A DNA stretch of 64,000 bases from an uncultured Alphaproteobacteria bacterium (GTDB lineage Bacteria; Pseudomonadota; Alphaproteobacteria; Methylaequorales; Methylaequoraceae). The notes beneath the pieces are model-generated. The model was not told the DNA's origin. It worked only from the letters and a program-made list of their open reading frames with translations, and made no database searches. The stretch is from positions 16,581 through 80,580 of the forward strand of contig CACBBU010000005.1 in assembly GCA_902537615.1 (NCBI GenBank), read 5' to 3'. Of the stretch, positions 1 to 64,000 are shown one piece after another (the first letter of the stretch is position 1; each line of letters begins with the position of its first letter). The position numbers and the translations under genes are program-made.

Positions 1-839
1 ATTGGAGCTGATCTTGGTAAATGCATTACGTTTAAAAAAATAGCTAAGCCCAAAAGCCCAAAAATTATTGAAGGAACTGCCGCAAGATTATTGATATTAA
101 TCTCAATAAAGTCTGTAAATTTATTTTTGGGAGCTAGTTCTTCTAAGAACACACCCGAGGCGACAGCAACAGGAAAACATAATAATAATGTAACAAGTAA
201 TGTAAAAAAAGAACCTAACATTGACCCTAGAATACCTGCTTGCTCAGGTTCTGTTGAGTCCGCATTTGATAAGAAATTCGTATTTAACCCAAATTTTATA
301 TCTCCATTTTTCTTCAAGGCATTAAACCAGCTCATTTGAATGTTATTTATCAATCTATCTTCTTCTAAAAAATTTTCCATCTGAGGGTTTTTATGGATAA
401 CATCAATTGTAGATGATGCTAATAACCAAATTTTTTTTGATTCTCCAATTATTTCAATATTTTCCATAGCAAGCTTCATAAGATTTTGCTCTGCTGCTGA
501 TGAAATAAAAACAGAAAGGTCCCTGAAAGTTTTTCTATCTTTTACTTCGGGAAAATAGTTTTTTAAAGCGTCATTTATTAATAATTTATAATTTGCAAAC
601 TTAAATTCTTCGGGGTTATTGGTTTTGTTGGGATCAATGATTTCTTGGTCAAAATTAATCTCTAATTGTATAAAAGTACTTTTGAATGCACCTTTTCCTT
701 CTACGAAAATTGAAGACAGAATCGTTATTAAAAATATAACAGCAGTACCAATTCCCAGAATTCCAAAAAATCTAAATCTTTTTTCACTTCTATGCCTTTT
801 TTCAAGCGATTTGCTTATTAATTCAGTGTTTTTACTCAT
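1..839 (-). CDS. pstA: Phosphate ABC transporter permease PstA (runs off the left edge)
   Basis: Not in the ORF track. ATG at 839 overlaps the pstC stop (ATGAGTAA). Reverse translation near the edge gives ...LIEININNLAAVPSIIFGLLGLAIF..., a PstA motif. Confidence 0.9.
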   Translation of the reverse strand, partial: MSKNTELISKSLEKRHRSEKRFRFFGILGIGTAVIFLITILSSIFVEGKGAFKSTFIQLEINFDQEIIDPNKTNNPEEFKFANYKLLINDALKNYFPEVKDRKTFRDLSVFISSAAEQNLMKLAMENIEIIGESKKIWLLASSTIDVIHKNPQMENFLEEDRLINNIQMSWFNALKKNGDIKFGLNTNFLSNADSTEPEQAGILGSMLGSFFTLLVTLLLCFPVAVASGVFLEELAPKNKFTDFIEININNLAAVPSIIFGLLGLAIFLNVMHLPRSAP

Positions 840-2217
840 ATCTTTCTCTGTATTTTTGGACAATTTTAAGTGCATACAAATTCAATAATAAAGTTACAAA
901 AAATAAAGTTATTCCGAGAGCAAATGCAGCGAGGGTTTTTGCACTATCAAATTCTTGGTCGCCTACTAATAGCGTTACAATTTGAACAGTTACAGTGGTT
1001 ACTGCCTCTAAAGGATTCGCAGTAAGATTTGCTGCAATACCTGCAGCCATTACAACAATCATTGTTTCCCCAATTGCACGTGAAATCGCTAATAAAATTG
1101 CTCCTACTATTCCTGGGAGTGCAGCAGGTAAAATAACTTTTTTAATAGTTTCTGATTTAGTAGCACCCATAGCATATGATCCATCTCTAAGTGACGTCGG
1201 AACAGATGTTATTACATCGTCTGATAATGAAGAAATAAACGGGATGATCATTATTCCCATAACCCCTCCTGCTGCCAATGCACTTTCTGAAGCCATTGAC
1301 AACCCTAATGATGAAACAAAATCCTTCAAAAATGGACCAACTGTTATTGCAGCAAAAAAACCGTAAACGACTGTTGGAACTCCAGCTAATATTTCAAGAA
1401 TTGGCTTGAAGGTTTTTCTTACAGTTGGTCTGGCGTATTCTGCCAGATAAATTGCTGATAGAAGGCCAACAGGGATAGCAACTGCCATTGCAACTAAGGT
1501 AATTAAAAGTGTTCCTGTGAAAATTGGTATCGCTCCGAATGAACCCTGGCTTGCTATCTGATCTTCTCTAATAGCAGTTTGAGGGCTCCAAGCTAAACCA
1601 AATAAAAAATCAAAAAAAGGGACTCTTTCAAAAAACCTAACGGCCTCAAAAATTAATGAAAAAACAATTCCTATAGTTGTAATAATTGCAATTACTGAAC
1701 AAAAAATTAAAAGGTTTATATTTGCTTTTTCAACTGCTTGACGTGCCCTGAAAAAAGTAGAGACTTTTCTCAGTGAAACCAAACTTGAAATTAAACCTAC
1801 AACCAGTACTAAAAGAAAAACATATGAATCAGAATTAGTTGTTAATGTCTGATAATAAGCCGCGGAATCAATAATTAAAGGATTAGTCCCTGGAAAAATT
1901 TTTTCTGGGTTTGTTGCTTTTATTGTATCCATGAGCATCGATGGGTTGCCTTTGAAGTTATCAACAAGGCTTAGTGGAATAGATTCTTTAAGGAAGATGT
2001 CAATTATGTAAGGTTTAAAAAAAAACCAACAAATAAGTATTATTGAACTGGGTAACAACAACCACAAAAGAGAATATGTTCCATAATAAGAAGGAAGGGA
2101 AGGAAGTTTTGATCCTTTTGTAATATCTTCGTTAATTTTAAGAGCTTTTGTAGTTCCATACCAATGGATGTAAAAGCTAAGAAAACAAAAGATGATTAAA
2201 AAGGACCAAAACCCCAT
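832..2217 (-). CDS. pstC: Phosphate ABC transporter permease PstC (long alphaproteobacterial form)
   Basis: LEILAGVPTVVYGFFA and SRAIGETMIV motifs; follows pstS. Confidence 0.95.
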   Translation of the reverse strand: MGFWSFLIIFCFLSFYIHWYGTTKALKINEDITKGSKLPSLPSYYGTYSLLWLLLPSSIILICWFFFKPYIIDIFLKESIPLSLVDNFKGNPSMLMDTIKATNPEKIFPGTNPLIIDSAAYYQTLTTNSDSYVFLLVLVVGLISSLVSLRKVSTFFRARQAVEKANINLLIFCSVIAIITTIGIVFSLIFEAVRFFERVPFFDFLFGLAWSPQTAIREDQIASQGSFGAIPIFTGTLLITLVAMAVAIPVGLLSAIYLAEYARPTVRKTFKPILEILAGVPTVVYGFFAAITVGPFLKDFVSSLGLSMASESALAAGGVMGIMIIPFISSLSDDVITSVPTSLRDGSYAMGATKSETIKKVILPAALPGIVGAILLAISRAIGETMIVVMAAGIAANLTANPLEAVTTVTVQIVTLLVGDQEFDSAKTLAAFALGITLFFVTLLLNLYALKIVQKYRERYE

Positions 2218-2226
2218 ATTTAAAGC

Positions 2227-3279
2227 TTACTTCTTCTGAAGAACTTTTGCATCAAATTTTGCCAAAGATTTACCATCTTTTTCAAATTTTGCTCTTTCAC
2301 CTTCAGGGAGTGGTATTAGGCCTTTGGGGACTAAATAACCATCATTTCCTATTGCCTTACTTGCTGTAAATTCTCTTACATATTCTTTAACACCTGGAAT
2401 TACAGATGCATGAGCATTTTTTACATAAAAGAATAAAGATCTCGAAACAGGATACTTTCCAGAGGAGATTGCTTCAAATTCAGGAAAAACGCCATCAACC
2501 TTGGCGGCTTTCACTTTATCTCTATTTTGATCTAAAAAAGAATAACCAAAAACTCCTAATGCATTTGGATCAGCAACTAATTTTTCAATGATTAAATTAT
2601 CATTTTCACCAGCCTCAACGAATGGACCATCTTCCCTAACGCTTCTACACTGCTTTTTATAAAGTTTTTTGTTAGATTTTTTTAAAGCTTTTCTTCCGGG
2701 AAACTTTTTACAGCCTCTTTCGATAGCAAGCTCGTTAAAAGCATCTCGCGTTCCAGAAGTTGGAGGCGGTCCAATAACTACAATAGGCTTGGCAGGAAGA
2801 GCTGGGTTAACTTCATTCCACATTTTGTATGGGTTAGGTTTAACTGTGTTTCCTTCAGGGTCAGCTGGAACATCTTTTGCTAAAGCTAAGTAAACATCTT
2901 TTAAAGTTAGCTCTAACATTGGTGCAGATTTAGCATTTGCCATTGCAATACCATCGAAACCAACTTTAATTTCAGTAATGTCGGTAACACCATTTTTAGT
3001 ACATTTTTTTACTTCTTTCATCTTAATTCTTCTAGAAGCATTAGTTATATCTGGATGTTCTGTACCTAATCCAGCACAAAAAAGCTTTAATCCGCCCCCT
3101 GAGCCAGTTGACTCAATAACTGGCGTTTTAAAACCACTTGTTTTTCCAAATCTTTCAGCAACAACTGTTGCAAAAGGATATACCGTTGAAGACCCAACGA
3201 TTTTAATTTGATCACGTGAACTGACCTGGCTAGATAAACCAATAGTCAGAGCAGCTGCGACTAACATAGTTTTTTTCAT
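2227..3279 (-). CDS. pstS: Phosphate ABC transporter substrate-binding protein PstS
   Basis: Signal peptide; IVGSSTVYPF, STGSGGG, PPTSGTRDAF and YPVSRSLFFY motifs. Confidence 0.95.
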   Translation of the reverse strand: MKKTMLVAAALTIGLSSQVSSRDQIKIVGSSTVYPFATVVAERFGKTSGFKTPVIESTGSGGGLKLFCAGLGTEHPDITNASRRIKMKEVKKCTKNGVTDITEIKVGFDGIAMANAKSAPMLELTLKDVYLALAKDVPADPEGNTVKPNPYKMWNEVNPALPAKPIVVIGPPPTSGTRDAFNELAIERGCKKFPGRKALKKSNKKLYKKQCRSVREDGPFVEAGENDNLIIEKLVADPNALGVFGYSFLDQNRDKVKAAKVDGVFPEFEAISSGKYPVSRSLFFYVKNAHASVIPGVKEYVREFTASKAIGNDGYLVPKGLIPLPEGERAKFEKDGKSLAKFDAKVLQKK

Positions 3280-3340
3280 TATTTTCCTCTCTTTGTTGAA
3301 AAGTTAAGATTTAAAAATAAAGAATAATGAGGAAACAAAT

Positions 3341-3369
3341 ATTACAGAATTGTTACAGTTTTATGACAT
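3341..3369 (-). promoter_or_regulatory. Pho box (three half-sites, 11-bp period) upstream of pstS
   Basis: Minus strand ATGTCAT-AAAA-CTGTAAC-AATT-CTGTAAT versus the PhoB consensus CTGTCAT-N4-CTGTCAY. Confidence 0.9.
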
Positions 3370-3376
3370 AATTTTT

Positions 3377-4822
3377 TTAATTATTTTTGTATATGTTAGA
3401 TATGTTTTCAATTCCCCTATTAAGAGATTGACTGAAAACTAAATGAGGATCTTTATTAATTTTCAAGGATACTTTATTTTTTTTTGTCATACTAATTTTA
3501 CAAAGCTTAAGAACTTTGTAGTTTAGTCTTCCGGTCAAATGATGGACTATTCTAAGCAACTGCCCAAGAACTTTACAACTTTCCAATTCACGCGGTGAAA
3601 CTTTGTTTGTGTAAGTTGTTACAAAATTATCTTTTATAGAGTTTGAATATCTGAAATAAAGAATTAAAGATAAAAGATACCTATCTTTTCTTTCTAAATG
3701 ATTGAATGGATAATATAGAATCTCTTCTAATGCAAAAACACGTCTGTGCTCTGGATGAATGTTGGCCCCTATATTCATCAACCAACAAGCTGCTTTGACA
3801 ATTCTGTCGCACAATTTTATGTTACCATCAAATGATTTTACCCAGTCGAAAATTTTTTTTACATCCCTGGTCTTTGCTAAATTTGAGATTTTCTTAACCT
3901 GCGAAAAAAAGGGATCACTTTCCTTTTCACTTATGTTTTTGTAAAGTATTCCTTCTCTTATTCCTGTATTTGTAAAATAGATATTTTTTATTTTAAATTT
4001 TTTTACAATTTTTTCTAAAATAACAAGGCTGTAAGGAATTATCTGACACCTAGACTTAGAAATTTTTTTTAGGAAATTTTCGTTAATTGTACCCTCTTTA
4101 AATATTACTTTTCTGATTGAGTGAATAAAATTTTCAGCATTAACTGAGTAGTCTTGAATTATTTTAATCTCATCATTTTCGATATGCATGTGAACTTTTG
4201 CTAATGCCCTAAAGGACCCACCTATTGCATAGAAATTTTTAAAGTTTTTAGATTCAATTTTTTTTAAATTTCTATCTATAAAATTTGAAACAATGACTCC
4301 ATCTGGCTGACCTAAACCTTGAAGTACTACATGACCTAAATTTGATGACCCAAGAAATTCCGATTGGTCTCTTTTTTTTACTTTAACTAACTCTAGGCTT
4401 CCTCCACCAAAGTCTCCAACTAATCCATTAACTATATTTCTTGAAAAAAATAAACCTTTTGCAGCGAGAAGGCCTTCTTCCTTTTCACTTAAAACTTTTA
4501 ATCGAATTCCAAATTTTTTTAAAATTAAGTTTACCAATATTTGCTTATTTTTTGCTGTTCTTACAGCTGCAGATCCAAAAACAATGATATTTTTTTTCTT
4601 TATGTTTTTTGAAATCTCAAAAAATCTTTTTAAAACAATTATTAACTCCTCGATCATTCCTTTTGAAAAAGATCGATTAGAACATATAATTTTTCCTAAA
4701 TTCATAACTACCTTTTCGTTGAAAATTGTATTTGCTGAATAACTAACTGAGTCAAAGATAACTAATCTAACTGAAGATGATCCAATGTCTATAACAGCGA
4801 AAGGAGATTTATTTTTTTTCAT
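3377..4822 (-). CDS. ppx: Exopolyphosphatase, Ppx/GppA family
   Basis: AVIDIGSSSVRL, DFGGGSLE and GIREG motifs; overlaps ppk1. Confidence 0.9.
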   Translation of the reverse strand: MKKNKSPFAVIDIGSSSVRLVIFDSVSYSANTIFNEKVVMNLGKIICSNRSFSKGMIEELIIVLKRFFEISKNIKKKNIIVFGSAAVRTAKNKQILVNLILKKFGIRLKVLSEKEEGLLAAKGLFFSRNIVNGLVGDFGGGSLELVKVKKRDQSEFLGSSNLGHVVLQGLGQPDGVIVSNFIDRNLKKIESKNFKNFYAIGGSFRALAKVHMHIENDEIKIIQDYSVNAENFIHSIRKVIFKEGTINENFLKKISKSRCQIIPYSLVILEKIVKKFKIKNIYFTNTGIREGILYKNISEKESDPFFSQVKKISNLAKTRDVKKIFDWVKSFDGNIKLCDRIVKAACWLMNIGANIHPEHRRVFALEEILYYPFNHLERKDRYLLSLILYFRYSNSIKDNFVTTYTNKVSPRELESCKVLGQLLRIVHHLTGRLNYKVLKLCKISMTKKNKVSLKINKDPHLVFSQSLNRGIENISNIYKNN

Positions 4823-6911
4823 TTGCTTGTAAGTGTGAACCTCTACCAGATAACGATGGATTATTTATAAAAAAATTATGTGCAGAAAAAACATTTCTTT
4901 TTTTAATTTTTTTATATACACCATTATGATCTAAAACCCAACTGTTTGTATTGTCTTTTAAATAACTAATCATTATCTGTTCTAAAACTTGCTTATGGAC
5001 AGTATCATTGATAATTGGAATAAAAGTTTCGACTCGCCTATCGAGATTTCTTGTCATCATATCAGCAGATGAAATAAAAATTTTATTTTGTCTATCTGGC
5101 ATTTTTTTTCCATTTGCAAAGCAATATATTCGACTGTGTTCTAAAAATCTACCTACCAAGCTTTTAACAAAAATATTTTCAGATAAATTTTTAACACCAG
5201 GACGTAAACCACATATTCCTCTAACTATAAGAAAAATTTTTACTCCTGCTTGAGAGGCTTCATAAAGTTTATCGATGATTTCATCATCAATTAATGAATT
5301 AACTTTAATCCAAATTTCTGCTGGCAATTTTTTCTTTGAGTTAATTATTTCGTTATCAATGAGCTCTATCATAAAGTTTCTAAGTAAAGTTGGCGAATAT
5401 GAAACCAACTGCATTTTTTGAGGTTTTGTATAACCTGTAATAAAATTAAAAATTTTTAAGGCATCATTCACCAATTCTTCGTTACAAGAAAAATACGATA
5501 GGTCTGTATAAATTTTAGCTGTAATCGGATGATAATTTCCAGTTCCAAAATGAACATAAGAGGTTATATCATCATCTTCTTGTCTTGAAATCAAAGAAAT
5601 TTTTGCATGTGTTTTCCATTTGAGAAAACCATAAACAATGTTTACCCCTGATTTTTCAAGATCCTTTGCCCACTGTATATTTTTTTCCTCATCAAACCTT
5701 GCTTTTAATTCAACTACTGCTGTTACAGACTTCCCATTATTTGATGCTGTCTTTAATGCCTCGATAATTGGTGATTCAGAACTAGTTCTGTAAAGAGTTT
5801 GTTTAATTGAAATAACCTTAGGATCTTTTGATGCCTGTTGTAAAAAGTTAACTACAACATCAAAACTTTCGAATGGATGATGTATAAGTATATCCTTTTT
5901 TTTAATGGCAGAAAAACATTTTCCTTTAAAATCTAGTATTCTTTGCGGGTATCTTGATTTAAAAGGTTTGAAGCAAAGGGATAATTTTTTTTCATCAATT
6001 AGTTCATTAAGAGAACTAACATCTAAAATTGATTTTAAGCGAAAAATACTTTCATCTTTAACCTTTAAAGATTTTCTTAGAAAGTTTAGTAATTTCTTTT
6101 CTACTCTACCTTGAACGTATAAACCAACAACCTCACCACGACGTCTTTTTTTTAATGCTGTTTCGAATGATAGAAGAAGATCCTCAGCTTCCTCTTCGAA
6201 ATCTATATCACTATCTCTGATTATTCTGATAAATGTATAATGAGCTAGTTTATAATCAGGAAAAATAGATTTTAAATTTTGTAAGATTATATTTTCAGAG
6301 CTTACGAAAATATCTTCTTTTTTACTTATTTTAAAAAACCTTTTTAACTTGGGAGGCAGAATAACTAAGGAATAAGAGGTTTTTCCAGCTTTATTTTTTA
6401 ATGAGCAAACTAAGCTCAAACTCAGATTTGGTAAGAAAGGAAAAGGATGCGCAGGATCAATTGCTAGGGGTGTTAGTGTTGAAAAGATTTTTTTCTCAAA
6501 GATTGTATAAATTATTTCACGTTTTTTTTTTAAATTTTTTGGGGAATCAATGATTCTTATTTTTTCTTTCTCTAACTTTTCCCTCAAATCAGTTAAGATT
6601 AATTGTTGTTTTTTTAGAAGTATTTTCATAGATTTAGCAACCTCTTGGTATTGCTGTCTTGTAGTTCGTCCATCAGAGGTTCGGATAAAAATTTTTTTTT
6701 TGAGTTGCCTAAATAAACCAGCAACTCTTACCATATGAAACTCATCTAAATTATTTCCCGAAATCGATAAAAATCTTAATCTCTCAAGAATAGGGTTTTT
6801 ATTATTTTGCGCTTCTTTTAGAACTCTTTCATTAAAATTTAACCAGGATAATTCTCTGTTAATAAATCTTTGGGGACTTTTTTTAATATTATTTTTATTT
6901 TTCCTTACCAT
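4809..6911 (-). CDS. ppk1: Polyphosphate kinase 1
   Basis: RFINRELSWL, KQTLYRTS, ELKARFDEE, KTHAK, HFGTGNY and GRFLEHSR motifs. Confidence 0.97.
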   Translation of the reverse strand: MVRKNKNNIKKSPQRFINRELSWLNFNERVLKEAQNNKNPILERLRFLSISGNNLDEFHMVRVAGLFRQLKKKIFIRTSDGRTTRQQYQEVAKSMKILLKKQQLILTDLREKLEKEKIRIIDSPKNLKKKREIIYTIFEKKIFSTLTPLAIDPAHPFPFLPNLSLSLVCSLKNKAGKTSYSLVILPPKLKRFFKISKKEDIFVSSENIILQNLKSIFPDYKLAHYTFIRIIRDSDIDFEEEAEDLLLSFETALKKRRRGEVVGLYVQGRVEKKLLNFLRKSLKVKDESIFRLKSILDVSSLNELIDEKKLSLCFKPFKSRYPQRILDFKGKCFSAIKKKDILIHHPFESFDVVVNFLQQASKDPKVISIKQTLYRTSSESPIIEALKTASNNGKSVTAVVELKARFDEEKNIQWAKDLEKSGVNIVYGFLKWKTHAKISLISRQEDDDITSYVHFGTGNYHPITAKIYTDLSYFSCNEELVNDALKIFNFITGYTKPQKMQLVSYSPTLLRNFMIELIDNEIINSKKKLPAEIWIKVNSLIDDEIIDKLYEASQAGVKIFLIVRGICGLRPGVKNLSENIFVKSLVGRFLEHSRIYCFANGKKMPDRQNKIFISSADMMTRNLDRRVETFIPIINDTVHKQVLEQIMISYLKDNTNSWVLDHNGVYKKIKKRNVFSAHNFFINNPSLSGRGSHLQANEKK

Positions 6912-6914
6912 TCT

Positions 6915-8174
6915 TTAAAAAGCCTCTTTGTTAATACTCAATTTATTTGTAAAAAAGACATTAATCATTATCATTATTGTTGAAGTTGCTAAGCAAACAA
7001 TTATGCCTCCAAATTGATATGAAATTCCAGAAAATAGTGTTCCAAAGAATCTTCCAAATGCGTTTGCCATATAATAAAAACCTACATCTAAGGCAACCCT
7101 TTCTTTTTTCGTGAATTTTAAAATTAAATATGAATGTAAAGACGAATTTACGGCAAAGATAAATCCAAAAGTAATCAACAGAATAATAGTAATTATTAAT
7201 TGTATTTGTTCGGATTTGCTGACTAAGTAAATTAAAAAAGTGAATATTAACAATGTTATAAATAAAAACTTACACCATTTTTTTGATTCATTTACTAATG
7301 ATTGTTCAGATTTTATTTTTAAATTTATTATAGATGGTCCCATAGCTTGAACAATACCGTAGAAGATAACCCAAATAGCCATTAGGCTACCAACTATAAA
7401 AAATGGTGTTGAATTAGTTTGCTGTTCAGAAACTGAAAAAAAACTATAAAAATAAACAGGAACACCAACTACAAACCAAACATCCCTAGAGCCAAAAAGG
7501 AAAACTCTTGCTAAAGATAAATAATTTATATTTCTTGATTTTGATCTAATATCAGAAAGCCTTACCTTTTTGTTACCGCTTGGTAGTTCAGAGGAGATAG
7601 AAATCATAACTATTGTTAATATTCCAACTAATAAAAGAATCATCAGAGTTAAAGAAGGTTCAAAACCAATAGTTGAAAGTAATAAGCCTCCAACAAGAAA
7701 ACCTAACCCCTTTAAGGCATTCTTTGAGCCAGTAAGAAATGAAACTAATTTAAATAAGTTTCCCTTTTTTTTTGATGAAATAAACTTTACAACTGATTTT
7801 GACGACATTTTTGTGAGATCTTTTGCAATTCCACTAAAGCCCTGTACGATCATAACATAGATAATTGACAGCTCTAAAGCCCAACTTTTATCAAGCATTA
7901 AAAGTAGCGTTAAAGAGACTATTTGAATTGACAAACCAGAAAACAACGTACTCTTTAGACCAAATCGTGAAGCTAACCAACCTCCGAAGTAATTCGTAAT
8001 AATCCCTGCTAACTCATAAACAAGAAATAGGTAAGCTAGTTCAATGGGTGTAAACCCCATAGAGTGAAAATGTAATAAAACTATCATTCTCAGAGCACCA
8101 TCGGTGAGCATGAAAGACCAATATGAAAGTGTTATTAAAAAGAAAGTTTTCTGTTTTTGATAAATATTTTTCAC
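6915..8174 (-). CDS. arsJ: Organoarsenical efflux MFS transporter ArsJ
   Basis: YWSFMLTDGALRMIVLLHFH, AKDLTKMSSKS, LTGSKNALKG, RDVWFVVG and DVGFYYMANA are ArsJ-family signatures. Confidence 0.9.
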   Translation of the reverse strand: MKNIYQKQKTFFLITLSYWSFMLTDGALRMIVLLHFHSMGFTPIELAYLFLVYELAGIITNYFGGWLASRFGLKSTLFSGLSIQIVSLTLLLMLDKSWALELSIIYVMIVQGFSGIAKDLTKMSSKSVVKFISSKKKGNLFKLVSFLTGSKNALKGLGFLVGGLLLSTIGFEPSLTLMILLLVGILTIVMISISSELPSGNKKVRLSDIRSKSRNINYLSLARVFLFGSRDVWFVVGVPVYFYSFFSVSEQQTNSTPFFIVGSLMAIWVIFYGIVQAMGPSIINLKIKSEQSLVNESKKWCKFLFITLLIFTFLIYLVSKSEQIQLIITIILLITFGFIFAVNSSLHSYLILKFTKKERVALDVGFYYMANAFGRFFGTLFSGISYQFGGIIVCLATSTIMIMINVFFTNKLSINKEAF

Positions 8175-9169
8175 AAAAATGACCCTACCATCTGGGATAC
8201 ATCTATTAGTCGCTCAGCATAACCAATTTCATTATCATACCACGCATAAATTTTTACCTGTGTTTCGTTAATAACCATTGTACAATCAGCATCAATTATT
8301 GCTGACCTTTTATCACTTAGGTAATCAGTAGAAACGAGTGGTTTTTCCTCATAACCTAATATTCCTCTAAGTTCTTGTTCAGAAGCTTTTTTAAGAAGAT
8401 TATTTATTTCTTTCTTGTTTGTTTTCCGAGAAACTTCAAATACACAATCAGTTAAGGATGAATTTAAAAGAGGTACTCGTACGGCTTGACCATTTAATTT
8501 TCCTAGTAATTCAGGATAAATTAGAGTAATTGCTTTAGCGCTTCCTGTGGTTGTTGGAATTAGAGAATTCAGTGCAGATCTTGCTCTTCGAAATTCTTTA
8601 TTTGCCTTATCAACTATTGTTTGGGTATTCGTTGGGTTGTGAATTGTTGTAATTGACCCGTGTTTTATACCTATATTCTCATGAATTACTTTAACAATCG
8701 GTGCAAGACAGTTAGTAGTACAGCTTGCAGCAGTAACTATATCGTATTTTTTGGAATCGTAGATATCTTGATTAACCCCGTAAACAATGTTAGCTATATT
8801 TTCATCTTCAATGGGAGCAGAAACGACAACTTTTTTAACACCCATGTTAAAGTAATTCAAAAGTTTAGATCTTGATTTATAATAACCAGTACAATCAATA
8901 ATAATATCAACATCTTCCAACTCAATATTTTCAATAGTAGAGCTTGTTTGAAAGATTATTTTTTTATCATTTATAGTGATAGATTTCTCATCATTACTAA
9001 AATCAGCATCCCATTTTCCATGAACTGAGTCATATTCAAGAAGATGACGATGTAAATCAATCGTTCCCGAAGAATCATTTATCCAGGAAACTTTAGCCTC
9101 TCTCTCAATAAGTGCTTTAAGTGCAAACTTTCCAATCCTTCCAATTCCGTTGATTCCGTATGTAACCAT
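8171..9169 (-). CDS. gap: ArsJ-associated glyceraldehyde-3-phosphate dehydrogenase
   Basis: GINGIGRIG, TAASCTTNCLAP, TNTQTIVD...RRARSA and WYDNE motifs; 4-bp overlap with arsJ. Confidence 0.9.
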   Translation of the reverse strand: MVTYGINGIGRIGKFALKALIEREAKVSWINDSSGTIDLHRHLLEYDSVHGKWDADFSNDEKSITINDKKIIFQTSSTIENIELEDVDIIIDCTGYYKSRSKLLNYFNMGVKKVVVSAPIEDENIANIVYGVNQDIYDSKKYDIVTAASCTTNCLAPIVKVIHENIGIKHGSITTIHNPTNTQTIVDKANKEFRRARSALNSLIPTTTGSAKAITLIYPELLGKLNGQAVRVPLLNSSLTDCVFEVSRKTNKKEINNLLKKASEQELRGILGYEEKPLVSTDYLSDKRSAIIDADCTMVINETQVKIYAWYDNEIGYAERLIDVSQMVGSFL

Positions 9170-9191
9170 TTGATATCGTTACTTTGAGATT

Positions 9192-9209
9192 GTTACAGTT
9201 TTATGACTG
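9192..9209 (-). promoter_or_regulatory. Pho box upstream of gap-arsJ-ppk1-ppx
   Basis: Minus strand CAGTCAT-AAAA-CTGTAAC; 19 bp (9189-9207) are identical to the pstS box (3349-3367). Confidence 0.85.
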
Positions 9210-9248
9210 TTTTAACGGTGTTTTACAAACGTCCTATCAAATTAATAG

Positions 9249-9296
9249 TTAAGTCCACCATGTCCTAATTATACTTTTAGGTCATGATGGATTTAA
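9249..9296. repeat. Imperfect 20-8-20 inverted repeat at the 3' end of the Lys-rich gene
   Basis: TTAAGTCCACCATGTCCTAA-ttatactt-TTAGGTCATGATGGATTTAA; 17 of 20 positions complementary. Confidence 0.8.
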
Positions 9297-9299
9297 ACA

Positions 9300-9956
9300 C
9301 TATTGTTGACTAGGTTCCTCTTTTTTAGTTGCACTAGTAGGAGATGTGATATCAGTTTTTATATTTATATTTTGAGCGGAAACTTTATCAAGAGAACCAT
9401 TTGGCTTTGTAGCTTTTAATTTGTTTGATTTCGATGGTTTCTTGGGTTTCATCAAACTGATTTTTTTATTCAACTTTTTATTGTTATTTTTTAGTTTGCT
9501 TATCGTCTTTTTTGGTTTTTTTAGTTTGCTCACTAATTTTTTATTAGTATTTTTGAGCTTACTAATTGTCTTTTTTGGTTTTTTTAGTTTGCTCGCTAAT
9601 TTTTTATTTATATTTTTGAGCTTACTAATTGTTTTTTTTGGTTTTTTTAATTTACCCTCTAATTTTTTTTTTGACTTTTTTAATATATCAAGTTTTTTAA
9701 GAGGTTTGTTTAACTTTATAACTTTAGCTTTTAAGTTTGCATTCTTTTTTTTTAAACTTTTAATAGCTTTTTTTGCATCAGATTTCTTTTTGACGCTTTC
9801 AATTGCTAAGCAACTTAGACCTACAAATTTTGGCAATTTCTTAGATCTTTTTAACTTTTTTGGATCTAGACCAGTTAATTTAGCAAATCTTTTATTTGAT
9901 ATTTTGTTTTTTTTTTCCCAGCGTTGAAGCTGTTTAGGTTTTGTTAATAATTTCAT
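9300..9956 (-). CDS. Lysine-rich (74/218) protein with a degenerate XRE-HTH-like N-terminus and 21-aa heptad repeats
   Basis: SD-like AGAGAGGA upstream; its own sigma70 promoter; N-terminus resembles the 67-aa HTH at 10550. Confidence 0.7.
   Translation of the reverse strand: MKLLTKPKQLQRWEKKNKISNKRFAKLTGLDPKKLKRSKKLPKFVGLSCLAIESVKKKSDAKKAIKSLKKKNANLKAKVIKLNKPLKKLDILKKSKKKLEGKLKKPKKTISKLKNINKKLASKLKKPKKTISKLKNTNKKLVSKLKKPKKTISKLKNNNKKLNKKISLMKPKKPSKSNKLKATKPNGSLDKVSAQNINIKTDITSPTSATKKEEPSQQ
9465..9653 (-). repeat. Three 63-bp coding tandem repeats (KLKKPKKTISKLKNxNKKLxx), plus a degenerate unit extending to ~9716
   Basis: Read directly in the translation, aa 102-164. Confidence 0.9.
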
Positions 9957-9994
9957 TAATTTCCTCTCTTTAAATAGTTAAATTATCAGTGCTT

Positions 9995-10022
9995 ATTGTA
10001 CGCACTTATTGCGTAATGTCAA
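9995..10022 (-). promoter_or_regulatory. Sigma70 promoter TTGACA-16-TACAAT with operator TACGCA-N5-TGCGTA (9999-10015) filling the spacer
   Basis: Minus strand TTGACA TTACGCAATAAGTGCG TACAAT. Confidence 0.75.
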
Positions 10023-10033
10023 TATGTTATTAC

Positions 10034-10333
10034 TCAGAAATTCTTAATTATATTATTAATTTCAATTCGATTGAATAATTTGTCATTGGAGGTTTTCTTG
10101 AAGTAATCAAGCTGACTATGGGTTAAGCAAATAGTAATCTTTTTTTCTAGAGTTATCCCATTATTTTCAAAATTACTAGAAGCTTTTAACTTTCCATTAA
10201 TAATTCTCGAAGTGTACGTACAGACTACTTCTGAATTGTGTCTAAAAGAATTATCTGCTTCAATATCTTTAATAAAACCCTCAGAATCATAGAGTGGTCC
10301 AATAAAGGTTATGAAAACTAACACCCAATTCAT
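10034..10333 (-). CDS. Hypothetical 99-aa protein with a hydrophobic N-terminus and two Cys
   Basis: ORF track; start overlaps the stop of an upstream sORF (ATGA). Confidence 0.55.
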   Translation of the reverse strand: MNWVLVFITFIGPLYDSEGFIKDIEADNSFRHNSEVVCTYTSRIINGKLKASSNFENNGITLEKKITICLTHSQLDYFKKTSNDKLFNRIEINNIIKNF

Positions 10334-10407
10334 TTATTAACTTTTTTTTTGTCCTGAGTTTTTTTTTTGTTTAATACAAATTGCCAATATACTAAATGTC
10401 CAAGCAT
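10330..10407 (-). CDS. Unannotated 25-aa small ORF MLGHLVYWQFVLNKKKTQDKKKVNK
   Basis: GAAAGGA SD 5 nt before ATG; stop overlaps the start of the 99-aa ORF. Confidence 0.45.
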   Translation of the reverse strand: MLGHLVYWQFVLNKKKTQDKKKVNK

Positions 10408-10432
10408 ATAAATCCTTTCAAAGTTTTATCCA

Positions 10433-10488
10433 CACGCAATATTTGCGCACTATAATTAATAAATACGCACCAATTGCGTATTTGTCAA
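10433..10488. promoter_or_regulatory. Two more operator palindromes (10433-10449 imperfect; 10461-10483 AAATACGCA-N5-TGCGTATTT) and a minus-strand TTGACA (10483-10488)
   Basis: Same core and spacer length as the 9999-10015 site; in the divergent intergenic region upstream of the XRE gene. Confidence 0.75.
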
Positions 10489-10549
10489 TATTATTTTTTA
10501 TATTTGTTTGTTTTTATTATTTATCTATACTTAAAAACTGGTCGAATTC

Positions 10550-10753
10550 ATGAATAACGAGCAATTCAAAAAATGGAGAAAAAAGCACAATTTGTCTCAA
10601 TCAGAGGCTGCTATTACCCTTGGTTTAAAAAGGAGGATGATTCAGTATTATGAAAAAGGAAAAAAGGGGGAGAAAGATGTGAAAATTCCAAAATATATCA
10701 AATTAGCTTGTGAAGCCATTGATCTTAAGAAAAAATTAAAAAAAATGATTTAG
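10550..10753 (+). CDS. Small XRE/Cro-family helix-turn-helix regulator
   Basis: FKKWRKKHNLSQSEAAITLGLKRRMIQYYEKG is a typical XRE HTH pattern. Confidence 0.85.
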   Translation: MNNEQFKKWRKKHNLSQSEAAITLGLKRRMIQYYEKGKKGEKDVKIPKYIKLACEAIDLKKKLKKMI

Positions 10754-10771
10754 TTAAAAGGAGTAAAATAA

Positions 10772-11314
10772 ATGAGTAAGAGTTTTGTAATGAAAATTGG
10801 GGAGTCTTTAGTTGCAGGAGGGCCTCCAGGAACCGCAGCGGAGCCAGAAGTAGTTATTGGTGAATTAGACGGTCCCTTTGGGACTGCTTTTGCTACTCTT
10901 ATTGGAAACCAGATCAAAGGCCATACTAAGGTCCTGGCAATAATGAATACTGATGTTATGGTAAAGCCCGCAACCCTTATGGTTAGCAAAGTTACAGTTA
11001 AGGATGATAAATACACCAATATTTTAATGGGAACAGTACAGGGCGCGATTGCTAATGGTGTTTTAGATTCAGTTAAAGAAGGATATATACCCAAAGATAG
11101 GGCAAATGATTTGGGAATAATAGTTTCTGTCTGGTTAAATCCCTTAGTAGCTAAGGATGAGAGTCTAGATCATAAAATACTTTTTGATATTCATAGGAAG
11201 GCAACAACTAATGCTATTAAAAAAGCTATGACCAATGAACCTTCTATAGATTGGTTGTTAGAAAACCAGGACTCGATTATTCATAAATACTATCAAAAAG
11301 AACTAGATAAATAA
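10772..11314 (+). CDS. fae: Formaldehyde-activating enzyme family protein (divergent Fae2/Fae3-type paralogue)
   Basis: GESLV...IG.LDGPFGTAFA, KPATLMVSKVT, GTVQGAIANGVLDSV.EG.IP and EPSIDWLL motifs; AAAGGAG SD. Confidence 0.85.
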   Translation: MSKSFVMKIGESLVAGGPPGTAAEPEVVIGELDGPFGTAFATLIGNQIKGHTKVLAIMNTDVMVKPATLMVSKVTVKDDKYTNILMGTVQGAIANGVLDSVKEGYIPKDRANDLGIIVSVWLNPLVAKDESLDHKILFDIHRKATTNAIKKAMTNEPSIDWLLENQDSIIHKYYQKELDK

Positions 11315-11316
11315 TA

Positions 11317-11379
11317 GTGTATATGCACTTATAATATGTAAGCACAAATTATTATTTAAGTGCATACGCACATTTTTTT
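11317..11379 (+). terminator. Long-stem hairpin with a T tract after fae; probable terminator
   Basis: GTGTATATGCACTTA (11317-11331) pairs with TAAGTGCATACGCAC (11357-11371), followed by T7. Confidence 0.55.
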
Positions 11380-11429
11380 CTTTTTATATAATAACTAGTG
11401 GCGATTTAAATAAGTGTATAAGCACTTAC

Positions 11430-12827
11430 TTAGATTAGATGCTTTGTGATTATGACTGTGAAGGTTATTAAAACCAAAAGCAAAGAAAGAAAAACGGCAG
11501 CACTTCCAAGATCCTTGGCACGCTTAGATAAATCATGTTGAGAAAAAGAGATCCTATCAATAGCTGCTTCAACACTAGAGTTAAGAAGTTCAACTATTAA
11601 TAAAATTAACAAGCTACCAATCATTAATATTTTTTCAATTGGAGATGTAGGAAAAAAAAATATGGAGGGAAAAAGAAGTACACTCAATAGAAGCTCTTGC
11701 CTGAAAGCGCTTTCCTCTTTAAAAGCAAAAACAAAACCGGACAGACTATTTATCAATGCAAAAAAAAGTCTTTTAAATCCAGTGTTCTTTTTGTGAGGAT
11801 TATCATTAAAAATATAAGTTTTCGGATTTCTTTTAGATGCGATTTGTAAATTTGATTCAAATATACTAGCCACTCGTTCCCACTTAAATTTCTTTGCATG
11901 GTTAATTGGCACTGAGGGTTTAATTTGAATTGCCTTCTCGCAAGCTTTTTGTAAACTTTTATCCAAAACTCCAGCACCACTGTTACCAATTACATTTAGA
12001 GGACCTGAAACGGGAAAAGCTGCTACAGGAAGCCCACATGCCATAGCTTCAAGAATAACAAGGCCAAAGGTATCAGTTTTACTAGGAAAAACAAAAAGAT
12101 CGGCTTTTCCATAAAGATTAGGAAGTTCTTTGGGCGACTTTTGTCCAAAAAACCTAACATTAGGGTATTTTTTTTCCAATTTACGTTTATCCGGACCATC
12201 ACCAACTACCCATTTGTCACAATTAATATTGAGACTAAGGAATTCTTCAAGATTTTTTTCAACAGCAACGCGTCCAACATTTATCAAAATTGGCCTGGAA
12301 TTTTTAATTTTTTTTTTTGGTGGCTTAAACAAGCTTGTATCAACTCCTCGAGGCCATTCTGTTGTGTTTTTAATACCCCAATCACTTAATTCCTCCATAA
12401 TAGATTTAGTTGGTGTTAAAATTTTGTAAGCTTTATTGTGAAACCATCTCAAGTAGCTGTAACTTAAAGAAAGTGGTAATCTTGACCTTTCATAAATATA
12501 TTCCGCAAATCGTGTATGAAAAGATGTCGTATAAGTAAAACCATTTTTTACAACAAAATTCCTAGCAGCAAGGCCAAGGGGACCCTCCGTTACAATATGA
12601 ATAGCATCCGGTAAAAAGTCTTTGATCATTTTTTTTACTTTATTGTAAGGAAATAAAGCAAGACGAATCTCCGGATATGTGGGACAGGGAAAAGTATTGA
12701 AAAGGTTTGGAGTAATCATTTGAACATGGTGGCCTCTTTTTTCTAGTATTCTTTTAGTATGACTTAAGGTGTGAACAACGCCGTTGACTTGGGGCATCCA
12801 CGCATCTGAAATTATGGATATTTTCAT
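11430..12827 (-). CDS. Fusion of a GT4 glycosyltransferase (Agt-like glycolipid synthase) and diacylglycerol kinase DgkA
   Basis: N-terminal DAWMPQVNGV, VGRVAVEKN and FPSKTDTFGLVILEAMACG; C-terminal ~119 aa EESAFRQE, ELLNSSVEAAIDRI and RAKDLGSAAV. Confidence 0.9.
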   Translation of the reverse strand: MKISIISDAWMPQVNGVVHTLSHTKRILEKRGHHVQMITPNLFNTFPCPTYPEIRLALFPYNKVKKMIKDFLPDAIHIVTEGPLGLAARNFVVKNGFTYTTSFHTRFAEYIYERSRLPLSLSYSYLRWFHNKAYKILTPTKSIMEELSDWGIKNTTEWPRGVDTSLFKPPKKKIKNSRPILINVGRVAVEKNLEEFLSLNINCDKWVVGDGPDKRKLEKKYPNVRFFGQKSPKELPNLYGKADLFVFPSKTDTFGLVILEAMACGLPVAAFPVSGPLNVIGNSGAGVLDKSLQKACEKAIQIKPSVPINHAKKFKWERVASIFESNLQIASKRNPKTYIFNDNPHKKNTGFKRLFFALINSLSGFVFAFKEESAFRQELLLSVLLFPSIFFFPTSPIEKILMIGSLLILLIVELLNSSVEAAIDRISFSQHDLSKRAKDLGSAAVFLSLLLVLITFTVIITKHLI

Positions 12828-12834
12828 TGCTCTT

Positions 12835-13638
12835 TTAAATTTTCGAGTGTGTTAAAATTAATTTGTTGTGTTGTTGCTTAACTTTCTCAGACCAATCAAT
12901 TATCTCTAGTGTCCCATCATAATTCTCAACCAAAGCAGTTAGGGATTCAACCCAATCACCATCATTAGCATAGATTATCCCATCAATTATTTTTAACTCT
13001 GCTTTGTGTATATGACCACACACAACCCCATCATAGCCTCTTCTTTTTGCCTCTTTAGCCATTATCTGTTCGTAAGCTGTAACAAATGATACAGCTTTTT
13101 TTACTTTATGTTTTAAATACTGAGATAGAGACCAATAGGGTAACTTAAAGAATCTTCTGAACTTGTTAAATAGCGTATTAATTTTTATTAAGGCTACATA
13201 GCCCTTATCACCTAAATAAGCAAGCCATTTGGCATGTTTTATTATGCCATCAAATTGGTCACCATGAATAGTCCAAAGTTTTTTTCCTTTAATTGTTTTA
13301 TGAATAGCGTATTTCATAATTTTTATGTCACCAAAGTTTACACCAATATATTTGCGGGCAGCCTCATCATGATTTCCAGGTATAAAAATAACTTTGATAC
13401 CTTTTCTAGCTTTTCTAAGAAGTTTTTGAACAACGTCGTTGTGCGATTGTGGCCAATACCATTTTTTTTTAAGTCTCCAACCATCAACAATATCACCGAC
13501 CAAGTATATAGTTTCAGTTTTAATTTGTTTAAGAAAGTCTAATAACAGTTCTGACTTGCAACCAGAAGTTCCAAGGTGTAGGTCAGAAATCCAAACAGTC
13601 CTGTATCCTTTTTTTATTTTGGTGGAATATCCATCCAT
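12835..13638 (-). CDS. plcP: PlcP-type metallophosphoesterase (phospholipase C of lipid remodelling; LpxH-like fold)
   Basis: SDLHLG, GDIVDGW, GNHDE, HGD, GHIH and NDGDWVES motifs; adjacent to a GT4 gene and a Pho box. Confidence 0.85.
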   Translation of the reverse strand: MDGYSTKIKKGYRTVWISDLHLGTSGCKSELLLDFLKQIKTETIYLVGDIVDGWRLKKKWYWPQSHNDVVQKLLRKARKGIKVIFIPGNHDEAARKYIGVNFGDIKIMKYAIHKTIKGKKLWTIHGDQFDGIIKHAKWLAYLGDKGYVALIKINTLFNKFRRFFKLPYWSLSQYLKHKVKKAVSFVTAYEQIMAKEAKRRGYDGVVCGHIHKAELKIIDGIIYANDGDWVESLTALVENYDGTLEIIDWSEKVKQQHNKLILTHSKI

Positions 13639-13660
13639 GTTAAATTAATAACAATATTTT

Positions 13661-13678
13661 GTGTCAAAATTATTACAA
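13661..13678 (-). promoter_or_regulatory. Degenerate Pho box upstream of plcP
   Basis: Minus strand TTGTAAT-AATT-TTGACAC; 22 nt from the ATG, the same distance as the gap box. Confidence 0.6.
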
Positions 13679-13693
13679 AAAACTATATATAGT

Positions 13694-13717
13694 AAAAAAG
13701 GCCCCGAAGGGCCTTTT
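13694..13717 (-). terminator. Rho-independent terminator of the porin gene
   Basis: Minus strand AAAAGGCCC-TTCG-GGGCCTTTTTT. Confidence 0.9.
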
Positions 13718-13745
13718 ATTTAGGGTAAGGAAAGGAAATTAGCGA

Positions 13746-15173
13746 CTACCATTTCAGGTGTAGTCTTGCTTGTATGGTAGATATGTCAGATGGTGTACCT
13801 CTAGCATTATCATAATCATATTCACCGTAAGCATACTCAAGCATGGCTCTAACATTGGAATTAAAGTAGTGGTTAAAACCAACAGTATGAACTTGTCCAG
13901 CTCCACCGCCACCATCACGTGAACCTACGCCTGTGCCAACATTGTCAAAGTCATTAGCGTCAATCCATTCATACTGATACTTAGGAACAAAACAATGCCT
14001 TTTACATTTTAGACCACCGACGGCTCCTTTTTTTCCGCTATGCTTATACTTACCAGTAATCGCATAAGAAAGACTAGCCGAACCACCATAAATATTGTAA
14101 TCATCACGAGTCCCAAGACCACTATTGCGTGGATCAAATGTATATTTACCGATTTGATATTCGGCTTGAAACAATAAAGCATCATTAAAAATCATGGACA
14201 ATTGAGGACCATGAAATGTATGACTTTCTGCGCTTGTTAAATTACCAATATCAATAGGCTTATCAACAAAAGTATGAACACCGTTGGCCCTAGCACTGTT
14301 TGTATCATAGGTTTCAGAACCAGACATATTTAAGTATCCAAAATGATACCCAAATAGGGTAGATAAAGGACCACCTACTAATGGCGTGTCACTTTTATAA
14401 TGATAGTGAGCAGCGATACTAGCTCCGTAATGTTCACTTTCATTATCACCATTTCCTGGTACACCACTATCACCGATGGGTTGAACCAAACCTGACTCTA
14501 GACCACTAAAAATACCCATTTTAGCGTGAAATTGTTTACCAAGAGCCCCAGAAGTATCATAAACTATACCCATTCTTTGAGCAAAATTCATCATCTCGTT
14601 ATGAAGAGGTCTTTCCATGAAGATAAGGTTGTTAGAACTCGTATTCTCATAAAGACCTTGACCACTTTTTACGTTACCGAAAGAAAGTTTACCAACTCCT
14701 TTAATGCTTTTAGAGATAAAGGCATCTTTAATAACTACATTTCTAACCTTGGAGTTGTTAGTTCCTTCAGCAAAATCAGGTTGGATAACCCAAGCCCATC
14801 CATTACCAATTTTACCTTTAATATCAAATCTCAGCCTTCTGAATTCAGCACCAAAACCGTTTCCAGTTTCATGCTGAGTCATGTTACTATTACCTGATTC
14901 ATAATCTATCAATTGGGTTAAATCATACATCATACGACCACCAATTTTAAATTCGTATTTTCCATCTGAACTTTTGATGCTCAGCCCTTTACCTTTTTTA
15001 AAATAAGCTTTGCTATCTCCAGAACCTTTAGACATTTCTTGTTTCATTTTTAGAACTTCATTTTGCAAAGCATCGATTTGTGCACCATAGTCTTGAGCAC
15101 TTGCTGTACCAATGAAAGCTCCTGTAGCCATTACAGCTAATCCAGCATAATATTTATTCATTTCTTTCCTCAT
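13746..15173 (-). CDS. OprO/OprP-like phosphate-selective porin
   Basis: Signal peptide, N-terminal coiled coil, EFRRLRF, TSSNNLIFMERP and NHYFNSNVRAM motifs, C-terminal Trp; true start may be the second Met (15161). Confidence 0.8.
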   Translation of the reverse strand: MRKEMNKYYAGLAVMATGAFIGTASAQDYGAQIDALQNEVLKMKQEMSKGSGDSKAYFKKGKGLSIKSSDGKYEFKIGGRMMYDLTQLIDYESGNSNMTQHETGNGFGAEFRRLRFDIKGKIGNGWAWVIQPDFAEGTNNSKVRNVVIKDAFISKSIKGVGKLSFGNVKSGQGLYENTSSNNLIFMERPLHNEMMNFAQRMGIVYDTSGALGKQFHAKMGIFSGLESGLVQPIGDSGVPGNGDNESEHYGASIAAHYHYKSDTPLVGGPLSTLFGYHFGYLNMSGSETYDTNSARANGVHTFVDKPIDIGNLTSAESHTFHGPQLSMIFNDALLFQAEYQIGKYTFDPRNSGLGTRDDYNIYGGSASLSYAITGKYKHSGKKGAVGGLKCKRHCFVPKYQYEWIDANDFDNVGTGVGSRDGGGGAGQVHTVGFNHYFNSNVRAMLEYAYGEYDYDNARGTPSDISTIQARLHLKW

Positions 15174-15218
15174 TTAATAAAATTAATAATGTTAAAGAAA
15201 AATTAGTATAATGATTCT

Positions 15219-15236
15219 GTAACAGTTTTATGACAA
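15219..15236 (-). promoter_or_regulatory. Pho box upstream of the porin
   Basis: Minus strand TTGTCAT-AAAA-CTGTTAC. Confidence 0.85.
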
Positions 15237-15273
15237 ATTAAATTTGAAAAAAAATTTAAGGATTTGTGTTGTA

Positions 15274-16542
15274 TTATTGCAACAAGTTAGGGCTATTAGT
15301 TTGAAATGTAACTAAAAATTTAGAACCTTTTCCGATTTCTGATTCAATGTGAAAATTAGCATTATGACGATTTAAAATATGCTTAACTATCGATAAGCCA
15401 AGACCTGTATTACCTGAATTTCTTGAACGAGAGGGATCGACTCTAAAAAATCTTTTTGTTAAAAGAGGAATATTTTGAGTTGTAACACCAATGCCAAAGT
15501 CCTCAACGGTTAAATTTACAACGTCTTTAATAATCTTGATACTTACCTCTATTGGTTTCTTTGATTGACTATGTGTAATGGCGTTTTCAATAATATTAAA
15601 AAAAACCTGATTAAGCTCTGATTCATCGCCGGTTATAAAAATTTCTTTTTTTGGAATTAAAAACTTACAATCAATTCGTTTAAATAATTTTCTTTCCTTA
15701 CAAATTTTTTGAACGTTTTTAAGAATATCGGTTAAATTTACTTTTTCATCAGGTGGACTAAATTCAGTTCTCTCAATTCGCGATAAAGATAGTAAGTCAT
15801 TCACAAGTCTTGACATTCGCTCAGCTTCGTTACCCATAGTTTTTAAAAAACTTTCTTTTATATTTTTTGTAGTGTTTTTTTCTGATAGAAGAGTTTCACA
15901 ATACCCAATAATCACAGAAATAGGGGTTTTTAGCTCATGACTGGCGTTAGCTATAAAATCTTTTTGCAGGTTTTGTAAATTATGTTCTGCAGTTGTATCA
16001 AAGAGTCTAATAAAACTTAATTTATTTTTACCCACATCTCTGCTCCCAGAAATCCAAATTTTATAAATTCTTTCGGATGGATAAATCAAGTCTACTTCTT
16101 TTTCAATTGGTTTTTTCTTTTTTTGTGATTCATCAATAAGATCACTAAGTTCAGGTATTCTGAGAACAGAAAAAATATTTTTGTTTTTAATATTTTCTCC
16201 AAGAAGTTGTCCACTTGCTGAATTAAACTCTATAACTTGAAGACGCTGATCTATAATTAAGAGGGGATCGGGAAAATGTTGAAAAAAATAATTAAAGAAA
16301 AAAACCCTTAATTGTTCAATCCTGTAGTTATCCTGATATTTTTTTAAAATACTATTTAAGTTAAAAATTATGGGTTCGTATAATTTAAAAAAAAATAACC
16401 GAGAGCTTTTGATTGGTTTGCCTGAAAAATTCTGTAAATTTTTAATTACACTTCTAAGATCTTTTAAGAAAAGAAAGATAAAAAGTAGACATACTAGTAA
16501 TATAAATATGAATACGATAATTATATCTTTATGAACAAACAT
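15274..16542 (-). CDS. phoR: Phosphate regulon sensor histidine kinase PhoR
   Basis: TM, PAS-like region, FIANASHELKTP, RFFRVDPSRSR..GNTGLGLSIVKH; Pho context. Confidence 0.85.
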   Translation of the reverse strand: MFVHKDIIIVFIFILLVCLLFIFLFLKDLRSVIKNLQNFSGKPIKSSRLFFFKLYEPIIFNLNSILKKYQDNYRIEQLRVFFFNYFFQHFPDPLLIIDQRLQVIEFNSASGQLLGENIKNKNIFSVLRIPELSDLIDESQKKKKPIEKEVDLIYPSERIYKIWISGSRDVGKNKLSFIRLFDTTAEHNLQNLQKDFIANASHELKTPISVIIGYCETLLSEKNTTKNIKESFLKTMGNEAERMSRLVNDLLSLSRIERTEFSPPDEKVNLTDILKNVQKICKERKLFKRIDCKFLIPKKEIFITGDESELNQVFFNIIENAITHSQSKKPIEVSIKIIKDVVNLTVEDFGIGVTTQNIPLLTKRFFRVDPSRSRNSGNTGLGLSIVKHILNRHNANFHIESEIGKGSKFLVTFQTNSPNLLQ

Positions 16543-16578
16543 AGAAATGTTTATATAGAAAATTAATGTTAAAGAAAA

Positions 16579-19239
16579 ATGAAATTAAAACAACCTGATA
16601 TAAATGGATTGTTAAAAAAAAGTCACAAAGTTTCAAAACCAACACCTATGATGGCCCAATACCTTGAGGTTAAAGAAAGGCATAAAGAGTATTTATTATT
16701 TTATAGAATGGGTGATTTCTATGAACTGTTTTTTGAAGATGCAGAAGTTGCAGCCTCTAACTTAGGAATAGCCCTAACCAAAAGAGGAAAAATTGGAGAC
16801 AAAGATATTCCAATGTGTGGTGTTCCCTATCATTCAGCTCAAACTTATTTATCACGATTAATAAAACAGGGCTTTAAGGTGGCAATTGCCGAACAGTTAG
16901 GGGAAAGTGAGGAGGAATCAAAAAGTCAAAAAATTTTTAAAAGAGATGTGGTACGAATAATTACTCCTGGAACCATAATAGAAGATTCACTTCTAGACTC
17001 CAAAAATAATAATAATTTACTAAGTATTTTTTTGAATAAAGGCCTAATTTCTATTGCTTGGGTTGATATGACTTCTGGACTTATTAAGCTTGAACGAATT
17101 GAAGGGAAAAACTTTCTTCAGTATCTTACAGAATCAATACATAAGATTGAGCCCGGTGAAATAATTGTTTCTGAGGAAATAAAAAACTCAAAAATTTTAA
17201 ATGAAAAACTGGGTATTTTTGATAAGCAAATTTCTTATATCCCTCATACTTTTTATGATCACAGAAATAATACGGACGTAATAAATAATTTTTTTGATAT
17301 AAAAAAAATACAATCTCTTGCCGATCTCAATCAGACCGATATAGCTGTTATTGGCGCACTTATAAATTACCTTAAATTAACTCAAAAAAATAACATTCCA
17401 AAAATAAGAAATGTAGAAATTATCTCTAGAGAAAAATTTATGCAAATAGATATGTTTACTTTAAAAAGCCTGGAAATATTTGAGCGTTATGATGGAGTAA
17501 AAAAAGGAAGTCTCATTGATACAATTGATAAAACACAGACAGCTTGCGGTGCCCGAATGCTTCGATATTTTTTAAAAGCTCCATTAATAGATAATAAAGA
17601 AATAGAGTTTAGGCATAATTTAATAGAATCATTTCTTTATAATTTCAGTACGCTAGAAATTATCATAAAACTCTTGGCAAGTGTTCCTGATCTTGAAAGA
17701 GCGTTAGCAAGAGTTACAGCAGGGACTAATAATCCAAGAGATTTAATTTTAATAAAACAGTTTATAAATTTTACAAAAAAAATTTTTCGTGAGCTGGAAA
17801 ATCTCAAAGAAAAAAATTTACATAAATTAATTCCTGATAAAAAGGTTATTGATAAAGCAACGACAATTGAAAAATTAATTGATAAAAACATTGAAGATAC
17901 TCCTCCCATTAATCTTAACGATGGTGGTGTTATAAAGAGTTCAGTTGATAAAAGATTAGATGAACTCAGAAATATAAAACAAATAAAAACTGAAGAAATT
18001 ATTAAACTTCAAGAAAAATATAGTCTTGAGACTAATGTTAATAATTTAAAAATTAAATTTAATAATTTTCATGGCTACTTTATTGAAGTTACAAAAAAAC
18101 ACACATCAAATATTGATAGCTGTGAAACTATTGATTTTATAATGATACAAAACACTGTTAATGCATCAAGATATCAAACAGAGGAACTGAGAAAAATTTC
18201 ACATGAAATAGAATCATCAGTTGATGAATCAATCCAATTAGAATTGAAAATTTATGAAGAAATTTGTTTAACAATACTTAAGGCCTCAGACGACTTATCT
18301 ATTTTGACTGAAAAAATGGCGTTCGTTGATGTTATAAGTAATTTTGCTCATCTTGCAGAATTAAGAAATTATATTAAGCCTAAATTATTAGCTAGCAATT
18401 CAATTAATATTCTTAATGGTAGGCATCCTGTAGTGGAGGAAGGATTAAAAAATAAAGGAGAAGAATTCACCCCTAACAATTGTGAAATGAATGAACATGA
18501 AAACATATGGTTGATGACAGGACCAAATATGGCTGGGAAAAGTACTTTTTTAAGACAAATAGCGATTATTGCTCTGTTAAATCAAATTGGATCTTATGTT
18601 CCCGCAGAAAAAGCAAGTATAGGAGTTTTTGATAAAATTTTTACAAGAATTGGAGCATCAGATAATCTTTCTGAAGGCATGTCTACATTTATGATGGAGA
18701 TGATTGAAACCTCAAGAATTGTAAATGAAGCTACAAAATCCTCCTTAGTTATCTTAGATGAGCTAGGAAGAGGAACCTCATCAGAGGATGGTCTGGCCAT
18801 TGCGTATTCAGTTCTTGAGTTTATAGCTTTAAAAATAAAATGCCTTACATTGTTTGCAACGCATTATAAAGATCTATGTGAAATGAGTGATAAGCACTCC
18901 GAAATACTAAACAAGACGTTAGCAATCAAAAAGTGGAATAATGAAATAATTTTTCACTACAAGGTAATTGATGGTATTTCAGAAGGATCATTTGGTATCC
19001 ATGTAGCAAATCTAGCCGGAATAAATAAATCAATAATTTCACGTGCAAGCCAGGTTCTAAAATCTATTGATAAAAAGGATGTAGAATTAGGTAAAGAAGA
19101 TTTTGATTTTAATGATCAAGATGAAAAAAAGGACAATGAAATATCAAAGTTTTTACAAAAGCTTGACCTGGACAATCTGTCTCCAAAAGAATCATTAGAT
19201 ATTTTATATGCACTAAAAAAAAATTATTTCATTGAATGA
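16579..19239 (+). CDS. mutS: DNA mismatch repair protein MutS
   Basis: TPMMAQY, RMGDFYELF, TGPNMAGKST and DELGRGT motifs. Confidence 0.97.
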   Translation: MKLKQPDINGLLKKSHKVSKPTPMMAQYLEVKERHKEYLLFYRMGDFYELFFEDAEVAASNLGIALTKRGKIGDKDIPMCGVPYHSAQTYLSRLIKQGFKVAIAEQLGESEEESKSQKIFKRDVVRIITPGTIIEDSLLDSKNNNNLLSIFLNKGLISIAWVDMTSGLIKLERIEGKNFLQYLTESIHKIEPGEIIVSEEIKNSKILNEKLGIFDKQISYIPHTFYDHRNNTDVINNFFDIKKIQSLADLNQTDIAVIGALINYLKLTQKNNIPKIRNVEIISREKFMQIDMFTLKSLEIFERYDGVKKGSLIDTIDKTQTACGARMLRYFLKAPLIDNKEIEFRHNLIESFLYNFSTLEIIIKLLASVPDLERALARVTAGTNNPRDLILIKQFINFTKKIFRELENLKEKNLHKLIPDKKVIDKATTIEKLIDKNIEDTPPINLNDGGVIKSSVDKRLDELRNIKQIKTEEIIKLQEKYSLETNVNNLKIKFNNFHGYFIEVTKKHTSNIDSCETIDFIMIQNTVNASRYQTEELRKISHEIESSVDESIQLELKIYEEICLTILKASDDLSILTEKMAFVDVISNFAHLAELRNYIKPKLLASNSINILNGRHPVVEEGLKNKGEEFTPNNCEMNEHENIWLMTGPNMAGKSTFLRQIAIIALLNQIGSYVPAEKASIGVFDKIFTRIGASDNLSEGMSTFMMEMIETSRIVNEATKSSLVILDELGRGTSSEDGLAIAYSVLEFIALKIKCLTLFATHYKDLCEMSDKHSEILNKTLAIKKWNNEIIFHYKVIDGISEGSFGIHVANLAGINKSIISRASQVLKSIDKKDVELGKEDFDFNDQDEKKDNEISKFLQKLDLDNLSPKESLDILYALKKNYFIE

Positions 19240-21785
19240 TGTTAAAATTATCCAACGACAATTTAAAAAATATTGATTCTGTTAAAAAATTTTTTTTAAC
19301 GAAAAAAAATAAAATTAAAGAAGAATTTTATTACAATCATAAAGGAATAAAATGTTGTAAACTTAACTCAGACCTTACTGATGTATTAATAAAAAAAATT
19401 TTTCAATTAACAAATCCTTTAAAGTTAGCTAATCACGATTTTTTAATTTGTGCAGTAGGAGGGTATGGAAGAAGACATTTAGCACCCTATTCAGATATAG
19501 ATTTACTTTTTGTATATAACCAAAAAATTCCAGAAAAAGAATTAAAAAGAACAATTGAACAAATTCTCTATCCTTTGTGGGATTTAGGAATGAAAATTGG
19601 GCATGCTGTTAGAACTTTTAAAGAAGTAATATCTTTTTCTAAAAAAGAACAGATTATAAAAACTTCTATTTTAGATGCCAGATTAATATTAGGTTGTAAT
19701 CAAGTTTTTAAAAATATTATTGCACAATATACTCAGGAATTTTCAAAAAAAGCGCGAATTTTCTTAAAAGAAAAAGTTGATGAGAGAAAAAAAAATATTC
19801 AAAAAATTGGTTTTGACTACTTTAAAAATGAACCAAATTTGAAGGAAAGTGAGGGCTCGCTAAGAGATATAAATTTAATACACTGGTGTCTTAAAATACT
19901 AAAAATTTCACAAAAGAAAAACGTAAATAACTTTGATGATTATTTGAATCTTAATGAAAAAAAAAAAATTTCTAAGTCGCTCAATTTTTTACTTACCTTA
20001 AGATGTTTTACACATTACATAAGCCAAAGACAAAATGATAAACTTACATTTGACTTACAAAAAACTATAGCTGACAAAATTAAAATCACAGGAAAAATTG
20101 ATGAACAGAGTGCAACTGAACTTTTGATGAAAGACTATTTTAAACAAATAAAGCAAATAAAAACACTCACTCAAGTTTTGTCAGAATCAGTAAATAATCA
20201 GATAAGAAATAAAAAAGTTAAAGGTGCTTCCATAATAAAAAATTTCCAAATGAATCTTTTTAAAAATATCTTTGAAAATAATTTTTCAGTTGAAGACCAA
20301 CGATTTGTTTTAAACAATTCAAAAAAAATCAATAGAGAGGAATTATTTTCTAATATTAATTTAGAATTCTTTAAAAAAATATTTTTTTCAAAGTTAAACA
20401 ACAAATTTTTATTTTTAAATGATATTGGGTTATTGGAAAAAATGATTCCAGAGTTTTCAAAGATAGATACACTTCCACAATTTGATAGATTTCATTCTTT
20501 GAGTGTGGGTCAACATACATTGAAAGCATTAAGTACATTAAAAAATTTGCAAGATAATAATGACGAATCTTACAAATTTGCTAATAAAGTTTTTAAGAAA
20601 GTAAAGAATAAAAACTCACTTTTTTACGCTGTTCTTCTTCATGATATTGGTAAAGGTCTTGGAGGAGAACATAACTTAAAAGGAGCTAAAAAGGCAAAAA
20701 AAATAATTCTTAATTTGAATGAAAATAAAGATACTGCAAAAGAAACAGTTTGGTTAATAGAAAATCATATGTTGCTAAGTGAATTTGCTTTCAAAAAAGA
20801 TATTGAGGACGACTCAGTTATAAAAAAAATTTGTGAAAAAATAGATACTATTGATAGATTAAATAACCTTTATCTTCTAACCGTTTCAGATATTTCGGCC
20901 GTAGACCATGGAATTTGGAATGACTGGAAAGCGAGACTTCTAAAAAATTTGTATGCTAAAATTCAAAGTGAAGTTTTAAAACCAGTCAAAAATAAAAGCT
21001 TGAATCATAAGATTGCAAAAATAAAAGAAACTGTTCTTTTATCTTCAAAAAAAATTAATAAAACTGAGATTGAAAGTTTTTCAAAGATCACCTATCCAAA
21101 TTATTGGTTACTGCAAAGCCATGATTCAATAAAATTTCAAATTGAAAACTTTTTTTTGGGAAAGAAAGAAAAATTAAGATTTGATTATGTAATTAAAAAA
21201 ATAAGCAGACAAAATTTTTTAGAAATTACTGTTGTAACAAACGATAGACCGTCTTTATTTTTAGATTTTATATCAATATTTTTGTTTGAAAATTTATCAG
21301 TTCATGAGGCGAGAATATTCACATTTGATGATGGAACAGTGATAGATAGATTTGTAGTTTCGTCAAATGTAAAATTTAAACTTATAAAAAACGGTTCAAA
21401 AGGCAAAATCAACTCCATAGATAAAAAGTTAATAGAATTGAAAAAAAATAAACCCTTAAAAATTTTACAAAGTAAAACAGCCCAGAAAAAAAGACTCTTA
21501 GAAAGAACAGAAGTAAAATTTGATAATAGCTCATCTGCAACTTATACCGTTTTGGAAGTAACAACTAATGACAGACCAGCACTTCTTTATGATATTTCAA
21601 GAATCTTACTAAATAAAAGATTGGTTATATCTATGGCAAAAATTTCAACTAACGGTGACTTTGTTGAGGATAGTTTTCATTTAAGAAACGAATTCGGAAT
21701 GAAAATTGATAATAAAAAAATAATGTTAGAATTACAAAAAGAAATAATTAAAACTCTAAAAGAAGGGCTTAACAATGTTTCTTAA
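19236..21785 (+). CDS. glnD: [Protein-PII] uridylyltransferase GlnD
   Basis: AVGGYGR..LAPYSDIDL, HDIGKG and two C-terminal ACT domains (DRP). Confidence 0.9.
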   Translation: MMLKLSNDNLKNIDSVKKFFLTKKNKIKEEFYYNHKGIKCCKLNSDLTDVLIKKIFQLTNPLKLANHDFLICAVGGYGRRHLAPYSDIDLLFVYNQKIPEKELKRTIEQILYPLWDLGMKIGHAVRTFKEVISFSKKEQIIKTSILDARLILGCNQVFKNIIAQYTQEFSKKARIFLKEKVDERKKNIQKIGFDYFKNEPNLKESEGSLRDINLIHWCLKILKISQKKNVNNFDDYLNLNEKKKISKSLNFLLTLRCFTHYISQRQNDKLTFDLQKTIADKIKITGKIDEQSATELLMKDYFKQIKQIKTLTQVLSESVNNQIRNKKVKGASIIKNFQMNLFKNIFENNFSVEDQRFVLNNSKKINREELFSNINLEFFKKIFFSKLNNKFLFLNDIGLLEKMIPEFSKIDTLPQFDRFHSLSVGQHTLKALSTLKNLQDNNDESYKFANKVFKKVKNKNSLFYAVLLHDIGKGLGGEHNLKGAKKAKKIILNLNENKDTAKETVWLIENHMLLSEFAFKKDIEDDSVIKKICEKIDTIDRLNNLYLLTVSDISAVDHGIWNDWKARLLKNLYAKIQSEVLKPVKNKSLNHKIAKIKETVLLSSKKINKTEIESFSKITYPNYWLLQSHDSIKFQIENFFLGKKEKLRFDYVIKKISRQNFLEITVVTNDRPSLFLDFISIFLFENLSVHEARIFTFDDGTVIDRFVVSSNVKFKLIKNGSKGKINSIDKKLIELKKNKPLKILQSKTAQKKRLLERTEVKFDNSSSATYTVLEVTTNDRPALLYDISRILLNKRLVISMAKISTNGDFVEDSFHLRNEFGMKIDNKKIMLELQKEIIKTLKEGLNNVS

Positions 21786-23343
21786 AATAATTTCAATTCT
21801 GGGTTCACTAACATTTTTAAGTAGGATTTTGGGTTATTTAAGAGATCTATTAATTGCGAAAATAATAGGTGCTGGTTTGGTGTCAGATGCATTCTTCATT
21901 TCTTTTAAATTACCTAATCTCTTTAGAAGACTTTTTGGTGAAGGTGCCATGAACTCAGCATTCATTCCTGTGATCTCAGGGACTAAGAGTAAATTTGGAA
22001 AAAATAAGTCAGATGAATTTTTTTCTTTAATTTTTTCCTCATTACTAATTTTTCTTTTAATTTTATTAATTATTGCAGAAATTTTTATGCCCCTCATTGT
22101 AAAGTTGATTGCACCTGGTTTTACAGATGATCCTAATAAATTTTTTCTTACTGTTGATCTATCACGGTTAACTTTTCCTTTTGTTTTTTTCATTTGTTTA
22201 ACTTCATTAGCAGGGGCTTATTTAAATACTTTAGGACGATTCGCTGCAATGGCACTAACCCCGATTATTCTTAATTTAACAATAATCTTTTGTTTGTTAA
22301 TTTTTTTAAGAACTAATGACAAAGTGATTGTGTCCAATTATTTAAGTCTATCCATTTCTGTGGCAGGTCTAATACAGTTGTTATGGATAATTTTTAGTTT
22401 AAAAAAAAACAGTATTAAACTCAAATTTTTGTCTTTTCAAAATTCTGCTTTTAAAAACAGAAAAAAAGAAATAAAAAATTTTTTAATTTTGTTAGCTCCG
22501 GCAGTCATAGGTAACGGAGCTTATCAAATTAACCTTTTAATAGATATGATATTAGCTTCAACCTTGCCTGATGGTTCTATTTCATACCTGTACTTCGCTG
22601 ACAGAGTAAATCAACTTCCGCTAGGTGTTTTAGGAATTGCGATTAGTACTGCTTTACTTCCTATACTTTCTAAACATGTAAAGGAGCGCAATGTAATTGA
22701 AGCAAATGAAAGTATAACAGAATCAATAAAATTTGGGATCTATTTTTCTGTTCCTGCATTAGTAGGAATTTTTTTATTATCCAACCAAATAATTAGTTTT
22801 TTGTTCTTACGAGGTGAATTTTCATTAGAAGACTCAAAACTTACATCATCTGCATTGACAGCTCTTGGTTTTGGATTACCAGCTTTTATTTTAATAAAAA
22901 TCTTAGTTGTTCCTTTTTTTGCGAATGAAGATACAAAGACTCCAATTAAAGTTTCTGTATTTTCAATGTCGCTTAACCTCATTCTTAATTTAATATTAAT
23001 AAAAGAGTTTCTGCATGTTGGGTTGGCAATTGCTACTTCAGCCTCAGCTTGGGTAAATGCCCTGATTTTATTTTATATTCTTATCAAAAAACTTGGATAC
23101 AAGTTAGATAAGTCAATTATAGATGATACCTTAAAAATTTTATTTTCAGTATTTGTTATGGCATGTTCATTATTTTTAATGAAATATCTTGAGACAATAG
23201 ATTTTGCTGTTTTTAATTTTTCTGATAGAAATAATTTATTGTTAATAATTAAAATTCTAATTGGAGGTATAATTTACCTTTTTGTTAGTCATTTAATTGG
23301 TATCAAGTATATCGATTTAAAAAAATGGTGGAAAAAAAATTAG
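21775..23343 (+). CDS. murJ: Lipid II flippase MurJ
   Basis: SRILGYLRD, PNLFRRLFGEGA and ADRVNQLPLG motifs. Confidence 0.95.
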   Translation: MFLKIISILGSLTFLSRILGYLRDLLIAKIIGAGLVSDAFFISFKLPNLFRRLFGEGAMNSAFIPVISGTKSKFGKNKSDEFFSLIFSSLLIFLLILLIIAEIFMPLIVKLIAPGFTDDPNKFFLTVDLSRLTFPFVFFICLTSLAGAYLNTLGRFAAMALTPIILNLTIIFCLLIFLRTNDKVIVSNYLSLSISVAGLIQLLWIIFSLKKNSIKLKFLSFQNSAFKNRKKEIKNFLILLAPAVIGNGAYQINLLIDMILASTLPDGSISYLYFADRVNQLPLGVLGIAISTALLPILSKHVKERNVIEANESITESIKFGIYFSVPALVGIFLLSNQIISFLFLRGEFSLEDSKLTSSALTALGFGLPAFILIKILVVPFFANEDTKTPIKVSVFSMSLNLILNLILIKEFLHVGLAIATSASAWVNALILFYILIKKLGYKLDKSIIDDTLKILFSVFVMACSLFLMKYLETIDFAVFNFSDRNNLLLIIKILIGGIIYLFVSHLIGIKYIDLKKWWKKN

Positions 23344-24344
23344 ATAAAGGTTTGGTTTTTTCTGGAGTTCAGCCTACTGGTAACCTCCATTTGGGTAATT
23401 ATTTGGGCGCGATAAAGAACTGGGTTAGTTTGCAAAAAGAAAAATCCTGCATTTTTTGTATTGTAGATTTACATGCTATCACAGTTGCGGAAAATAGATC
23501 TAAGTTAAAAGAAAATACATTAGAGGTAACGGCTGCTTATATTTCCTCTGGCATTGACCCAGAAAAAAGCAAGATTTTTGTTCAATCTAACGTCCCTGGG
23601 CACTCTGAATTAGCTTGGATCTTAAGTTGTCATACCCCAATTGGATGGTTAAATAGAATGACACAGTTTAAAGATAAGGCTGGTAAAAATAAAGAAAAAG
23701 CACCTTTGGGTTTGTATTCATACCCAGTTTTAATGGCTGCCGATATTTTGTTATATAAATCTGAATACGTACCTGTGGGTGAAGATCAAAAACAACATCT
23801 AGAACTTTCAAGAGATATTGCCCAAAGTTTTAACAGATTTCATAATAATGATTTTTTTCCAATACCAGAACCTTTAATAATGGGATTAGCTACAAGAGTA
23901 ATGAGTTTAAAAGATGGAACAAAAAAAATGAGTAAGTCCGACCCCTCTGATTATTCTAGAATTAATATGACAGATAACACTGATGATATTAGAAAAAAAA
24001 TTCAAAAAGCAAAAACAGACTCTCTTCCTTTTCCTGATAACAGCGAAAACTTAGAATCAAGACCAGAAATAAATAACCTTTTGAATATTTTCTGTTCGAT
24101 GAGTGAAATGAGTATAGATAAACTTATAAGAGAATACTCAGGTAAGGATTTTAAAAAATTTAAAGAAGATTTGTTTGAGATCATTAATAATGAGATCTCA
24201 AGAGTTTCAGTAGAAATGCATAAATTATTATCTGATAAATCTTACTTAGAGAATTTATTAAAAAAAGGAGCTGAAGAGGCAAGAGAAATTGCGAATAATA
24301 ATATGCGAGAAATAAAAAAATTAATTAATTTTTATGACCTATGA
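23325..24344 (+). CDS. trpS: Tryptophan--tRNA ligase
   Basis: SGVQPTGNLHLGNY, GEDQKQH and KMSKS motifs. Confidence 0.97.
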   Translation: MVEKKLDKGLVFSGVQPTGNLHLGNYLGAIKNWVSLQKEKSCIFCIVDLHAITVAENRSKLKENTLEVTAAYISSGIDPEKSKIFVQSNVPGHSELAWILSCHTPIGWLNRMTQFKDKAGKNKEKAPLGLYSYPVLMAADILLYKSEYVPVGEDQKQHLELSRDIAQSFNRFHNNDFFPIPEPLIMGLATRVMSLKDGTKKMSKSDPSDYSRINMTDNTDDIRKKIQKAKTDSLPFPDNSENLESRPEINNLLNIFCSMSEMSIDKLIREYSGKDFKKFKEDLFEIINNEISRVSVEMHKLLSDKSYLENLLKKGAEEAREIANNNMREIKKLINFYDL

Positions 24345-25258
24345 CATTTTATTTACCCATCGCTGAGATAGAAATAAATTTACTAATAATACTATTTTTT
24401 GGTTTTATTGTTGGTTTTATGTCTGGACTATTTGGAGTTGGTGGAGGATTTTTAATGACACCGTTACTAATTTTCATGGGGATTCCTCCCTCAACAGCTG
24501 TTGGAACAGAATCAGTTCAAATCCTGGGGTCTTCCGTTTCAGGAGCAATTGCTCATGGAAGGAAGAAAAATATTGATTATGAAATTGGAAGCTTCCTGCT
24601 GATAGGAGGAATATTTGGCTCCACCTTTGGAATAATGATTTTTAATTTTCTTAAAGAATCTGGAAACATAGACCTGATTATTAACATCCTATATGTAATT
24701 TTCCTGCTTGTTATAGGTGTTTTGATGTTCGTTGAAAGTATTTTTTCGCTAGTCAAAAAACCTACCGTTTTAAAAAAAACACACAAAAAAAAAAGAAATT
24801 TTTTAGATTATCTTCCTCTCAAATTAAGATTTAGACAATCAGGAATATATATGTCTGTGTTATTACCTGTACTTGTAGGTTCATTTACAGGTTTTTTAGC
24901 GTCGTTGATGGGAGTTGGTGGCGGGTTTGTAATGGTTCCAGCAATGATTTACCTATTTAGAATGGGAACAGTTTCTGCGATTGGAACTTCTCTATTTCAA
25001 ATTGTTTTTGTGACATTAAACGTTTCAATTCTTCAAGCTACATACAACTTATCAGTAGATTTAATACTTGCGGTTTTTTTATTGATTGGGGGTGTTATTG
25101 GTGCTCAATACGGATCAAAATATACGTCAAAATTTAAAGGGGAGCAAATAAGAGTATTTTTAGCTATAATTGTTATTATTGTTTGTGTAAAGATGGGCTT
25201 AGAATTAATTAATGAGCCTCCAATGAATTCTAGAATAATTATTCAAGATGCGTTTTAA
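24341..25258 (+). CDS. TauE/SafE (TSUP) family membrane transporter
   Basis: Duplicated G.FGVGGGF motif; YLPIAE N-terminus. Confidence 0.85.
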   Translation: MTFYLPIAEIEINLLIILFFGFIVGFMSGLFGVGGGFLMTPLLIFMGIPPSTAVGTESVQILGSSVSGAIAHGRKKNIDYEIGSFLLIGGIFGSTFGIMIFNFLKESGNIDLIINILYVIFLLVIGVLMFVESIFSLVKKPTVLKKTHKKKRNFLDYLPLKLRFRQSGIYMSVLLPVLVGSFTGFLASLMGVGGGFVMVPAMIYLFRMGTVSAIGTSLFQIVFVTLNVSILQATYNLSVDLILAVFLLIGGVIGAQYGSKYTSKFKGEQIRVFLAIIVIIVCVKMGLELINEPPMNSRIIIQDAF

Positions 25259-25967
25259 TTTTATAAAAATTATCTTTTTATTATTTTTCCTCCTTCACTC
25301 CTTTGGTGTTAAGTCAAACATTTTAATTTTTGATGTTTCACAAAAAAAAGTTTCAGTATCTAATGATTTAAAAGATACTCATTTCACAATCTATGGATTT
25401 TCTGATTCCCCAACAAATCTAGTTTTGAAGATTACAGGACCAAATCAAAAGGTTGTTCTACAAAAAAAGAAAAAGGTATTTGGAATGTGGACTTGGAATA
25501 AAACAGGTGAATTTAGTTACCCTAGTTTATTTCATTATTACACAAACATTAAAAGTAATGAGATTGATTTTCATGTTAAAAAAGATTTGGTAGATAATAT
25601 CAAATTAATCGGAAAGGACGATGATAACTTAAAAAAAGAATTAATTGAAAAAAAAATCTCAATTGATTTGTTTTCAATTAAAAATGAATCCTTTGAGCTA
25701 TTGAGTGATGGGACTCCTGCATTTTTCAAAATTCCAGTTAAGTTACCAAAAAACTCACCGCCTGGAAAATATTTGGTTTCAATGAATCTTATGGATCAAG
25801 GAAGTAAATTTGAAACAAAAAAAATACAAGTTTTTATAGAAAAACCTGGAATTAGTTCATTTATATTTGAGTTTGCGCATAAATTCTCATTTCTATATGG
25901 TGTTTTTTCTGCTATTATTGCAATTGGCTTAGGAATAACAGCAGGTTTTATCTTTAAAAAAAATTAG
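25248..25967 (+). CDS. TIGR02186-like membrane protein (usual TSUP partner)
   Basis: Signal peptide, KKKVFGMW, LPKNSPPGKY, C-terminal TM; synteny. Confidence 0.7.
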   Translation: MRFNFIKIIFLLFFLLHSFGVKSNILIFDVSQKKVSVSNDLKDTHFTIYGFSDSPTNLVLKITGPNQKVVLQKKKKVFGMWTWNKTGEFSYPSLFHYYTNIKSNEIDFHVKKDLVDNIKLIGKDDDNLKKELIEKKISIDLFSIKNESFELLSDGTPAFFKIPVKLPKNSPPGKYLVSMNLMDQGSKFETKKIQVFIEKPGISSFIFEFAHKFSFLYGVFSAIIAIGLGITAGFIFKKN

Positions 25968-25971
25968 CATT

Positions 25972-26433
25972 ATGAGTAAGGAACTAACTTTTTTAGTAAT
26001 TTTAGATGATACTCCTGAAATGTATGATGCGTTAAGATATGCAGCGCAAAGGAGTGCTAGGAGCAACGGTAGGGTGGCAATTTTGTATACTTTTGACACT
26101 TTAGAATTTAGTCATTGGAAAGCCGTGGAAGATATAGCAGAAGCGGAATCAAGAGAGGAGGCAGAGTCAAAGATAAAAGAGTATGAAAATTTTATTCTTC
26201 AATTCACCGATAAGAAACCAAAAAAGTTTTTAATGAAGGGTGACAGAGTAGAATGCATTATAAATTTCTTATCGGACAATAAATTTATTTCAAATTTTGT
26301 CTTAGCTTCAAGCAATTCTGGCTCTGATACATTGATAAGCGCATTCACGGGAAAGCAAAGATCAAAACTTAAGGTACCGCTAACTATAATACCGTCAAAC
26401 TTAAAAGAAGAAGAAATTGACAAATTATCCTGA
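25972..26433 (+). CDS. Universal stress protein
   Basis: FLVILDDTPE...ALRYAA N-terminus and VPLTIIP C-terminus. Confidence 0.85.
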   Translation: MSKELTFLVILDDTPEMYDALRYAAQRSARSNGRVAILYTFDTLEFSHWKAVEDIAEAESREEAESKIKEYENFILQFTDKKPKKFLMKGDRVECIINFLSDNKFISNFVLASSNSGSDTLISAFTGKQRSKLKVPLTIIPSNLKEEEIDKLS

Positions 26434-26451
26434 ATTAATTATTTGTAAGAT

Positions 26452-27018
26452 ATGTTTATACAAACTGAAGAAACTCCTAACCCATTAACACTGAAGTTTA
26501 TTCCAGGACAAGTTTTACTTGAAAGGGGTACTCAAGAGTTTAAATCAAAAAAGGCAGCTAAATCTAATACTTTAGCAAATATGTTATTTGAGGATGAAAA
26601 CGTAGACGGTGTTTTTATTGGTAAAGATTTCATAACCATTACTAAATCCGATCAAGTTAATTGGGAATCACTAAAACCGTCTTTACTTTCAAAAATTCAT
26701 GATTTTCTATCATCAGGAAAAAAAGTGGAAGGCCAAAATGATGATAAAAAAAAAATAAAAGAAAATTACAATAAAAAAGATTTAGAAATTGTTAATCAAA
26801 TAAATGATCTTCTTGAAGAAAGAATAAAACCTGCTGTTGCTCAAGATGGAGGTGATATAAGTTTTGTAAAATTTGACAACGGAGTTGTGTATTTGGAGTT
26901 GCGAGGTGCATGTGCTGGTTGTCCAAGTTCTACGATTACACTTAAATCTGGAATTGAAAATATGCTTAAGTATTACATTCCAGAAATTGTATCAGTTGAA
27001 GCAGTAAACCAAAGTTAA
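26452..27018 (+). CDS. NifU/NfuA family Fe-S carrier
   Basis: MFIQTEETPNP, PAVAQDGGDI and GACAGCPSS motifs. Confidence 0.93.
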   Translation: MFIQTEETPNPLTLKFIPGQVLLERGTQEFKSKKAAKSNTLANMLFEDENVDGVFIGKDFITITKSDQVNWESLKPSLLSKIHDFLSSGKKVEGQNDDKKKIKENYNKKDLEIVNQINDLLEERIKPAVAQDGGDISFVKFDNGVVYLELRGACAGCPSSTITLKSGIENMLKYYIPEIVSVEAVNQS

Positions 27019-27968
27019 TGCAAGAATCTAACATTACCCATAAAAATTTAGGGATCTTTTTAATTTCCCTGCTTCTTATTAACATAGCCGTGGGTTTCTA
27101 TAACAGCTTTACAAAAAAAAAAGACTCTAAAGGTTTATCTGTTAACTATACAATAAAGAATACAAAAATTTTTGAAACAAATTCTTCTGATGTGACTGTT
27201 GATTATATCTCAGAATCTAGTGAGATGATTGCGATATTTAATAAATATCAATTTTCAGTAGATAATCTTTTAAATAATCAATCGGCAAACCTAGTAATTT
27301 TTTCTTCATTACCATTAGATTTTATGGACATTCAACCTGTAATAGAGAGAAAAAGATTGTTCATAAATACCCTTATTCCTATTATTTACTCTGAGAACTT
27401 GCAGATTCTAAATGATAGAAAAAAAATACTAGATTGGTGGAGAGAATCGGACGGTGAAAATTTTTCAAGAGACTTTTGGCCACAATGGCTATTTGAGTTA
27501 AGCGAAAAATATGATTCAAGTGATTCTAATCTGGGGAATCTTTTGGTACGTGTTGATATAATACCTATATCTTTGGCTTTAGCACAAGCAGCAATTGAGA
27601 GTGGTTGGGGAACGTCACGCTATTCCAGAGAGGGAAATGCAGTTTTTGGTCAATATACCTTTGACGAATCCAAAGGTTTGAAACCTAAAAACAGAAATAA
27701 AAATGATGAATTTTTCATAAAAAAATTCTCCAACTTATCAGAATCGGTCAGGTCATACTTAAAAAATATTAATACTCATATGGCTTATGCAGATTTCAGA
27801 GAAGAGAGAAAAAAACTTAGAATGAGTGGAGAAAATCTTTCTGGATATAAACTTGTTAATTTTTTAAAAGATTACTCTGAAAGACGAGAGTTCTATATAA
27901 AGGATGTCAAAGAAATTATGAGTTCAAATAATTTTCAAAAATATGACAAAGGAAATATTCTGAATTAA
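27018..27968 (+). CDS. Bax-like glucosaminidase (GH73) domain protein
   Basis: AQAAIESGWGTSR..EGNAVFGQ, YLKNINTH and YSER motifs; N-terminal TM. Confidence 0.85.
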   Translation: MQESNITHKNLGIFLISLLLINIAVGFYNSFTKKKDSKGLSVNYTIKNTKIFETNSSDVTVDYISESSEMIAIFNKYQFSVDNLLNNQSANLVIFSSLPLDFMDIQPVIERKRLFINTLIPIIYSENLQILNDRKKILDWWRESDGENFSRDFWPQWLFELSEKYDSSDSNLGNLLVRVDIIPISLALAQAAIESGWGTSRYSREGNAVFGQYTFDESKGLKPKNRNKNDEFFIKKFSNLSESVRSYLKNINTHMAYADFREERKKLRMSGENLSGYKLVNFLKDYSERREFYIKDVKEIMSSNNFQKYDKGNILN

Positions 27969-27988
27969 TTTAAATAATTCATTTATTA

Positions 27989-28999
27989 CTAATATACTAT
28001 AGATTCTTGGGTAATCTTTATCATTTTTCCATACCAAAATAAGTTTCTTTTTTCGTCAAAATAAGTGCAATTAAGTCTATATCTTCTATTTTTTTTTAAA
28101 TCAGTAATCTTTAGATTAATAATTTTTTTCTTTGTTATTATTTTTTTAATTTTTGCATTATTGTTAATATAGCAGTTAATCTTATTTTCAATTTTGTCTG
28201 TACTAAATAAGATTTCAAATTCCTCCAAATTTAAATCATCTTTCAAAACTTTTAAATCTGATAATATTAATGCTTTTGAGTTCACTATTTGAGCAAATCT
28301 TTTCATGCCTCCAAATTCATCATTAATAGCGAACCTAGGAAGTGCAAATTTATTCTCATTGATATGTACAGGACTTGAGTGTTGAGAAAAACCAATATGA
28401 TAACCCATTTTTTTGACTAGTTCTTGAATTTGAGGATTTGACTCTCCGTATGGATAGGATACAACTCTCTGAAGTCTTCCGATCTTAGACATTATTTTTT
28501 TTTCAGCTAAATCAAATTCCTTTTTTACATCATTAATTTGTAATTCTAAAAGTTTTGGATGACTATTCGTATGATTAAGAATTTCTCCATAATTTCTGGA
28601 GAGCTCTTTTATCATTTTCCAACTCATAAAATCACTTTTTTTTTCATTTGAAACAAATTTAGTAGAGAGAAAAAGAGAAAAAGGAATTTTATTCTTTTTT
28701 AATATTGGAAAAGCATGTTCATAGAAACTTTTATATCCATCATCAATTGTAATAAAAATTGATTTCTCAGGAATATCATAATCTTCATTAAAAAAACTCA
28801 ACAAATCTGAAATTGGAAGAATGTTAAAATTATTTTCTTTGAGATATTTAATTTGATCTTGAAAGTTTTTTGATGAAATACTTGTTGATGGAAATCTTTC
28901 ATCTTCAAATCTATGGTACATCAACACAATAGCTGATTTTTCGCTGGCGAAACTTTCACGAATTAAAAGAAAGGTAAGAAGAAAAAAAATAATTTTCAT
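27989..28999 (-). CDS. Polysaccharide deacetylase (CE4)
   Basis: LMYHRF, TIDDGY, NHTNSH, SYPYG and LPRF motifs. Confidence 0.88.
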   Translation of the reverse strand: MKIIFFLLTFLLIRESFASEKSAIVLMYHRFEDERFPSTSISSKNFQDQIKYLKENNFNILPISDLLSFFNEDYDIPEKSIFITIDDGYKSFYEHAFPILKKNKIPFSLFLSTKFVSNEKKSDFMSWKMIKELSRNYGEILNHTNSHPKLLELQINDVKKEFDLAEKKIMSKIGRLQRVVSYPYGESNPQIQELVKKMGYHIGFSQHSSPVHINENKFALPRFAINDEFGGMKRFAQIVNSKALILSDLKVLKDDLNLEEFEILFSTDKIENKINCYINNNAKIKKIITKKKIINLKITDLKKNRRYRLNCTYFDEKRNLFWYGKMIKITQESIVY

Positions 29000-29535
29000 G
29001 ATTCAATATTATCAACAATTTGGTAACTTTTTGAGTTAAAAAGCTGATAATGCCACCATTCATTTTTGTAAAAGTCCCAGCCAGCGTCAGTCATTATACC
29101 GAGTAAAGTTAATCTGTTCTGATAAGCCACTTTTGAAATATCTAAACAGCCATGATAAGAGAGTTTACTAAATTCATCAAACTCCGTACCCATATCAAGT
29201 TCCTTACCATTTTTAATTAAAGTTAAGTCAATTGCAACGCCTCTTGAATGTGGAGATCCTTTGTTAGGAGGAGTAATAAAGTTTGGATCTGGTAGGGTTT
29301 CCCACAATCGTTGTTGAACATAGGTTGGACGGTATGCATCAAAGATTTTTATCTTGAGACCAATTTTTTTTGCAATATCAACAGCTATACAAAGATTTTC
29401 AAAAGCGACTTTGTGAATAAAACACGATTCAGAAAAATAAATTTTGTTACCCGTAAAATTATTTTTAGAAGCATATCTTAAGTCTATATCTACATCGAGT
29501 TGATTTTGATTTACTTTTATAAAGTTTTGATTCAT
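28996..29535 (-). CDS. ddpX: D-alanyl-D-alanine dipeptidase (VanX/DdpX, M15D)
   Basis: DAYRP, SPHSRGVAIDLTL, DMGTEFD and EWWHY motifs. Confidence 0.92.
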   Translation of the reverse strand: MNQNFIKVNQNQLDVDIDLRYASKNNFTGNKIYFSESCFIHKVAFENLCIAVDIAKKIGLKIKIFDAYRPTYVQQRLWETLPDPNFITPPNKGSPHSRGVAIDLTLIKNGKELDMGTEFDEFSKLSYHGCLDISKVAYQNRLTLLGIMTDAGWDFYKNEWWHYQLFNSKSYQIVDNIES

Positions 29536-29550
29536 TTTATAGACTGAATC

Positions 29551-30180
29551 ATGTTAGCATTATCAATTTTTTGTTCAAGCCATAGAATATCAGTAGCTTT
29601 ATCAGAGGGAAAAGAATTTCACTTTTATCATGAAAAAAAAATTAAAAATGGAAAAGTTCAAGGACTTTTTGCCATCTTAACAAAATTAAGAAGTTATAAT
29701 GCATTTAGCAACCTCAATTACATACTGTTTACTAATGGTCCCGGAAGTTTTACAGGAATAAGATCAATAAAATCAATTTGCCAGGCACTTTCATTATCCA
29801 ACAGAGCTAAGATTCGTTCTATATCAACATTTTTTCCTTATTTAATAAGAGAATTAGATAATAATTGTGAAATTATTGTAATATATAGATCTTCAGGATT
29901 TAATTTTTTCTATAAACAGTTTGAAATAAAAAAAAGAAAAATAATAGAAAAATCAGAACTATTTGTTGATAATGTTAAAAAAATTGAATTTTTTTTTAAA
30001 AAAAAAAAAAAGCTGAATGATAAAATTTACATTGTCACTGATGAGCAGGAGATAAAAAGATTTTTTAAAAATAATGTTAAATTCTATTCTATAAATGCAA
30101 AAGACTTAACTGAGTGCTTTTTAAACGGTTATTCTAGAAATAACCAAGATATATTTTATCATAATACATACTATGAATGA
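29551..30180 (+). CDS. tsaB: t6A biosynthesis protein TsaB (divergent)
   Basis: GPGSFTGIR motif; precedes rimI. Confidence 0.75.
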   Translation: MLALSIFCSSHRISVALSEGKEFHFYHEKKIKNGKVQGLFAILTKLRSYNAFSNLNYILFTNGPGSFTGIRSIKSICQALSLSNRAKIRSISTFFPYLIRELDNNCEIIVIYRSSGFNFFYKQFEIKKRKIIEKSELFVDNVKKIEFFFKKKKKLNDKIYIVTDEQEIKRFFKNNVKFYSINAKDLTECFLNGYSRNNQDIFYHNTYYE

Positions 30181-30637
30181 GTTTATTTTTAAAAATTTAA
30201 AAGAAAATAACTGTTCTTCTTTACATTTATTTCAAAAGGAATTTAAAGAGCTAAAAAATAACATTTGGATGATTGATGATCTTAAAAACTTAATTAGCAA
30301 AGAGGGTTTTTTTGGTAAATTATGTTTAAAAAATAATTTAATTGCAGGGTTTTGCTTGGGGAATCAAGTTTTTGATATATTTGAGATTTATTCAATTTTT
30401 ATCCATCCTCAATTTAGAAGAAGAGGTATAGGAAAGAAATTTTTAGAGGAATGTAAAATTTTTTGCCAAAAAAACAAAGTAAAAAGAATTATGTTAGAGG
30501 TAAATATAAAAAATAATGTTGCAAAAAAATTCTATACTTTTAATGAATTTAAAAATTGTGGTGTAAGAAAAGATTACTACTTTGATAATTCAGGAAGAAA
30601 TGATGCTCAGCTTATGGAATTGGAAATTATGAAGTGA
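30173..30637 (+). CDS. rimI: RimI-like GNAT acetyltransferase
   Basis: RRRGIGK, LEV...N..A..FY and RKDYY motifs. Confidence 0.8.
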   Translation: MNEFIFKNLKENNCSSLHLFQKEFKELKNNIWMIDDLKNLISKEGFFGKLCLKNNLIAGFCLGNQVFDIFEIYSIFIHPQFRRRGIGKKFLEECKIFCQKNKVKRIMLEVNIKNNVAKKFYTFNEFKNCGVRKDYYFDNSGRNDAQLMELEIMK

Positions 30638-30842
30638 GCGTGAGCTTGAAGATATCTTTTTTAATTTTTTTTGATGATATATGAAAATTTTTCTTTAAAG
30701 AATTTGTTAGTCTGTCAAGATTTGTTTTCCCTTTAATAATAATTATTTTTTGATCATTAGTATTAGTTTTGATGAATTCTTTGGCCTTAATAAAAGTCAT
30801 TGGGCAATCAAAACCTGTTATATCTAAAACTTTTTTTTTCAT
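30627..30842 (-). CDS. TusA family sulfur carrier
   Basis: LDITGFDCPMTF motif. Confidence 0.75.
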   Translation of the reverse strand: MKKKVLDITGFDCPMTFIKAKEFIKTNTNDQKIIIIKGKTNLDRLTNSLKKNFHISSKKIKKDIFKLTLTS

Positions 30843-30951
30843 AATATCTTGGTTTGTGTTATATTAACTAAAAGATTGTAATTAACTGTTGATATAGAAA
30901 TATAAACATTGTAACAAATCATTAACAAAAACTATATATTTTTTTAAAGCT

Positions 30952-31365
30952 ATGTCTTCATTATTAGATAAATGTAACAAACTTGGTCTTAAAATGACCG
31001 AGCAAAGAAAGGTGATAGTTCAGGTGTTAGCCGATTCAAAGGATCATCCCGATGTTGAATTAGTTTATAAAAGAGCATCTGAGATTGACGCTAACATCGG
31101 AATTGCCACAGTCTACAGAACAATTAGACTTTTTGAAGAAAATAATATTATTGAAAAGCATGAGTTTAAAGATGGAAGATTTAGGTACGAGGAAGTTCCT
31201 GATGAGCATCACGATCATCTTATAGATGTAAGAAATGGAAAAGTTATTGAATTTCAGAATGATGCTATTGAGGAACTTCAAAAAAGAGTAGCAAAAGAAT
31301 TAGGTTATGAATTAGTTGATCATAGATTAGAATTGTATGGTGTTCCAGCTAAAAACAAAAAATAA
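30952..31365 (+). CDS. fur: Fur/Mur family regulator
   Basis: HPDVE, ATVYRT, HHDHLID and DHRLELYG motifs. Confidence 0.92.
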   Translation: MSSLLDKCNKLGLKMTEQRKVIVQVLADSKDHPDVELVYKRASEIDANIGIATVYRTIRLFEENNIIEKHEFKDGRFRYEEVPDEHHDHLIDVRNGKVIEFQNDAIEELQKRVAKELGYELVDHRLELYGVPAKNKK

Positions 31366-32284
31366 ATCTGCTGTTAATTCTACCAATAAAAATTTTGGTA
31401 AATTTAAATCAATTTTACATAAAGTAAAGTATGTTGCAAAAAACGTTATTTATGTGAAAAGATGGTCAAGTGAGATTAAGACAGAAAAACTTAAAGAAAT
31501 AAACTACACGTCCGAGAAATTTAATCATAGAAGAAAACAGAATCAATTAGATTTTTCTTTTAAAAATTACCAGATCAAAATTATTAGGCATCCTGACCCT
31601 TTACTTCTTAAAGCAAAAAAATTAAGGCAAAAGATTTTTTTTGAAGATTGTAATGAACAAAAAATGGACTCTGATGAATTTGATGATTATTGTGATCACC
31701 TTGTCGTTATTGACAAATCAGTGGCAAGTGATTTTGTTGTAGGTACATATAGATTGCTCCTCAAAGGAAAAAATCAAAAATATAGAAGATTTTACAGTGA
31801 ATCTGAGTTTGACATTTCAAACCTATTTAAAAAAAATACTTCAATGTTAGAGGCTGGGAGATCTTGCGTTGATAAAAATTACAGAGATGGAAAAATAATA
31901 AAACTTTTATGGAGAGGTCTTGCTTTTTACATTATACAAAAAAAAGTGGATTTGATTTTTGGTTGTGCAAGCTTTCCTTCATCAAATTATTCTGAATTTG
32001 AAACTCAACTTTCTTATTTAAATCATTTCCATAAACCTCCACCAAAATATTCAACCTTTCCTAAAGAAAAGTTAAAGGCCGATACAAATATTTTATCACA
32101 AAAAAAGATCAATGAGTATGAAGAGTTTAGGTTACTTCCCCCTTTGATAAAGGCTTATATAAGAGCAGGTGCGTGGGTTGGTAAAGGTGCTGTTGTAGAC
32201 AAGAAGTTTAATACGACGGACGTATTGATAATTCTAAAATCCCAAAATATCATAAAAAAATACTCAAATTTATCATTTAAATAA
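31337..32284 (+). CDS. olsB: Ornithine N-acyltransferase OlsB-like GNAT (start uncertain)
   Basis: DEFDDYCDHL, VGTYRL, EAGRSCV, FGCASF and LPPLIKAY motifs; upstream of an acyltransferase. Confidence 0.8.
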   Translation: MVFQLKTKNKSAVNSTNKNFGKFKSILHKVKYVAKNVIYVKRWSSEIKTEKLKEINYTSEKFNHRRKQNQLDFSFKNYQIKIIRHPDPLLLKAKKLRQKIFFEDCNEQKMDSDEFDDYCDHLVVIDKSVASDFVVGTYRLLLKGKNQKYRRFYSESEFDISNLFKKNTSMLEAGRSCVDKNYRDGKIIKLLWRGLAFYIIQKKVDLIFGCASFPSSNYSEFETQLSYLNHFHKPPPKYSTFPKEKLKADTNILSQKKINEYEEFRLLPPLIKAYIRAGAWVGKGAVVDKKFNTTDVLIILKSQNIIKKYSNLSFK

Positions 32285-33102
32285 TGCTATACTCTCCAAT
32301 TCTTTCTTGTCTAAGAATTTTACCTTTTTTTATTTGGACTATTCTTTGTGCTTTTTTTCAATCAATTTACCACTTTGTTTTAAGAAAAAATTTTTTCTTA
32401 TTTTATAAAATTTTCTTCAAAGGGCTCGTAAAAATTTTTGGTATCAAAGTAAATATAAAAGGAAGACAATCTAAAAAAAAAGTTTTATTTGTATCAAATC
32501 ATATTTCCTACCTTGATATATTTGTTTTAGGTTCAAGTGCTGACGGCTTATTTGTTGCTAAATCAGAAATAGATTCTTGGCCATTTATAAATACAATGTG
32601 TGCTCTTGGTAGAACAATTTTTGTTAATAGAAATGACATAATAAAGGTCAAAGGCCAAATGAACAGAATTTTATCTACCTTAAAAAGTGGATACAGTGTT
32701 ATATTATTTCCTGAGGGAACTTCAAGTGACGGCTCTAGAGTACTGCCTTTTAAAACCTCACTTTTAGGAGTTATTGAAGATAAATATCGTCAGGAATTCC
32801 ATATCCAACCAGTATCTATATCTTACAGTAAGCTTGATGGAATACCCTTGGAAACAAAATTCAGACCTTTTTTTGCATGGTTTGGTAACATGGATCTTCT
32901 TTCGCATGCATGGAAATTTCTAGGACTTGGTTTTAGTGAGGTAAATGTAAATTTTCACCAGCCTAAAAAATTTTCACACTTTAAAGATAGAAAACATGCT
33001 GCTAAATACTGTCACGAGATAATATCCTCGCAAATTAGTAAAGACTTTCAGAACATGGAGGTAGAAAAAAAAATCAGACTTTATGAATTTATGCTCTTGT
33101 AA
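32284..33102 (+). CDS. olsA: Lyso-ornithine lipid / lysophospholipid acyltransferase (OlsA/PlsC family)
   Basis: NHISYLD, FVAKSE and FPEGTSSDG motifs. Confidence 0.75.
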   Translation: MLYSPILSCLRILPFFIWTILCAFFQSIYHFVLRKNFFLFYKIFFKGLVKIFGIKVNIKGRQSKKKVLFVSNHISYLDIFVLGSSADGLFVAKSEIDSWPFINTMCALGRTIFVNRNDIIKVKGQMNRILSTLKSGYSVILFPEGTSSDGSRVLPFKTSLLGVIEDKYRQEFHIQPVSISYSKLDGIPLETKFRPFFAWFGNMDLLSHAWKFLGLGFSEVNVNFHQPKKFSHFKDRKHAAKYCHEIISSQISKDFQNMEVEKKIRLYEFMLL

Positions 33103-33132
33103 TAAGTTTAAATTTCTTTAATTATTTAAATT

Positions 33133-34468
33133 ATGTATCAATCTTTCTTTGTAAAAACATACGGCTGTCAAATGAATCAATATGACTCTGAAAAAATTGA
33201 TGAGTTACTTGTTCATAATGGGTTTAAAAAAGCTCAAAACTTGGAGATGTCTGATGTTGCAATATTAAACACATGTCACATTAGAGAGAAAGCAAGTGAA
33301 AAATTTTACTCTGATTTAGGAAGATTATCAGTTTATAAAAGAAATAAAGAAAAGCTTGGAGAAAAAATGCAGATTGTTGTTATGGGATGCGTTGCCCAAG
33401 CAGAGGGTGAGGAGGTAATAAAAAGAAATACACTTGTGGACTATGTTATTGGACCTCAAAATATACAATCTATTCCTGAATTATTGAGGACAAAATCAAA
33501 AGAGACAATACATACAAACTTTTTGTGTGAACAAAAATTTAGTTCCTTTCCAAAATCTTTTCTTGGGGGGGGCCTCTAGGCAAATTACAATTCAAGAGGG
33601 CTGTGATAAATTTTGCTCTTTTTGTGTAGTCCCTTATACAAGAGGGAATGAATATTCCAGGTCAGTGGAGGAGATTTTTGCCGAAGCAAAAAATTTAGTT
33701 GAAAATGGTGCTTTAGAAATAAATCTTCTTGGTCAAAACGTAAGTTCATACAAGTCATCTATTTTTGAGAAATCAGAAAAAAAGCAAGTAGATTTGGCGA
33801 AGCTCTGTAATATTTTATCATCTTTGCCTGAGTTGAAAAGGATACGATATATAACCTCACACCCTTCAGATATTAACGATGAATTAATTTTAGAACATAA
33901 AAATAATAAAAAGTTAATGCCATTTCTTCATTTGCCTGTTCAGTCTGGTTCAAACAAAATTTTAAAAAAAATGAACAGGAAGTATTCCAAAGAAAACTAT
34001 ATTGACTTAATCAATAAAATTAAATGTGAAGTAAAAAATATGGCCTTTTCCTCAGATTTTATTGTTGGTTATCCTGGAGAAACAAATAACGACTTTGAAG
34101 ATACGTTAGACCTAATTAACAAAGTGGGTTTTGCAAGTTCGTATTCATTCAAATATTCTCCAAGGCCTGGAACACCTGCTTCATTGATTAAAAACCAGAT
34201 TAATGACGAAATTTTAGATAAAAGATTAAATAAAATACAAAAAATACTAAATGATCAGCAAAAAAAATTTAATGAGACCTTTTTAGAAAAGGAAATTGAT
34301 ATTTTATTTACAAATTTAGGAAAAAAAAATAACCAATATGTTGGCAGAACAGCTTTTTTGCAGCCTGTACATGTAATTTCTTCAAAAGATTTAGTAGGGA
34401 AAATTCTAAAAATTAAAATAGAAAGATTGACCTCTTTCTCATTTCATGGAAAAATTTTAAGTTCATAA
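33133..34468 (+). pseudogene. miaB: miaB tRNA methylthiotransferase split by one extra base in a G8 tract (33565-33572); frameshift or sequencing error
   Basis: ORF1 has TYGCQMN and NTCHIRE; ORF2 has QEGCDKFCSFC. Removing one G joins them as ...SFLGGASRQITIQEGC. Confidence 0.85.
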
Positions 34469-34473
34469 AAGCT

Positions 34474-35484
34474 TTGAAAAAAAAATTGAAAAAAAATGAA
34501 CTATTTTCAAGAATTATCTCTTTTGAAGATAACCTAATTCTTCCTGATTTTTTTGGAACGAATGATGAAAATTTAAAAAAGCTTGAAAATGCTTTTGGCG
34601 TTTGTATTCTTCCAAGAGGAAACTATTTGAAGATTGAAGGTTTGCAAGAGAATGTTAATCAGACAGATATTGTTTTAAAAAAGCTTTATGAGGGAGTGAA
34701 AAAAAATAAGTCTTTAAGTTCTTCCGATATTGATACTATCATTAAAATATTTAAAAACCAAAATTATGATAAGCCAATAAAGGAATACGAAGTGATTGAG
34801 TCCTTAAATATAGTAGCAGGAAGAAAGATCATAAAACCAAGGTCAAAGAAGCAACTAGATTATTTTAATTTGGTTAAAGAAAAGCAAATGGTTTTCTGTT
34901 GCGGTCCGGCTGGTACTGGAAAAACATATTTAGCTGTGGCTTATGCTGTTTCTATGTTAAAGTCAGGAGAAATTGAAAAGATAATTTTAACTAGACCTGC
35001 AGTTGAAGCGGGGGAAAGGTTAGGCTTTCTCCCAGGAGATATAAAAGAAAAGATTGATCCTTATCTTAGACCGATTTATGATGCATTGAATGATATGCTT
35101 TCATTTTCTGAGGTAATAAAAAAAATAGAATCTGGATTTATAGAAATTGCCCCTCTTGCATTCATGAGAGGAAGGACGCTATCTAACGCCTTCATAATTT
35201 TGGATGAGTCGCAAAACACAACAGCTGTACAAATGAAAATGTTTCTCACAAGGTTAGGTGAAAACTCAAAAATGATTGTTACTGGTGATTTATCTCAAGT
35301 TGATCTTCCATCTGGTACAAAGTCTGGTTTGAGAGAATCTATAAATATATTAAAAAATGTTGAAGAGATCGGTTTTCTGGAATTTTCAGATAGTGATGTA
35401 GTGAGAAACCCTTTAGTATCAAAAATTGTAAAACAATATGAGAGGTTTGAGAAAGATAAAGGTGTTGGAAAAGAATATGTATAG
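34474..35484 (+). CDS. phoH: PhoH/YbeZ family ATPase
   Basis: GPAGTGKT, RPAVEAGERLGFLPG and AFMRGRTL motifs. Confidence 0.95.
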   Translation: MKKKLKKNELFSRIISFEDNLILPDFFGTNDENLKKLENAFGVCILPRGNYLKIEGLQENVNQTDIVLKKLYEGVKKNKSLSSSDIDTIIKIFKNQNYDKPIKEYEVIESLNIVAGRKIIKPRSKKQLDYFNLVKEKQMVFCCGPAGTGKTYLAVAYAVSMLKSGEIEKIILTRPAVEAGERLGFLPGDIKEKIDPYLRPIYDALNDMLSFSEVIKKIESGFIEIAPLAFMRGRTLSNAFIILDESQNTTAVQMKMFLTRLGENSKMIVTGDLSQVDLPSGTKSGLRESINILKNVEEIGFLEFSDSDVVRNPLVSKIVKQYERFEKDKGVGKEYV

Positions 35485-35494
35485 TCTTTAAAAA

Positions 35495-35968
35495 ATGATT
35501 GAGTTTAATTTTGAGTATCTAAATTCTTTCAATGAAAATGAAATTAAAAAGATTGTTGAAAAGTCAACATCATTAGTTTTGAAAGAAATGGACTTCAAAA
35601 AAAATTATTACTTATCAATTTTATTGACCAATGATGAAGGGATAAAAAAAATTAATAAAAAATATAGAAAAATAAATAAATCAACAAATGTCTTATCTTT
35701 TCCACAAAATGAACAAAGGTTAATAACAAAAAAAACGTCTAAAATTATCCTTGGAGATATAGTAATATCTCTGGAGAAGATTATGAAGGAATCTAAGTTG
35801 CAAAATAAAAAGTTTTCAGATCACTTAACACATATGGTAATACATGGTCTTTTGCACTTATTAGGTTTTAATCACGAAAAATTAAAAGATTTTAAGATAA
35901 TGAAAAAAAAAGAAATAAACGTTTTATCTAAATTATCAATTTCTTCACCATACGTAATAAATGATTAG
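35495..35968 (+). CDS. ybeY: rRNA maturation endoribonuclease YbeY
   Basis: TNVLSFP and HGLLHLLGFNH motifs. Confidence 0.93.
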   Translation: MIEFNFEYLNSFNENEIKKIVEKSTSLVLKEMDFKKNYYLSILLTNDEGIKKINKKYRKINKSTNVLSFPQNEQRLITKKTSKIILGDIVISLEKIMKESKLQNKKFSDHLTHMVIHGLLHLLGFNHEKLKDFKIMKKKEINVLSKLSISSPYVIND

Positions 35969-36803
35969 AAATTTTTTTTACAAATTTAAAGGGTTGTTAA
36001 AATTCTCAGAAAAAGAAAATATTAAAGAGGTTCTGGAGGATTTAATTGAAGAAGATGTTAACGGCTCAAATAATATTGATGCGGGTACTCGTAATATTTT
36101 TAAGAACGTTATCAATCTGAGTGATAAGTGCATTGAAGATATAATGATACCACGAGCAGATATAGATGCAGTTTCAGTTGATACGACTTACAACGAACTA
36201 GTTCTTTTTATTGATAAAACAAAACATTCAAGAATACCTGTCTTTGACAGTAATTTAGATAAAATTTTGGGAATGATACACATTAGAGATTTATTTGAGA
36301 AAATTCATAATAGCAGTACCCAAAAAAAGAAATTAAAAATTTCAAAAAAAATAATAAGAAAAATTTTGTTTTCTTCACCAACCATGAAAATTTTGGACCT
36401 TCTCTTAAAAATGAGGTCGGAACAGATTCATATGTCAATAGTAGTAGATGAATTCGGAGGTACGAACGGTTTAGTAACGATTGAAGATTTAGTTGAAGAA
36501 ATAGTTGGTGAAATAAAAGATGAACACGACTCTGAAGAAGCTGAGGAAATTAAAAAGGTATCTAAAAGAAACTTTGAGCTCCCAGCTAGGGTATCATTAG
36601 AAGAGTTTGAAAAAGAAATTGGCGTGAAACTTAAAATTGAAAAAAAAGATGAGATTGATACGATTGGAGGATTTATTTTTTTCCTAATTGGCCGAATTCC
36701 TGGTAGAGGTGAAGTTATTAGCTATAATAAAGTACTAGAATTTACAATAATAGAAGCAGATACCAGACGTATAAAAAAGATTTTAGTTACTTTAAAAAAA
36801 TGA
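35961..36803 (+). CDS. corC: HlyC/CorC CBS-domain protein
   Basis: HSRIPV and VDEFGGTNGLVTIEDLVEEIVGEI motifs. Confidence 0.9.
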   Translation: MIRNFFYKFKGLLKFSEKENIKEVLEDLIEEDVNGSNNIDAGTRNIFKNVINLSDKCIEDIMIPRADIDAVSVDTTYNELVLFIDKTKHSRIPVFDSNLDKILGMIHIRDLFEKIHNSSTQKKKLKISKKIIRKILFSSPTMKILDLLLKMRSEQIHMSIVVDEFGGTNGLVTIEDLVEEIVGEIKDEHDSEEAEEIKKVSKRNFELPARVSLEEFEKEIGVKLKIEKKDEIDTIGGFIFFLIGRIPGRGEVISYNKVLEFTIIEADTRRIKKILVTLKK

Positions 36804-38320
36804 TTAAAACCCCATTATGGATTTTCATAACTCTTGGAATTTTTCTTGGAGTTTCCCAATCCTTCTTTTTTCTAACACCAATTGTAATAATTACATATTT
36901 TTTATTTATTAAAAAAATTCTTCTAAAAGATAATCTTAAAGATTCTTTTTTTGCAGGATGGAGCTTTGGTATCGGTTTTTATATTGGTTCAATGCACTGG
37001 ATAATTTCTCCTTTTTTAATATACGAAAAACATCTTTTTTTATCTCCTGTTTCAATTCTTTTCCCTTTATTGATGGGGTTATTTTTCTCTATTCCATCTG
37101 TTTTAATAACAATTCTAAAAAACTTTGTTTTTTTTCATAAATTGTCTCTTATTTCAAAAGCCTTTATGATAGCAACTTTTTTTTTTATTTCAGAGATTAT
37201 TAAATCACAAATATTTGGAGGTTTACCATTAAATCTAACAGGACATTTGTGGGCATTCAATCACGAATTTATTCAAGTTTCTAAATTTATAGGGGTCATG
37301 GGACTGAGTTTTTTTACCCTCTTATGGATAAGTAGTATATCAATTTTTTTAATTGAAAAAAAATTCTCACATAGCCTTTTAACCTTTATTTTTTTCCCTT
37401 TATTTTTATTAAGCTTTAATTTTTTTTCAAATTTTCAAAAATCTAAAGCTGTAAACAACCAAATAAGTTTTAGAGTAATTCAACCTAATATTCCTCAAAT
37501 TGAAAAGTGGAATAAGTTATATTTTGAGAAGAATATTAATAAATTGTTAGAATTGACAAATAAAGAAAATCTTGAAGAAAAGGACAAGATTGTGGTTTGG
37601 CCGGAGGTAGCTCTGACCTATTTTTTAACAGAAGAATCAGATGTTATAGAATATATAAAAAAAAATATTCCTAAAAATATAACGCTTATAACAGGTGGGT
37701 TAAGAAGGGAATTTAACAATAAAAATTTCAAGATTTATAATTCTTTATATCTAATAAATAATGAGAATTTTGATTTTTACGATAAAAAAAAATTAGTACC
37801 ATTCGGAGAGTTTGTTCCATTAAGAGGAATCTTAAAATCTTTTAAGCTTGCGCCAGGTACTTCAGATTTTAGTGAAGGAGATAAGGTGAATCAAATGAGA
37901 ATCAAATTAGAAAATAAAGAATTTTTTTTTGAACCTTCTATTTGCTATGAAGCAATCTTTCAAACATTTTCAAAAAATAAATCATCAGTGTTTGTAAATA
38001 TAACTAATGATGCTTGGTTTGGTAAAACTATTGGTCCTAGACAACACTTAGCATCACAGATTTTTAGATCAGTGGAAAAGTCTGTATTTTTTTTAAGATC
38101 AGCTAATTCTGGTATTTCAGTAATTGTCAATAATAAAGGGAAAATCTTAAAAAAAATTAGCCTCAATTCTGTGGGATACATTGAGATGAAAACTCAACTT
38201 TCGTCAGAGGAAACTTTTTTTGAACGTCATGGAAATATTACAGTTTTTTTTACAATTATTTTCTTAGGTTTATTATTTTACTTGATTGAATTTATAATTT
38301 CTTTAAAAAGATATAGATAA
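36800..38320 (+). CDS. lnt: Apolipoprotein N-acyltransferase
   Basis: WPE, KKLVPFGEFVP, ICYE and TNDAWFG motifs. Confidence 0.93.
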   Translation: MIKTPLWIFITLGIFLGVSQSFFFLTPIVIITYFLFIKKILLKDNLKDSFFAGWSFGIGFYIGSMHWIISPFLIYEKHLFLSPVSILFPLLMGLFFSIPSVLITILKNFVFFHKLSLISKAFMIATFFFISEIIKSQIFGGLPLNLTGHLWAFNHEFIQVSKFIGVMGLSFFTLLWISSISIFLIEKKFSHSLLTFIFFPLFLLSFNFFSNFQKSKAVNNQISFRVIQPNIPQIEKWNKLYFEKNINKLLELTNKENLEEKDKIVVWPEVALTYFLTEESDVIEYIKKNIPKNITLITGGLRREFNNKNFKIYNSLYLINNENFDFYDKKKLVPFGEFVPLRGILKSFKLAPGTSDFSEGDKVNQMRIKLENKEFFFEPSICYEAIFQTFSKNKSSVFVNITNDAWFGKTIGPRQHLASQIFRSVEKSVFFLRSANSGISVIVNNKGKILKKISLNSVGYIEMKTQLSSEETFFERHGNITVFFTIIFLGLLFYLIEFIISLKRYR

Positions 38321-38331
38321 CTTCTAAATAA

Positions 38332-39516
38332 ATGAAAAATATCCAAGAAGATTTTGAATTTACAAGCGAGTCCGTTTCAGAGGGACATCCAGATAAAGTC
38401 TGTGATCAGATATCCGACACCATTCTTGATCTGTTTATGGAAAAAGACAGTAACTCAAGAGTAGCATGTGAAACGCTAGCAACTACCAATAGGATAGTTC
38501 TAGCCGGAGAAATAAATCTAAAAAAAAAAAAAGATGAGATTAGTGAAAGCTTAATTGATGAGGTTGTTAGAAAAAAAGTTAAGGAGATTGGATATGAACA
38601 AAATGGCTTCCATTGGAAAAATTTAAGAATAGAAAATTTGCTTCATGACCAATCAACAGATATCTCACAAGGAGTTGATAAAGATGAGTCAAATGAATTT
38701 TATGGTGCTGGTGATCAAGGTATTATGTTTGGTTATGCATGTGATGAGACAGAAAGCTTTATGCCTGCGCCGATAGATTATAGCCATAAGATATTAAAAA
38801 CGCTTGCTAATTATCGACATAATAACGATTCTTTTTTTGGTCCTGACTCTAAAAGTCAAGTCAGTGTAGTTTACAAAAACAATAGACCAAAAAATATAAG
38901 CTCTATTATTGTGTCTAGCCAACATTCAGAGTCTGCTAACAATGACGAAATAAGAAAAAAAATTTTAGAGATTATTGAAGAAGCTATGCCAAATGTCGTG
39001 CTGCCTGCAGAGAAAAAAATTTTAATAAATCCAACTGGAAGATTTGTAATTGGTGGTCCTGACGGCGATGCTGGATTGACTGGAAGAAAAATTATAGTTG
39101 ATACATATGGTGGTGCCGCACCACATGGTGGAGGAGCATTTTCGGGGAAGGATTATACAAAGGTTGATAGATCAGCAGCATACATGGCAAGATATTTAGC
39201 AAAAAATATTGTAGCAAGTGGAGTTTCTAGCAAATGTTTAATTCAACTCTCATATGCCATAGGTGTTTCAGAACCGATTTCAATTTTTGTTCAAATTGAT
39301 GAGGAAAAAAGTATAAAAGTTCAAGAGTTAATTGATATCATAAAAAATAACTTTGATTTGTCGCCTTTTGGTATTAAGTCATTTTTAAAACTTGATAAAC
39401 CAATCTTTGCAGAGACTGCTTCATATGGTCATTTTGGAAGGAAATATGATGAATCCAAAGGAACTTTCACATGGGAATCACTCTCTAGCGTAGATTTATT
39501 TAGAAAAAATTTTTAA
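38332..39516 (+). CDS. metK: S-adenosylmethionine synthetase
   Basis: SESVSEGHPDK, GAGDQG and GGGAFSGKD motifs. Confidence 0.97.
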   Translation: MKNIQEDFEFTSESVSEGHPDKVCDQISDTILDLFMEKDSNSRVACETLATTNRIVLAGEINLKKKKDEISESLIDEVVRKKVKEIGYEQNGFHWKNLRIENLLHDQSTDISQGVDKDESNEFYGAGDQGIMFGYACDETESFMPAPIDYSHKILKTLANYRHNNDSFFGPDSKSQVSVVYKNNRPKNISSIIVSSQHSESANNDEIRKKILEIIEEAMPNVVLPAEKKILINPTGRFVIGGPDGDAGLTGRKIIVDTYGGAAPHGGGAFSGKDYTKVDRSAAYMARYLAKNIVASGVSSKCLIQLSYAIGVSEPISIFVQIDEEKSIKVQELIDIIKNNFDLSPFGIKSFLKLDKPIFAETASYGHFGRKYDESKGTFTWESLSSVDLFRKNF

Positions 39517-40178
39517 TGCTTAATTTCTACGGAAGAAGGCATCCTAGGAACATAAAGAACAATAAACTTAAAAACTTAGATGACTCTAATTTTTTTCTTG
39601 ATAAAAAAAATATAAAAAAATTCAACTCTACAATAAAAAAGTTTAAGAATTTTAATTTAGAGATTGGGTTTGGTAGGGGAGAAAATATTTTTGCTCAATC
39701 TTTAAAAAATACTAATGATTTATTCCTGGGTTGTGACCCGTATCTTAGTGGTTCTTTTTACTTATCAAAAAATATAAAAGCTAGTGGGTTAAAAAATCTT
39801 TTTTTTACAACCCTAGATTTTTTAGAACTATTTAAATTTTTAAAGGGTATTACCTTTAAAAGAATAATTATCATGTTCCCTGACCCGTGGCCAAAGATAA
39901 GGCATAAAAAAAGAAGATTGATTAACTCTAATTTTGTTAATCTTTTGGATTTAATAACTTTTGAAAAAACCAAAATAGTAGTTGTAACTGACCATGAGGA
40001 CTATTTAAATCAAATACTTTACGAGTTTTATAAAAGTAAATTCTTTGAACTTTCAACTGAGATTGTTAACTATGAGGTTGGAGTTTCTTTTGATATTGCT
40101 TTTACTAAATATTACAAGAAAGCAAAAAAAAGTAACAAAAAAGTATATTTTCTGCTTTTCGAAAAAAAAAAATCTTAA
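39516..40178 (+). CDS. trmB: tRNA (guanine-N7)-methyltransferase
   Basis: LEIGFGRGE and FPDPWPK.RHKKRRL motifs. Confidence 0.9.
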   Translation: MLNFYGRRHPRNIKNNKLKNLDDSNFFLDKKNIKKFNSTIKKFKNFNLEIGFGRGENIFAQSLKNTNDLFLGCDPYLSGSFYLSKNIKASGLKNLFFTTLDFLELFKFLKGITFKRIIIMFPDPWPKIRHKKRRLINSNFVNLLDLITFEKTKIVVVTDHEDYLNQILYEFYKSKFFELSTEIVNYEVGVSFDIAFTKYYKKAKKSNKKVYFLLFEKKKS

Positions 40179-40265
40179 AAAATTTTTTTAAAATCATTTA
40201 AGTTTCTTTAAAGTATTGGTATGAATTAACCTTAAATATTTGAAATAGTCCGAATTATTTAAATA

Positions 40266-41798
40266 ATGGAAGAAAAATTGGAAAAAAATGAAACAATAAT
40301 AGGCAAAAACCTTGAGATTCTTGATGTTGCTAAAACCATTGCGAAAGAGAAGGGAATTAGCGCGGAAGAAGTATTAGAAGCTATGGAGGTTGCAATAGCA
40401 AAAGCTGGAAGAACAAAGTATGGTTATGAATTAGATATTAGAGCACAAATAGACAAAGATTCAGGCTATATAGGTTTATTCAGATACAGAGAAATAGTTG
40501 AAAGTATAGAAGGTTTAGAAACCGAAGAAAATAATAACAAAATACTGCTAACTGATTTGCCTAAAGAAAAAAAAACAATGAAGATTGGAGAGTTTTTCGT
40601 TGAAGAACTCCCTCCTTTAGATTTTGGGCGCATTGCTGTTCAAACTGCAAAACACGTGATTTTTCAAAAAGTTAAAGAGGCTGAGCGTGTTGTTCAATTC
40701 AATGAATTTAAAGATAAAGTTGGCGAAATAGTTAATGGGATAGTTAAAAGAGTTGAATTTGGAAATTTGATTGTTGATTTAGGTAAAGGAGAAGCTATCT
40801 TAAAAAAAGATGAGCTTCTAAATAGAGAAATTTTTAGGCGTTCTGATAGAATAAGAGCTTACATTACCGAAGTTAAATTTGATCTTAAAGGTCCCCAAAT
40901 TTTTTTATCAAGAGCACATAATAATTTTCTCGTAAAGCTTTTTGAGCAAGAAGTTCCAGAAATTTATGACGGAATAATTGAAGTTAAATCCGTAGCTCGC
41001 GATCCTGGAAGTAGAGCAAAAATTGCTGTTTTTACAAAAGAAAAAAGTATTGACCCGGTCGGAGCGTGTGTTGGTATGAGGGGTAGTAGAGTTCAAGCAG
41101 TTGTTAATGAATTACAGGGTGAAAAAATTGACATAGTTTTATGGTCCGAGGACATTGCAACTTTTATTGTTAATGCACTGGGGCCTGCGGAAGTAGAAAA
41201 AGTTGTAATAGAAGAGGATTTGAAAAAAATTGATGTGATAGTTCCTGATGAACAACTCAGCCTTGCGATTGGAAGAAAAGGCCAAAACGTTCGTTTAGCC
41301 AGTTCTTTGTCAGGATGGAGCATTGATATTCTTACAACCTCTCAAGAGTCAGAAAAAAGAAGTGAGGAGTTTAAAACTTTATCTCAAGGTTTTATTGATA
41401 ACTTAGACGTTGACGAAGTGATTGCACACCTTCTGGTGACTGAGGGTTTCTCTTCAATTGATGAGGTGGCAATGGTGTCAACTGATGAACTGGCGTCTAT
41501 AGAGGGTTTTGACCAAGAACTAGCTAAAGAACTTATAAATAGAGCTAACAACTTTATAGAAAAAGTTAAAAAAGAAAATTTAGAAGCATTGAAATCCTCG
41601 GGAGTTGAGGACTATTTACTAAATCATAACTTACTAACTACCGATCAACTATTAAAATTAAGAGAAAATGATATTATTACAAGAGATCAACTTGCTGACT
41701 TATCAAGCGACGAATTGATTGATATATTAACTGACCTAGAGGGTGACAAGGCAGACAAGATAATTTTAGAATCAAGGGAACACTGGTTTAAAGATTAA
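40266..41798 (+). CDS. nusA: Transcription termination factor NusA
   Basis: FGRIAVQTAK, ARDPGSRAK, GACVGMRGSR and AIGRKGQNVRLA motifs. Confidence 0.97.
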   Translation: MEEKLEKNETIIGKNLEILDVAKTIAKEKGISAEEVLEAMEVAIAKAGRTKYGYELDIRAQIDKDSGYIGLFRYREIVESIEGLETEENNNKILLTDLPKEKKTMKIGEFFVEELPPLDFGRIAVQTAKHVIFQKVKEAERVVQFNEFKDKVGEIVNGIVKRVEFGNLIVDLGKGEAILKKDELLNREIFRRSDRIRAYITEVKFDLKGPQIFLSRAHNNFLVKLFEQEVPEIYDGIIEVKSVARDPGSRAKIAVFTKEKSIDPVGACVGMRGSRVQAVVNELQGEKIDIVLWSEDIATFIVNALGPAEVEKVVIEEDLKKIDVIVPDEQLSLAIGRKGQNVRLASSLSGWSIDILTTSQESEKRSEEFKTLSQGFIDNLDVDEVIAHLLVTEGFSSIDEVAMVSTDELASIEGFDQELAKELINRANNFIEKVKKENLEALKSSGVEDYLLNHNLLTTDQLLKLRENDIITRDQLADLSSDELIDILTDLEGDKADKIILESREHWFKD

Positions 41799-41799
41799 A

Positions 41800-44166
41800 A
41801 TGGAAGAGAATAAAGATAAAAAAACAGAAAATACAGGTAAACTTCAACTTAAGAAAACATTTAATGTTGGACAAATTAAACAAAGTTTTTCTCACGGGCG
41901 AACTCGGTCTGTTTCTGTTGAAGTAAAAAAAAAAAGAGTTCTCCGAGGCTTAGATGAAAATAATGAATTAACAAAAAAGGTGTTTAAAGAAGATAATGAT
42001 TTGGAAAAAATCAGCAAAAATGAAAAATTAGATTATCAAAAAGATCAAAAAAAAAATGATCATAAGTTCAAGAGAGCAGCTACTGAAAAGCCAAATTTGG
42101 ATAAGCAAAAAGAAAAACTTGATCAATCTGATAAAAAAAATTTAAAAAAATTTTCTGGTAATCAAAGTGATAGACCTAATTTTTCAAATCCTCAAAATGA
42201 AAAAGAAGAAAAGTTTAAGTCCCAAAAGTTTGCTAAAGTTCCAAAAAGTTTTGAAAATAGAAGACAAGGAAAACTTACAATTTCTCAGGCTCTGAATGAA
42301 GAGAACGAGAAAGTACGGTCTCTTGCAGCCGTAAGGCGCGCAAGAGAAAAAGCAAAACTGAGGAATCTTAATAATTTAGAAAACAAAGATGCCTTAGAAA
42401 GCAAAGAAAGAAAGAAAAAAGAAATAATAATTCCTGACTTGATAGGTGTTGGTGAGTTAGCGTCAAGAATGGCTGAGAAGTCATCAACTCTTATAAAAAT
42501 GCTTATGAAGTTGGGTGTAATGAGCACAATTAACGAGACAATTGATGGTGATACAGCAGAACTTCTGGTTATTGAGCTAGGCCACACCCCAAAGAGAGTA
42601 AGTGAATCTGACGTTGAGTTGGGGCTGGGTGGAAAAGAAGATACGGACAAAGATCTTGTATCTAGACCTCCAGTAGTTACTATAATGGGTCATGTTGACC
42701 ACGGTAAAACATCAATACTAGATGCAATTAGAGAGAAAAAAGTAGCATCAACAGAGGCAGGAGGAATTACTCAACACATAGGCTCTTACATAGTTGAGAG
42801 TAGAAAAAAAAAAATTACTTTCATTGATACACCTGGTCACGCGGCATTCAGTCAAATGCGAGCTAGAGGGTCAAATATAACCGATATAATAATATTAGTA
42901 GTTGCAGCTGATGATAGTGTTAATGAGCAAACAGTTGAAGCAATAAGTCATGCAAAAGCTTCAAAGTGTCCCATAATTGTTGCAATAAATAAAATTGATC
43001 TTGAAACATCAAATCCCCAAAAAGTTGAGAATGATTTGATGAAACACGAAATCATAAGTGAAAAAATGGGTGGAGAAAACGTTTTTATAAATGTATCTGC
43101 AAAAACGAAAGAGGGATTAGACGAACTTTTAGATGCCATACAACTGCAGGCAGAAATCATGGAGTTAAAAGCAAATCCAAATAGGTCAGCCGAAGGATCG
43201 GTTATTGAATCCAAAATTGAAAAAGGAAAGGGTACGGTTGTTTCTATTTTAATAGAAAAAGGAACACTAACTGTAGGAGATGTTGTTGTTGTGGGAAAGG
43301 AATGGGGAAAAGTAAGAGCTTTGTATGATGATGAAGGAAAACGATTACAAATGGCTTTACCAAGTTATCCTGTTGAAGTAGTCGGTTTGTCAGGTGCACC
43401 TGAATCTGGAGAAAAACTTGTTGTTGTTGAGAGTGAAGCAAGAGCAAGAGAAGTTACTCAATATAGATCAAGAATGAAAAGAATTGAAGAAAATTCAACT
43501 GTTAAAAGAGTATCAATTGATCAAATGCTTCAAGATAGCTCAGGAGAGCAGAAGGTTCTTATTTCAGTAATTATAAAAACAGATGTTCATGGATCTAAAG
43601 AAGCAATTGAACAAAGTTTAAAAAAAATGAATTCTGAAAAAGTTGAAATAAAAATAATACACTCTGGTGTTGGTGAAATTAACGAATCAGATGTTACCTT
43701 AGCTACGGCATCTGAAGCGAGAATTTTTGGTTTTAATGTCAAAGCAAATGTTCAGGCAAAAAGTTTGTCTAAAAGAGAGAAAATATCTATTAGATACTTC
43801 AGTATTATTTATGAAGTCATTGATGAAGCTCAAAAAATAATTGAAGGAATGTTTGAGGAAGACTTTAAAGAGGAACTAGTTGGCAAGGGAACAATAAAAA
43901 AAGTGTTTGAGATGTCTGATTCTTCCAAAGTTGCAGGATGTTCAATAGATGAAGGAAAAGTAACAGCAAAATCTTTTGTTAAAATTTTTAGAGAAGAAAA
44001 GTTAGTTAGCGAGGTTGATATTGAAAGTTTGAGAAGAGAAAAGAACCAAGTCAAGGAAGTTTTATCAGGTTTAGAGTGTGGAATAGCACTTTATAAATTT
44101 AATGAAATTCAAGAAAACGATAAATTACAATTTTACCTAAGAGTTAATAATGATAAGGCAAAATGA
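41800..44166 (+). CDS. infB: Translation initiation factor IF-2
   Basis: MGHVDHGKT, DTPGH and NKID motifs. Confidence 0.97.
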   Translation: MEENKDKKTENTGKLQLKKTFNVGQIKQSFSHGRTRSVSVEVKKKRVLRGLDENNELTKKVFKEDNDLEKISKNEKLDYQKDQKKNDHKFKRAATEKPNLDKQKEKLDQSDKKNLKKFSGNQSDRPNFSNPQNEKEEKFKSQKFAKVPKSFENRRQGKLTISQALNEENEKVRSLAAVRRAREKAKLRNLNNLENKDALESKERKKKEIIIPDLIGVGELASRMAEKSSTLIKMLMKLGVMSTINETIDGDTAELLVIELGHTPKRVSESDVELGLGGKEDTDKDLVSRPPVVTIMGHVDHGKTSILDAIREKKVASTEAGGITQHIGSYIVESRKKKITFIDTPGHAAFSQMRARGSNITDIIILVVAADDSVNEQTVEAISHAKASKCPIIVAINKIDLETSNPQKVENDLMKHEIISEKMGGENVFINVSAKTKEGLDELLDAIQLQAEIMELKANPNRSAEGSVIESKIEKGKGTVVSILIEKGTLTVGDVVVVGKEWGKVRALYDDEGKRLQMALPSYPVEVVGLSGAPESGEKLVVVESEARAREVTQYRSRMKRIEENSTVKRVSIDQMLQDSSGEQKVLISVIIKTDVHGSKEAIEQSLKKMNSEKVEIKIIHSGVGEINESDVTLATASEARIFGFNVKANVQAKSLSKREKISIRYFSIIYEVIDEAQKIIEGMFEEDFKEELVGKGTIKKVFEMSDSSKVAGCSIDEGKVTAKSFVKIFREEKLVSEVDIESLRREKNQVKEVLSGLECGIALYKFNEIQENDKLQFYLRVNNDKAK

Positions 44167-44548
44167 TTTAAAACTATTTAAAGTTCCACGAAAAAACTCT
44201 AGGATTGAAAAATTAACTCAGCTAATTAAAAAAACTTTAGGTGAGATTTTCTTGAATCAAGATTTTAGAGATAGTGAAGGAAATAACCTGCTGATTTTTA
44301 TTGATGAAGTAGTGCTTTCAAAAGATGGAAAAATTGCTACAGTTTTTTTGACCAACTTTTCTAAACAAAATAATTTAAGTGAAAATCAATCTCTAAGACT
44401 AATTGACGATAATTTGATAAAGGTAAAAAAAGAATTCTCAGAAAAAATTGTCTTACGATATACCCCTAAATTGAAATTTCGTTTTGATTATTTGAGAAAA
44501 AAATCTTTTGAAATTGATAAAATTATTGATGACTTATCAAGACCTTAG
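44150..44548 (+). CDS. rbfA: Ribosome-binding factor A
   Basis: LRYTPKLKF motif; between infB and truB. Confidence 0.8.
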   Translation: MIRQNDLKLFKVPRKNSRIEKLTQLIKKTLGEIFLNQDFRDSEGNNLLIFIDEVVLSKDGKIATVFLTNFSKQNNLSENQSLRLIDDNLIKVKKEFSEKIVLRYTPKLKFRFDYLRKKSFEIDKIIDDLSRP

Positions 44549-44557
44549 AATGTTGTT

Positions 44558-45457
44558 ATGAAAGAAAACAAATTTAACGGATGGATTTTTTTAGACAAGC
44601 CAGTAGGGATTTCCTCAAATAAAGCTTTACAAAAAGTAAGAAAAATCTTTCATTACTGTAAAGCAGGTTATGTTGGTACACTAGATCCTCTTGCATCTGG
44701 GTTTCTTCCTATTGCGTTGGGAAAATCAACAAAAACAATAAAATATTTATCTGATATCAACAAAGAGTATGTTTTTGAAGTTACCTGGGGTACACGCACA
44801 TCCACGGGTGATCTTGAAGGTGAAATAACGAAGATTAATAAAACATATCCTTCGCCAGAACAAATCAGAAGTACGGTTAAAAGTTTCATTGGAGATTATA
44901 ATCAAGCTCCACATAAATTTTCATCAAAAAAAGTAAATGGAATGAAGGCTTATGAACTTGCCAGAAAAAAAATTAATGTTGATTTAAAAAAAGAAAAAAA
45001 GAAGATAATAGATCTTAAAATCATTAATCAGGTTTCAAATTCTAAAACGTTATTTTATGTTAAATGTAGTGCTGGCACTTACATAAGAAGTTTAGCAGAG
45101 GATATGGCTAAGACTTTAAACACATTTGGTGTAATATCGTCATTGAGACGTGTTGGATTTGGTAATTTGGATAAAAAACTTATTTCACTAGATTATTTGT
45201 TGAGTTTAGTGCATATTGAGTGTCTTTTGAGTATATTAAAACCTGTTGAAAAGGTTTTTAACGAATTTAACCAGATTCATTTGGATATGAATGAAGTTGC
45301 TCTTATATTAAATGGAAGGCCAATTGAAATGAGTAAAATTAATGATTTTTGTGGACAACTTACATTAGCCAAATTTAAAGATAAATTAGTTGCAGTGGGT
45401 TATTTAAAAAACGGTAATTTTTATCCAAAGAATTTGTTGAATAATTTTTTTGTTTGA
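44558..45457 (+). CDS. truB: tRNA pseudouridine(55) synthase
   Basis: LDKP, GTLDPLASG and GTYIRSL motifs. Confidence 0.93.
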   Translation: MKENKFNGWIFLDKPVGISSNKALQKVRKIFHYCKAGYVGTLDPLASGFLPIALGKSTKTIKYLSDINKEYVFEVTWGTRTSTGDLEGEITKINKTYPSPEQIRSTVKSFIGDYNQAPHKFSSKKVNGMKAYELARKKINVDLKKEKKKIIDLKIINQVSNSKTLFYVKCSAGTYIRSLAEDMAKTLNTFGVISSLRRVGFGNLDKKLISLDYLLSLVHIECLLSILKPVEKVFNEFNQIHLDMNEVALILNGRPIEMSKINDFCGQLTLAKFKDKLVAVGYLKNGNFYPKNLLNNFFV

Positions 45458-45471
45458 AAGGATTTAGGACT

Positions 45472-45711
45472 GTGGCAAAAAAAGATGAAATTACAAATAA
45501 AAACGTTGGTGGGAGTGAATTTCAGATTACCTTGTTTACCAATAGAATTAAAAAATTAACTGAGCATCTTAAGCTTAACAAAAAAGATGAAAATACTAGA
45601 AGAGGTTTAATGAAATTAGTTGGGAAGCGAAAAAGACTTTTGAGCTATGTTAAAAGAAAAAGTAACGATAATTATGAGTCGCTTATTAAATCTCTGGGCT
45701 TAAGACGCTAA
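45472..45711 (+). CDS. rpsO: 30S ribosomal protein S15 (short N-terminus; GTG at 45472 or TTG at 45454)
   Basis: SEFQI...RIKKLTEHL...KD...RRGL..LVGKRKRLL.Y...LGLRR. Confidence 0.92.
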   Translation: MAKKDEITNKNVGGSEFQITLFTNRIKKLTEHLKLNKKDENTRRGLMKLVGKRKRLLSYVKRKSNDNYESLIKSLGLRR

Positions 45712-45729
45712 ATTACTGGAGATAATAAG

Positions 45730-47799
45730 ATGTTTAATGTATCAAGTGTCCAACTAGACTGGCAGGGACTCAACTTAAAATTAGAAACAGGTATGATTGC
45801 CAGACAATCCGATGGAGCTGTTTTAGCCACGCTAGGTGGCACAAGTGTTTTGTGCACTGTCAATGCTTCAAGAGAATCTGATCCGAGTAAAGATTTTTTT
45901 CCCTTATCTGTTCATTACATAGAAAAAGCATATGCTGCTGGAAAGATTCCTGGAGGTTTCTTTAAAAGAGAGGGGAGACCGTCAGAAATAGAGATTTTAA
46001 ACTCAAGGCTTATTGATAGACCAATGAGACCTCTTTTTCATAAAGACTTTAAAAATGAAACGCAAATAATATGTACAGTACTAAATTATGATGGGGAAAA
46101 CGATCCCGCAATTTGCTCTTTGATAGGTGCATCGGCGGCAACAACTATTGCTGGTTTACCCTTTCTGGGACCTATTGCAGCTGCGAGGGTTGGTTTCTCT
46201 AACGGTGAATTTATTTTAAATCCTACAAGAGAGGAACTAAATGAAAGTGAACTAGATTTAGTTGTTTCAGGAACAAAAAGTGGTGTTTTGATGGTTGAGT
46301 CAGAAGCAAAAGAATTATCTGAAGAAATAATGCTTGGAGCTGTCCAATTTGGTCACAAGGAGTCTCAGTGCGTAATAGATAAAATTATAGAACTCGCTGA
46401 AAAATCAGCTAAAGATTCATGGGAAGTAAAGTCTAAAGAAAAACTTACGTTTCACTCTGATCTTGAAACATTAACTAGAAAAACTTTTGAACCTCTATAT
46501 AAAATTAAAGAAAAGAAGAAAAGAAATGATTCATTAAATGAGGCAAGAAGCCAAATAGTGAGTAAATTTTCAGAAGACGAAAGTGATTTACACGAAATTA
46601 ATGATTCAATTAAAAATATTGAGAAAGAGATTGTTAGAGGGTCAATTCTGAAAACAGAGAAAAGGATTGATGGAAGAGACCTGGATACTGTGAGAGATAT
46701 TGATGTTAAGGTTGATATTTTAGATAATGTACATGGAAGTGCTTTGTTTACAAGAGGAGAAACTCAGGCACTAGTTACCACCACTCTAGGTACAAGTTCT
46801 GATGAGCAGATGCTTGACACTTTAGATGGTGACCTTAAGGAAAAATTTCTTCTTCACTATAATTTTCCTCCTTTCTCAGTAAATGAAGTTGGAAGAATCG
46901 GTTCCACTGGCAGAAGGGAAGTTGGACATGGAAAGCTTGCGTGGCGTTCAATAAACCCAGTCCTAAGAGAAGTAAATGATTTTCCTTATACATTAAGAGT
47001 TGTATCAGAAATAACTGAATCTAATGGCTCATCTTCAATGGCAACAGTTTGTGGTACATCCTTGTCTTTAATGGATGCTGGTGTTCCTATCAATAAACCA
47101 GTTGCGGGCGTAGCTATGGGACTAATTAAAGAAGAAGATAACTTCGCTGTTTTAACAGACATCCTTGGAGATGAAGACCATCTCGGCGATATGGATTTTA
47201 AGGTCGCAGGCACTAGTGAAGGGATTACAGCACTTCAGATGGATATAAAAGTTGATGGTATAACCCAAGAAATAATGAATGTTGCTTTATCCAAAGCATT
47301 AGTAGCTAGAAAACATATATTAAAAGAGATGAATAAAGTTATACAGAAAGCTCGAGATGGAACTAAGCCAAGTGCTCCTAAAATTTTCAATATAAAAATT
47401 GATAAGTCCAAAATTAGAGAAGTTATCGGTTCCGGTGGAAAAGTTATCAAGGATATATGTGAAAAATCTGGTGCGAAAGTAGAAATTGACGATAATGGAC
47501 TTATTTCTATATTTTCTTCAACATCTAAAGAAGGTGAGGTGGCCAGAGAGATGATAAATAATATTGTTGCTGAACCGGAAATTGGTAAAATTTATGAGGG
47601 GAAAGTTGTGAAGACAACTGACTTTGGAGCCTTTGTTAATTTTCTAGGATCTAAGGATGGGTTAGTTCACATTAGCCAACTGAAAGAAGAGAGAGTTGAA
47701 AAAACAACAGATGTTGTAAATGAAGGTGATGTAGTGAAGGTAAAAGTTATTGGTGTTGACGATAGAGGTAAGGTAAAGTTAAGTATCAAAGAAGTTTAA
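45730..47799 (+). CDS. pnp: Polyribonucleotide nucleotidyltransferase
   Basis: [22 protein letters not shown] and DMDFKVAG motifs; KH and S1 domains. Confidence 0.97.
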
Positions 47800-47800
47800 T

Positions 47801-49201
47801 ATGAAAAAAATAGACACTATTGTTTTGTCAGGAAAAGAAAGCTTACCTCTCATTGAGGGGGGTAAAGGTATAGCAATTAGTAGTGGAGAAAGTTCTGGTG
47901 CATGGGCTAAGGCAGGTGGAGTTGGTACTTTTTCAGGAGTTAACGCTGATTCTTATGATAAAAATGGAAATTTGATACCTCAAGTTTATAAAGAAAAAAC
48001 TAGATCAGGTAGACATAGAGAGTTAATTGATTTTTCAGTTTCTGGAGCTATAGAGCAAGCAAGAATCGCAAGAGACATTGCTGGAAAAAAAGCTCCAATT
48101 CACATTAACATATTGTGGGAAATGGCAGCGGCGGAGGAAATATTGACTAGAACACTTGAAGAAGCAAGTGATATAATTGATGGAGTTACATGTGGTGCGG
48201 GAATGCCCTACAAGTTGTCGGATATAGCCGCTAGATTTGGGATATTCTACTATCCAATTGTCTCCTCTGCTAGAGCCTTTAATGCATTGTGGAAAAGGTC
48301 TTACAGAAAAACTGCGGAATTTCTCGGCGGTGTTGTTTATGAGGACCCTTGGTTGGCTGGCGGACACAATGGTCTATCAAACAGCGAAGATCCTTTGAAA
48401 CCACAACCACCTTATGAAAGAGTAAGAGACCTTCGTAGTTTGATGAATGAATTTGGACTTCATGAAACACCAATTATTATGGCTGGAGGAGTTTGGAATT
48501 TATCCGAATGGGAAGATTGGATTGATAATAATGAAATAGGAAAAATTGCTTTCCAATTTGGAACGAGACCACTGTTAACAAAAGAAAGTCCGATACCAGA
48601 TGCATGGAAAAAAAAGCTCATGACAATTAAAAAGGGTGAAGTAAGTCTTCATAAATTTAGTCCAACGGGATTTTACTCTTCAGCTGTTAAAAATAACTTT
48701 CTGCTTGAACTTGAAGAGAGATCAAAAAGACAAACTCCTTTTCTAAAGGAGCAGACAAACGAGTTTAATGAAAAAATTGAAATTGGACCAAGAAAAAGAA
48801 CTTTTTATGTCAAAAATTGCGATAAACCTAGAATTGTAGAATGGATAAAAAAAGGTTTTTCAAAACCAATGACTACACCAAACAACACATTAATTTGGGT
48901 AACAATAAAAAAAGCTAGCCAGATTGTTAAAGACCAAATTGATTGCATGGGTTGTTTATCCCAATGCTTATTCAGTAATTGGTCTCAAGAAGAAGGAGGA
49001 ACTACTGGCAAAAAAGCTGACCCAAGATCTTTTTGTATACAAAAAACTCTTCAGAAAATTAGTCATGGTCTTTCAAATCTAGAAAACGAGTTAATGTTTG
49101 CAGGTCATTCAGTTTATAGATTTGCGATGGATCCTTTTTATAAGGGTGGATTTGTCCCAAAAGTAAATCAACTTATTGACAGAATTATGAAGGGATTGTA
49201 A
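47801..49201 (+). CDS. Nitronate monooxygenase/FabK-superfamily flavoprotein with a C-terminal Cys cluster
   Basis: IEGGKG, GAGMP, LAGGHNG, QFGTR and CMGCLSQC...FCI motifs. Confidence 0.8.
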   Translation: MKKIDTIVLSGKESLPLIEGGKGIAISSGESSGAWAKAGGVGTFSGVNADSYDKNGNLIPQVYKEKTRSGRHRELIDFSVSGAIEQARIARDIAGKKAPIHINILWEMAAAEEILTRTLEEASDIIDGVTCGAGMPYKLSDIAARFGIFYYPIVSSARAFNALWKRSYRKTAEFLGGVVYEDPWLAGGHNGLSNSEDPLKPQPPYERVRDLRSLMNEFGLHETPIIMAGGVWNLSEWEDWIDNNEIGKIAFQFGTRPLLTKESPIPDAWKKKLMTIKKGEVSLHKFSPTGFYSSAVKNNFLLELEERSKRQTPFLKEQTNEFNEKIEIGPRKRTFYVKNCDKPRIVEWIKKGFSKPMTTPNNTLIWVTIKKASQIVKDQIDCMGCLSQCLFSNWSQEEGGTTGKKADPRSFCIQKTLQKISHGLSNLENELMFAGHSVYRFAMDPFYKGGFVPKVNQLIDRIMKGL

Positions 49202-49230
49202 TTTTTTTGGATTTAATTTATATTATAACT

Positions 49231-49644
49231 ATGAAAAAGAATTTACATGTAAATAAAGCTTTAGATCTTCTAAAAAGCTCACCACTAAAAGTGACATCTC
49301 AAAGAACAAGATTGATTGAAATTCTTTTTAAAAACGGAGATCACCATTTTACGGCTGAAGATGTTCACAAAGAGGTTGATAAAAATAAATACAAGATTTC
49401 ACTAGCAACAATATATAATTGTCTCAATCAATTTACTAAACACGATATTCTTAAATCTGTAAGATTATCCAGTGATAAAATTTATTTTGATACTAATACC
49501 AAAGCACATCATCATTTTTTTTGTGTAAGCACAGAAAAACTTAGTGATATAAAATCTTCAGATGTAGAAATCTCAAATCTCCCAACAATACCAAAAGATA
49601 AAAAATTGAAATCAGTTGAAGTTGTCGTAAATATTTCAGATTGA
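49231..49644 (+). CDS. irr: Irr-type Fur family regulator
   Basis: HHFTAE, SLATIYNCLNQF and YFDTNT..HHHF motifs; ATG at 49231 preferred over TTG at 49207. Confidence 0.8.
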   Translation: MKKNLHVNKALDLLKSSPLKVTSQRTRLIEILFKNGDHHFTAEDVHKEVDKNKYKISLATIYNCLNQFTKHDILKSVRLSSDKIYFDTNTKAHHHFFCVSTEKLSDIKSSDVEISNLPTIPKDKKLKSVEVVVNISD

Positions 49645-49661
49645 TATTGATAATCATTATC
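49643..49661. promoter_or_regulatory. Fur box, 18/19 match
   Basis: GATATTGATAATCATTATC versus the consensus GATAATGATAATCATTATC. Confidence 0.75.
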
Positions 49662-49686
49662 TTAAATTAGAATTATTCTAATTTAA
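49662..49686. promoter_or_regulatory. Perfect 12-1-12 palindrome resembling an Irr box (ICE) or PerR box
   Basis: TTAAATTAGAAT-T-ATTCTAATTTAA; directly upstream of TTGATA-17-TATATT (49689-49717). Confidence 0.75.
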
Positions 49687-49746
49687 TGTTGATATTTTTT
49701 TTTACTTATATTATATTATTTTTTTAATTTTAATGGGAGATTATTA

Positions 49747-50160
49747 ATGTCACTTAAAGGAAGTAAAACTGAAGAAAATTTAAAAGCAGCATTTGCTGGA
49801 GAATCTCAAGCAAACAGGCGATATCTTTACTTTGCCCAAAAAGCTGATGTAGAGGGCCATAATGATGTTGCTGCTGTTTTTAGGTCTACAGCTGAAGGAG
49901 AGACTGGTCATGCTCACGGGCATCTTGAGTTTTTAGAAGAAGTCGGAGATCCTGCCACAGGAGAACCAATTGGTTCAACTTCAGAAAATTTGAAAGCTGC
50001 TATAGCCGGAGAAACCCATGAATACACAGATATGTATCCTGGTATGGCTAAGACAGCCCGAGATGAGGGTTTTGATGAAATAGCTGATTGGTTTGAAACT
50101 CTCGCTAAAGCCGAGAAGTCTCACGCCGGTAAGTTTCAAAGAACTCTAGATGACATGTAA
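49747..50160 (+). CDS. rbr: Rubrerythrin (short form, no rubredoxin domain)
   Basis: [28 protein letters not shown] and AEKSHA motifs. Confidence 0.95.
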
Positions 50161-50166
50161 TAGGTA

Positions 50167-50190
50167 TTTAGGGGAGAAATCTCCCCTAAA
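50167..50190 (+). terminator. Intra-operonic GC-rich stem-loop after rbr
   Basis: TTTAGGGGAG-AAAT-CTCCCCTAAA. Confidence 0.7.
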
Positions 50191-50199
50191 ATTGTTTTT

Positions 50200-51534
50200 A
50201 TGTCAACAAAAGAAGGTAGCCTAGGAGCACCAGTCAGACATCCTATTGACTGGAACAACCCAAACTTCGTCGATGAGAAGCTCTTAGACGATGAGTTAAG
50301 ACGTGTATTTGATATTTGTCACGGATGCAGAAGGTGCTTCAATCTTTGTGAAAGTTTTCCAAAACTTTTTGATTTTATTGATGAGTCTAAATCAGGAGAG
50401 CTAGACACTGTTTCAAGCGATAAATTCAAAGATGTTGTAGATGCCTGCACTCTGTGCGATATGTGTTTCTTGACCAAATGTCCATACGTTCCTCCACATG
50501 AATTTAACATTGATTTTCCCCATCTGATGTTAAGATATAGAGTTACAGAAAGGAACAAAGGTAAGAACAAATTAGTTGATGATCAACTTACGAAAACAGA
50601 TAGAAACGGTAAGTTTTTTTCTAAATTTTCAAACCTTGCTAATTGGTCAACTAAAACGTCTAATAAGGTCACAAGGCCAATTATGGAAATGCTGCTTAAG
50701 ATTGATAAAGAAGCAGAATTACCAAAGTTTTACAAGAAAACATTAATTGATCAATTTAATAAAAATGATGATGTTGCTAAAACTAATAAGACCAAAGTAG
50801 TTATTTTTCCAACTTGCTTCGTAAATTATAATAACCCCAGTTTGGGTTTTATTGCAAAAAAAGTACTGGATAAATTAGAAATTTATAATGAATTTTTTTA
50901 TGATGGATGTTGTGGTATGCCCCAACTCGAAGGAGGAGATATAGAATCAGTATCACAAAAAGCTTCATCTACTAGTTTAAAATTAAAAAAATTTATTGAT
51001 GAAGGATATACAGTCTTATCAATTGTTCCCTCATGCACGTTAATGCTCAAATTTGAATGGCCACTACTTTTACCAAAAAATATTAATGTAAAAACTCTAT
51101 CAGAAAAAACTAAAGATATTTGTGAGTTTATTGTTGATAATATTGATGATAAAAATAAACATCTTCTTAAACCAGTAGATAAGGAAAATAATGTGTCTCT
51201 TCACATCTCCTGTCATTCGCGTGCTCAAAATATAGGACAAAAAGCAACAGAATTACTGAAACTTATTCCAGAAATAAAGTTAGATGTTATTGAAAGATGC
51301 TCTGGCCACGGAGGATCTTGGGGGGTAAAGAAAAATAATTTTGAGATGGCGATCAAAGTTGGAAAGCCAGTAGCACGAAAAGTGATTCAATTTGAAAATG
51401 AGTATGTTGTTTCTGAGTGTCCCCTTGCAGGCACCCACATACAGCAAGGTGTAAATAAAATTGATAATTCCAGAAATGTTAAAGTATTATCCCACCCTTT
51501 GGAAATCCTCGCTAAATCAATGTCAATAGAGTAA
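50200..51534 (+). CDS. Rubrerythrin-associated Fe-S oxidoreductase (GlpC/HdrD-like)
   Basis: CHGCRRCFNLC, CTLCDMC...CP, CCGMP and CSGH motifs. Confidence 0.9.
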   Translation: MSTKEGSLGAPVRHPIDWNNPNFVDEKLLDDELRRVFDICHGCRRCFNLCESFPKLFDFIDESKSGELDTVSSDKFKDVVDACTLCDMCFLTKCPYVPPHEFNIDFPHLMLRYRVTERNKGKNKLVDDQLTKTDRNGKFFSKFSNLANWSTKTSNKVTRPIMEMLLKIDKEAELPKFYKKTLIDQFNKNDDVAKTNKTKVVIFPTCFVNYNNPSLGFIAKKVLDKLEIYNEFFYDGCCGMPQLEGGDIESVSQKASSTSLKLKKFIDEGYTVLSIVPSCTLMLKFEWPLLLPKNINVKTLSEKTKDICEFIVDNIDDKNKHLLKPVDKENNVSLHISCHSRAQNIGQKATELLKLIPEIKLDVIERCSGHGGSWGVKKNNFEMAIKVGKPVARKVIQFENEYVVSECPLAGTHIQQGVNKIDNSRNVKVLSHPLEILAKSMSIE

Positions 51535-51542
51535 AAGGAGAA

Positions 51543-52136
51543 ATGATGAAAAAATTTGATATTAAGGAAGACGATGTAATTAACATTGATAAGTACATTA
51601 ACGAAAGACCAAAGATAAAAAAGGAAATATCTGAAATTAAAAAATTTAGGAGAATTCCAGTAGGTCCCTATGCTACTTTTTATTTTGAATGCTACGACAC
51701 TATGATTTATCAAGTTCAAGAGATGCTTTATATAGAAAGAGGCGGTGTTGAGCAAATGAGAGATGAGTTGAAAGCATATAACCCACTTGTTCCAAAAGGA
51801 GAGGAGCTTGTTGCAACTTTAATGTTTGAAATTGATAATGAATTTAAAAGAAAAGAATTTTTAAGTTCAGTTGGTGGTATTGAGAATGAAACATTCATCC
51901 AAATAGGTGAACACAAAATTATGTCAAGACCAGAGCAAGATACTGATAGAACAAGCGAAGATGGTAAGGCGTCTTCGGTTCATTTTTTACATTTTGATTT
52001 TACTGAAGATCTTATCAAAGAGTTTATTAAAGACGAAAGTATTGTATTTTTAGGTTTTAATCATAAAAATTATAAGCATTTTAGTGAGTTATCTTTTGAA
52101 GTTAAAAGTGAATTAAAAAAAGACTTTAACATCTAA
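51543..52136 (+). CDS. DUF3501 family protein
   Basis: QVQEML, AYNPLVP, ATLMFE and KASSVHFL motifs; third gene of the rbr cluster. Confidence 0.88.
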   Translation: MMKKFDIKEDDVINIDKYINERPKIKKEISEIKKFRRIPVGPYATFYFECYDTMIYQVQEMLYIERGGVEQMRDELKAYNPLVPKGEELVATLMFEIDNEFKRKEFLSSVGGIENETFIQIGEHKIMSRPEQDTDRTSEDGKASSVHFLHFDFTEDLIKEFIKDESIVFLGFNHKNYKHFSELSFEVKSELKKDFNI

Positions 52137-52140
52137 TTAA

Positions 52141-52608
52141 TCAGTTGATTCCCCATAAACTTTTTTTTGGAACCCAACCTTTAATTTTTTCACTTGTTAC
52201 CATACACCATTTTTTTCTACACTTATCTAATTTTAAAATAAAGTTATTTTTCACGAATGCTAATACCTTTGAGTTATAGTTTGGAAATTTTAAAATTTTC
52301 TCTGAGTCCTTAATTACAATTACATAAGAGTCGCTTGAAAGTTGAGTTTTTGAAACCCACCCTTTATTGTCATCAAAATCAATTACACGATACCAATTTT
52401 CAAATTTTTCAATAATAAGCAAAGGATACCCTTTTTTAAGAATTTTAAAAAGTATTAGATTATTAAGTCCAGGACCATTTCGCACATTAACTTCGTTGTA
52501 ACGAGTGGTTAAATATTTATTTTTTTTCGAAGCAACAACTTCATTAAATGTTATAATTAACATTATAAACGAAATTATTATGAATTTTAAACACATAAAA
52601 GTTCTCAT
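52141..52608 (-). CDS. SH3-domain protein (start uncertain)
   Basis: VNVRNGPG, WYRV..GWV and WC..GWV..LWG motifs. Confidence 0.85.
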   Translation of the reverse strand: MRTFMCLKFIIISFIMLIITFNEVVASKKNKYLTTRYNEVNVRNGPGLNNLILFKILKKGYPLLIIEKFENWYRVIDFDDNKGWVSKTQLSSDSYVIVIKDSEKILKFPNYNSKVLAFVKNNFILKLDKCRKKWCMVTSEKIKGWVPKKSLWGIN

Positions 52609-53563
52609 AACTAGGAAATTACCAGAAAAAATAGAAAAAAAGCTAGAAGAAAATTTTTCAGTTGTTACAAATAAAAATGATAAAAAATATTCTTATAAAG
52701 ATCTTAAAAAAAAGATTGAAGATGTAGATATTTTGATTCCATGTATCTCAGATACAATAGACGCATCAATTATAAAAGCAGGGAAAAAACTTAAGCTAAT
52801 TTCTAACTTTGGTAATGGTGTAGATAATTTAGATTTAATTACAGCTAGTGAAAGAAAAATAAAAGTAACAAATACGCCAGATGTTCTTACTGATGACACC
52901 GCTGATGTAGTTTTAACAATGCTTCTCATGATTTGTAGAAAAATTTTAGTTGCAAGGGAAAGAATAATTAAAGGCGAATGGAATGGATGGGGTCCAAGTG
53001 AAACACTTGGAGAGAGAGTTTTGGGAAAAAAATTAGGTATTATAGGTATGGGAAGAATTGGATTAGCCGTAGCAAAAAGATTGAAAGTTCTTGGAATGGA
53101 GATTCATTATCACAATAGAAAAAAATTAAATAAAAAGATTGAAAAAAAATATGAAGCAAAGTACTGGAAAAATTTAGATGAAATGCTTGGGCATATTGAT
53201 GTACTTTCAATTCATTGTCCATATACTCCTGAAACTTTTCATTTACTATCAAAGAGAAGATTAAGGTTACTAAATAAAAACTGCATTGTCATTAATACCT
53301 CAAGAGGTGAAATAATTGACGAGGAATCTCTAGCTGAGCTTCTTTTTAAACGAAAAATTGGTGGTGCGGGGCTTGACGTATTTGAACATGAACCACAAAT
53401 CACACAAAAACTTTTTGAATCAGATAATGTTATTTTACTTCCTCACATCAGTTCCGCAACAAGTCAAAGCCGGATAGCAATGGGCGAGAGGGTGCTCAAA
53501 AATATTACATTTTTTGTCAAAGGAACCTCCCTTCCTGACTTAGTAGTAAAAACAAAAGATTAA
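52580..53563 (+). CDS. D-2-hydroxyacid dehydrogenase (glyoxylate reductase type)
   Basis: NTPDVLT, GMGRIG, NTSRG, DVFEHEP and PHI motifs; ATG at 52580 preferred. Confidence 0.9.
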   Translation: MNFKHIKVLITRKLPEKIEKKLEENFSVVTNKNDKKYSYKDLKKKIEDVDILIPCISDTIDASIIKAGKKLKLISNFGNGVDNLDLITASERKIKVTNTPDVLTDDTADVVLTMLLMICRKILVARERIIKGEWNGWGPSETLGERVLGKKLGIIGMGRIGLAVAKRLKVLGMEIHYHNRKKLNKKIEKKYEAKYWKNLDEMLGHIDVLSIHCPYTPETFHLLSKRRLRLLNKNCIVINTSRGEIIDEESLAELLFKRKIGGAGLDVFEHEPQITQKLFESDNVILLPHISSATSQSRIAMGERVLKNITFFVKGTSLPDLVVKTKD

Positions 53564-53564
53564 G

Positions 53565-54323
53565 TTATCTTCTGCAAACTTTACACTTAGGATCTCTTTG
53601 AATTTTAATTTTTTGAAAGTTTCTTTCAAAGGTATCAAATAAGATTAGTTCCTGAAAAATTTTTTGAGACGAAGAAATTATTAATTTTACCGTTAACATA
53701 GCCTGAAGTACTCCACCAAAACCAGCAACTGGTGCCAGTATTCCTTGTTCATCACAGCTTTGATCATTGGTATTCTGAGTTTTTGGAAAGATACAGTTGT
53801 AACATGGATATTTTCCTTTTTTCCACGACGAAAAAACTGATGCTTGCAAATCAAAATTTTGAAGGGCTGCACTCACCAGTATTTTTTTCTTTTTAAAACA
53901 ATATTCGTTTATCAAGTATCTTGATTTAAAATTATCTGTACAATCAAGTATTACTCTGTATTTAGACAAATAACTATCTATATTATTTTTTTTAATTTTT
54001 TTTTTACAAATTTTTATTTTTGACTCTGGATTGATCTCTTGTAAATTTTTCTTGAGTATATCAACTTTGTGTTTTCCTATGTCTTTTTCATAGAATAGCG
54101 TTTGCCTATTTAAATTACTCAAATTAACTAGGTCGTTATCTATAAGCATTAAATTTCCAACTCCGGTCATGGAGAGATACTGTGCAGCTGATGAGCCTAA
54201 GCCCCCACAGCCAACTATGCAAACAGAGGAGGAAAAAATTTTTTTTTGACCTGTTATACCAATCTTTTCAATTATTATTTGACGAGAGTATTTTTCGGTT
54301 TGTTTGTCAGTAAGTTTAAACAT
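53565..54323 (-). CDS. moeB: MoeB/ThiF family adenylyltransferase
   Basis: YSRQ, GCGGLG, SNLNRQ, DCTDN and two CxxC motifs. Confidence 0.85.
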   Translation of the reverse strand: MFKLTDKQTEKYSRQIIIEKIGITGQKKIFSSSVCIVGCGGLGSSAAQYLSMTGVGNLMLIDNDLVNLSNLNRQTLFYEKDIGKHKVDILKKNLQEINPESKIKICKKKIKKNNIDSYLSKYRVILDCTDNFKSRYLINEYCFKKKKILVSAALQNFDLQASVFSSWKKGKYPCYNCIFPKTQNTNDQSCDEQGILAPVAGFGGVLQAMLTVKLIISSSQKIFQELILFDTFERNFQKIKIQRDPKCKVCRR

Positions 54324-55270
54324 TAAGATTCATTAAAAAGTTCAGTTGATAAGTATCGTTCAGCGAACGAAGGAATAATTATAACACTACAAAGATCTTG
54401 CATTTCCTTTCTTTCATGGATTTCTATCGCTGCGGCAATGACTGCACCAGTGGATATTCCGCCTGGAATCCCTTCGCATCTAGCTAATTCTCTTGAAAAA
54501 AAGAAAGCCGAATTATTGCTTATTGAAAGTGTCTCATCAATAATATTTACATCTAAATTTTTTGGAATAAACCCAGCACCTATACCCTGAATTGAATGCG
54601 AGCCTGGTTCTCGGCCACTAATTACAGCCGAGTCTTCTGGTTCAACAGCAATAATTTTAATATTTTTATTCTTTTCTTTTAAAAATGTCCCAACCCCAGA
54701 AATTGTTCCACCTGTTCCTACACCTGATATTAAACTATCAATTTTACCATCAACACCATCCCATATTTCTTTTGCTGTTGTATTATAGTGTATAGATGGA
54801 TTAGCTTTATTTGAAAATTGATCAAGTATTATACTATTAGGTATATTTTTATTAATTTGTTTTGCTTTGTCAATTGCACCAAACATTCCTAATTCTTTGG
54901 GTGTAAGAATAATTTTAGCTCCAAAAAAATTAAGCATTTTTTTCCTTTCTAAAGACATACTTGAAGGCATTGTTAAAATTAGCTTATAGCCTCTGGTTGC
55001 ACACACAAATGCCAATGCAATTCCTGTATTTCCAGATGTAGGCTCAATGATAGTCGTTTCAGAATCTACTTTTTTTTCCTTTTCAGCCCGATTAATCATT
55101 GCTAAACCGATTCTATCTTTTACGGATCCAAGAGGGTTAAAGAATTCTAGTTTAGCAACAATTTGACCATTTAATTTAAATTTTTTTTTTAGATTTGTTA
55201 GCCTAACTAGTGGTGTATTTCCAATAGTTTGGTCAATAGAGTCAAAAACTTTTTTATTTTTAAATGACAA
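54323..55270 (-). CDS. cysK: Cysteine synthase A
   Basis: SVKDRI, EPTSGNTG, GTGGT and ERYLST motifs. Confidence 0.95.
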   Translation of the reverse strand: MSFKNKKVFDSIDQTIGNTPLVRLTNLKKKFKLNGQIVAKLEFFNPLGSVKDRIGLAMINRAEKEKKVDSETTIIEPTSGNTGIALAFVCATRGYKLILTMPSSMSLERKKMLNFFGAKIILTPKELGMFGAIDKAKQINKNIPNSIILDQFSNKANPSIHYNTTAKEIWDGVDGKIDSLISGVGTGGTISGVGTFLKEKNKNIKIIAVEPEDSAVISGREPGSHSIQGIGAGFIPKNLDVNIIDETLSISNNSAFFFSRELARCEGIPGGISTGAVIAAAIEIHERKEMQDLCSVIIIPSFAERYLSTELFNES

Positions 55271-55700
55271 AGTCTACTTTCTTATTATTACTATCTTTAT
55301 TTTTTTGCTTGTATTGAGTATATACATCTTCAACTGAAATTTTGTCCAAATAAACCATTGATTCTTCAAGAAATTTTTGAATCATTGGTTGGATAATTAT
55401 CTTGGAAATTTTTGATTTATATAGGTCATTAACCTCCTTTCCTTTTGTAACAGGTTTAATGATATCTAAAATTTTAATTTTTCTTCTTTCCTTTGCTAAA
55501 CGATATCCTCCTCTAGGTCCTCTAGAAGCGACTAAAATATTATTTTTTACCAAAATTTGAAGAGTTTGTTCTAAATATCTTTTTGGAATACCTTGTCTTT
55601 TTGCTATAGCTACATTTTGAACTGGATTAACTCCCGCATTTAGAGCAATATCTAAAACAGCTTCAATTGCGTATATGATTCTTTTTTGTATTTTGAACAA
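55260..55700 (-). CDS. Rrf2 family regulator (CymR-like, no Cys)
   Basis: RYLEQ and SRGPRGGYRLA motifs; upstream of cysK. Confidence 0.88.
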   Translation of the reverse strand: MFKIQKRIIYAIEAVLDIALNAGVNPVQNVAIAKRQGIPKRYLEQTLQILVKNNILVASRGPRGGYRLAKERRKIKILDIIKPVTKGKEVNDLYKSKISKIIIQPMIQKFLEESMVYLDKISVEDVYTQYKQKNKDSNNKKVDFVI

Positions 55701-55710
55701 ACTACCCCAC

Positions 55711-56157
55711 TCAATCTAGGCCGGTTGAACCAAATCCCCCTTTATCTCTAACTGTTTTAGAAAGATTTTCTGATTCAATTATTTCTATTTCGGGAAGTTT
55801 TTGAAAAATAATTTGCGCAATTCTCATACCTCTTTCAACATTAAAATTCTTCTTACCATGATTTATCAATATAACTCCTACCTCTCCTCTATAATCTGAG
55901 TCAATTGTTCCGGGTGAATTTAAAACTGTAACTTGATTTTTTAAAGCAATTCCTGACCTTGGTCTTACCTGAGCTTCAAATGTACTAGGCAGTTCTAAGG
56001 AGAAACCGCAAGGAATTAAGAGGCTTTCATTAGGTTTAAGTGACTTTTTATCAGCTATTGCTGCAACTAAGTCAAATCCAGCGCTTCCCAATGTAGCTTT
56101 CTGAAGTTTGTAAAGACTTTTTCCGTTTTCCAGAGTCTTAAATAGGATTTTATTCAT
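55711..56157 (-). CDS. dut: dUTP diphosphatase
   Basis: SAGFDL, RPRSG, GTIDSDYRGE and GGFGSTG motifs; ATG at 56157 preferred. Confidence 0.95.
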   Translation of the reverse strand: MNKILFKTLENGKSLYKLQKATLGSAGFDLVAAIADKKSLKPNESLLIPCGFSLELPSTFEAQVRPRSGIALKNQVTVLNSPGTIDSDYRGEVGVILINHGKKNFNVERGMRIAQIIFQKLPEIEIIESENLSKTVRDKGGFGSTGLD

Positions 56158-56161
56158 AATT

Positions 56162-57364
56162 TTATAACTTATAGTTTTTAAAAAAAGAAACAATTTTTTT
56201 TACTAGTTTTCTGGCCACAAGTTTTTTTGTCATAACTTTCCATTCTTTGATATTATTTTTTTCAATAAAAAAGACTTTATTTTTTTCAGATTTGAAGCCA
56301 TATTTTTCATCAATCTTATTAGCAAGCATCCAGTCACATTGCTTAACTTTAAACTTTCTTTCTGAATTTTTTAATAAATTTTCTGTTTCAGCTGAAAAAC
56401 CTACAACAAGCTTCGGTCTTTTTTTGTGAGTACTTATTGATTTCAGCACATCCCTATTTTGTTTAAAATGAAAACTTGTAACTGCTGAATTTTTTTTTAA
56501 CTTACTTTGCGAAATTTTTTTAGCCTTCCAATCTGAGATTGCTGCGACGGAAATATAAATATCAACTGGAAGCTTTTCCAGTGATTTCTGCAAAAATTCT
56601 TCGCTAGACTCTACAGAAATAAACTCTACATTTGATGGAGGTAAGAGTTTTGTTGGACCACTAATTAAGATAGTTTTTGCACCAAAAAATGATAATGACT
56701 CTGCAATTTCGTATCCTTGTAGTCCTGAAGAAAAGTTACCTATAAATCTTATTGGGTCAATTTTTTCAATTGATGGACCTGCAGTAACAATTGCGGTTCT
56801 TCCGCGAAGCTTTTTTTCTGCAAAGAAAAGGTTTAAATTATCTACAATTAGATCTACATCCATAAGCTTTCCTTTTCCCTCAGTTCTACACGCTAATTTT
56901 CCAGATTGAGGTGATAAGATAGTTATGCCGATTTTTTTTAATGTATAAAGGTTATTTTTCACAGCTTTATTTTGCCACATATTGGTATTCATTGCAGGTG
57001 CAACCATCTTGGGTTTATTAGATGCGAGCATAACGTTTGTAGCGAGATCATCAGCTACACCATTAGAAATTTTTGAAATAAAGTTAGCTGTGCATGGTGC
57101 TACTAAAATAATATCAGTATCAGTTGCAAGTTTAATATGATTCATATTTTTTTCCTGATCAAGGGTAAATAAGTTTGATTTAACTTTTTTTCCTAGCAAA
57201 CTTTCAAATGTGATCACTTTTATGAATTCCTGTGCATTTGAAGTTAATACACATTCAACATGGCTTTCTTTTTCCTGAAGTTTTCTTATTAGATCTAAAG
57301 CCTTATAACAAGCAATTCCTCCAGTAACAATTAGAAGAATTTTTTTATTTTTAAGAAGGTTCAT
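56162..57364 (-). CDS. coaBC: Phosphopantothenoylcysteine decarboxylase/ligase
   Basis: GGIACYK, PAMNTNMW, DPIRFI.N.SSG and VGFSAET motifs. Confidence 0.95.
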   Translation of the reverse strand: MNLLKNKKILLIVTGGIACYKALDLIRKLQEKESHVECVLTSNAQEFIKVITFESLLGKKVKSNLFTLDQEKNMNHIKLATDTDIILVAPCTANFISKISNGVADDLATNVMLASNKPKMVAPAMNTNMWQNKAVKNNLYTLKKIGITILSPQSGKLACRTEGKGKLMDVDLIVDNLNLFFAEKKLRGRTAIVTAGPSIEKIDPIRFIGNFSSGLQGYEIAESLSFFGAKTILISGPTKLLPPSNVEFISVESSEEFLQKSLEKLPVDIYISVAAISDWKAKKISQSKLKKNSAVTSFHFKQNRDVLKSISTHKKRPKLVVGFSAETENLLKNSERKFKVKQCDWMLANKIDEKYGFKSEKNKVFFIEKNNIKEWKVMTKKLVARKLVKKIVSFFKNYKL

Positions 57365-58083
57365 TGTTTTTTAGAAATATGAATTGCAGCTACACCATCA
57401 ATAATATCAATAACTTTAATAGTTTTGAATCCTGCTTCTGTTAATTTTTTTGTAAGCTCTATTTGGTTCGGAAAATTAATTATGCTTTCAACTAAATATT
57501 CATATGCAATTTTATTGTTTGCGAATAACAAACCAAGATTAGGAATGACTTTATAATAAGCCTTAATAACTTCTCTAAAAATTGGGTTGTTTGCTTCACT
57601 GAACTCAAGACAGATAAAAGTTCCCTCCTTTTTTAAAACTCTATTAATTTGTTTAAGAGATTCTGGAATATCGTTAAAATTTCTTAATCCAAAACTTACA
57701 ATTACATAATCAAAAATAGATTTTTTAAAAGGCAAGTTTTCAGCAGTACCATAAATATAAAACGGTGAAGCAGAATCAATTTTTTTTTTTGCTAACTCCA
57801 ACATTTTTATATTAGCGTCAAGTGCTATACATTTACAATCATATTTCTCCTTTATTTTTTTTGAAATATCCCCTGAACCTGATGCAAGATCAAGAACTAA
57901 AGAATCTTTGTAAATTTTCAGAAGTGAAATAACTTCATTTTTCCAAACTCTATGTAAACCAAAACTCATCACATCATTCATAAAGTCATATTTACTGGAA
58001 ACGCTTGAAAAAACTTGATCTACAAATTCTTTTTTCATATTTTTTTTAGTGTTTTTTATTTTTTTTAAGTTAATATCGGACAT
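57361..58083 (-). CDS. ubiE: Ubiquinone/menaquinone methyltransferase
   Basis: YDFMNDVMSFGLHR.WK, FGLRN and YLVESI motifs. Confidence 0.92.
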   Translation of the reverse strand: MSDINLKKIKNTKKNMKKEFVDQVFSSVSSKYDFMNDVMSFGLHRVWKNEVISLLKIYKDSLVLDLASGSGDISKKIKEKYDCKCIALDANIKMLELAKKKIDSASPFYIYGTAENLPFKKSIFDYVIVSFGLRNFNDIPESLKQINRVLKKEGTFICLEFSEANNPIFREVIKAYYKVIPNLGLLFANNKIAYEYLVESIINFPNQIELTKKLTEAGFKTIKVIDIIDGVAAIHISKKQ

Positions 58084-58903
58084 GCCAGAGTTACCTGAGG
58101 TAGAGACTGTGAGATGTTTTTTAGAGTCTCACGTTGTTGGAAAAAAAATTCAAAAAATTTTAACGGTCAACGAAAAATTAAGATATAAAATCCCTCCAAA
58201 TTTAAATTTAAGTTTACAAAATTTGATAATAGCAAAAATTTTAAGAAGGGGTAAATATTTAATACTTTTATTTAAGGATTCTAAGTTTAGTTTATTAATA
58301 CATTTAGGTATGACTGGTTATTTTCGTTTGAATGATAAACTTAACAAAAAAAAACATGACCATATAATTTTTTTTCTGGAAAAAAAAATTCTCATATTCA
58401 ATGATATAAGAAAATTCGGGTTTATAAAAATTTTTTGTAATGATGAGGTTTTCTGTTCATCCCATTTAAAAAATATAGGGGTTGAGCCATTAAGTGAAGA
58501 ATTTAATTTGGATTACTTCAATTTTTTCAAAAAAAGAACTGTTGATTTAAAAGGTTTGTTAATGAATCAATCTTTTGTAGCAGGTTTAGGAAATATATAT
58601 TGTTCAGAGATTCTTTATGATGCAAGGGTCAATCCTCTTAGAAAAACTTACTCTTTAAAAAAGTTTGAAAGACTAAATATAATTAAATCTACCAAAAAGA
58701 TTTTAAATAAATCTATATCTTGCGGGGGTACAACTATAAAAAACTTTATTGTTTCTGAGGAGAAAATTGGGTACTTTAAAAATAAGTTAAAAGTTTATTC
58801 TAGAGATAAAAAAAATTGTTTGAGATGTCTGAAAGGAGTATTTATTAAAAAAGTTAAACAAAACGGTAGATCAACTTTTTTTTGCGAAAATTGTCAAAAA
58901 TAA
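58082..58903 (+). CDS. mutM: Formamidopyrimidine-DNA glycosylase
   Basis: Must start MPELPEVE (ATG at 58082); HLGMTG, GLGNIY and C-terminal zinc finger. Confidence 0.95.
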   Translation: MPELPEVETVRCFLESHVVGKKIQKILTVNEKLRYKIPPNLNLSLQNLIIAKILRRGKYLILLFKDSKFSLLIHLGMTGYFRLNDKLNKKKHDHIIFFLEKKILIFNDIRKFGFIKIFCNDEVFCSSHLKNIGVEPLSEEFNLDYFNFFKKRTVDLKGLLMNQSFVAGLGNIYCSEILYDARVNPLRKTYSLKKFERLNIIKSTKKILNKSISCGGTTIKNFIVSEEKIGYFKNKLKVYSRDKKNCLRCLKGVFIKKVKQNGRSTFFCENCQK

Positions 58904-58904
58904 A

Positions 58905-59252
58905 ATGAAAATATTTTATAAAGCTTTAATTTTATCTTTTTTATTCCTTCAAGTTCAAGCAGAGGAATTCGTTTATGGACTCGGGGATGTTCCAATTTTT
59001 AAAGATATGAAAAGTATTGAAGACTCCTATATCCTTTTTGATAAGGTTGACGGCAGGTATTTATACTCGGAAATTAAAGGTGACTACGAGATTTTAGAAA
59101 TACAGGCGTATTATAAAAAAGTTTTACCAAATCTTGGTTGGAAATTACTTGAAAAAAACTCCTTTGTAAGGGGAGATGAGATATTAGAAATTCAATACCT
59201 TTTAGATAATTCAAAAACTAAAGTAATCTTTAGCATTTCACCAAAAAAATAA
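58905..59252 (+). CDS. Hypothetical exported protein
   Basis: Signal peptide; FD...GR and YY..VLPNLGW pattern. Confidence 0.65.
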   Translation: MKIFYKALILSFLFLQVQAEEFVYGLGDVPIFKDMKSIEDSYILFDKVDGRYLYSEIKGDYEILEIQAYYKKVLPNLGWKLLEKNSFVRGDEILEIQYLLDNSKTKVIFSISPKK

Positions 59253-59263
59253 TTAAAATAACC

Positions 59264-59292
59264 TTGACCCACTTTCGTTAGGACAGTATAAA
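59264..59292 (+). promoter_or_regulatory. Sigma70 promoter of rpsT, 8 nt before the ATG
   Basis: TTGACC-17-TATAAA. Confidence 0.65.
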
Positions 59293-59300
59293 ACCTGATT

Positions 59301-59567
59301 ATGGCAAATATTAAATCAGCAAAAAAGAGAATTTTGCAAAATAAAAAGCGCGGTGAAATTAATAAATTCAGGCTTTCTAGAATCAAAACTGGTATTAAAA
59401 ACTTTGAATCCACAATTTCAGGTGATAAAAAAGTAACTGTTAAGGAAAACTTTCTAAAATTAGAAGCAGAATTATCTAGAGCTGCTGGAAAAGGTTTTTT
59501 AAAGAAAAATACAGCATCAAGAATTGTTTCAAGACTGTCTAAAAGGCTAAAATCTAACCCAAAATAA
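59301..59567 (+). CDS. rpsT: 30S ribosomal protein S20
   Basis: MANIKSAKKR and KNTASR motifs. Confidence 0.95.
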   Translation: MANIKSAKKRILQNKKRGEINKFRLSRIKTGIKNFESTISGDKKVTVKENFLKLEAELSRAAGKGFLKKNTASRIVSRLSKRLKSNPK

Positions 59568-59637
59568 ATTATTTTTTGTTTCTGTTGATTCAGATATTGT
59601 TATTAGCTAATCTTAAGTCTTTTTGTAGGAAATTATT

Positions 59638-60060
59638 ATGGATTTAGATTATGCAGGTGATCTCTCACCTAATGAAGCTTGGGATAAAATCAAAGATGAT
59701 TCAGACTGCTATTTAGTTGATTGTCGGACTTCTGCTGAGTGGTCTCTGGTGGGCGTTCCAGATCTAGATTCCTTAGGAAAAAAGGTTATTTTTTTAGAAT
59801 GGCAAACTTTTCCCTCAATGGAAAAAAACACTAGATTTCTTCAAGAAATAAGCGAAACCGATATTAAAAAAAATTCAAAAATCATTTTCCTATGTAGATC
59901 AGGGGCTCGATCAAGATCTGCAGCAGAATTCTTAACTTCTCAAGGCTATCAGAATTGTTTTAATTGTTCTGAGGGCTTTGAAGGTTCTCATGATAACTTT
60001 GGTCATAGAAGCAGTGTGAACGGCTGGAAATTTCATAATCTTCCATGGAAGCAGGGATAG
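59638..60060 (+). CDS. Rhodanese-like domain protein
   Basis: YAGD, DCRT.AEW..VGVP, LCRSGARS and GW...LPW.Q motifs. Confidence 0.9.
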   Translation: MDLDYAGDLSPNEAWDKIKDDSDCYLVDCRTSAEWSLVGVPDLDSLGKKVIFLEWQTFPSMEKNTRFLQEISETDIKKNSKIIFLCRSGARSRSAAEFLTSQGYQNCFNCSEGFEGSHDNFGHRSSVNGWKFHNLPWKQG

Positions 60061-60066
60061 TCAATA

Positions 60067-61452
60067 ATGAAGATGAAACCTCAAGACAAAAACCTTGTGG
60101 AAATACAAGCTCAATGGGTTACAGTTCGAGGAAGAATTAGGCAAAAAATTGGAGATGCTCAGTTTAAAAGTTGGATCAAGGTTTTAGTTTTTGAGGATTA
60201 CGACGATCACAAAGTTACTTTAAGCGTCTCAAGTAACTTTATCAGAACAAGGGTTATTGAGCAGTATTTAGATATTATTAAAAGTTATTGGTTAGTAGAA
60301 AATTTAAAAATAAATGATATTCAAATAATTGTTTCTAAGAAAGATTCTAGTAAAGATTCAAAGAAAAGTGTTGGATATTCCCAAAAAAATGAGGCAAAGA
60401 ATTTTAATGATCAGGATGTTTTTAAATCCATAAGTTCTGATCTAGATAGTAGATTTACCTTTTCAAATTTTATTGTAGGTAAACCAAATGAGCTTGCATT
60501 TGCTGCAGCCAGAAGAGTTTCTGAAGCAAAAGATGTTCCTTTCAACCCTTTGTTTTTGTATGGTGGAGTTGGATTAGGTAAAACTCATCTAATGCATGCA
60601 ATAGCTCACGAAATTAAAAAAAGAAACCCTCTAAGAAGAGTGATATATATGTCAGCTGAAAAGTTTATGTATCACTTCATTAAAGCCCTAAGATTCAAGA
60701 ATACAGTGGCTTTTAAAGAACAATTCAGAAATGTTGACGTTCTAATGATTGATGACGTTCAATTTATTTCAGGCAAAGACTCTACCCAAGAAGAATTTTT
60801 TCACACTTTCAATGCGTTAATTGACCAAAATAAACAACTTATAATTTCTGCCGATAAATCACCTCAGGATCTTGAGGGAATTGAAGAGAGAATGAGATCA
60901 AGGTTGGGATGGGGACTAGTTGCAGATATTCATCCTTTAAATTATGAATTAAGACTTGGAATCCTTCAAGCTAAATCAGAAAAATTAACAGCAAAAATTT
61001 CTGAAAATATTCTAGAGTTTTTAGCTCATAAAATTACAACTAATGTAAGGGAGTTGGAAGGAGCCCTAAATAGATTATCAGCATTTTCTTCATTGATTGG
61101 GAGTGAAATTAACTTAGATATGGTTCAGGATTTATTAAAAGATCTTCTTAAATCCTCCCAAAAAAAAGTAAATATTGAAGAAATTCAAAAAAAAGTATCC
61201 CAGCATTTTAATATTAAGATGTCAGATATGAGTTCTGCCAGAAGGTCTAGAACAGTTGCTAGGCCAAGGCAAGTTGCGATGTACTTATCAAAAAATCTAA
61301 CTTCAAGATCATTACCTGAGATTGGGAGAAGATTTGGAAACCGTGACCATACAACCGTTATCCACGCGGTAAGAAAAGTAGAAGAACTTATGAATAAAGA
61401 TGCTTCTTTTGACGAGGATGTTCAATTATTAATAAGAATGCTAGAATCCTAA
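60067..61452 (+). CDS. dnaA: Chromosomal replication initiator DnaA
   Basis: NPLFLYGGVGLGKTHL, IDDVQF and RDHTTV motifs. Confidence 0.98.
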   Translation: MKMKPQDKNLVEIQAQWVTVRGRIRQKIGDAQFKSWIKVLVFEDYDDHKVTLSVSSNFIRTRVIEQYLDIIKSYWLVENLKINDIQIIVSKKDSSKDSKKSVGYSQKNEAKNFNDQDVFKSISSDLDSRFTFSNFIVGKPNELAFAAARRVSEAKDVPFNPLFLYGGVGLGKTHLMHAIAHEIKKRNPLRRVIYMSAEKFMYHFIKALRFKNTVAFKEQFRNVDVLMIDDVQFISGKDSTQEEFFHTFNALIDQNKQLIISADKSPQDLEGIEERMRSRLGWGLVADIHPLNYELRLGILQAKSEKLTAKISENILEFLAHKITTNVRELEGALNRLSAFSSLIGSEINLDMVQDLLKDLLKSSQKKVNIEEIQKKVSQHFNIKMSDMSSARRSRTVARPRQVAMYLSKNLTSRSLPEIGRRFGNRDHTTVIHAVRKVEELMNKDASFDEDVQLLIRMLES

Positions 61453-61465
61453 CCTAAAATAAATT

Positions 61466-62569
61466 ATGGAATTTTCAATTACAAAAAAAAGTTTGCTTGA
61501 TTGTCTTAGTCATTTTCAGAGTGTAGTTGAAAGAAGAAATACTATCCCCATTCTCTCCAACCTAAAAATTAATGCTATAGAAGGTGGTCTAAGTTTGACG
61601 GCCACCGACCTTGCATTGGAGTTATCGGAAAGTTTAACAGCGAACGTTTCATCAACAGGAGGAATCACGATTCCATCACAACTTTTTTTTGAAATTATAA
61701 GGAAAGCCCCTGAGTCATCTCAAATAACTTTAAAGCAAGATGATAAAAGTGGTTCAGTAATTGTGTTTTTTGGAAAGTCAAAGTTTTCACTTCCAATATT
61801 ACCTGTTGAGGACTTTCCAGTTATGGATTCGGATAATCTAGACGCTGAAATTACTTTAAAAGCTACAGAATTAAGAATGCTAATAAATAACTCTAAGTTT
61901 TGTATGGGTCTTGATGAGTCTAGACAATATTTAAATGGTATTTTTCTCCATACTAATGGAGAATTTATTTTAGCCGTTGCAACAGATGGACATAGACTTT
62001 CAAAATGTTCAGTATTAGGAACATTAGATAAAAAGTTTGATGGAATAATTATTCCGAAAAAGTCAGTTTTTGAGATTTCAAAACTGTTAGAAGATTATAA
62101 TGAAAATGTTAAAATAAATTTTTCAAAAACAAGAATTAAATTAACTTTTGGTAATGTAAAATTTGTTTCAAAATTAATCAACGCATCTTTTCCTGATTAT
62201 GAAAGTGTTATACCTAAAGACAATAATCAAACTATGACAGTTGACTGTAAAAGCTTTAGTGAGACAATAGATAGAGTCTCAACTATTTCTGATGATAAGT
62301 TAAGAACAGTAAAGTTCCAAATTTTGAACGGGAGTTGTACGGTTAGTTCATTTGGCAATGATAAATCTATTGGAACAGAAACGTTAAATGTTGATTTCAA
62401 TGGGTCGCAGATTTCAATTAATTTTAACGCAAGATATATTTTAGATGTTTTAGGAATAATAAAAAGCGGGAAGGTGAAATTTCATTTTTCTGAAAAAACA
62501 GCACCTACAATTATTGAAAGTGATTCATTTAAAAATAACGTTTTTTTGATTATGCAAATGAGAGCATAA
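61466..62569 (+). CDS. dnaN: DNA polymerase III beta clamp
   Basis: RNTIPILSN, ATDGHRL and FPDYESVIP motifs. Confidence 0.96.
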   Translation: MEFSITKKSLLDCLSHFQSVVERRNTIPILSNLKINAIEGGLSLTATDLALELSESLTANVSSTGGITIPSQLFFEIIRKAPESSQITLKQDDKSGSVIVFFGKSKFSLPILPVEDFPVMDSDNLDAEITLKATELRMLINNSKFCMGLDESRQYLNGIFLHTNGEFILAVATDGHRLSKCSVLGTLDKKFDGIIIPKKSVFEISKLLEDYNENVKINFSKTRIKLTFGNVKFVSKLINASFPDYESVIPKDNNQTMTVDCKSFSETIDRVSTISDDKLRTVKFQILNGSCTVSSFGNDKSIGTETLNVDFNGSQISINFNARYILDVLGIIKSGKVKFHFSEKTAPTIIESDSFKNNVFLIMQMRA

Positions 62570-62577
62570 TTTCTTTC

Positions 62578-63699
62578 ATGTTTTCTAATGTTAGAATTGA
62601 AAAGTTAATATTAAATAACTACAGAAATCACAAATTTCTTGAACTAGATTTAAAGAAAAATATTATTCTTATATGTGGAAGAAATGGTTCTGGAAAAACT
62701 AATATTTTAGAGTCATTATCACTATTTACATCAAGCAGTGGACTCAAAAAGACAAACTTAATTGAGATTGTTAACAGCAATCTTAAAGGACCTGTTGAAC
62801 TTTTTGGAGTTAATATACTATGTAAAATTAATAATAAAAAAATGAAAATTGGATTAGGTTTAAAAAAGAATGCTAGTGGCTTGAAAAAAATAATAAATTT
62901 AGAGGGCTTGAAAGCCAAAAAAAAAATTGATGAGTATTTTAGTATTTTTTGGATAACCCCTAAAATGACATTTCTCTTTCAGAATAGTAGAGAAGAAAGA
63001 AGAAATTTTATTGACCAGATGATTTGTTCAATTGACTTTTCTTTTAAAAAATTTCTTTCACTCTATGAAAAATATAAAACCGAAAGAATTAGAATATTGA
63101 AAAAGTGGAATGAAGCATCAGAAGAATGGCTTGGTTTAATAGAAAAAAAACTTGCAGGAACTGGAATTATTATTTGTGATGCTAGAAGAAAATTCATTAA
63201 ACAATTAAATTTACATCTTAGCAGCCCAGAAGGTCCATTTGACTCACTAGAAATAGAGTTAAGTGGTGAGTTAGATTCACTTCTTTTAAAAAAGCCAGCA
63301 ATTGAAGTAGAGGATTTTTTTTTAAAAAAACTTAAAGAGAATAGAAAAAAAGACATCTTTACTGGTAAAACAAATTTCAGTGCAAACAAAACAGATTTAA
63401 TTGTTTTGAACAAAACTTATAATAGGGAAGCTAAAAATCATTCTACAGGTGAGCAAAAAGTAATTATTTTTTTAATTATTTTTTCATTTATGAAAATCTT
63501 AAAAAATCAAAAAGACTTAAAGATTCTGTTCTTACTTGATGATGTATTTTCATTTCTTGATAAAAATTTTGTTCTTACAGTCTTAGATCAGCTTAATAAA
63601 TTAAAAATTCAAACTTGGTTAACCGACGTCAGTGGTGATTGGATTATGAAAAAAGAAAGTTTTAAATCAATTATTGATAAGATAAATATTGATGAATAA
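62578..63699 (+). CDS. recF: DNA replication/repair protein RecF
   Basis: GRNGSGKTNILE, STGEQK and LLDD motifs; position after dnaN. Confidence 0.9.
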   Translation: MFSNVRIEKLILNNYRNHKFLELDLKKNIILICGRNGSGKTNILESLSLFTSSSGLKKTNLIEIVNSNLKGPVELFGVNILCKINNKKMKIGLGLKKNASGLKKIINLEGLKAKKKIDEYFSIFWITPKMTFLFQNSREERRNFIDQMICSIDFSFKKFLSLYEKYKTERIRILKKWNEASEEWLGLIEKKLAGTGIIICDARRKFIKQLNLHLSSPEGPFDSLEIELSGELDSLLLKKPAIEVEDFFLKKLKENRKKDIFTGKTNFSANKTDLIVLNKTYNREAKNHSTGEQKVIIFLIIFSFMKILKNQKDLKILFLLDDVFSFLDKNFVLTVLDQLNKLKIQTWLTDVSGDWIMKKESFKSIIDKINIDE

Positions 63700-63753
63700 A
63701 GGTTTAAACTTAATATTAATAAGGTATAATAAACATATTATTAGGTATCAAAT

Positions 63754-64000
63754 TTGGAAGCAAAAAACATTAATCAGAACAGTGTAGATTATGACGCCGA
63801 GTCTATCAAAGTCCTTAAGGGTTTAGATGCGGTTCGAAAAAGACCTGGTATGTATATTGGTGATACTGACGATGGATCAGGTCTCCATCATATGGTTTAT
63901 GAAGTTGTTGATAACTCTATAGACGAGGCACTAGCAGGGTTTTGCAATTCAATTATAGTTAAATTAAATAATGATGACTCTGTTACTGTTATAGATAACG
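63754..64000 (+). CDS. gyrB: DNA gyrase subunit B (5' part, runs off the right edge)
   Basis: Not in the ORF track. TTG start, then [46 protein letters not shown]. Confidence 0.93.

Follow-up and report, generated by a model that had tools for sequence, protein, structure and literature searches.

Three short palindromes in the Pho cluster of an uncultured alphaproteobacterium behave, as comparison of related loci supports, like operators of a 67-amino-acid XRE-family protein, and they sit in the promoters of a Lys-rich gene, of a pair of small genes (sORF-orf99) and of xre-fae. They are read as operators because they are conserved, precede XRE orthologues in other orders, co-occur with XRE and are unique among intergenic sequences. 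The XRE protein is probably a local autorepressor of the Cro type, acting at these sites (O1–O3) over all three promoters. The window is the whole stretch of 64,000 nucleotides that was analysed, from a 1.23-Mb genome assembly that is 78.7% complete; the unit occupies positions 9249–11379.

Organization of the locus

The features of the unit are as follows:

9243..9302, minus strand: terminator-like hairpin 3' of the Lys-rich gene (RNA fold -21.5 kcal/mol, z -4.59)
9300..9956, minus strand: Lys-rich gene, 218 aa (ORF; 63-nt DNA repeats)
9995..10022, minus strand: predicted promoter of the Lys-rich gene, TTGACA-N16-TACAAT (11/12 consensus matches, promoter scan)
9999..10015, no strand: predicted operator O1, TACGCA-CTTAT-TGCGTA, over the spacer and -10 of the Lys-rich promoter (direct reading, pattern scan)
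10034..10333, minus strand: orf99, small protein of 99 aa (ORF; hydrophobic N-terminus with W3 and GPL at 12–14, two invariant Cys, 38 and 69)
10330..10407, minus strand: sORF, 25 aa (MLGHLVYWQFV..., Lys-rich tail), its stop overlapping the orf99 start (ATGA)
10429..10456, plus strand: candidate xre-fae promoter, TCCACA-N16-TATAAT, with O2 in the spacer (10/12 consensus matches)
10433..10449, no strand: predicted operator O2, CACGCA-ATATT-TGCGCA, imperfect (direct reading, pattern scan)
10460..10488, minus strand: candidate sORF-orf99 promoter, TTGACA-N17-TATTTA, with O3 in the spacer (-35 invariant in 6/6 columns)
10464..10480, no strand: predicted operator O3, TACGCA-CCAAT-TGCGTA (direct reading, pattern scan)
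10550..10753, plus strand: xre, predicted XRE-family HTH repressor of 67 aa (Pfam HTH_3, 28.3 bits, cut-off 23)
10772..11314, plus strand: fae, divergent Fae paralogue of 180 aa, Fae180 (PF08714, 202.1 bits, cut-off 27)
11317..11385, plus strand: intrinsic-terminator-like hairpin and U-run 3' of fae (-18.9 kcal/mol, z -3.18)

The gene layout proposed in the earlier note agrees with direct reading and the ORF list, down to the 18-bp gap between xre and fae and the divergence of this pair from sORF-orf99 and the Lys-rich gene. The long hairpins that were said to bound the unit were recovered by folding, on the left, where none of 200 shuffles folds as well, and on the right, where there is also a second hairpin (-9.0 kcal/mol, z -4.0). 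The absence of a Pho box was confirmed as well: no repeat of the form TRTKACA-N4-TRTKACA, derived here from pstS promoters of relatives and presumably representing the Pho-box consensus, occurs within 9249–11379 at up to two mismatches. The nearest such repeat, at 9191–9208, lies 5' of gapdh-arsJ, and others precede pstS, the PlcP-like gene and the porin gene; tandem Pho boxes do not place the unit itself in the Pho regulon. No Rfam family matches the region 9000–11600 at E up to 1.

The term “self-contained islet”, used earlier for the unit, was overstated. The gene order arsJ-gapdh-LysRich-orf99, followed by XRE-Fae and then by GT-PlcP-porin, is kept in 9 of 20 loci from relatives and in a tenth that is cut by a contig end. 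The module lies on the chromosome and turned up in 19 of the 42 genomes of the family. Conservation of the neighbourhood holds in part: the genes co-occur at the same chromosomal position in three genera, but Fae is also present without XRE, orf99 and the Lys-rich gene. In the XRE-bearing family genomes searched for both genes, xre and fae are adjacent in 15 of 17; they run in the same direction in 13 of these and converge in two (G005 and G018).

Four marine metatranscriptome runs, from as many studies, contain contigs over the Lys-rich gene, orf99, the sORF and some of fae; the lack of any over 10424–10806 carries no weight as evidence. The O1 intergenic region is bridged by contigs X1 (9603–10224), X2 (9580–10394) and X3 (9889–10350); strand, starts and single transcripts are not readable from these contigs, and DNA carry-over is possible.

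The palindromes and their conservation

The three copies noticed earlier at 9999, 10433 and 10464 are evident on direct reading and stand out in a pattern scan. ACGCA-N5-TGCGT with at most one mismatch matches three times in the window (10000, 10434 and 10465), each time in the module, while chance predicts 0.13 matches (sd 0.34) and none of 100 shuffles gave three. The arms of O3 reach 9 bp (AAATACGCA/TGCGTATTT), and O2 and O3 are 31 bp apart from centre to centre.

Across the genome, a PWM made from 21 orthologous sites ranks the module sites as the top three (30.1 bits for O3, then 23.5 and 23.4). The next-best matches, of 18.3 and 15.3 bits, are both within long ORFs, and a further match of 12.5 bits is found at C8:4707. 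Matches at C2:48073 and C7:51578, within ORFs of 1138 and 601 aa, were set aside, and a third perfect core site, at C1:158831, is probably due to chance, being within a 1645-aa ORF and devoid of the T/A flanks. The motif ACGCA-N5-TGCGT, for which a genome-wide scan had been suggested, is not common: no convincing intergenic copy was found outside the module in the 1.23-Mb assembly. Since the genome is only 78.7% complete, distant XRE targets may be unassembled.

All three sites are present, with at most one mismatch and at the same positions, in the window and in nine of nine complete orthologous loci, and two of two are present in a truncated one (L025). These loci come from three genera, and their half-sites and positions are kept, with the central 3 nt variable. 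In O1, 14 of 17 columns are invariant, versus 20 of 78 in the remainder of its intergenic region; the 15-nt core of O2 is invariant in columns 1–6 and 10–14 and not in columns 7–9 and 15, and that of O3 in 10 of 15 columns. Perfect sites occur in none of five XRE-less versus four of five XRE-bearing family genomes, always at the module; one genome (G016) has two extra sites, both inside ORFs. In one case (G014/L048) the operators have drifted and the XRE is intact. The comparison supports ACGCAM-N3-KTGCGY as the refined operator, to which an XRE dimer would most likely bind.

The XRE protein and its orthologues

The match of XRE to the Pfam family HTH_3 (PF01381) comprises residues 7–39 and is above the curated cut-off, and its best solved relative is the C-terminal HTH of the hypothetical protein NE0471 (2auw, E 4e-7). 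Orthologues within the family are 79–99% identical, and the segment L24–K42, including the third helix KRRMIQYYEKG, is invariant in eight of eight. Those in other orders are 57–65% identical. XRE is this genome's sole member of an orthologue group that spans the Alphaproteobacteria and that, outside the family, is found among housekeeping genes; the supposed specificity of the protein for the islet does not hold.

The earlier suggestion to scan the upstream regions of XRE orthologues was followed for 63 loci outside the family, with 1636 windows of 250 nt as controls, and the palindrome proved to be enriched. A perfect copy lies at most 250 nt upstream in 11/63 loci versus 2/1636 windows, a copy with at most one mismatch in 17/63 versus 13/1636, and one with at most two mismatches in 39/63 versus 186/1636; in 24 of the 63 there is no site within these 250 nt even at two mismatches. 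The single perfect ACGCAC-N3-GTGCGT of four out of five Rhodospirillales chromosomes is the site 5' of the XRE orthologue, and in one Rhodospirillales genome the only perfect site lies elsewhere. In two loci of this order (L064 and L066) the site fills the spacer of TTGAGT/TTGAGA-N17-TAAAAT. Judged by comparison alone, XRE has a cognate palindrome at its own promoter.

The Lys-rich protein

The Lys-rich protein is made of an XRE-related N-domain (residues 1–58), a basic helix of ~110 residues consisting of 21-aa repeats, and an invariant C-terminal motif. Its AlphaFold model contains helices at residues 7–16, 21–28, 32–37 and 57–168. The family is tiny, with 15 proteins found, and the orthologues from three genera are 63–95% identical. 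The N-terminus aligns with XRE over 50 columns (hhalign probability 88%, E 3.1e-6), which bears out its earlier description as an HTH-related polycationic protein; the alignment has a 9-residue gap located exactly at KRRMIQYYE of XRE, and the third helix of the modelled N-domain is six residues long. Matches of the CENP-F, SMC, Rad50 and MukB type (Pfam, NCBIfam) fall well short of the curated cut-offs, are due to the long basic helix and point to no function; PHROG and PADLOC gave weak coiled-coil-type matches alone (Rz-like spanin, JetC and LmuB, best E 0.0005).

A predicted complex of XRE with the N-domain (1–58) scored 0.48, compared with 0.01 for the best of three controls, in runs that share 100% of contacts and with partner pLDDT of at least 79. 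This lends weak support to an interaction: the mark is reached by 58 of 80 solved complexes and 2 of 110 mismatched pairs, and scores up to 0.60 that reached it belong to seven of the 80 solved complexes and to both passing mismatches. Because both chains are paralogous HTH domains, the pass may mirror their likeness to solved HTH dimers, and it is a lead only.

With such an N-domain, the Lys-rich protein might itself read the palindromes, alone or in competition with XRE as in a two-repressor switch of the CI/Cro kind. The homology between the two proteins, the helix-turn-helix-like helices 21–28 and 32–37 of the model and the presence of O1 at the Lys-rich gene itself fit this explanation, which is nevertheless improbable, since the 9-residue gap falls on KRRMIQYYE and the modelled third helix is short, and since the palindrome also stands before XRE orthologues of other orders, in whose loci neither a Lys-rich nor an orf99 homologue was detected. 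Operator-like sites also persist in L051 and L052, two loci that yielded no Lys-rich gene.

Promoters and RNA folding around the palindromes

The palindromes had been placed in the promoters of the Lys-rich gene and the sORF/99-aa pair, with the perfect copies 1–2 nt from a minus-strand TTGACA. The hexamers are indeed 1 nt from O1 (10022–10017) and 2 nt from O3 (10488–10483), and comparison of the loci supports the placement. The TTGACA is invariant in 6/6 columns at both places, with a background of 20/78 and 37/99; for the Lys-rich promoter seven loci were aligned. The candidate sORF-orf99 promoter was not listed by the simple promoter scan; its -10 is weak here (TATTTA) and reads TATATT in two other genera in the alignment. 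O2 is located just downstream of the start predicted from it.

In the region of the candidate xre-fae promoter, TTATCCAC is invariant in 8/8 columns, and the layout is like the TTGAGA/TTGAGT-palindrome-TAAAAT arrangement 5' of Rhodospirillales XRE orthologues. The assignment is that of a candidate and draws on the 10/12 consensus match and on this analogy. In one genus an alternative xre promoter, TTGTAA-N17-TATTAA, can be read from the alignment nearer to the start codon; it would put O3 upstream of the -35 and would allow activation instead of repression.

The palindromes could also function mainly as RNA hairpins, O3 being an attenuator or terminator in the xre or sORF leader. This is very improbable, even though the terminator scan lists O3 on both strands and its region folds on the plus strand at -11.5 kcal/mol (z -4.8), followed by a U-rich tract. 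The minus-strand fold of O3 is ordinary (z -1.56, with 15 of 200 shuffles as good), O1 and O2 have no U-tracts, and the palindromes are at a fixed distance from the -35 hexamers. Moreover, it is the half-site sequence that is kept across genera and orders, and its changes (ACGCA to ATGCA, TGCGT to TGCAT or TGCGC) are one-sided and without compensation.

orf99 and the sORF

Relatives of orf99 form seven clusters among 1.84 billion representatives. The protein matched no Pfam, NCBIfam or PADLOC family, and its sole PHROG match (E 0.037) is a family that itself has no known function; leads in the ESM Atlas reach 0.86, below the stated 0.9. A profile match to a 6098-aa repeat protein was discarded, since it adds up weak individual repeats (E 0.0003 to 0.4 each) that lack the Cys residues. 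The AlphaFold models are unreliable, with pLDDT of 66.9 in one and 35–40 in the other four, and Foldseek with such a model gave no match at E 0.001 or better. The sORF is kept as an ORF of 24–25 aa, with conservative changes, in 11 of 11 loci read.

XRE does not qualify as a type II antitoxin of the MqsA, HigA or HipB kind (15.8 bits for MqsA_antitoxin, cut-off 30; 16.7 for couple_hipB, cut-off 71.65), and no known toxin gene lies beside xre, whose same-strand neighbour is fae. An origin of the unit as what remains of a mobile element, or a role as toxin-antitoxin pair or anti-phage defence system, with XRE as the immunity, antitoxin or control protein, is hardly credible: the weak matches in its favour (RstR, 27.1 bits versus a cut-off of 80; MqsA family TIGR03830, 24.3 versus 61.8; PHROG phrog_8, E 1e-6; PADLOC HTH_VI, E 1.2e-5) are generic HTH matches, below curated cut-offs. 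PADLOC gave no match to orf99, the sORF or Fae, and PHROG none to a family with a known function. There was no sign of an integrase, of a repeat boundary or of a break in composition, the chromosomal position is kept in three genera, and XRE orthologues elsewhere lie among housekeeping genes.

The Fae paralogue

Fae180 also belongs to the Fae family by the profile TIGR03126 (135.4 bits, cut-off 118.05). It shares 36% identity with the genome's canonical Fae, which on contig C33 is adjoined by Mch (PF02289), a marker of the H4MPT pathway. Fae180 is not linked to H4MPT genes and lies between xre and lipid-remodelling genes in the Pho cluster. The canonical Fae and the solved enzyme (1y5y) share the N-terminal stretch VAHIDLIIGPRG, the His of which we take to be catalytic in the solved enzyme; this stretch is not conserved in Fae180, which has AAEPEVVIGELDG in its place.

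In 8 of 20 relatives' loci the same paralogue resides in the Pho cluster without XRE, orf99 and the Lys-rich gene, and in seven of these eight it is divergent from pstS. Fae is not an XRE-dependent cargo, as it stays in the Pho cluster where XRE is missing. Of the earlier proposal that XRE controls a five-gene module, the part that stands is that the sites act, by comparison, like XRE operators; the dependence of Fae on XRE and the restriction of XRE to the islet do not. The loci show that this lineage consistently keeps a second Fae copy, divergent in sequence, in its phosphate-stress cluster, beside pstS, arsJ-gapdh and lipid-remodelling genes. This location raises the question of a link of C1 or pterin chemistry to phosphate or arsenate stress. 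A passage on HTCC1062 discusses the glutathione-dependent Gfa and gives the formaldehyde-activating enzyme as absent (PMC3160333); HTCC1062 is of a different lineage, and the statement does not apply here. An assignment of the present genome to SAR11 was rejected, as it carries Mch and a canonical Fae.

Proposed circuit

With O2 in the spacer of its own plus-strand promoter, a bound XRE would be expected to repress rather than activate its gene, and xre and fae are presumably co-transcribed. O3 lies in the spacer of the candidate sORF-orf99 promoter on the minus strand, back to back with the former, and, from the predicted starts, each of the two promoters would be inside the early transcribed region of the other. 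As the promoters overlap and the operators are three helical turns (31 bp) apart, occupation of both O2 and O3 would shut both directions. A repressor bound at O1 would lie over the -10 and the spacer of the promoter of the Lys-rich gene. As XRE lacks a sensor domain, its release would come from dilution, turnover or a partner, one candidate for which is the Lys-rich protein, an XRE paralogue with a shortened third helix.

A wider reading, which is speculative and rather unlikely, sees in XRE an uncharacterised family of alphaproteobacterial mini-repressors, with a regulon of little more than their own promoter, that was recruited, in an abundant and streamlined marine lineage, to gate a module of the phosphate/arsenate stress cluster. 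The Lys-rich paralogue, having retained the contact surfaces but little of the DNA-reading helix and acquired a polycationic coiled coil, would then be an anti-repressor or a tether that heterodimerises with XRE, and the two paralogues would form a switch that controls the non-canonical Fae together with two small proteins, exported or associated with the membrane.

Transcription factors are very scarce in streamlined marine bacteria, which makes it useful to tie each one to an operator and targets. For the autorepressor proposed here, the gain is an exactly defined operator (ACGCAM-N3-KTGCGY), a set of three target promoters and a circuit that can be tested. The XRE family is conserved across the Alphaproteobacteria; a limited literature search on autoregulating XREs with palindromes from this class returned nothing on the orthologue group or its function, and the family may be described elsewhere.

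Comparison with known systems

Autorepressors of the Cro/CI type resemble the module XRE in the small single HTH domain, the spaced palindrome at the -35/-10, the autoregulation, which is predicted here, and the divergent transcription. Unlike phage Cro and CI, XRE has no phage context, and its orthologues lie among housekeeping genes throughout the Alphaproteobacteria.

In tetR/tetA of Tn10, two palindromic operators are located about three helical turns apart in overlapping divergent promoters, and one repressor shuts both its own gene and the cargo. The likeness is in the operator spacing within overlapping back-to-back promoters. XRE, however, is not a member of the TetR family and has no ligand-binding domain, and the module has a third operator for a further gene, 450 bp away.

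Hc1 and the tails of AlgP and PhaF are lysine-rich, histone-H1-like bacterial DNA-binding proteins, which share with the Lys-rich protein a long polycationic repeat region containing Lys and Pro. In the Lys-rich protein, unlike in these, the basic region joins an N-domain derived from XRE to a C-terminal motif that is invariant and not basic.

The fae2 and fae3 genes of methylotrophs encode Fae paralogues of unknown function. Fae180 is like these and the solved Fae (1y5y) in passing the Pfam and NCBIfam cut-offs, and its host genome has Mch beside the canonical Fae, from which Fae180 differs in its 36% identity, its position outside the H4MPT cluster, the replacement of VAHIDLIIGPRG by AAEPEVVIGELDG and its residence in the Pho cluster. 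The circuit appears ordinary in kind and its cargo unusual, being a spare Fae copy and three lineage-specific small genes.

The palindromic sites and their promoters

The five-gene unit comprises a Lys-rich gene (218 aa), orf99 and a 25-aa sORF on the minus strand, and xre (67 aa) and the divergent fae (Fae180) on the plus strand. Two perfect copies of TACGCA-N5-TGCGTA, claimed in the earlier note, are read at 9999-10015 (O1) and 10464-10480 (O3), and the imperfect third is CACGCA-N5-TGCGCA at 10433-10449 (O2), 31 bp from O3. The 1-2 nt spacing between the perfect sites and minus-strand TTGACA and the 18-bp gap between xre and fae were also seen on direct reading, and the bounding hairpins are real by RNA folding. 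The core ACGCA-N5-TGCGT, with up to one mismatch, has three matches in the window, all in the five-gene unit, against 0.13 expected, and none of 100 shuffles gave three. The whole genome (1,232,828 bases, 46 contigs, 78.7% complete, 29.8% G+C) holds three perfect cores, the third within a 1645-aa ORF, and eight with one mismatch, compared with five for a reversed-pattern control. A position weight matrix derived from 21 orthologous sites places the three local sites on top of the genome ranking (30.1, 23.5 and 23.4 bits), followed by two sites at 18.3 and 15.3 bits, both within long ORFs. Each local site is associated with a candidate promoter:

10429-10456, plus strand: candidate xre-fae promoter, TCCACA-N16-TATAAT, 10/12 consensus, O2 in the spacer
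10488-10460, minus strand: candidate sORF-orf99 promoter, TTGACA-N17-TATTTA, O3 in the spacer
10022-9995, minus strand: candidate Lys-rich gene promoter, TTGACA-N16-TACAAT, 11/12 consensus, carrying O1

The xre and fae genes are predicted to be cotranscribed from the O2-bearing promoter. This promoter and that of sORF-orf99 would stand back to back, each within the early transcribed region of the other, and a Cro-like XRE dimer on O1-O3 would repress all three units, including its own.

The 9-mer TTATCCACA at 10425-10433, directly left of O2, is invariant in all aligned loci and matches the DnaA-box consensus exactly. At 20 genomic copies versus 15 expected it shows no enrichment, and it could be nothing more than the xre promoter's -35 region.

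In four studies, RNA-library contigs cover orf99, the sORF, the Lys-rich gene and part of fae; they bridge O1 and carry no strand or start information.

Conservation of the operator

The three sites are found at the same relative positions, with at most one mismatch, in the window and in all nine complete orthologous loci, and a truncated locus has both of its visible sites.

Invariant columns when 7 non-redundant rows of three genera are aligned
Site 1: 14/17
-35 of site 1: 6/6
Remainder of the site 1 intergenic region: 20/78
Site 2: 11/15
Site 3: 10/15
-35 of sites 2/3: 6/6
Remainder of the sites 2/3 intergenic region: 37/99

Sites 2 and 3 show six conserved columns, three variable ones, then five or six conserved, a pattern that refines the operator to ACGCAM-N3-KTGCGY. 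In XRE, the stretch L24-K42, which includes the third helix, is the same in 8/8 orthologues. Of the family genomes, four of five with XRE have perfect sites, always at the module, versus none of five without it; genome G016 has two extra palindrome copies, both within ORFs.

Scanning one genome for each prokaryotic species yielded 329 confirmed XRE relatives, of which 80 were kept, 17 from this low-GC family and 63 from Rhodospirillales, Hyphomicrobiales, Parvularculaceae and other groups. The latter 63 show 56-65% identity, and LGLKxRMIQYYEKG is invariant among them. Their genes are flanked by housekeeping genes (for example ispB, a methyltransferase gene, sppA and an sspB-like gene), with neither Fae nor orf99 among the neighbours of XRE orthologues outside the family; no second XRE copy was found in the window's genome.

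Sites within 250 nt upstream of outside XRE genes and in control windows from the same loci
0 mismatches: XRE loci 11/63; control windows 2/1636
Up to 1 mismatch: XRE loci 17/63; control windows 13/1636
Up to 2 mismatches: XRE loci 39/63; control windows 186/1636

The scan proposed in the earlier note, of the genome and of XRE upstream regions, ranks the local sites first and finds the motif enriched at outside XRE genes. The palindrome travels with the XRE gene despite the different neighbourhood outside the family. Several outside loci have two to four sites spaced by about 30 bp, and at two Rhodospirillales loci (L064 and L066) the site occupies the spacer of TTGAGT/TTGAGA-N17-TAAAAT. In four of five Rhodospirillales chromosomes of about 4 Mb, the sole perfect ACGCAC-N3-GTGCGT is the site at the XRE gene, while in the fifth (L129, G070:C1:3006341) it lies away from this gene. 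The L129 palindrome is flanked by a DsbA-like ORF and an aldo-keto-reductase-like ORF, named from their translations.

The module within the Pho cluster

The gene order in the window runs pstC, pstS, ppx and ppk1, then arsJ with the gapdh associated with it, and then the five-gene unit. After this come a fusion of GT4 and diacylglycerol kinase, a metallophosphoesterase of PlcP-like type, a porin and phoR. Pho-box-like repeats (TRTKACA every 11 nt) number 19 matches in the whole window versus 7.6 expected, and four, all oriented for minus-strand genes, precede genes of the cluster:

3340-3368: precedes pstS, perfect
9191-9208: precedes gapdh-arsJ
13660-13677: precedes the PlcP-like phosphoesterase gene
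15207-15235: precedes the porin gene

No such tandem repeat falls inside 9249-11379, so the earlier note rightly places the unit in the Pho cluster and denies it a Pho box. The pair at 6915-9169, arsJ for an MFS transporter of organoarsenical efflux and the gapdh dedicated to it, lies behind a Pho-box-like repeat, a location that suggests co-regulation of arsenate detoxification with phosphate starvation. The ORF at 11430-12827 encodes a GT4 glycosyltransferase fused with a diacylglycerol kinase domain of prokaryotic type; in some relatives its match is split into two or three pieces. With the adjoining PlcP-like phosphoesterase it makes what looks like a lipid-remodelling pair.

Close Fae180 orthologues (77-100% identity) occur in 29/37 family genomes searched, most of which also have a canonical copy (~36% identity). 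Among 20 Fae loci fetched, nine show the full order arsJ-gapdh-LysRich-orf99|XRE-Fae|GT-PlcP-porin, so that the genes do co-occur elsewhere, and a tenth agrees up to its contig end. Two loci keep XRE as a C-terminal-half relic, and eight have Fae without XRE, orf99 and the Lys-rich gene. In seven of these eight (L019, L023, L026, L027, L032, L033 and L034), Fae and pstS-pstC are transcribed divergently from either side of triple Pho-box repeats, whose orientation fits pstS; in the eighth, Fae stands opposite gapdh-arsJ.

XRE was found in 19/42 species genomes of the family (6/14 genera), many of them incomplete. The xre and Fae genes are directly adjacent in 15 of the 17 XRE-bearing genomes also searched for Fae, sharing a strand in 13 and converging in two (G005 and G018). 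Of the other two genomes, G013 has them separated by 114 kb, and the search found no Fae in G021. In variant loci L051 and L052, Fae is inverted behind XRE and the locus has no Lys-rich gene. In L049 (G013:C1, ~116.9 kb), an intact XRE is head to head with a Lys-rich C-terminal-half fragment, and no operator was seen there.

The C-terminal XRE relics before Fae point to loss of the module rather than gain elsewhere. In L024, from a genus where only the XRE C-terminal half survives, a 58-aa ORF lies upstream of Fae; the relic in L022 is directly preceded by a tRNA-Met gene (7267-7343). Given the locus variants and the XRE-less Fae loci, the self-contained islet of the earlier note gives way to a chromosomal module that is conserved but gained and lost in particular lineages, and Fae belongs to the Pho cluster backbone.

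The cargo proteins

The sORF (25 aa) shows protein-level conservation and is coupled to orf99 through an overlapping ATGA in all 11 loci read. The orf99 product is hydrophobic at its N-terminus and carries two invariant cysteines; of 1.84 billion cluster representatives, only 7 belong to its family, and no fold was assigned by an AlphaFold model and Foldseek search.

The Lys-rich family is tiny (15 proteins found). Its N-domain is XRE-related by profile alignment, with a 9-residue gap at the XRE recognition helix; in the model, helix three is only 6 residues long. The middle part is a ~110-residue helix built from 21-aa basic repeats. The C-terminal motif NGSLDKVSxQNINIKTDITxP (residues ~185-207, window 9300-9390) is invariant across three genera, disordered in the model and possibly a docking peptide. 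A complex of XRE with the Lys-rich N-domain was weakly predicted, with a score of 0.48 versus 0.01 for the best control, and this score may reflect mere likeness to HTH dimers.

Fae180 scores above the curated Fae cut-offs, with replacement of the VAHIDLIIGPRG stretch common to the genome's canonical Fae and the solved enzyme. The canonical gene lies next to Mch (methenyl-H4MPT cyclohydrolase) and two further ORFs on contig C33 (307-3534), which indicates that the lineage has an H4MPT-linked C1 module. The organism is not a SAR11 of the Pelagibacter type. A Fae-like domain also forms residues 126-286 of the 290-aa solved protein 'Avd' (PDB code 8ub7, chain B), which matches Fae180 with an E-value of 2.9e-19, a score almost equal to that of Fae itself.

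Comparison with known systems

No description of the XRE mini-repressor orthologue group was found in a limited literature search and in family libraries. What is new is the lineage-specific cargo of the module, the divergent Fae as a fixed resident of the Pho cluster and, from motif conservation, a precise putative operator for a mini-repressor group found across Alphaproteobacteria. The proposed circuit itself is of the standard design of XRE/Cro autorepressors, and the repression of all three units, including the repressor's own gene, would follow the same logic as the tetR/tetA region of Tn10.

Follow-up and report, generated by a model that had tools for sequence, protein, structure and literature searches.

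A conserved fusion of an Agt-like glycosyltransferase with a DgkA-type diacylglycerol kinase, downstream of plcP, in two families of ocean bacteria

The window, by which we mean the whole stretch of 64,000 nucleotides that was analysed, comes from an uncultured alphaproteobacterium (genome G000, 79% complete) and carries a gene that joins agt and dgkA among genes of phosphate metabolism (Table 1), phoB lying just before the window (G000:C5:14029-14700). On the 465-aa protein, Pfam placed GT4 domains at aa 14-291 and DAGK_prokar at aa 360-459 (E 2.5e-28; PF01219 score of 98.3 bits versus a cut-off of 22.3), while PF00781 (DAGK_cat, the soluble diacylglycerol kinase of DgkB/YegS type) was absent from it and no NCBIfam model passed its cut-off. 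Since plcP ends at 12835, 7 bases separate it from the fused ORF. The ORF and Pfam matches confirmed the description in an earlier note of a single uninterrupted frame, GT4 plus DgkA, 7 bp after plcP.

Table 1. Features of the fused locus and its surroundings (positions counted in the window)
Feature	Positions	Strand	Basis
pstC, pstS, ppx, ppk, arsJ, ArsJ-associated gapdh	832..9169	-	
Fused agt-dgkA gene	11430..12827	-	One 465-aa ORF; Pfam; contigs over the junction in 4/4 DNA runs
DgkA domain, aa 347-465	11430..11789	-	Pfam, PDB-chain alignment, model, residue comparison
Junction, aa 331-346: few joining residues plus kinase N-terminal extension (Y338, N343-P344, K346)	11790..11837	-	
GT4 (GT-B fold) glycosyltransferase domain, Agt type, aa 1-330	11838..12827	-	Pfam, model and fold search, site conservation, tree
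plcP-type metallophosphoesterase, 267 aa, predicted phospholipase C	12835..13638	-	Pfam Metallophos; homologues before agt in most related loci
Putative extended -10 element (TGnTA), 7 bases downstream of the Pho-like box	13645..13653	-	By eye, 11/11 family loci
Degenerate Pho-like box, two half-sites, 11-base period	13661..13678	-	Second half contains a sigma-70 -35 hexamer
Hairpin after the porin gene	13696..13717	-	z -1.94; 9/200 shuffles fold as well; not listed in a separate scan
Phosphate-selective porin O/P, strong Pho box	13746..15173	-	Pfam; box scan
PhoR-like histidine kinase, below NCBIfam cut-off	15274..16542	-	

The junction region (11790-11860) was spanned by a contig in each of four DNA runs from four studies (contigs, not raw reads, and the window may itself derive from run X4), and no indel was found in the ORF. 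Six substitutions within the ORF were read by hand among the run contigs, none of which creates a stop. With neither stop nor frameshift at the domain boundary, a lost stop codon or an assembly error was rejected. Among the homologues listed, own cluster excluded, 112 of 120 were fused (at least 420 aa, with 47-67% identity over aa 300-465), so that relatives are mostly fused and not always encoded as two genes. The distance from W316 to E372 ranged from 162 to 168 nt among the fusions, a variation of two codons only. Of the short linker first described between the domains, a few joining residues stood; most of it (Y338 ... NPHK) belongs to an N-terminal extension of the kinase that unfused relatives have too. 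The junction is likely flexible, as the low model confidence suggests. Genes two and three of the plcP-agt-dgkA operon are here joined in a conserved fusion.

For the glycosyltransferase domain, Pfam, the structure model, the fold search and site conservation gave the GT4 family, the GT-B fold and the donor-binding R/K and acidic motif, with H104, R186, K191 and the D252...E260 motif invariant. Twenty site residues were identical in all 32 fused sequences and in nearly all of 30 unfused ones, and only two columns were fusion specific, both adjoining the sugar-donor motif. Amphipathic moments and charges were alike in fused and unfused proteins over five segments, the amphipathic, basic segments being kept. 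In the GT tree, the fused domains formed one clade (100/100), whose sister (99/91) holds seven of the eight betaproteobacterial operon sequences. Agt orthology was supported, indirectly, by the position after plcP and by grouping with the Burkholderia operon gene, represented here by loci L046 and L048 (Burkholderia sp. BCC0506 and B. latens), whose gene order is that of the published operon.

The kinase domain (aa 347-463) aligned with E. coli DgkA (PDB chains) without a gap over 117 residues at an offset of 344 (E 1.4e-21), and therefore R9, S17, E28, R32, E34, E69, N72, E76, K94 and D95 correspond to R353, S361, E372, R376, E378, E413, N416, E420, K438 and D439. Equivalents of all ten, and of D80, are present, which bears out the earlier reading of an apparently intact kinase. 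Of the residues that the available part of PMC4703834 lists as functionally important in E. coli DgkA, 16 of 18 were retained; the substitutions noted were T8 to K, G83 to S and Y86 to Q. The equivalents of E69, N72, E76 and K94 were found in 112/112 fusions among the homologues listed. The structure model predicted helices at 351-371, 373-391, 396-425 and 434-464, that is, a surface helix and three membrane helices, and by analogy with E. coli the fused domain probably forms a membrane trimer. In pairwise counts, kinase-domain dN/dS was 0.045-0.13 in 19 own-family pairs, 18 of which had a lower value in the kinase than in the GT domain; for 16 pairs from a second, SAR116-like family the range was 0.016-0.12, and the kinase value was the lower one in 15. 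Pairs were kept only at a GT dS of 0.05-1.0 and were not independent of one another. These values indicated strong purifying selection on the kinase domain, and a dead kinase was rejected on residue conservation and dN/dS. The earlier Agt-like GT4 and DgkA assignments were right.

The Pho-like box before plcP scored 12.2 bits versus 20.4-22.7 bits for the four source boxes of the matrix, and 44 genome sites scored as high; its position, 40-41 bases before the plcP start, was the same in 11/11 own-family loci examined. The box claimed earlier was thus upheld by its conserved position and weakened by its score. In the SAR116-like family, box-like sites of 13-24 bits preceded plcP in 4/4 fused loci with a properly scored start. 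The candidate -10 hexamer ends 6-7 bases before the plcP ATG and would yield a leaderless transcript; a sigma-70 scan gave counts at chance level (11 versus 9.7). The hairpin is likely a terminator that parts plcP from the porin transcript. Six RNA runs contained 20-32% of the words, a share that does not count as evidence of expression. The proposed link to PlcP and phosphate starvation appears right. The fusion follows plcP within a Pho cluster, and the operon counterpart is phosphate induced.

The fusion was found in two families of ocean bacteria, in 15 of 42 own-family and 26 of 96 SAR116-like-family genomes, and was always the sole DgkA found in the genomes bearing it. It was retained in 41 of 48 DgkA-bearing genomes (15/21 and 26/27, respectively), and it persists across proteins about 52-57% identical, which could mean a benefit beyond co-expression. 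In the SAR116-like family, one DgkA occurred in 27/96 genomes, in every case beside plcP, and none of the 60 genomes without plcP had a DgkA; in the own family, plcP was present in 19 of 21 DgkA genomes. A housekeeping DgkA was rejected, as 21/42 own-family and 69/96 SAR116-like genomes, many of them incomplete, had no PF01219 match. Other arrangements also occurred. Three close relatives carry the glycosyltransferase and the kinase as two genes, one base out of frame (169 nt, versus 168 nt when fused). G010 (99% complete) and G011 have a near-intact dgkA at the same place without plcP or agt, and therefore the kinase has some use without PlcP. In G532, of the SAR116-like family, plcP and agt are present and no DgkA was found, and many Agt loci lack a dgkA nearby; thus, diacylglycerol recycling is not always needed. 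A genome scan, which covered 2 of 64 parts of the contig collection, gave the two-gene form in plcP-agt-dgkA order at 12 of 80 loci.

A wide spread was not found in the class and phylum samples of 401 genomes each. In the former, the kinase end had matches in 39 genomes, of which G000 and G327 alone carried the fusion; 30 loci were checked, and the remaining nine had frames of 115-171 aa. In the latter, none of 29 checked loci among 143 matches was fused, two long frames with in-match stops and three unlisted matches lying outside the check. A single-protein query of viral contigs found no relative. GT trees (99/97; 88/95) suggested, but did not establish, that the own family acquired the gene from the SAR116-like family (AU p 0.29). 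A tree with the split genes outside all fusions was rejected (p 1.6e-67), whereas own-family fusions as a clade without the split genes were not (p 0.35), so that two independent fusions are possible; the kinase-only tree was a quick tree with many open forks.

We reasoned, with a probability of about 0.6, that the fused protein makes P-free glycolipids from PlcP-made diacylglycerol while its kinase re-phosphorylates the surplus, the recycling reading being the one that fits best. At low phosphate, as box and cluster suggest, PhoB would activate transcription of plcP and the fused gene, and PlcP, like its homologues, would cut phospholipid head groups to leave diacylglycerol. The GT4 domain, to judge from Agt orthologues, would use UDP-sugars to attach glucose or glucuronic acid and so form MGDG or GADG, and the DgkA domain would turn leftover diacylglycerol into phosphatidic acid, which CdsA would return to phospholipid synthesis. 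The kinase may in this way keep membrane-disrupting diacylglycerol low and permit recovery once phosphate is back. The fusion itself would most likely provide one-to-one co-expression and a loose membrane tether, not new chemistry. CdsA and UDP-sugar dehydrogenase families were present in 5/5 genomes tested, and in G000 neither a protein of the sulfatase fold, to which diacylglycerol producers such as MdoB/EptA belong, nor a soluble diacylglycerol kinase over the cut-off was found. Counting against recycling of PlcP-made diacylglycerol, two PAP2 phosphatases in G000 might supply this lipid; PAP2 was present in 4/5 genomes tested, G466 having no match.

The earlier note had gone further, to a possible reversible lipid-remodelling switch formed by two competing enzymes in one chain. 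Its premise, that both domains would draw on one diacylglycerol pool, seems right. The kinase is unable to strip sugar from a glycolipid; therefore, only free diacylglycerol could be redirected, and "reversible" overstates the case. Competition for a shared substrate would be equally possible with two proteins, as in the operon, and with the split, lone-kinase and lone-glycosyltransferase forms among relatives and no fusion-specific GT surface, a switch or channel that depends on the fusion is not supported. A coupled switch, in which one domain controls the other and the UDP-sugar or ATP state sets the output to glycolipid or phosphatidic acid, is favoured by the near-constant junction length and by the some 20 residues that join the glycosyltransferase to the surface helix carrying R353 and S361, whose E. 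coli counterparts help to shape the trimer active site (PMC4703834). The three relatives with split genes, the occurrence of the junction motif in unfused kinases, the mere two fusion-specific GT columns and the low model confidence at the junction make this unlikely. We are equally doubtful of its most elaborate form, a branch-point sensor in which three GT-B domains, tethered to the surface helices of the DgkA trimer, control the kinase: binding of UDP-sugar would stop phosphorylation and direct diacylglycerol to glycolipid, and ATP and phosphate recovery would reopen the phospholipid route.

No more credible is the trimeric kinase as an anchor that holds the glycosyltransferase at the membrane and passes diacylglycerol to it. 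The topology would permit it, the DgkA surface helix and N terminus being on the cytoplasmic side of the membrane, as a GT-B enzyme would require (PMC4703834 and the model), and the hydropathy peaks fall mostly in the kinase part of the fused protein. The same amphipathic, basic GT segments in unfused proteins, however, speak against an anchor or channel that the glycosyltransferase requires, as the note had alternatively proposed, and stand-alone Agt of SAR11 and of Burkholderia is active in E. coli (PMC4796936, PMC13691135). The catalytic residues kept throughout the fusions listed would also be needless for a pure anchor.

A near-neutral joining, in which a small deletion fused neighbours in streamlined genomes without effect, would keep the chemistry of recycling and deny any benefit of the fusion. 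The single base between fused and split forms, and the existence of split, lone-kinase and lone-GT forms, agree with it, but retention in most DgkA genomes of two families across deep divergence makes it improbable. We give very little credence to a kinase run in reverse, from phosphatidic acid and ADP to diacylglycerol and ATP, with the tethered glycosyltransferase as the pull, the new lipid being made P-free and the phosphate saved as ATP: it would account for a phosphate-spending enzyme co-induced with a phosphate-saving one and accords with the lack of a PAP2 match in G466, but moving phosphate from a phosphomonoester onto ADP is energetically very unfavourable, the neighbouring PlcP already provides diacylglycerol, and the other genomes tested have PAP2 phosphatases. 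An artefact or a decaying passenger kinase, to which a stop at the E34 codon in G518, two frameshifts in G028 and the serine at G83 might point, is refuted by the spanned junction, the fused homologues and the low dN/dS, the serine being shared by 11/12 unfused betaproteobacterial kinases.

Marine heterotrophs that remodel their lipids require less phosphorus. The fusion binds the kinase, a frequent companion of plcP and agt, to their pathway more firmly than gene order does. The fused, split, kinase-only and glycosyltransferase-only forms make up a natural series, and a cultured carrier exists (P0150, labelled LSUCC0684, a SAR116 isolate; PMC12262181). Databases name the fused protein either "glycosyltransferase" or "diacylglycerol kinase", and surveys may therefore overlook one half. 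New chemistry would follow only if the domains turn out to be coupled; were the branch-point sensor true, a single chain would control how much phosphorus the membranes of abundant ocean bacteria contain.

Among known systems, E. coli DgkA (PF01219; PDB 2KDC, 3ZE4) has the helix layout seen in the model of the fused kinase (PMC4703834, available part); unlike it, the fused kinase has an N-terminal extension and a 330-aa enzyme attached, and is accessory, tied to a phosphate cassette and not found throughout the family. DgkA is known to accompany other diacylglycerol-releasing enzymes (PMC7559476), and Pseudomonas DagK is phosphate induced together with PlcP (PMC5082522). In SAR11 HTCC7211 and other marine heterotrophs, plcP likewise has a Pho box before it and an Agt-type GT4 gene behind it (type 2 neighbourhood), with MGDG and GADG predicted, and stand-alone SAR11 Agt makes glycolipids in E. 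coli (PMC4796936, whose main text does not contain "kinase" or "fusion"). In the phosphate island fGIp-C of HIMB59, a streamlined marine alphaproteobacterium, pst, phoBR, ppk and ppx are accompanied by a comparable set of an "LpxH" phosphatase, a glycosyltransferase and a diacylglycerol kinase (PMC10734472). No description of an agt-dgkA fusion was found in the literature searched, most subscription papers and Table S2 of PMC4796936 (plcP neighbourhoods) lying outside it. The closest system is the plcP-agt-dagK operon of Burkholderia cenocepacia K56-2 (BCAL2364-2366), like the fused locus in its three functions, gene order, single strand and phosphate-starvation context: all three genes are induced by phosphate depletion, agt alone gives MGDG and GADG in E. 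coli, and recycling of excess diacylglycerol by DagK is its authors' hypothesis (PMC13691135, available part). Compared with the operon genes in Burkholderia sp. BCC0506 and B. latens, the fusion is about 49% identical in its GT and about 55% in its kinase, and plcP homologues in 12 betaproteobacterial three-gene operons reach 59-63% over the best stretch, except one at 57%. In Burkholderia, agt and dagK are two genes spaced by 199-593 nt, in contrast to one ORF and 162-168 nt here, and the fusion hosts are marine alphaproteobacteria. The pairing of glycosyltransferase and kinase is therefore not novel; with the three-gene pathway described before in Burkholderia, only the fusion itself is new.

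The fused agt-dgkA gene, in which a GT4 glycosyltransferase (GT) and a DgkA-type diacylglycerol kinase share one reading frame 7 bases after the stop of plcP, is real, conserved and lineage-restricted, and belongs to an already known pathway. As the earlier note had it, the frame is single and uninterrupted. Pfam placed GT4 domains at residues 14 to 291 and DAGK_prokar at residues 360 to 459, and PDB chains of E. coli DgkA aligned to the C-terminal part without gaps (E 1.4e-21, offset 344). In an AlphaFold2 model of the fused protein (mean pLDDT 85.4, pTM 0.67), whose best fold matches were GT4 enzymes, e.g., MshA, BshA and PimA, the GT-B domain ends near residue 326 and is followed by a low-confidence segment (about 331 to 350), a surface helix and three long helices. 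The linker is mostly the kinase's own N-terminal extension, which is also found in unfused relatives.

Features of the window around the fused gene, with two side loci
Feature	Position	Strand	Remarks
arsJ and ArsJ-associated gapdh	6915-9169		strong Pho box
Lysine-rich repetitive ORF	9300-9956	minus	218 aa
fae (formaldehyde-activating enzyme)	10772-11314	plus	convergent with fusion
Fused agt-dgkA ORF	11430-12827	minus	465 aa
plcP (metallophosphoesterase)	12835-13638	minus	267 aa
Candidate plcP promoter, box to ATG	13639-13678
Pho-like box before plcP	13661-13678		12.2 bits vs 20.4-22.7 for strong boxes
olsB-, olsA-like genes	31337-33102	plus	below NCBIfam cut-offs

The stretch or part of it was present in 20 public runs, and in all four DNA runs compared (four studies), a contig spanned the junction and showed no indel within the ORF; these were contigs, not raw reads, and one run, X4, may be the source of the window. 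A query with residues 300 to 465 found 207 proteins among 1780 candidates, and among the 120 matches listed, the window's own cluster aside, 112 were fusions of at least 420 aa with 47 to 67% identity. Given the contigs across the junction in four studies and at least 112 other fused clusters, an assembly artefact was rejected.

Of 18 DgkA residues affecting catalysis, as given in the accessible part of PMC4703834, the window's kinase retains 16, with K at T8 and S at G83. The latter serine, shared by 11 of 12 unfused betaproteobacterial kinases, is on sequence comparison a subfamily trait. Residues R9, E28, E34, E69, N72, E76, D80 and K94 were invariant in all 112 fusions among the matches listed. 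Kinase-domain dN/dS was 0.045 to 0.13 in the family of the window's genome (19 of 45 pairs kept) and 0.016 to 0.12 in the second family with fusions, f201 (16 of 325 pairs kept), the pairs being nonindependent and kept only where GT dS was 0.05 to 1.0; in the kept pairs of both families, these values were mostly below those of the GT domain. The 20 GT site residues were identical in 32/32 fused sequences and in almost all unfused ones. Both domains look active, and residue conservation and low dN/dS bear out the kinase that had been called apparently intact.

The gene lies in a phosphate cluster (pstC, pstS, ppx, ppk, arsJ with its gapdh, porin O/P and a PhoR-like kinase), and phoB is located just before the start of the window. 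Strong Pho boxes were found upstream of pstS, gapdh and the porin gene. The Pho-like box noted earlier ahead of plcP is weaker than these, with 44 sites in the genome reaching its score, but keeps position -40/-41 in 11/11 loci of the window's family. By eye, all 11 loci share the box, 7 bases, TGnTA and an ATG within 6 to 7 bases of the hexamer, with no clear ribosome site. We infer from this layout a candidate PhoB-type promoter with a leaderless plcP start. The -10 hexamer often lacks its last T (window and 10 family loci), and a weakly supported hairpin that follows the porin gene is a likely terminator of the transcript upstream. The cluster also holds arsJ and gapdh, an arsenate detoxification pair, and fae, which occupies the same place in genomes G010 and G011; the lysine-rich ORF gave a weak coiled-coil Pfam match below cut-off. 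Outside the cluster, the top-scoring Pho-like site was G000:C15:4495 (+), with 17.9 bits.

The window's family, whose 42 genomes also make up the whole order, has one DgkA in 21/42 and plcP in 21/42 genomes, with both in 19; 15 genomes across five genera are fused and three of genus g13 are split. A lone dgkA lies between fae and porin O/P in G010 (L107:5622-6068) and G011 (L108:5067-5486), where plcP and agt are gone and almost no kinase residue has changed (A30S and R9K, respectively). In the two plcP-only genomes of this family, plcP is near a contig end. In f201, 27/96 genomes have one DgkA, 26 of them fused and 27/27 beside plcP; nine more have plcP without DgkA, and of four such genomes examined, three lacked a GT beside plcP and G532 had plcP plus GT. 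Two frameshifts in the G028 copy (L111, window's family) and a stop codon in frame at E34 of the kinase in G518 (L175, f201) reflect either decay or assembly error. Loci L225-L227 (genus g328, f201) carry a more distant plcP followed by a 322-aa gene, with no glycosyltransferase or kinase beside plcP and no Pho-like site found. The name SAR116-like for f201 rests on the grouping of its fusions with L027 (labelled SAR116) and P0150 (labelled LSUCC0684, a SAR116 isolate according to the accessible text of PMC12262181). Sampling 401 class genomes (30 of 39 loci matching the kinase end checked) and 401 phylum genomes (29 of 143 checked) added only G327, itself f201.

In the GT tree, all fused GT domains grouped with the split g13 genes in a single clade (100/100), whose sister clade (99/91) held 7/8 betaproteobacterial operon sequences; the lone GT of G532 was sister to the fused clade. 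The g13 kinase (L015-L017) has its own ATG, one base out of frame, and the W316-E372 spacing is 169 nt there, 162 to 168 in fusions and 199 to 593 in 11 betaproteobacterial operons. A tree topology test rejected placing g13 outside all fusions. We prefer one fusion followed by a split in g13, whose two-gene form is likely a natural re-splitting, over two independent fusions, the less probable history.

The most likely function (probability about 0.6), with catalytic steps judged from homologues, is that under phosphate starvation PlcP would release diacylglycerol, the GT domain would turn it into glycolipid, and the kinase domain would pass the excess back to CdsA as phosphatidic acid. The window's genome (79% complete) has CdsA and UDP-sugar dehydrogenase families, and no sulfatase-fold protein or soluble DAG kinase over cut-off was found in it. 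The lone kinases of G010 and G011 and two PAP2 phosphatases in the window's genome speak against an exclusive tie of the kinase to PlcP. Relatives with split or single-domain genes, an amphipathic GT surface the same as in unfused enzymes and just two fusion-specific GT columns make a one-chain switch gated by substrate rather unlikely, despite a short tether of conserved length to the surface helix. A fusion-dependent channel, for which the same points count on either side, is not supported, and neither proposal of the earlier note was borne out. Elsewhere in the window, the olsB- and olsA-like genes possibly provide a second way to lipids free of phosphorus, in this case ornithine lipids.

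The literature searched for the fusion itself yielded no account of it, in agreement with the earlier impression that it had not been characterised. The following statements refer to the accessible text of each source. Marine heterotrophs have an established PlcP-Agt system (PMC4796936), Pseudomonas DagK is phosphate-induced (PMC5082522), and dgkA accompanies other diacylglycerol-releasing enzymes (PMC7559476). A GT and a kinase also lie in a phosphate island of HIMB59, not interpreted there as lipid remodelling (PMC10734472), and PMC13086504 only lists genes. In Burkholderia cenocepacia, phosphate depletion induces plcP-agt-dagK, an operon of three genes; MGDG and GADG are the products of agt, and dagK was proposed by the authors to recycle excess diacylglycerol (PMC13691135). 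This order, with agt and dagK as two genes, was found in 12 of 80 loci from our genome scan. Both systems place agt and the kinase gene after plcP, as separate genes in B. cenocepacia and as one ORF here.
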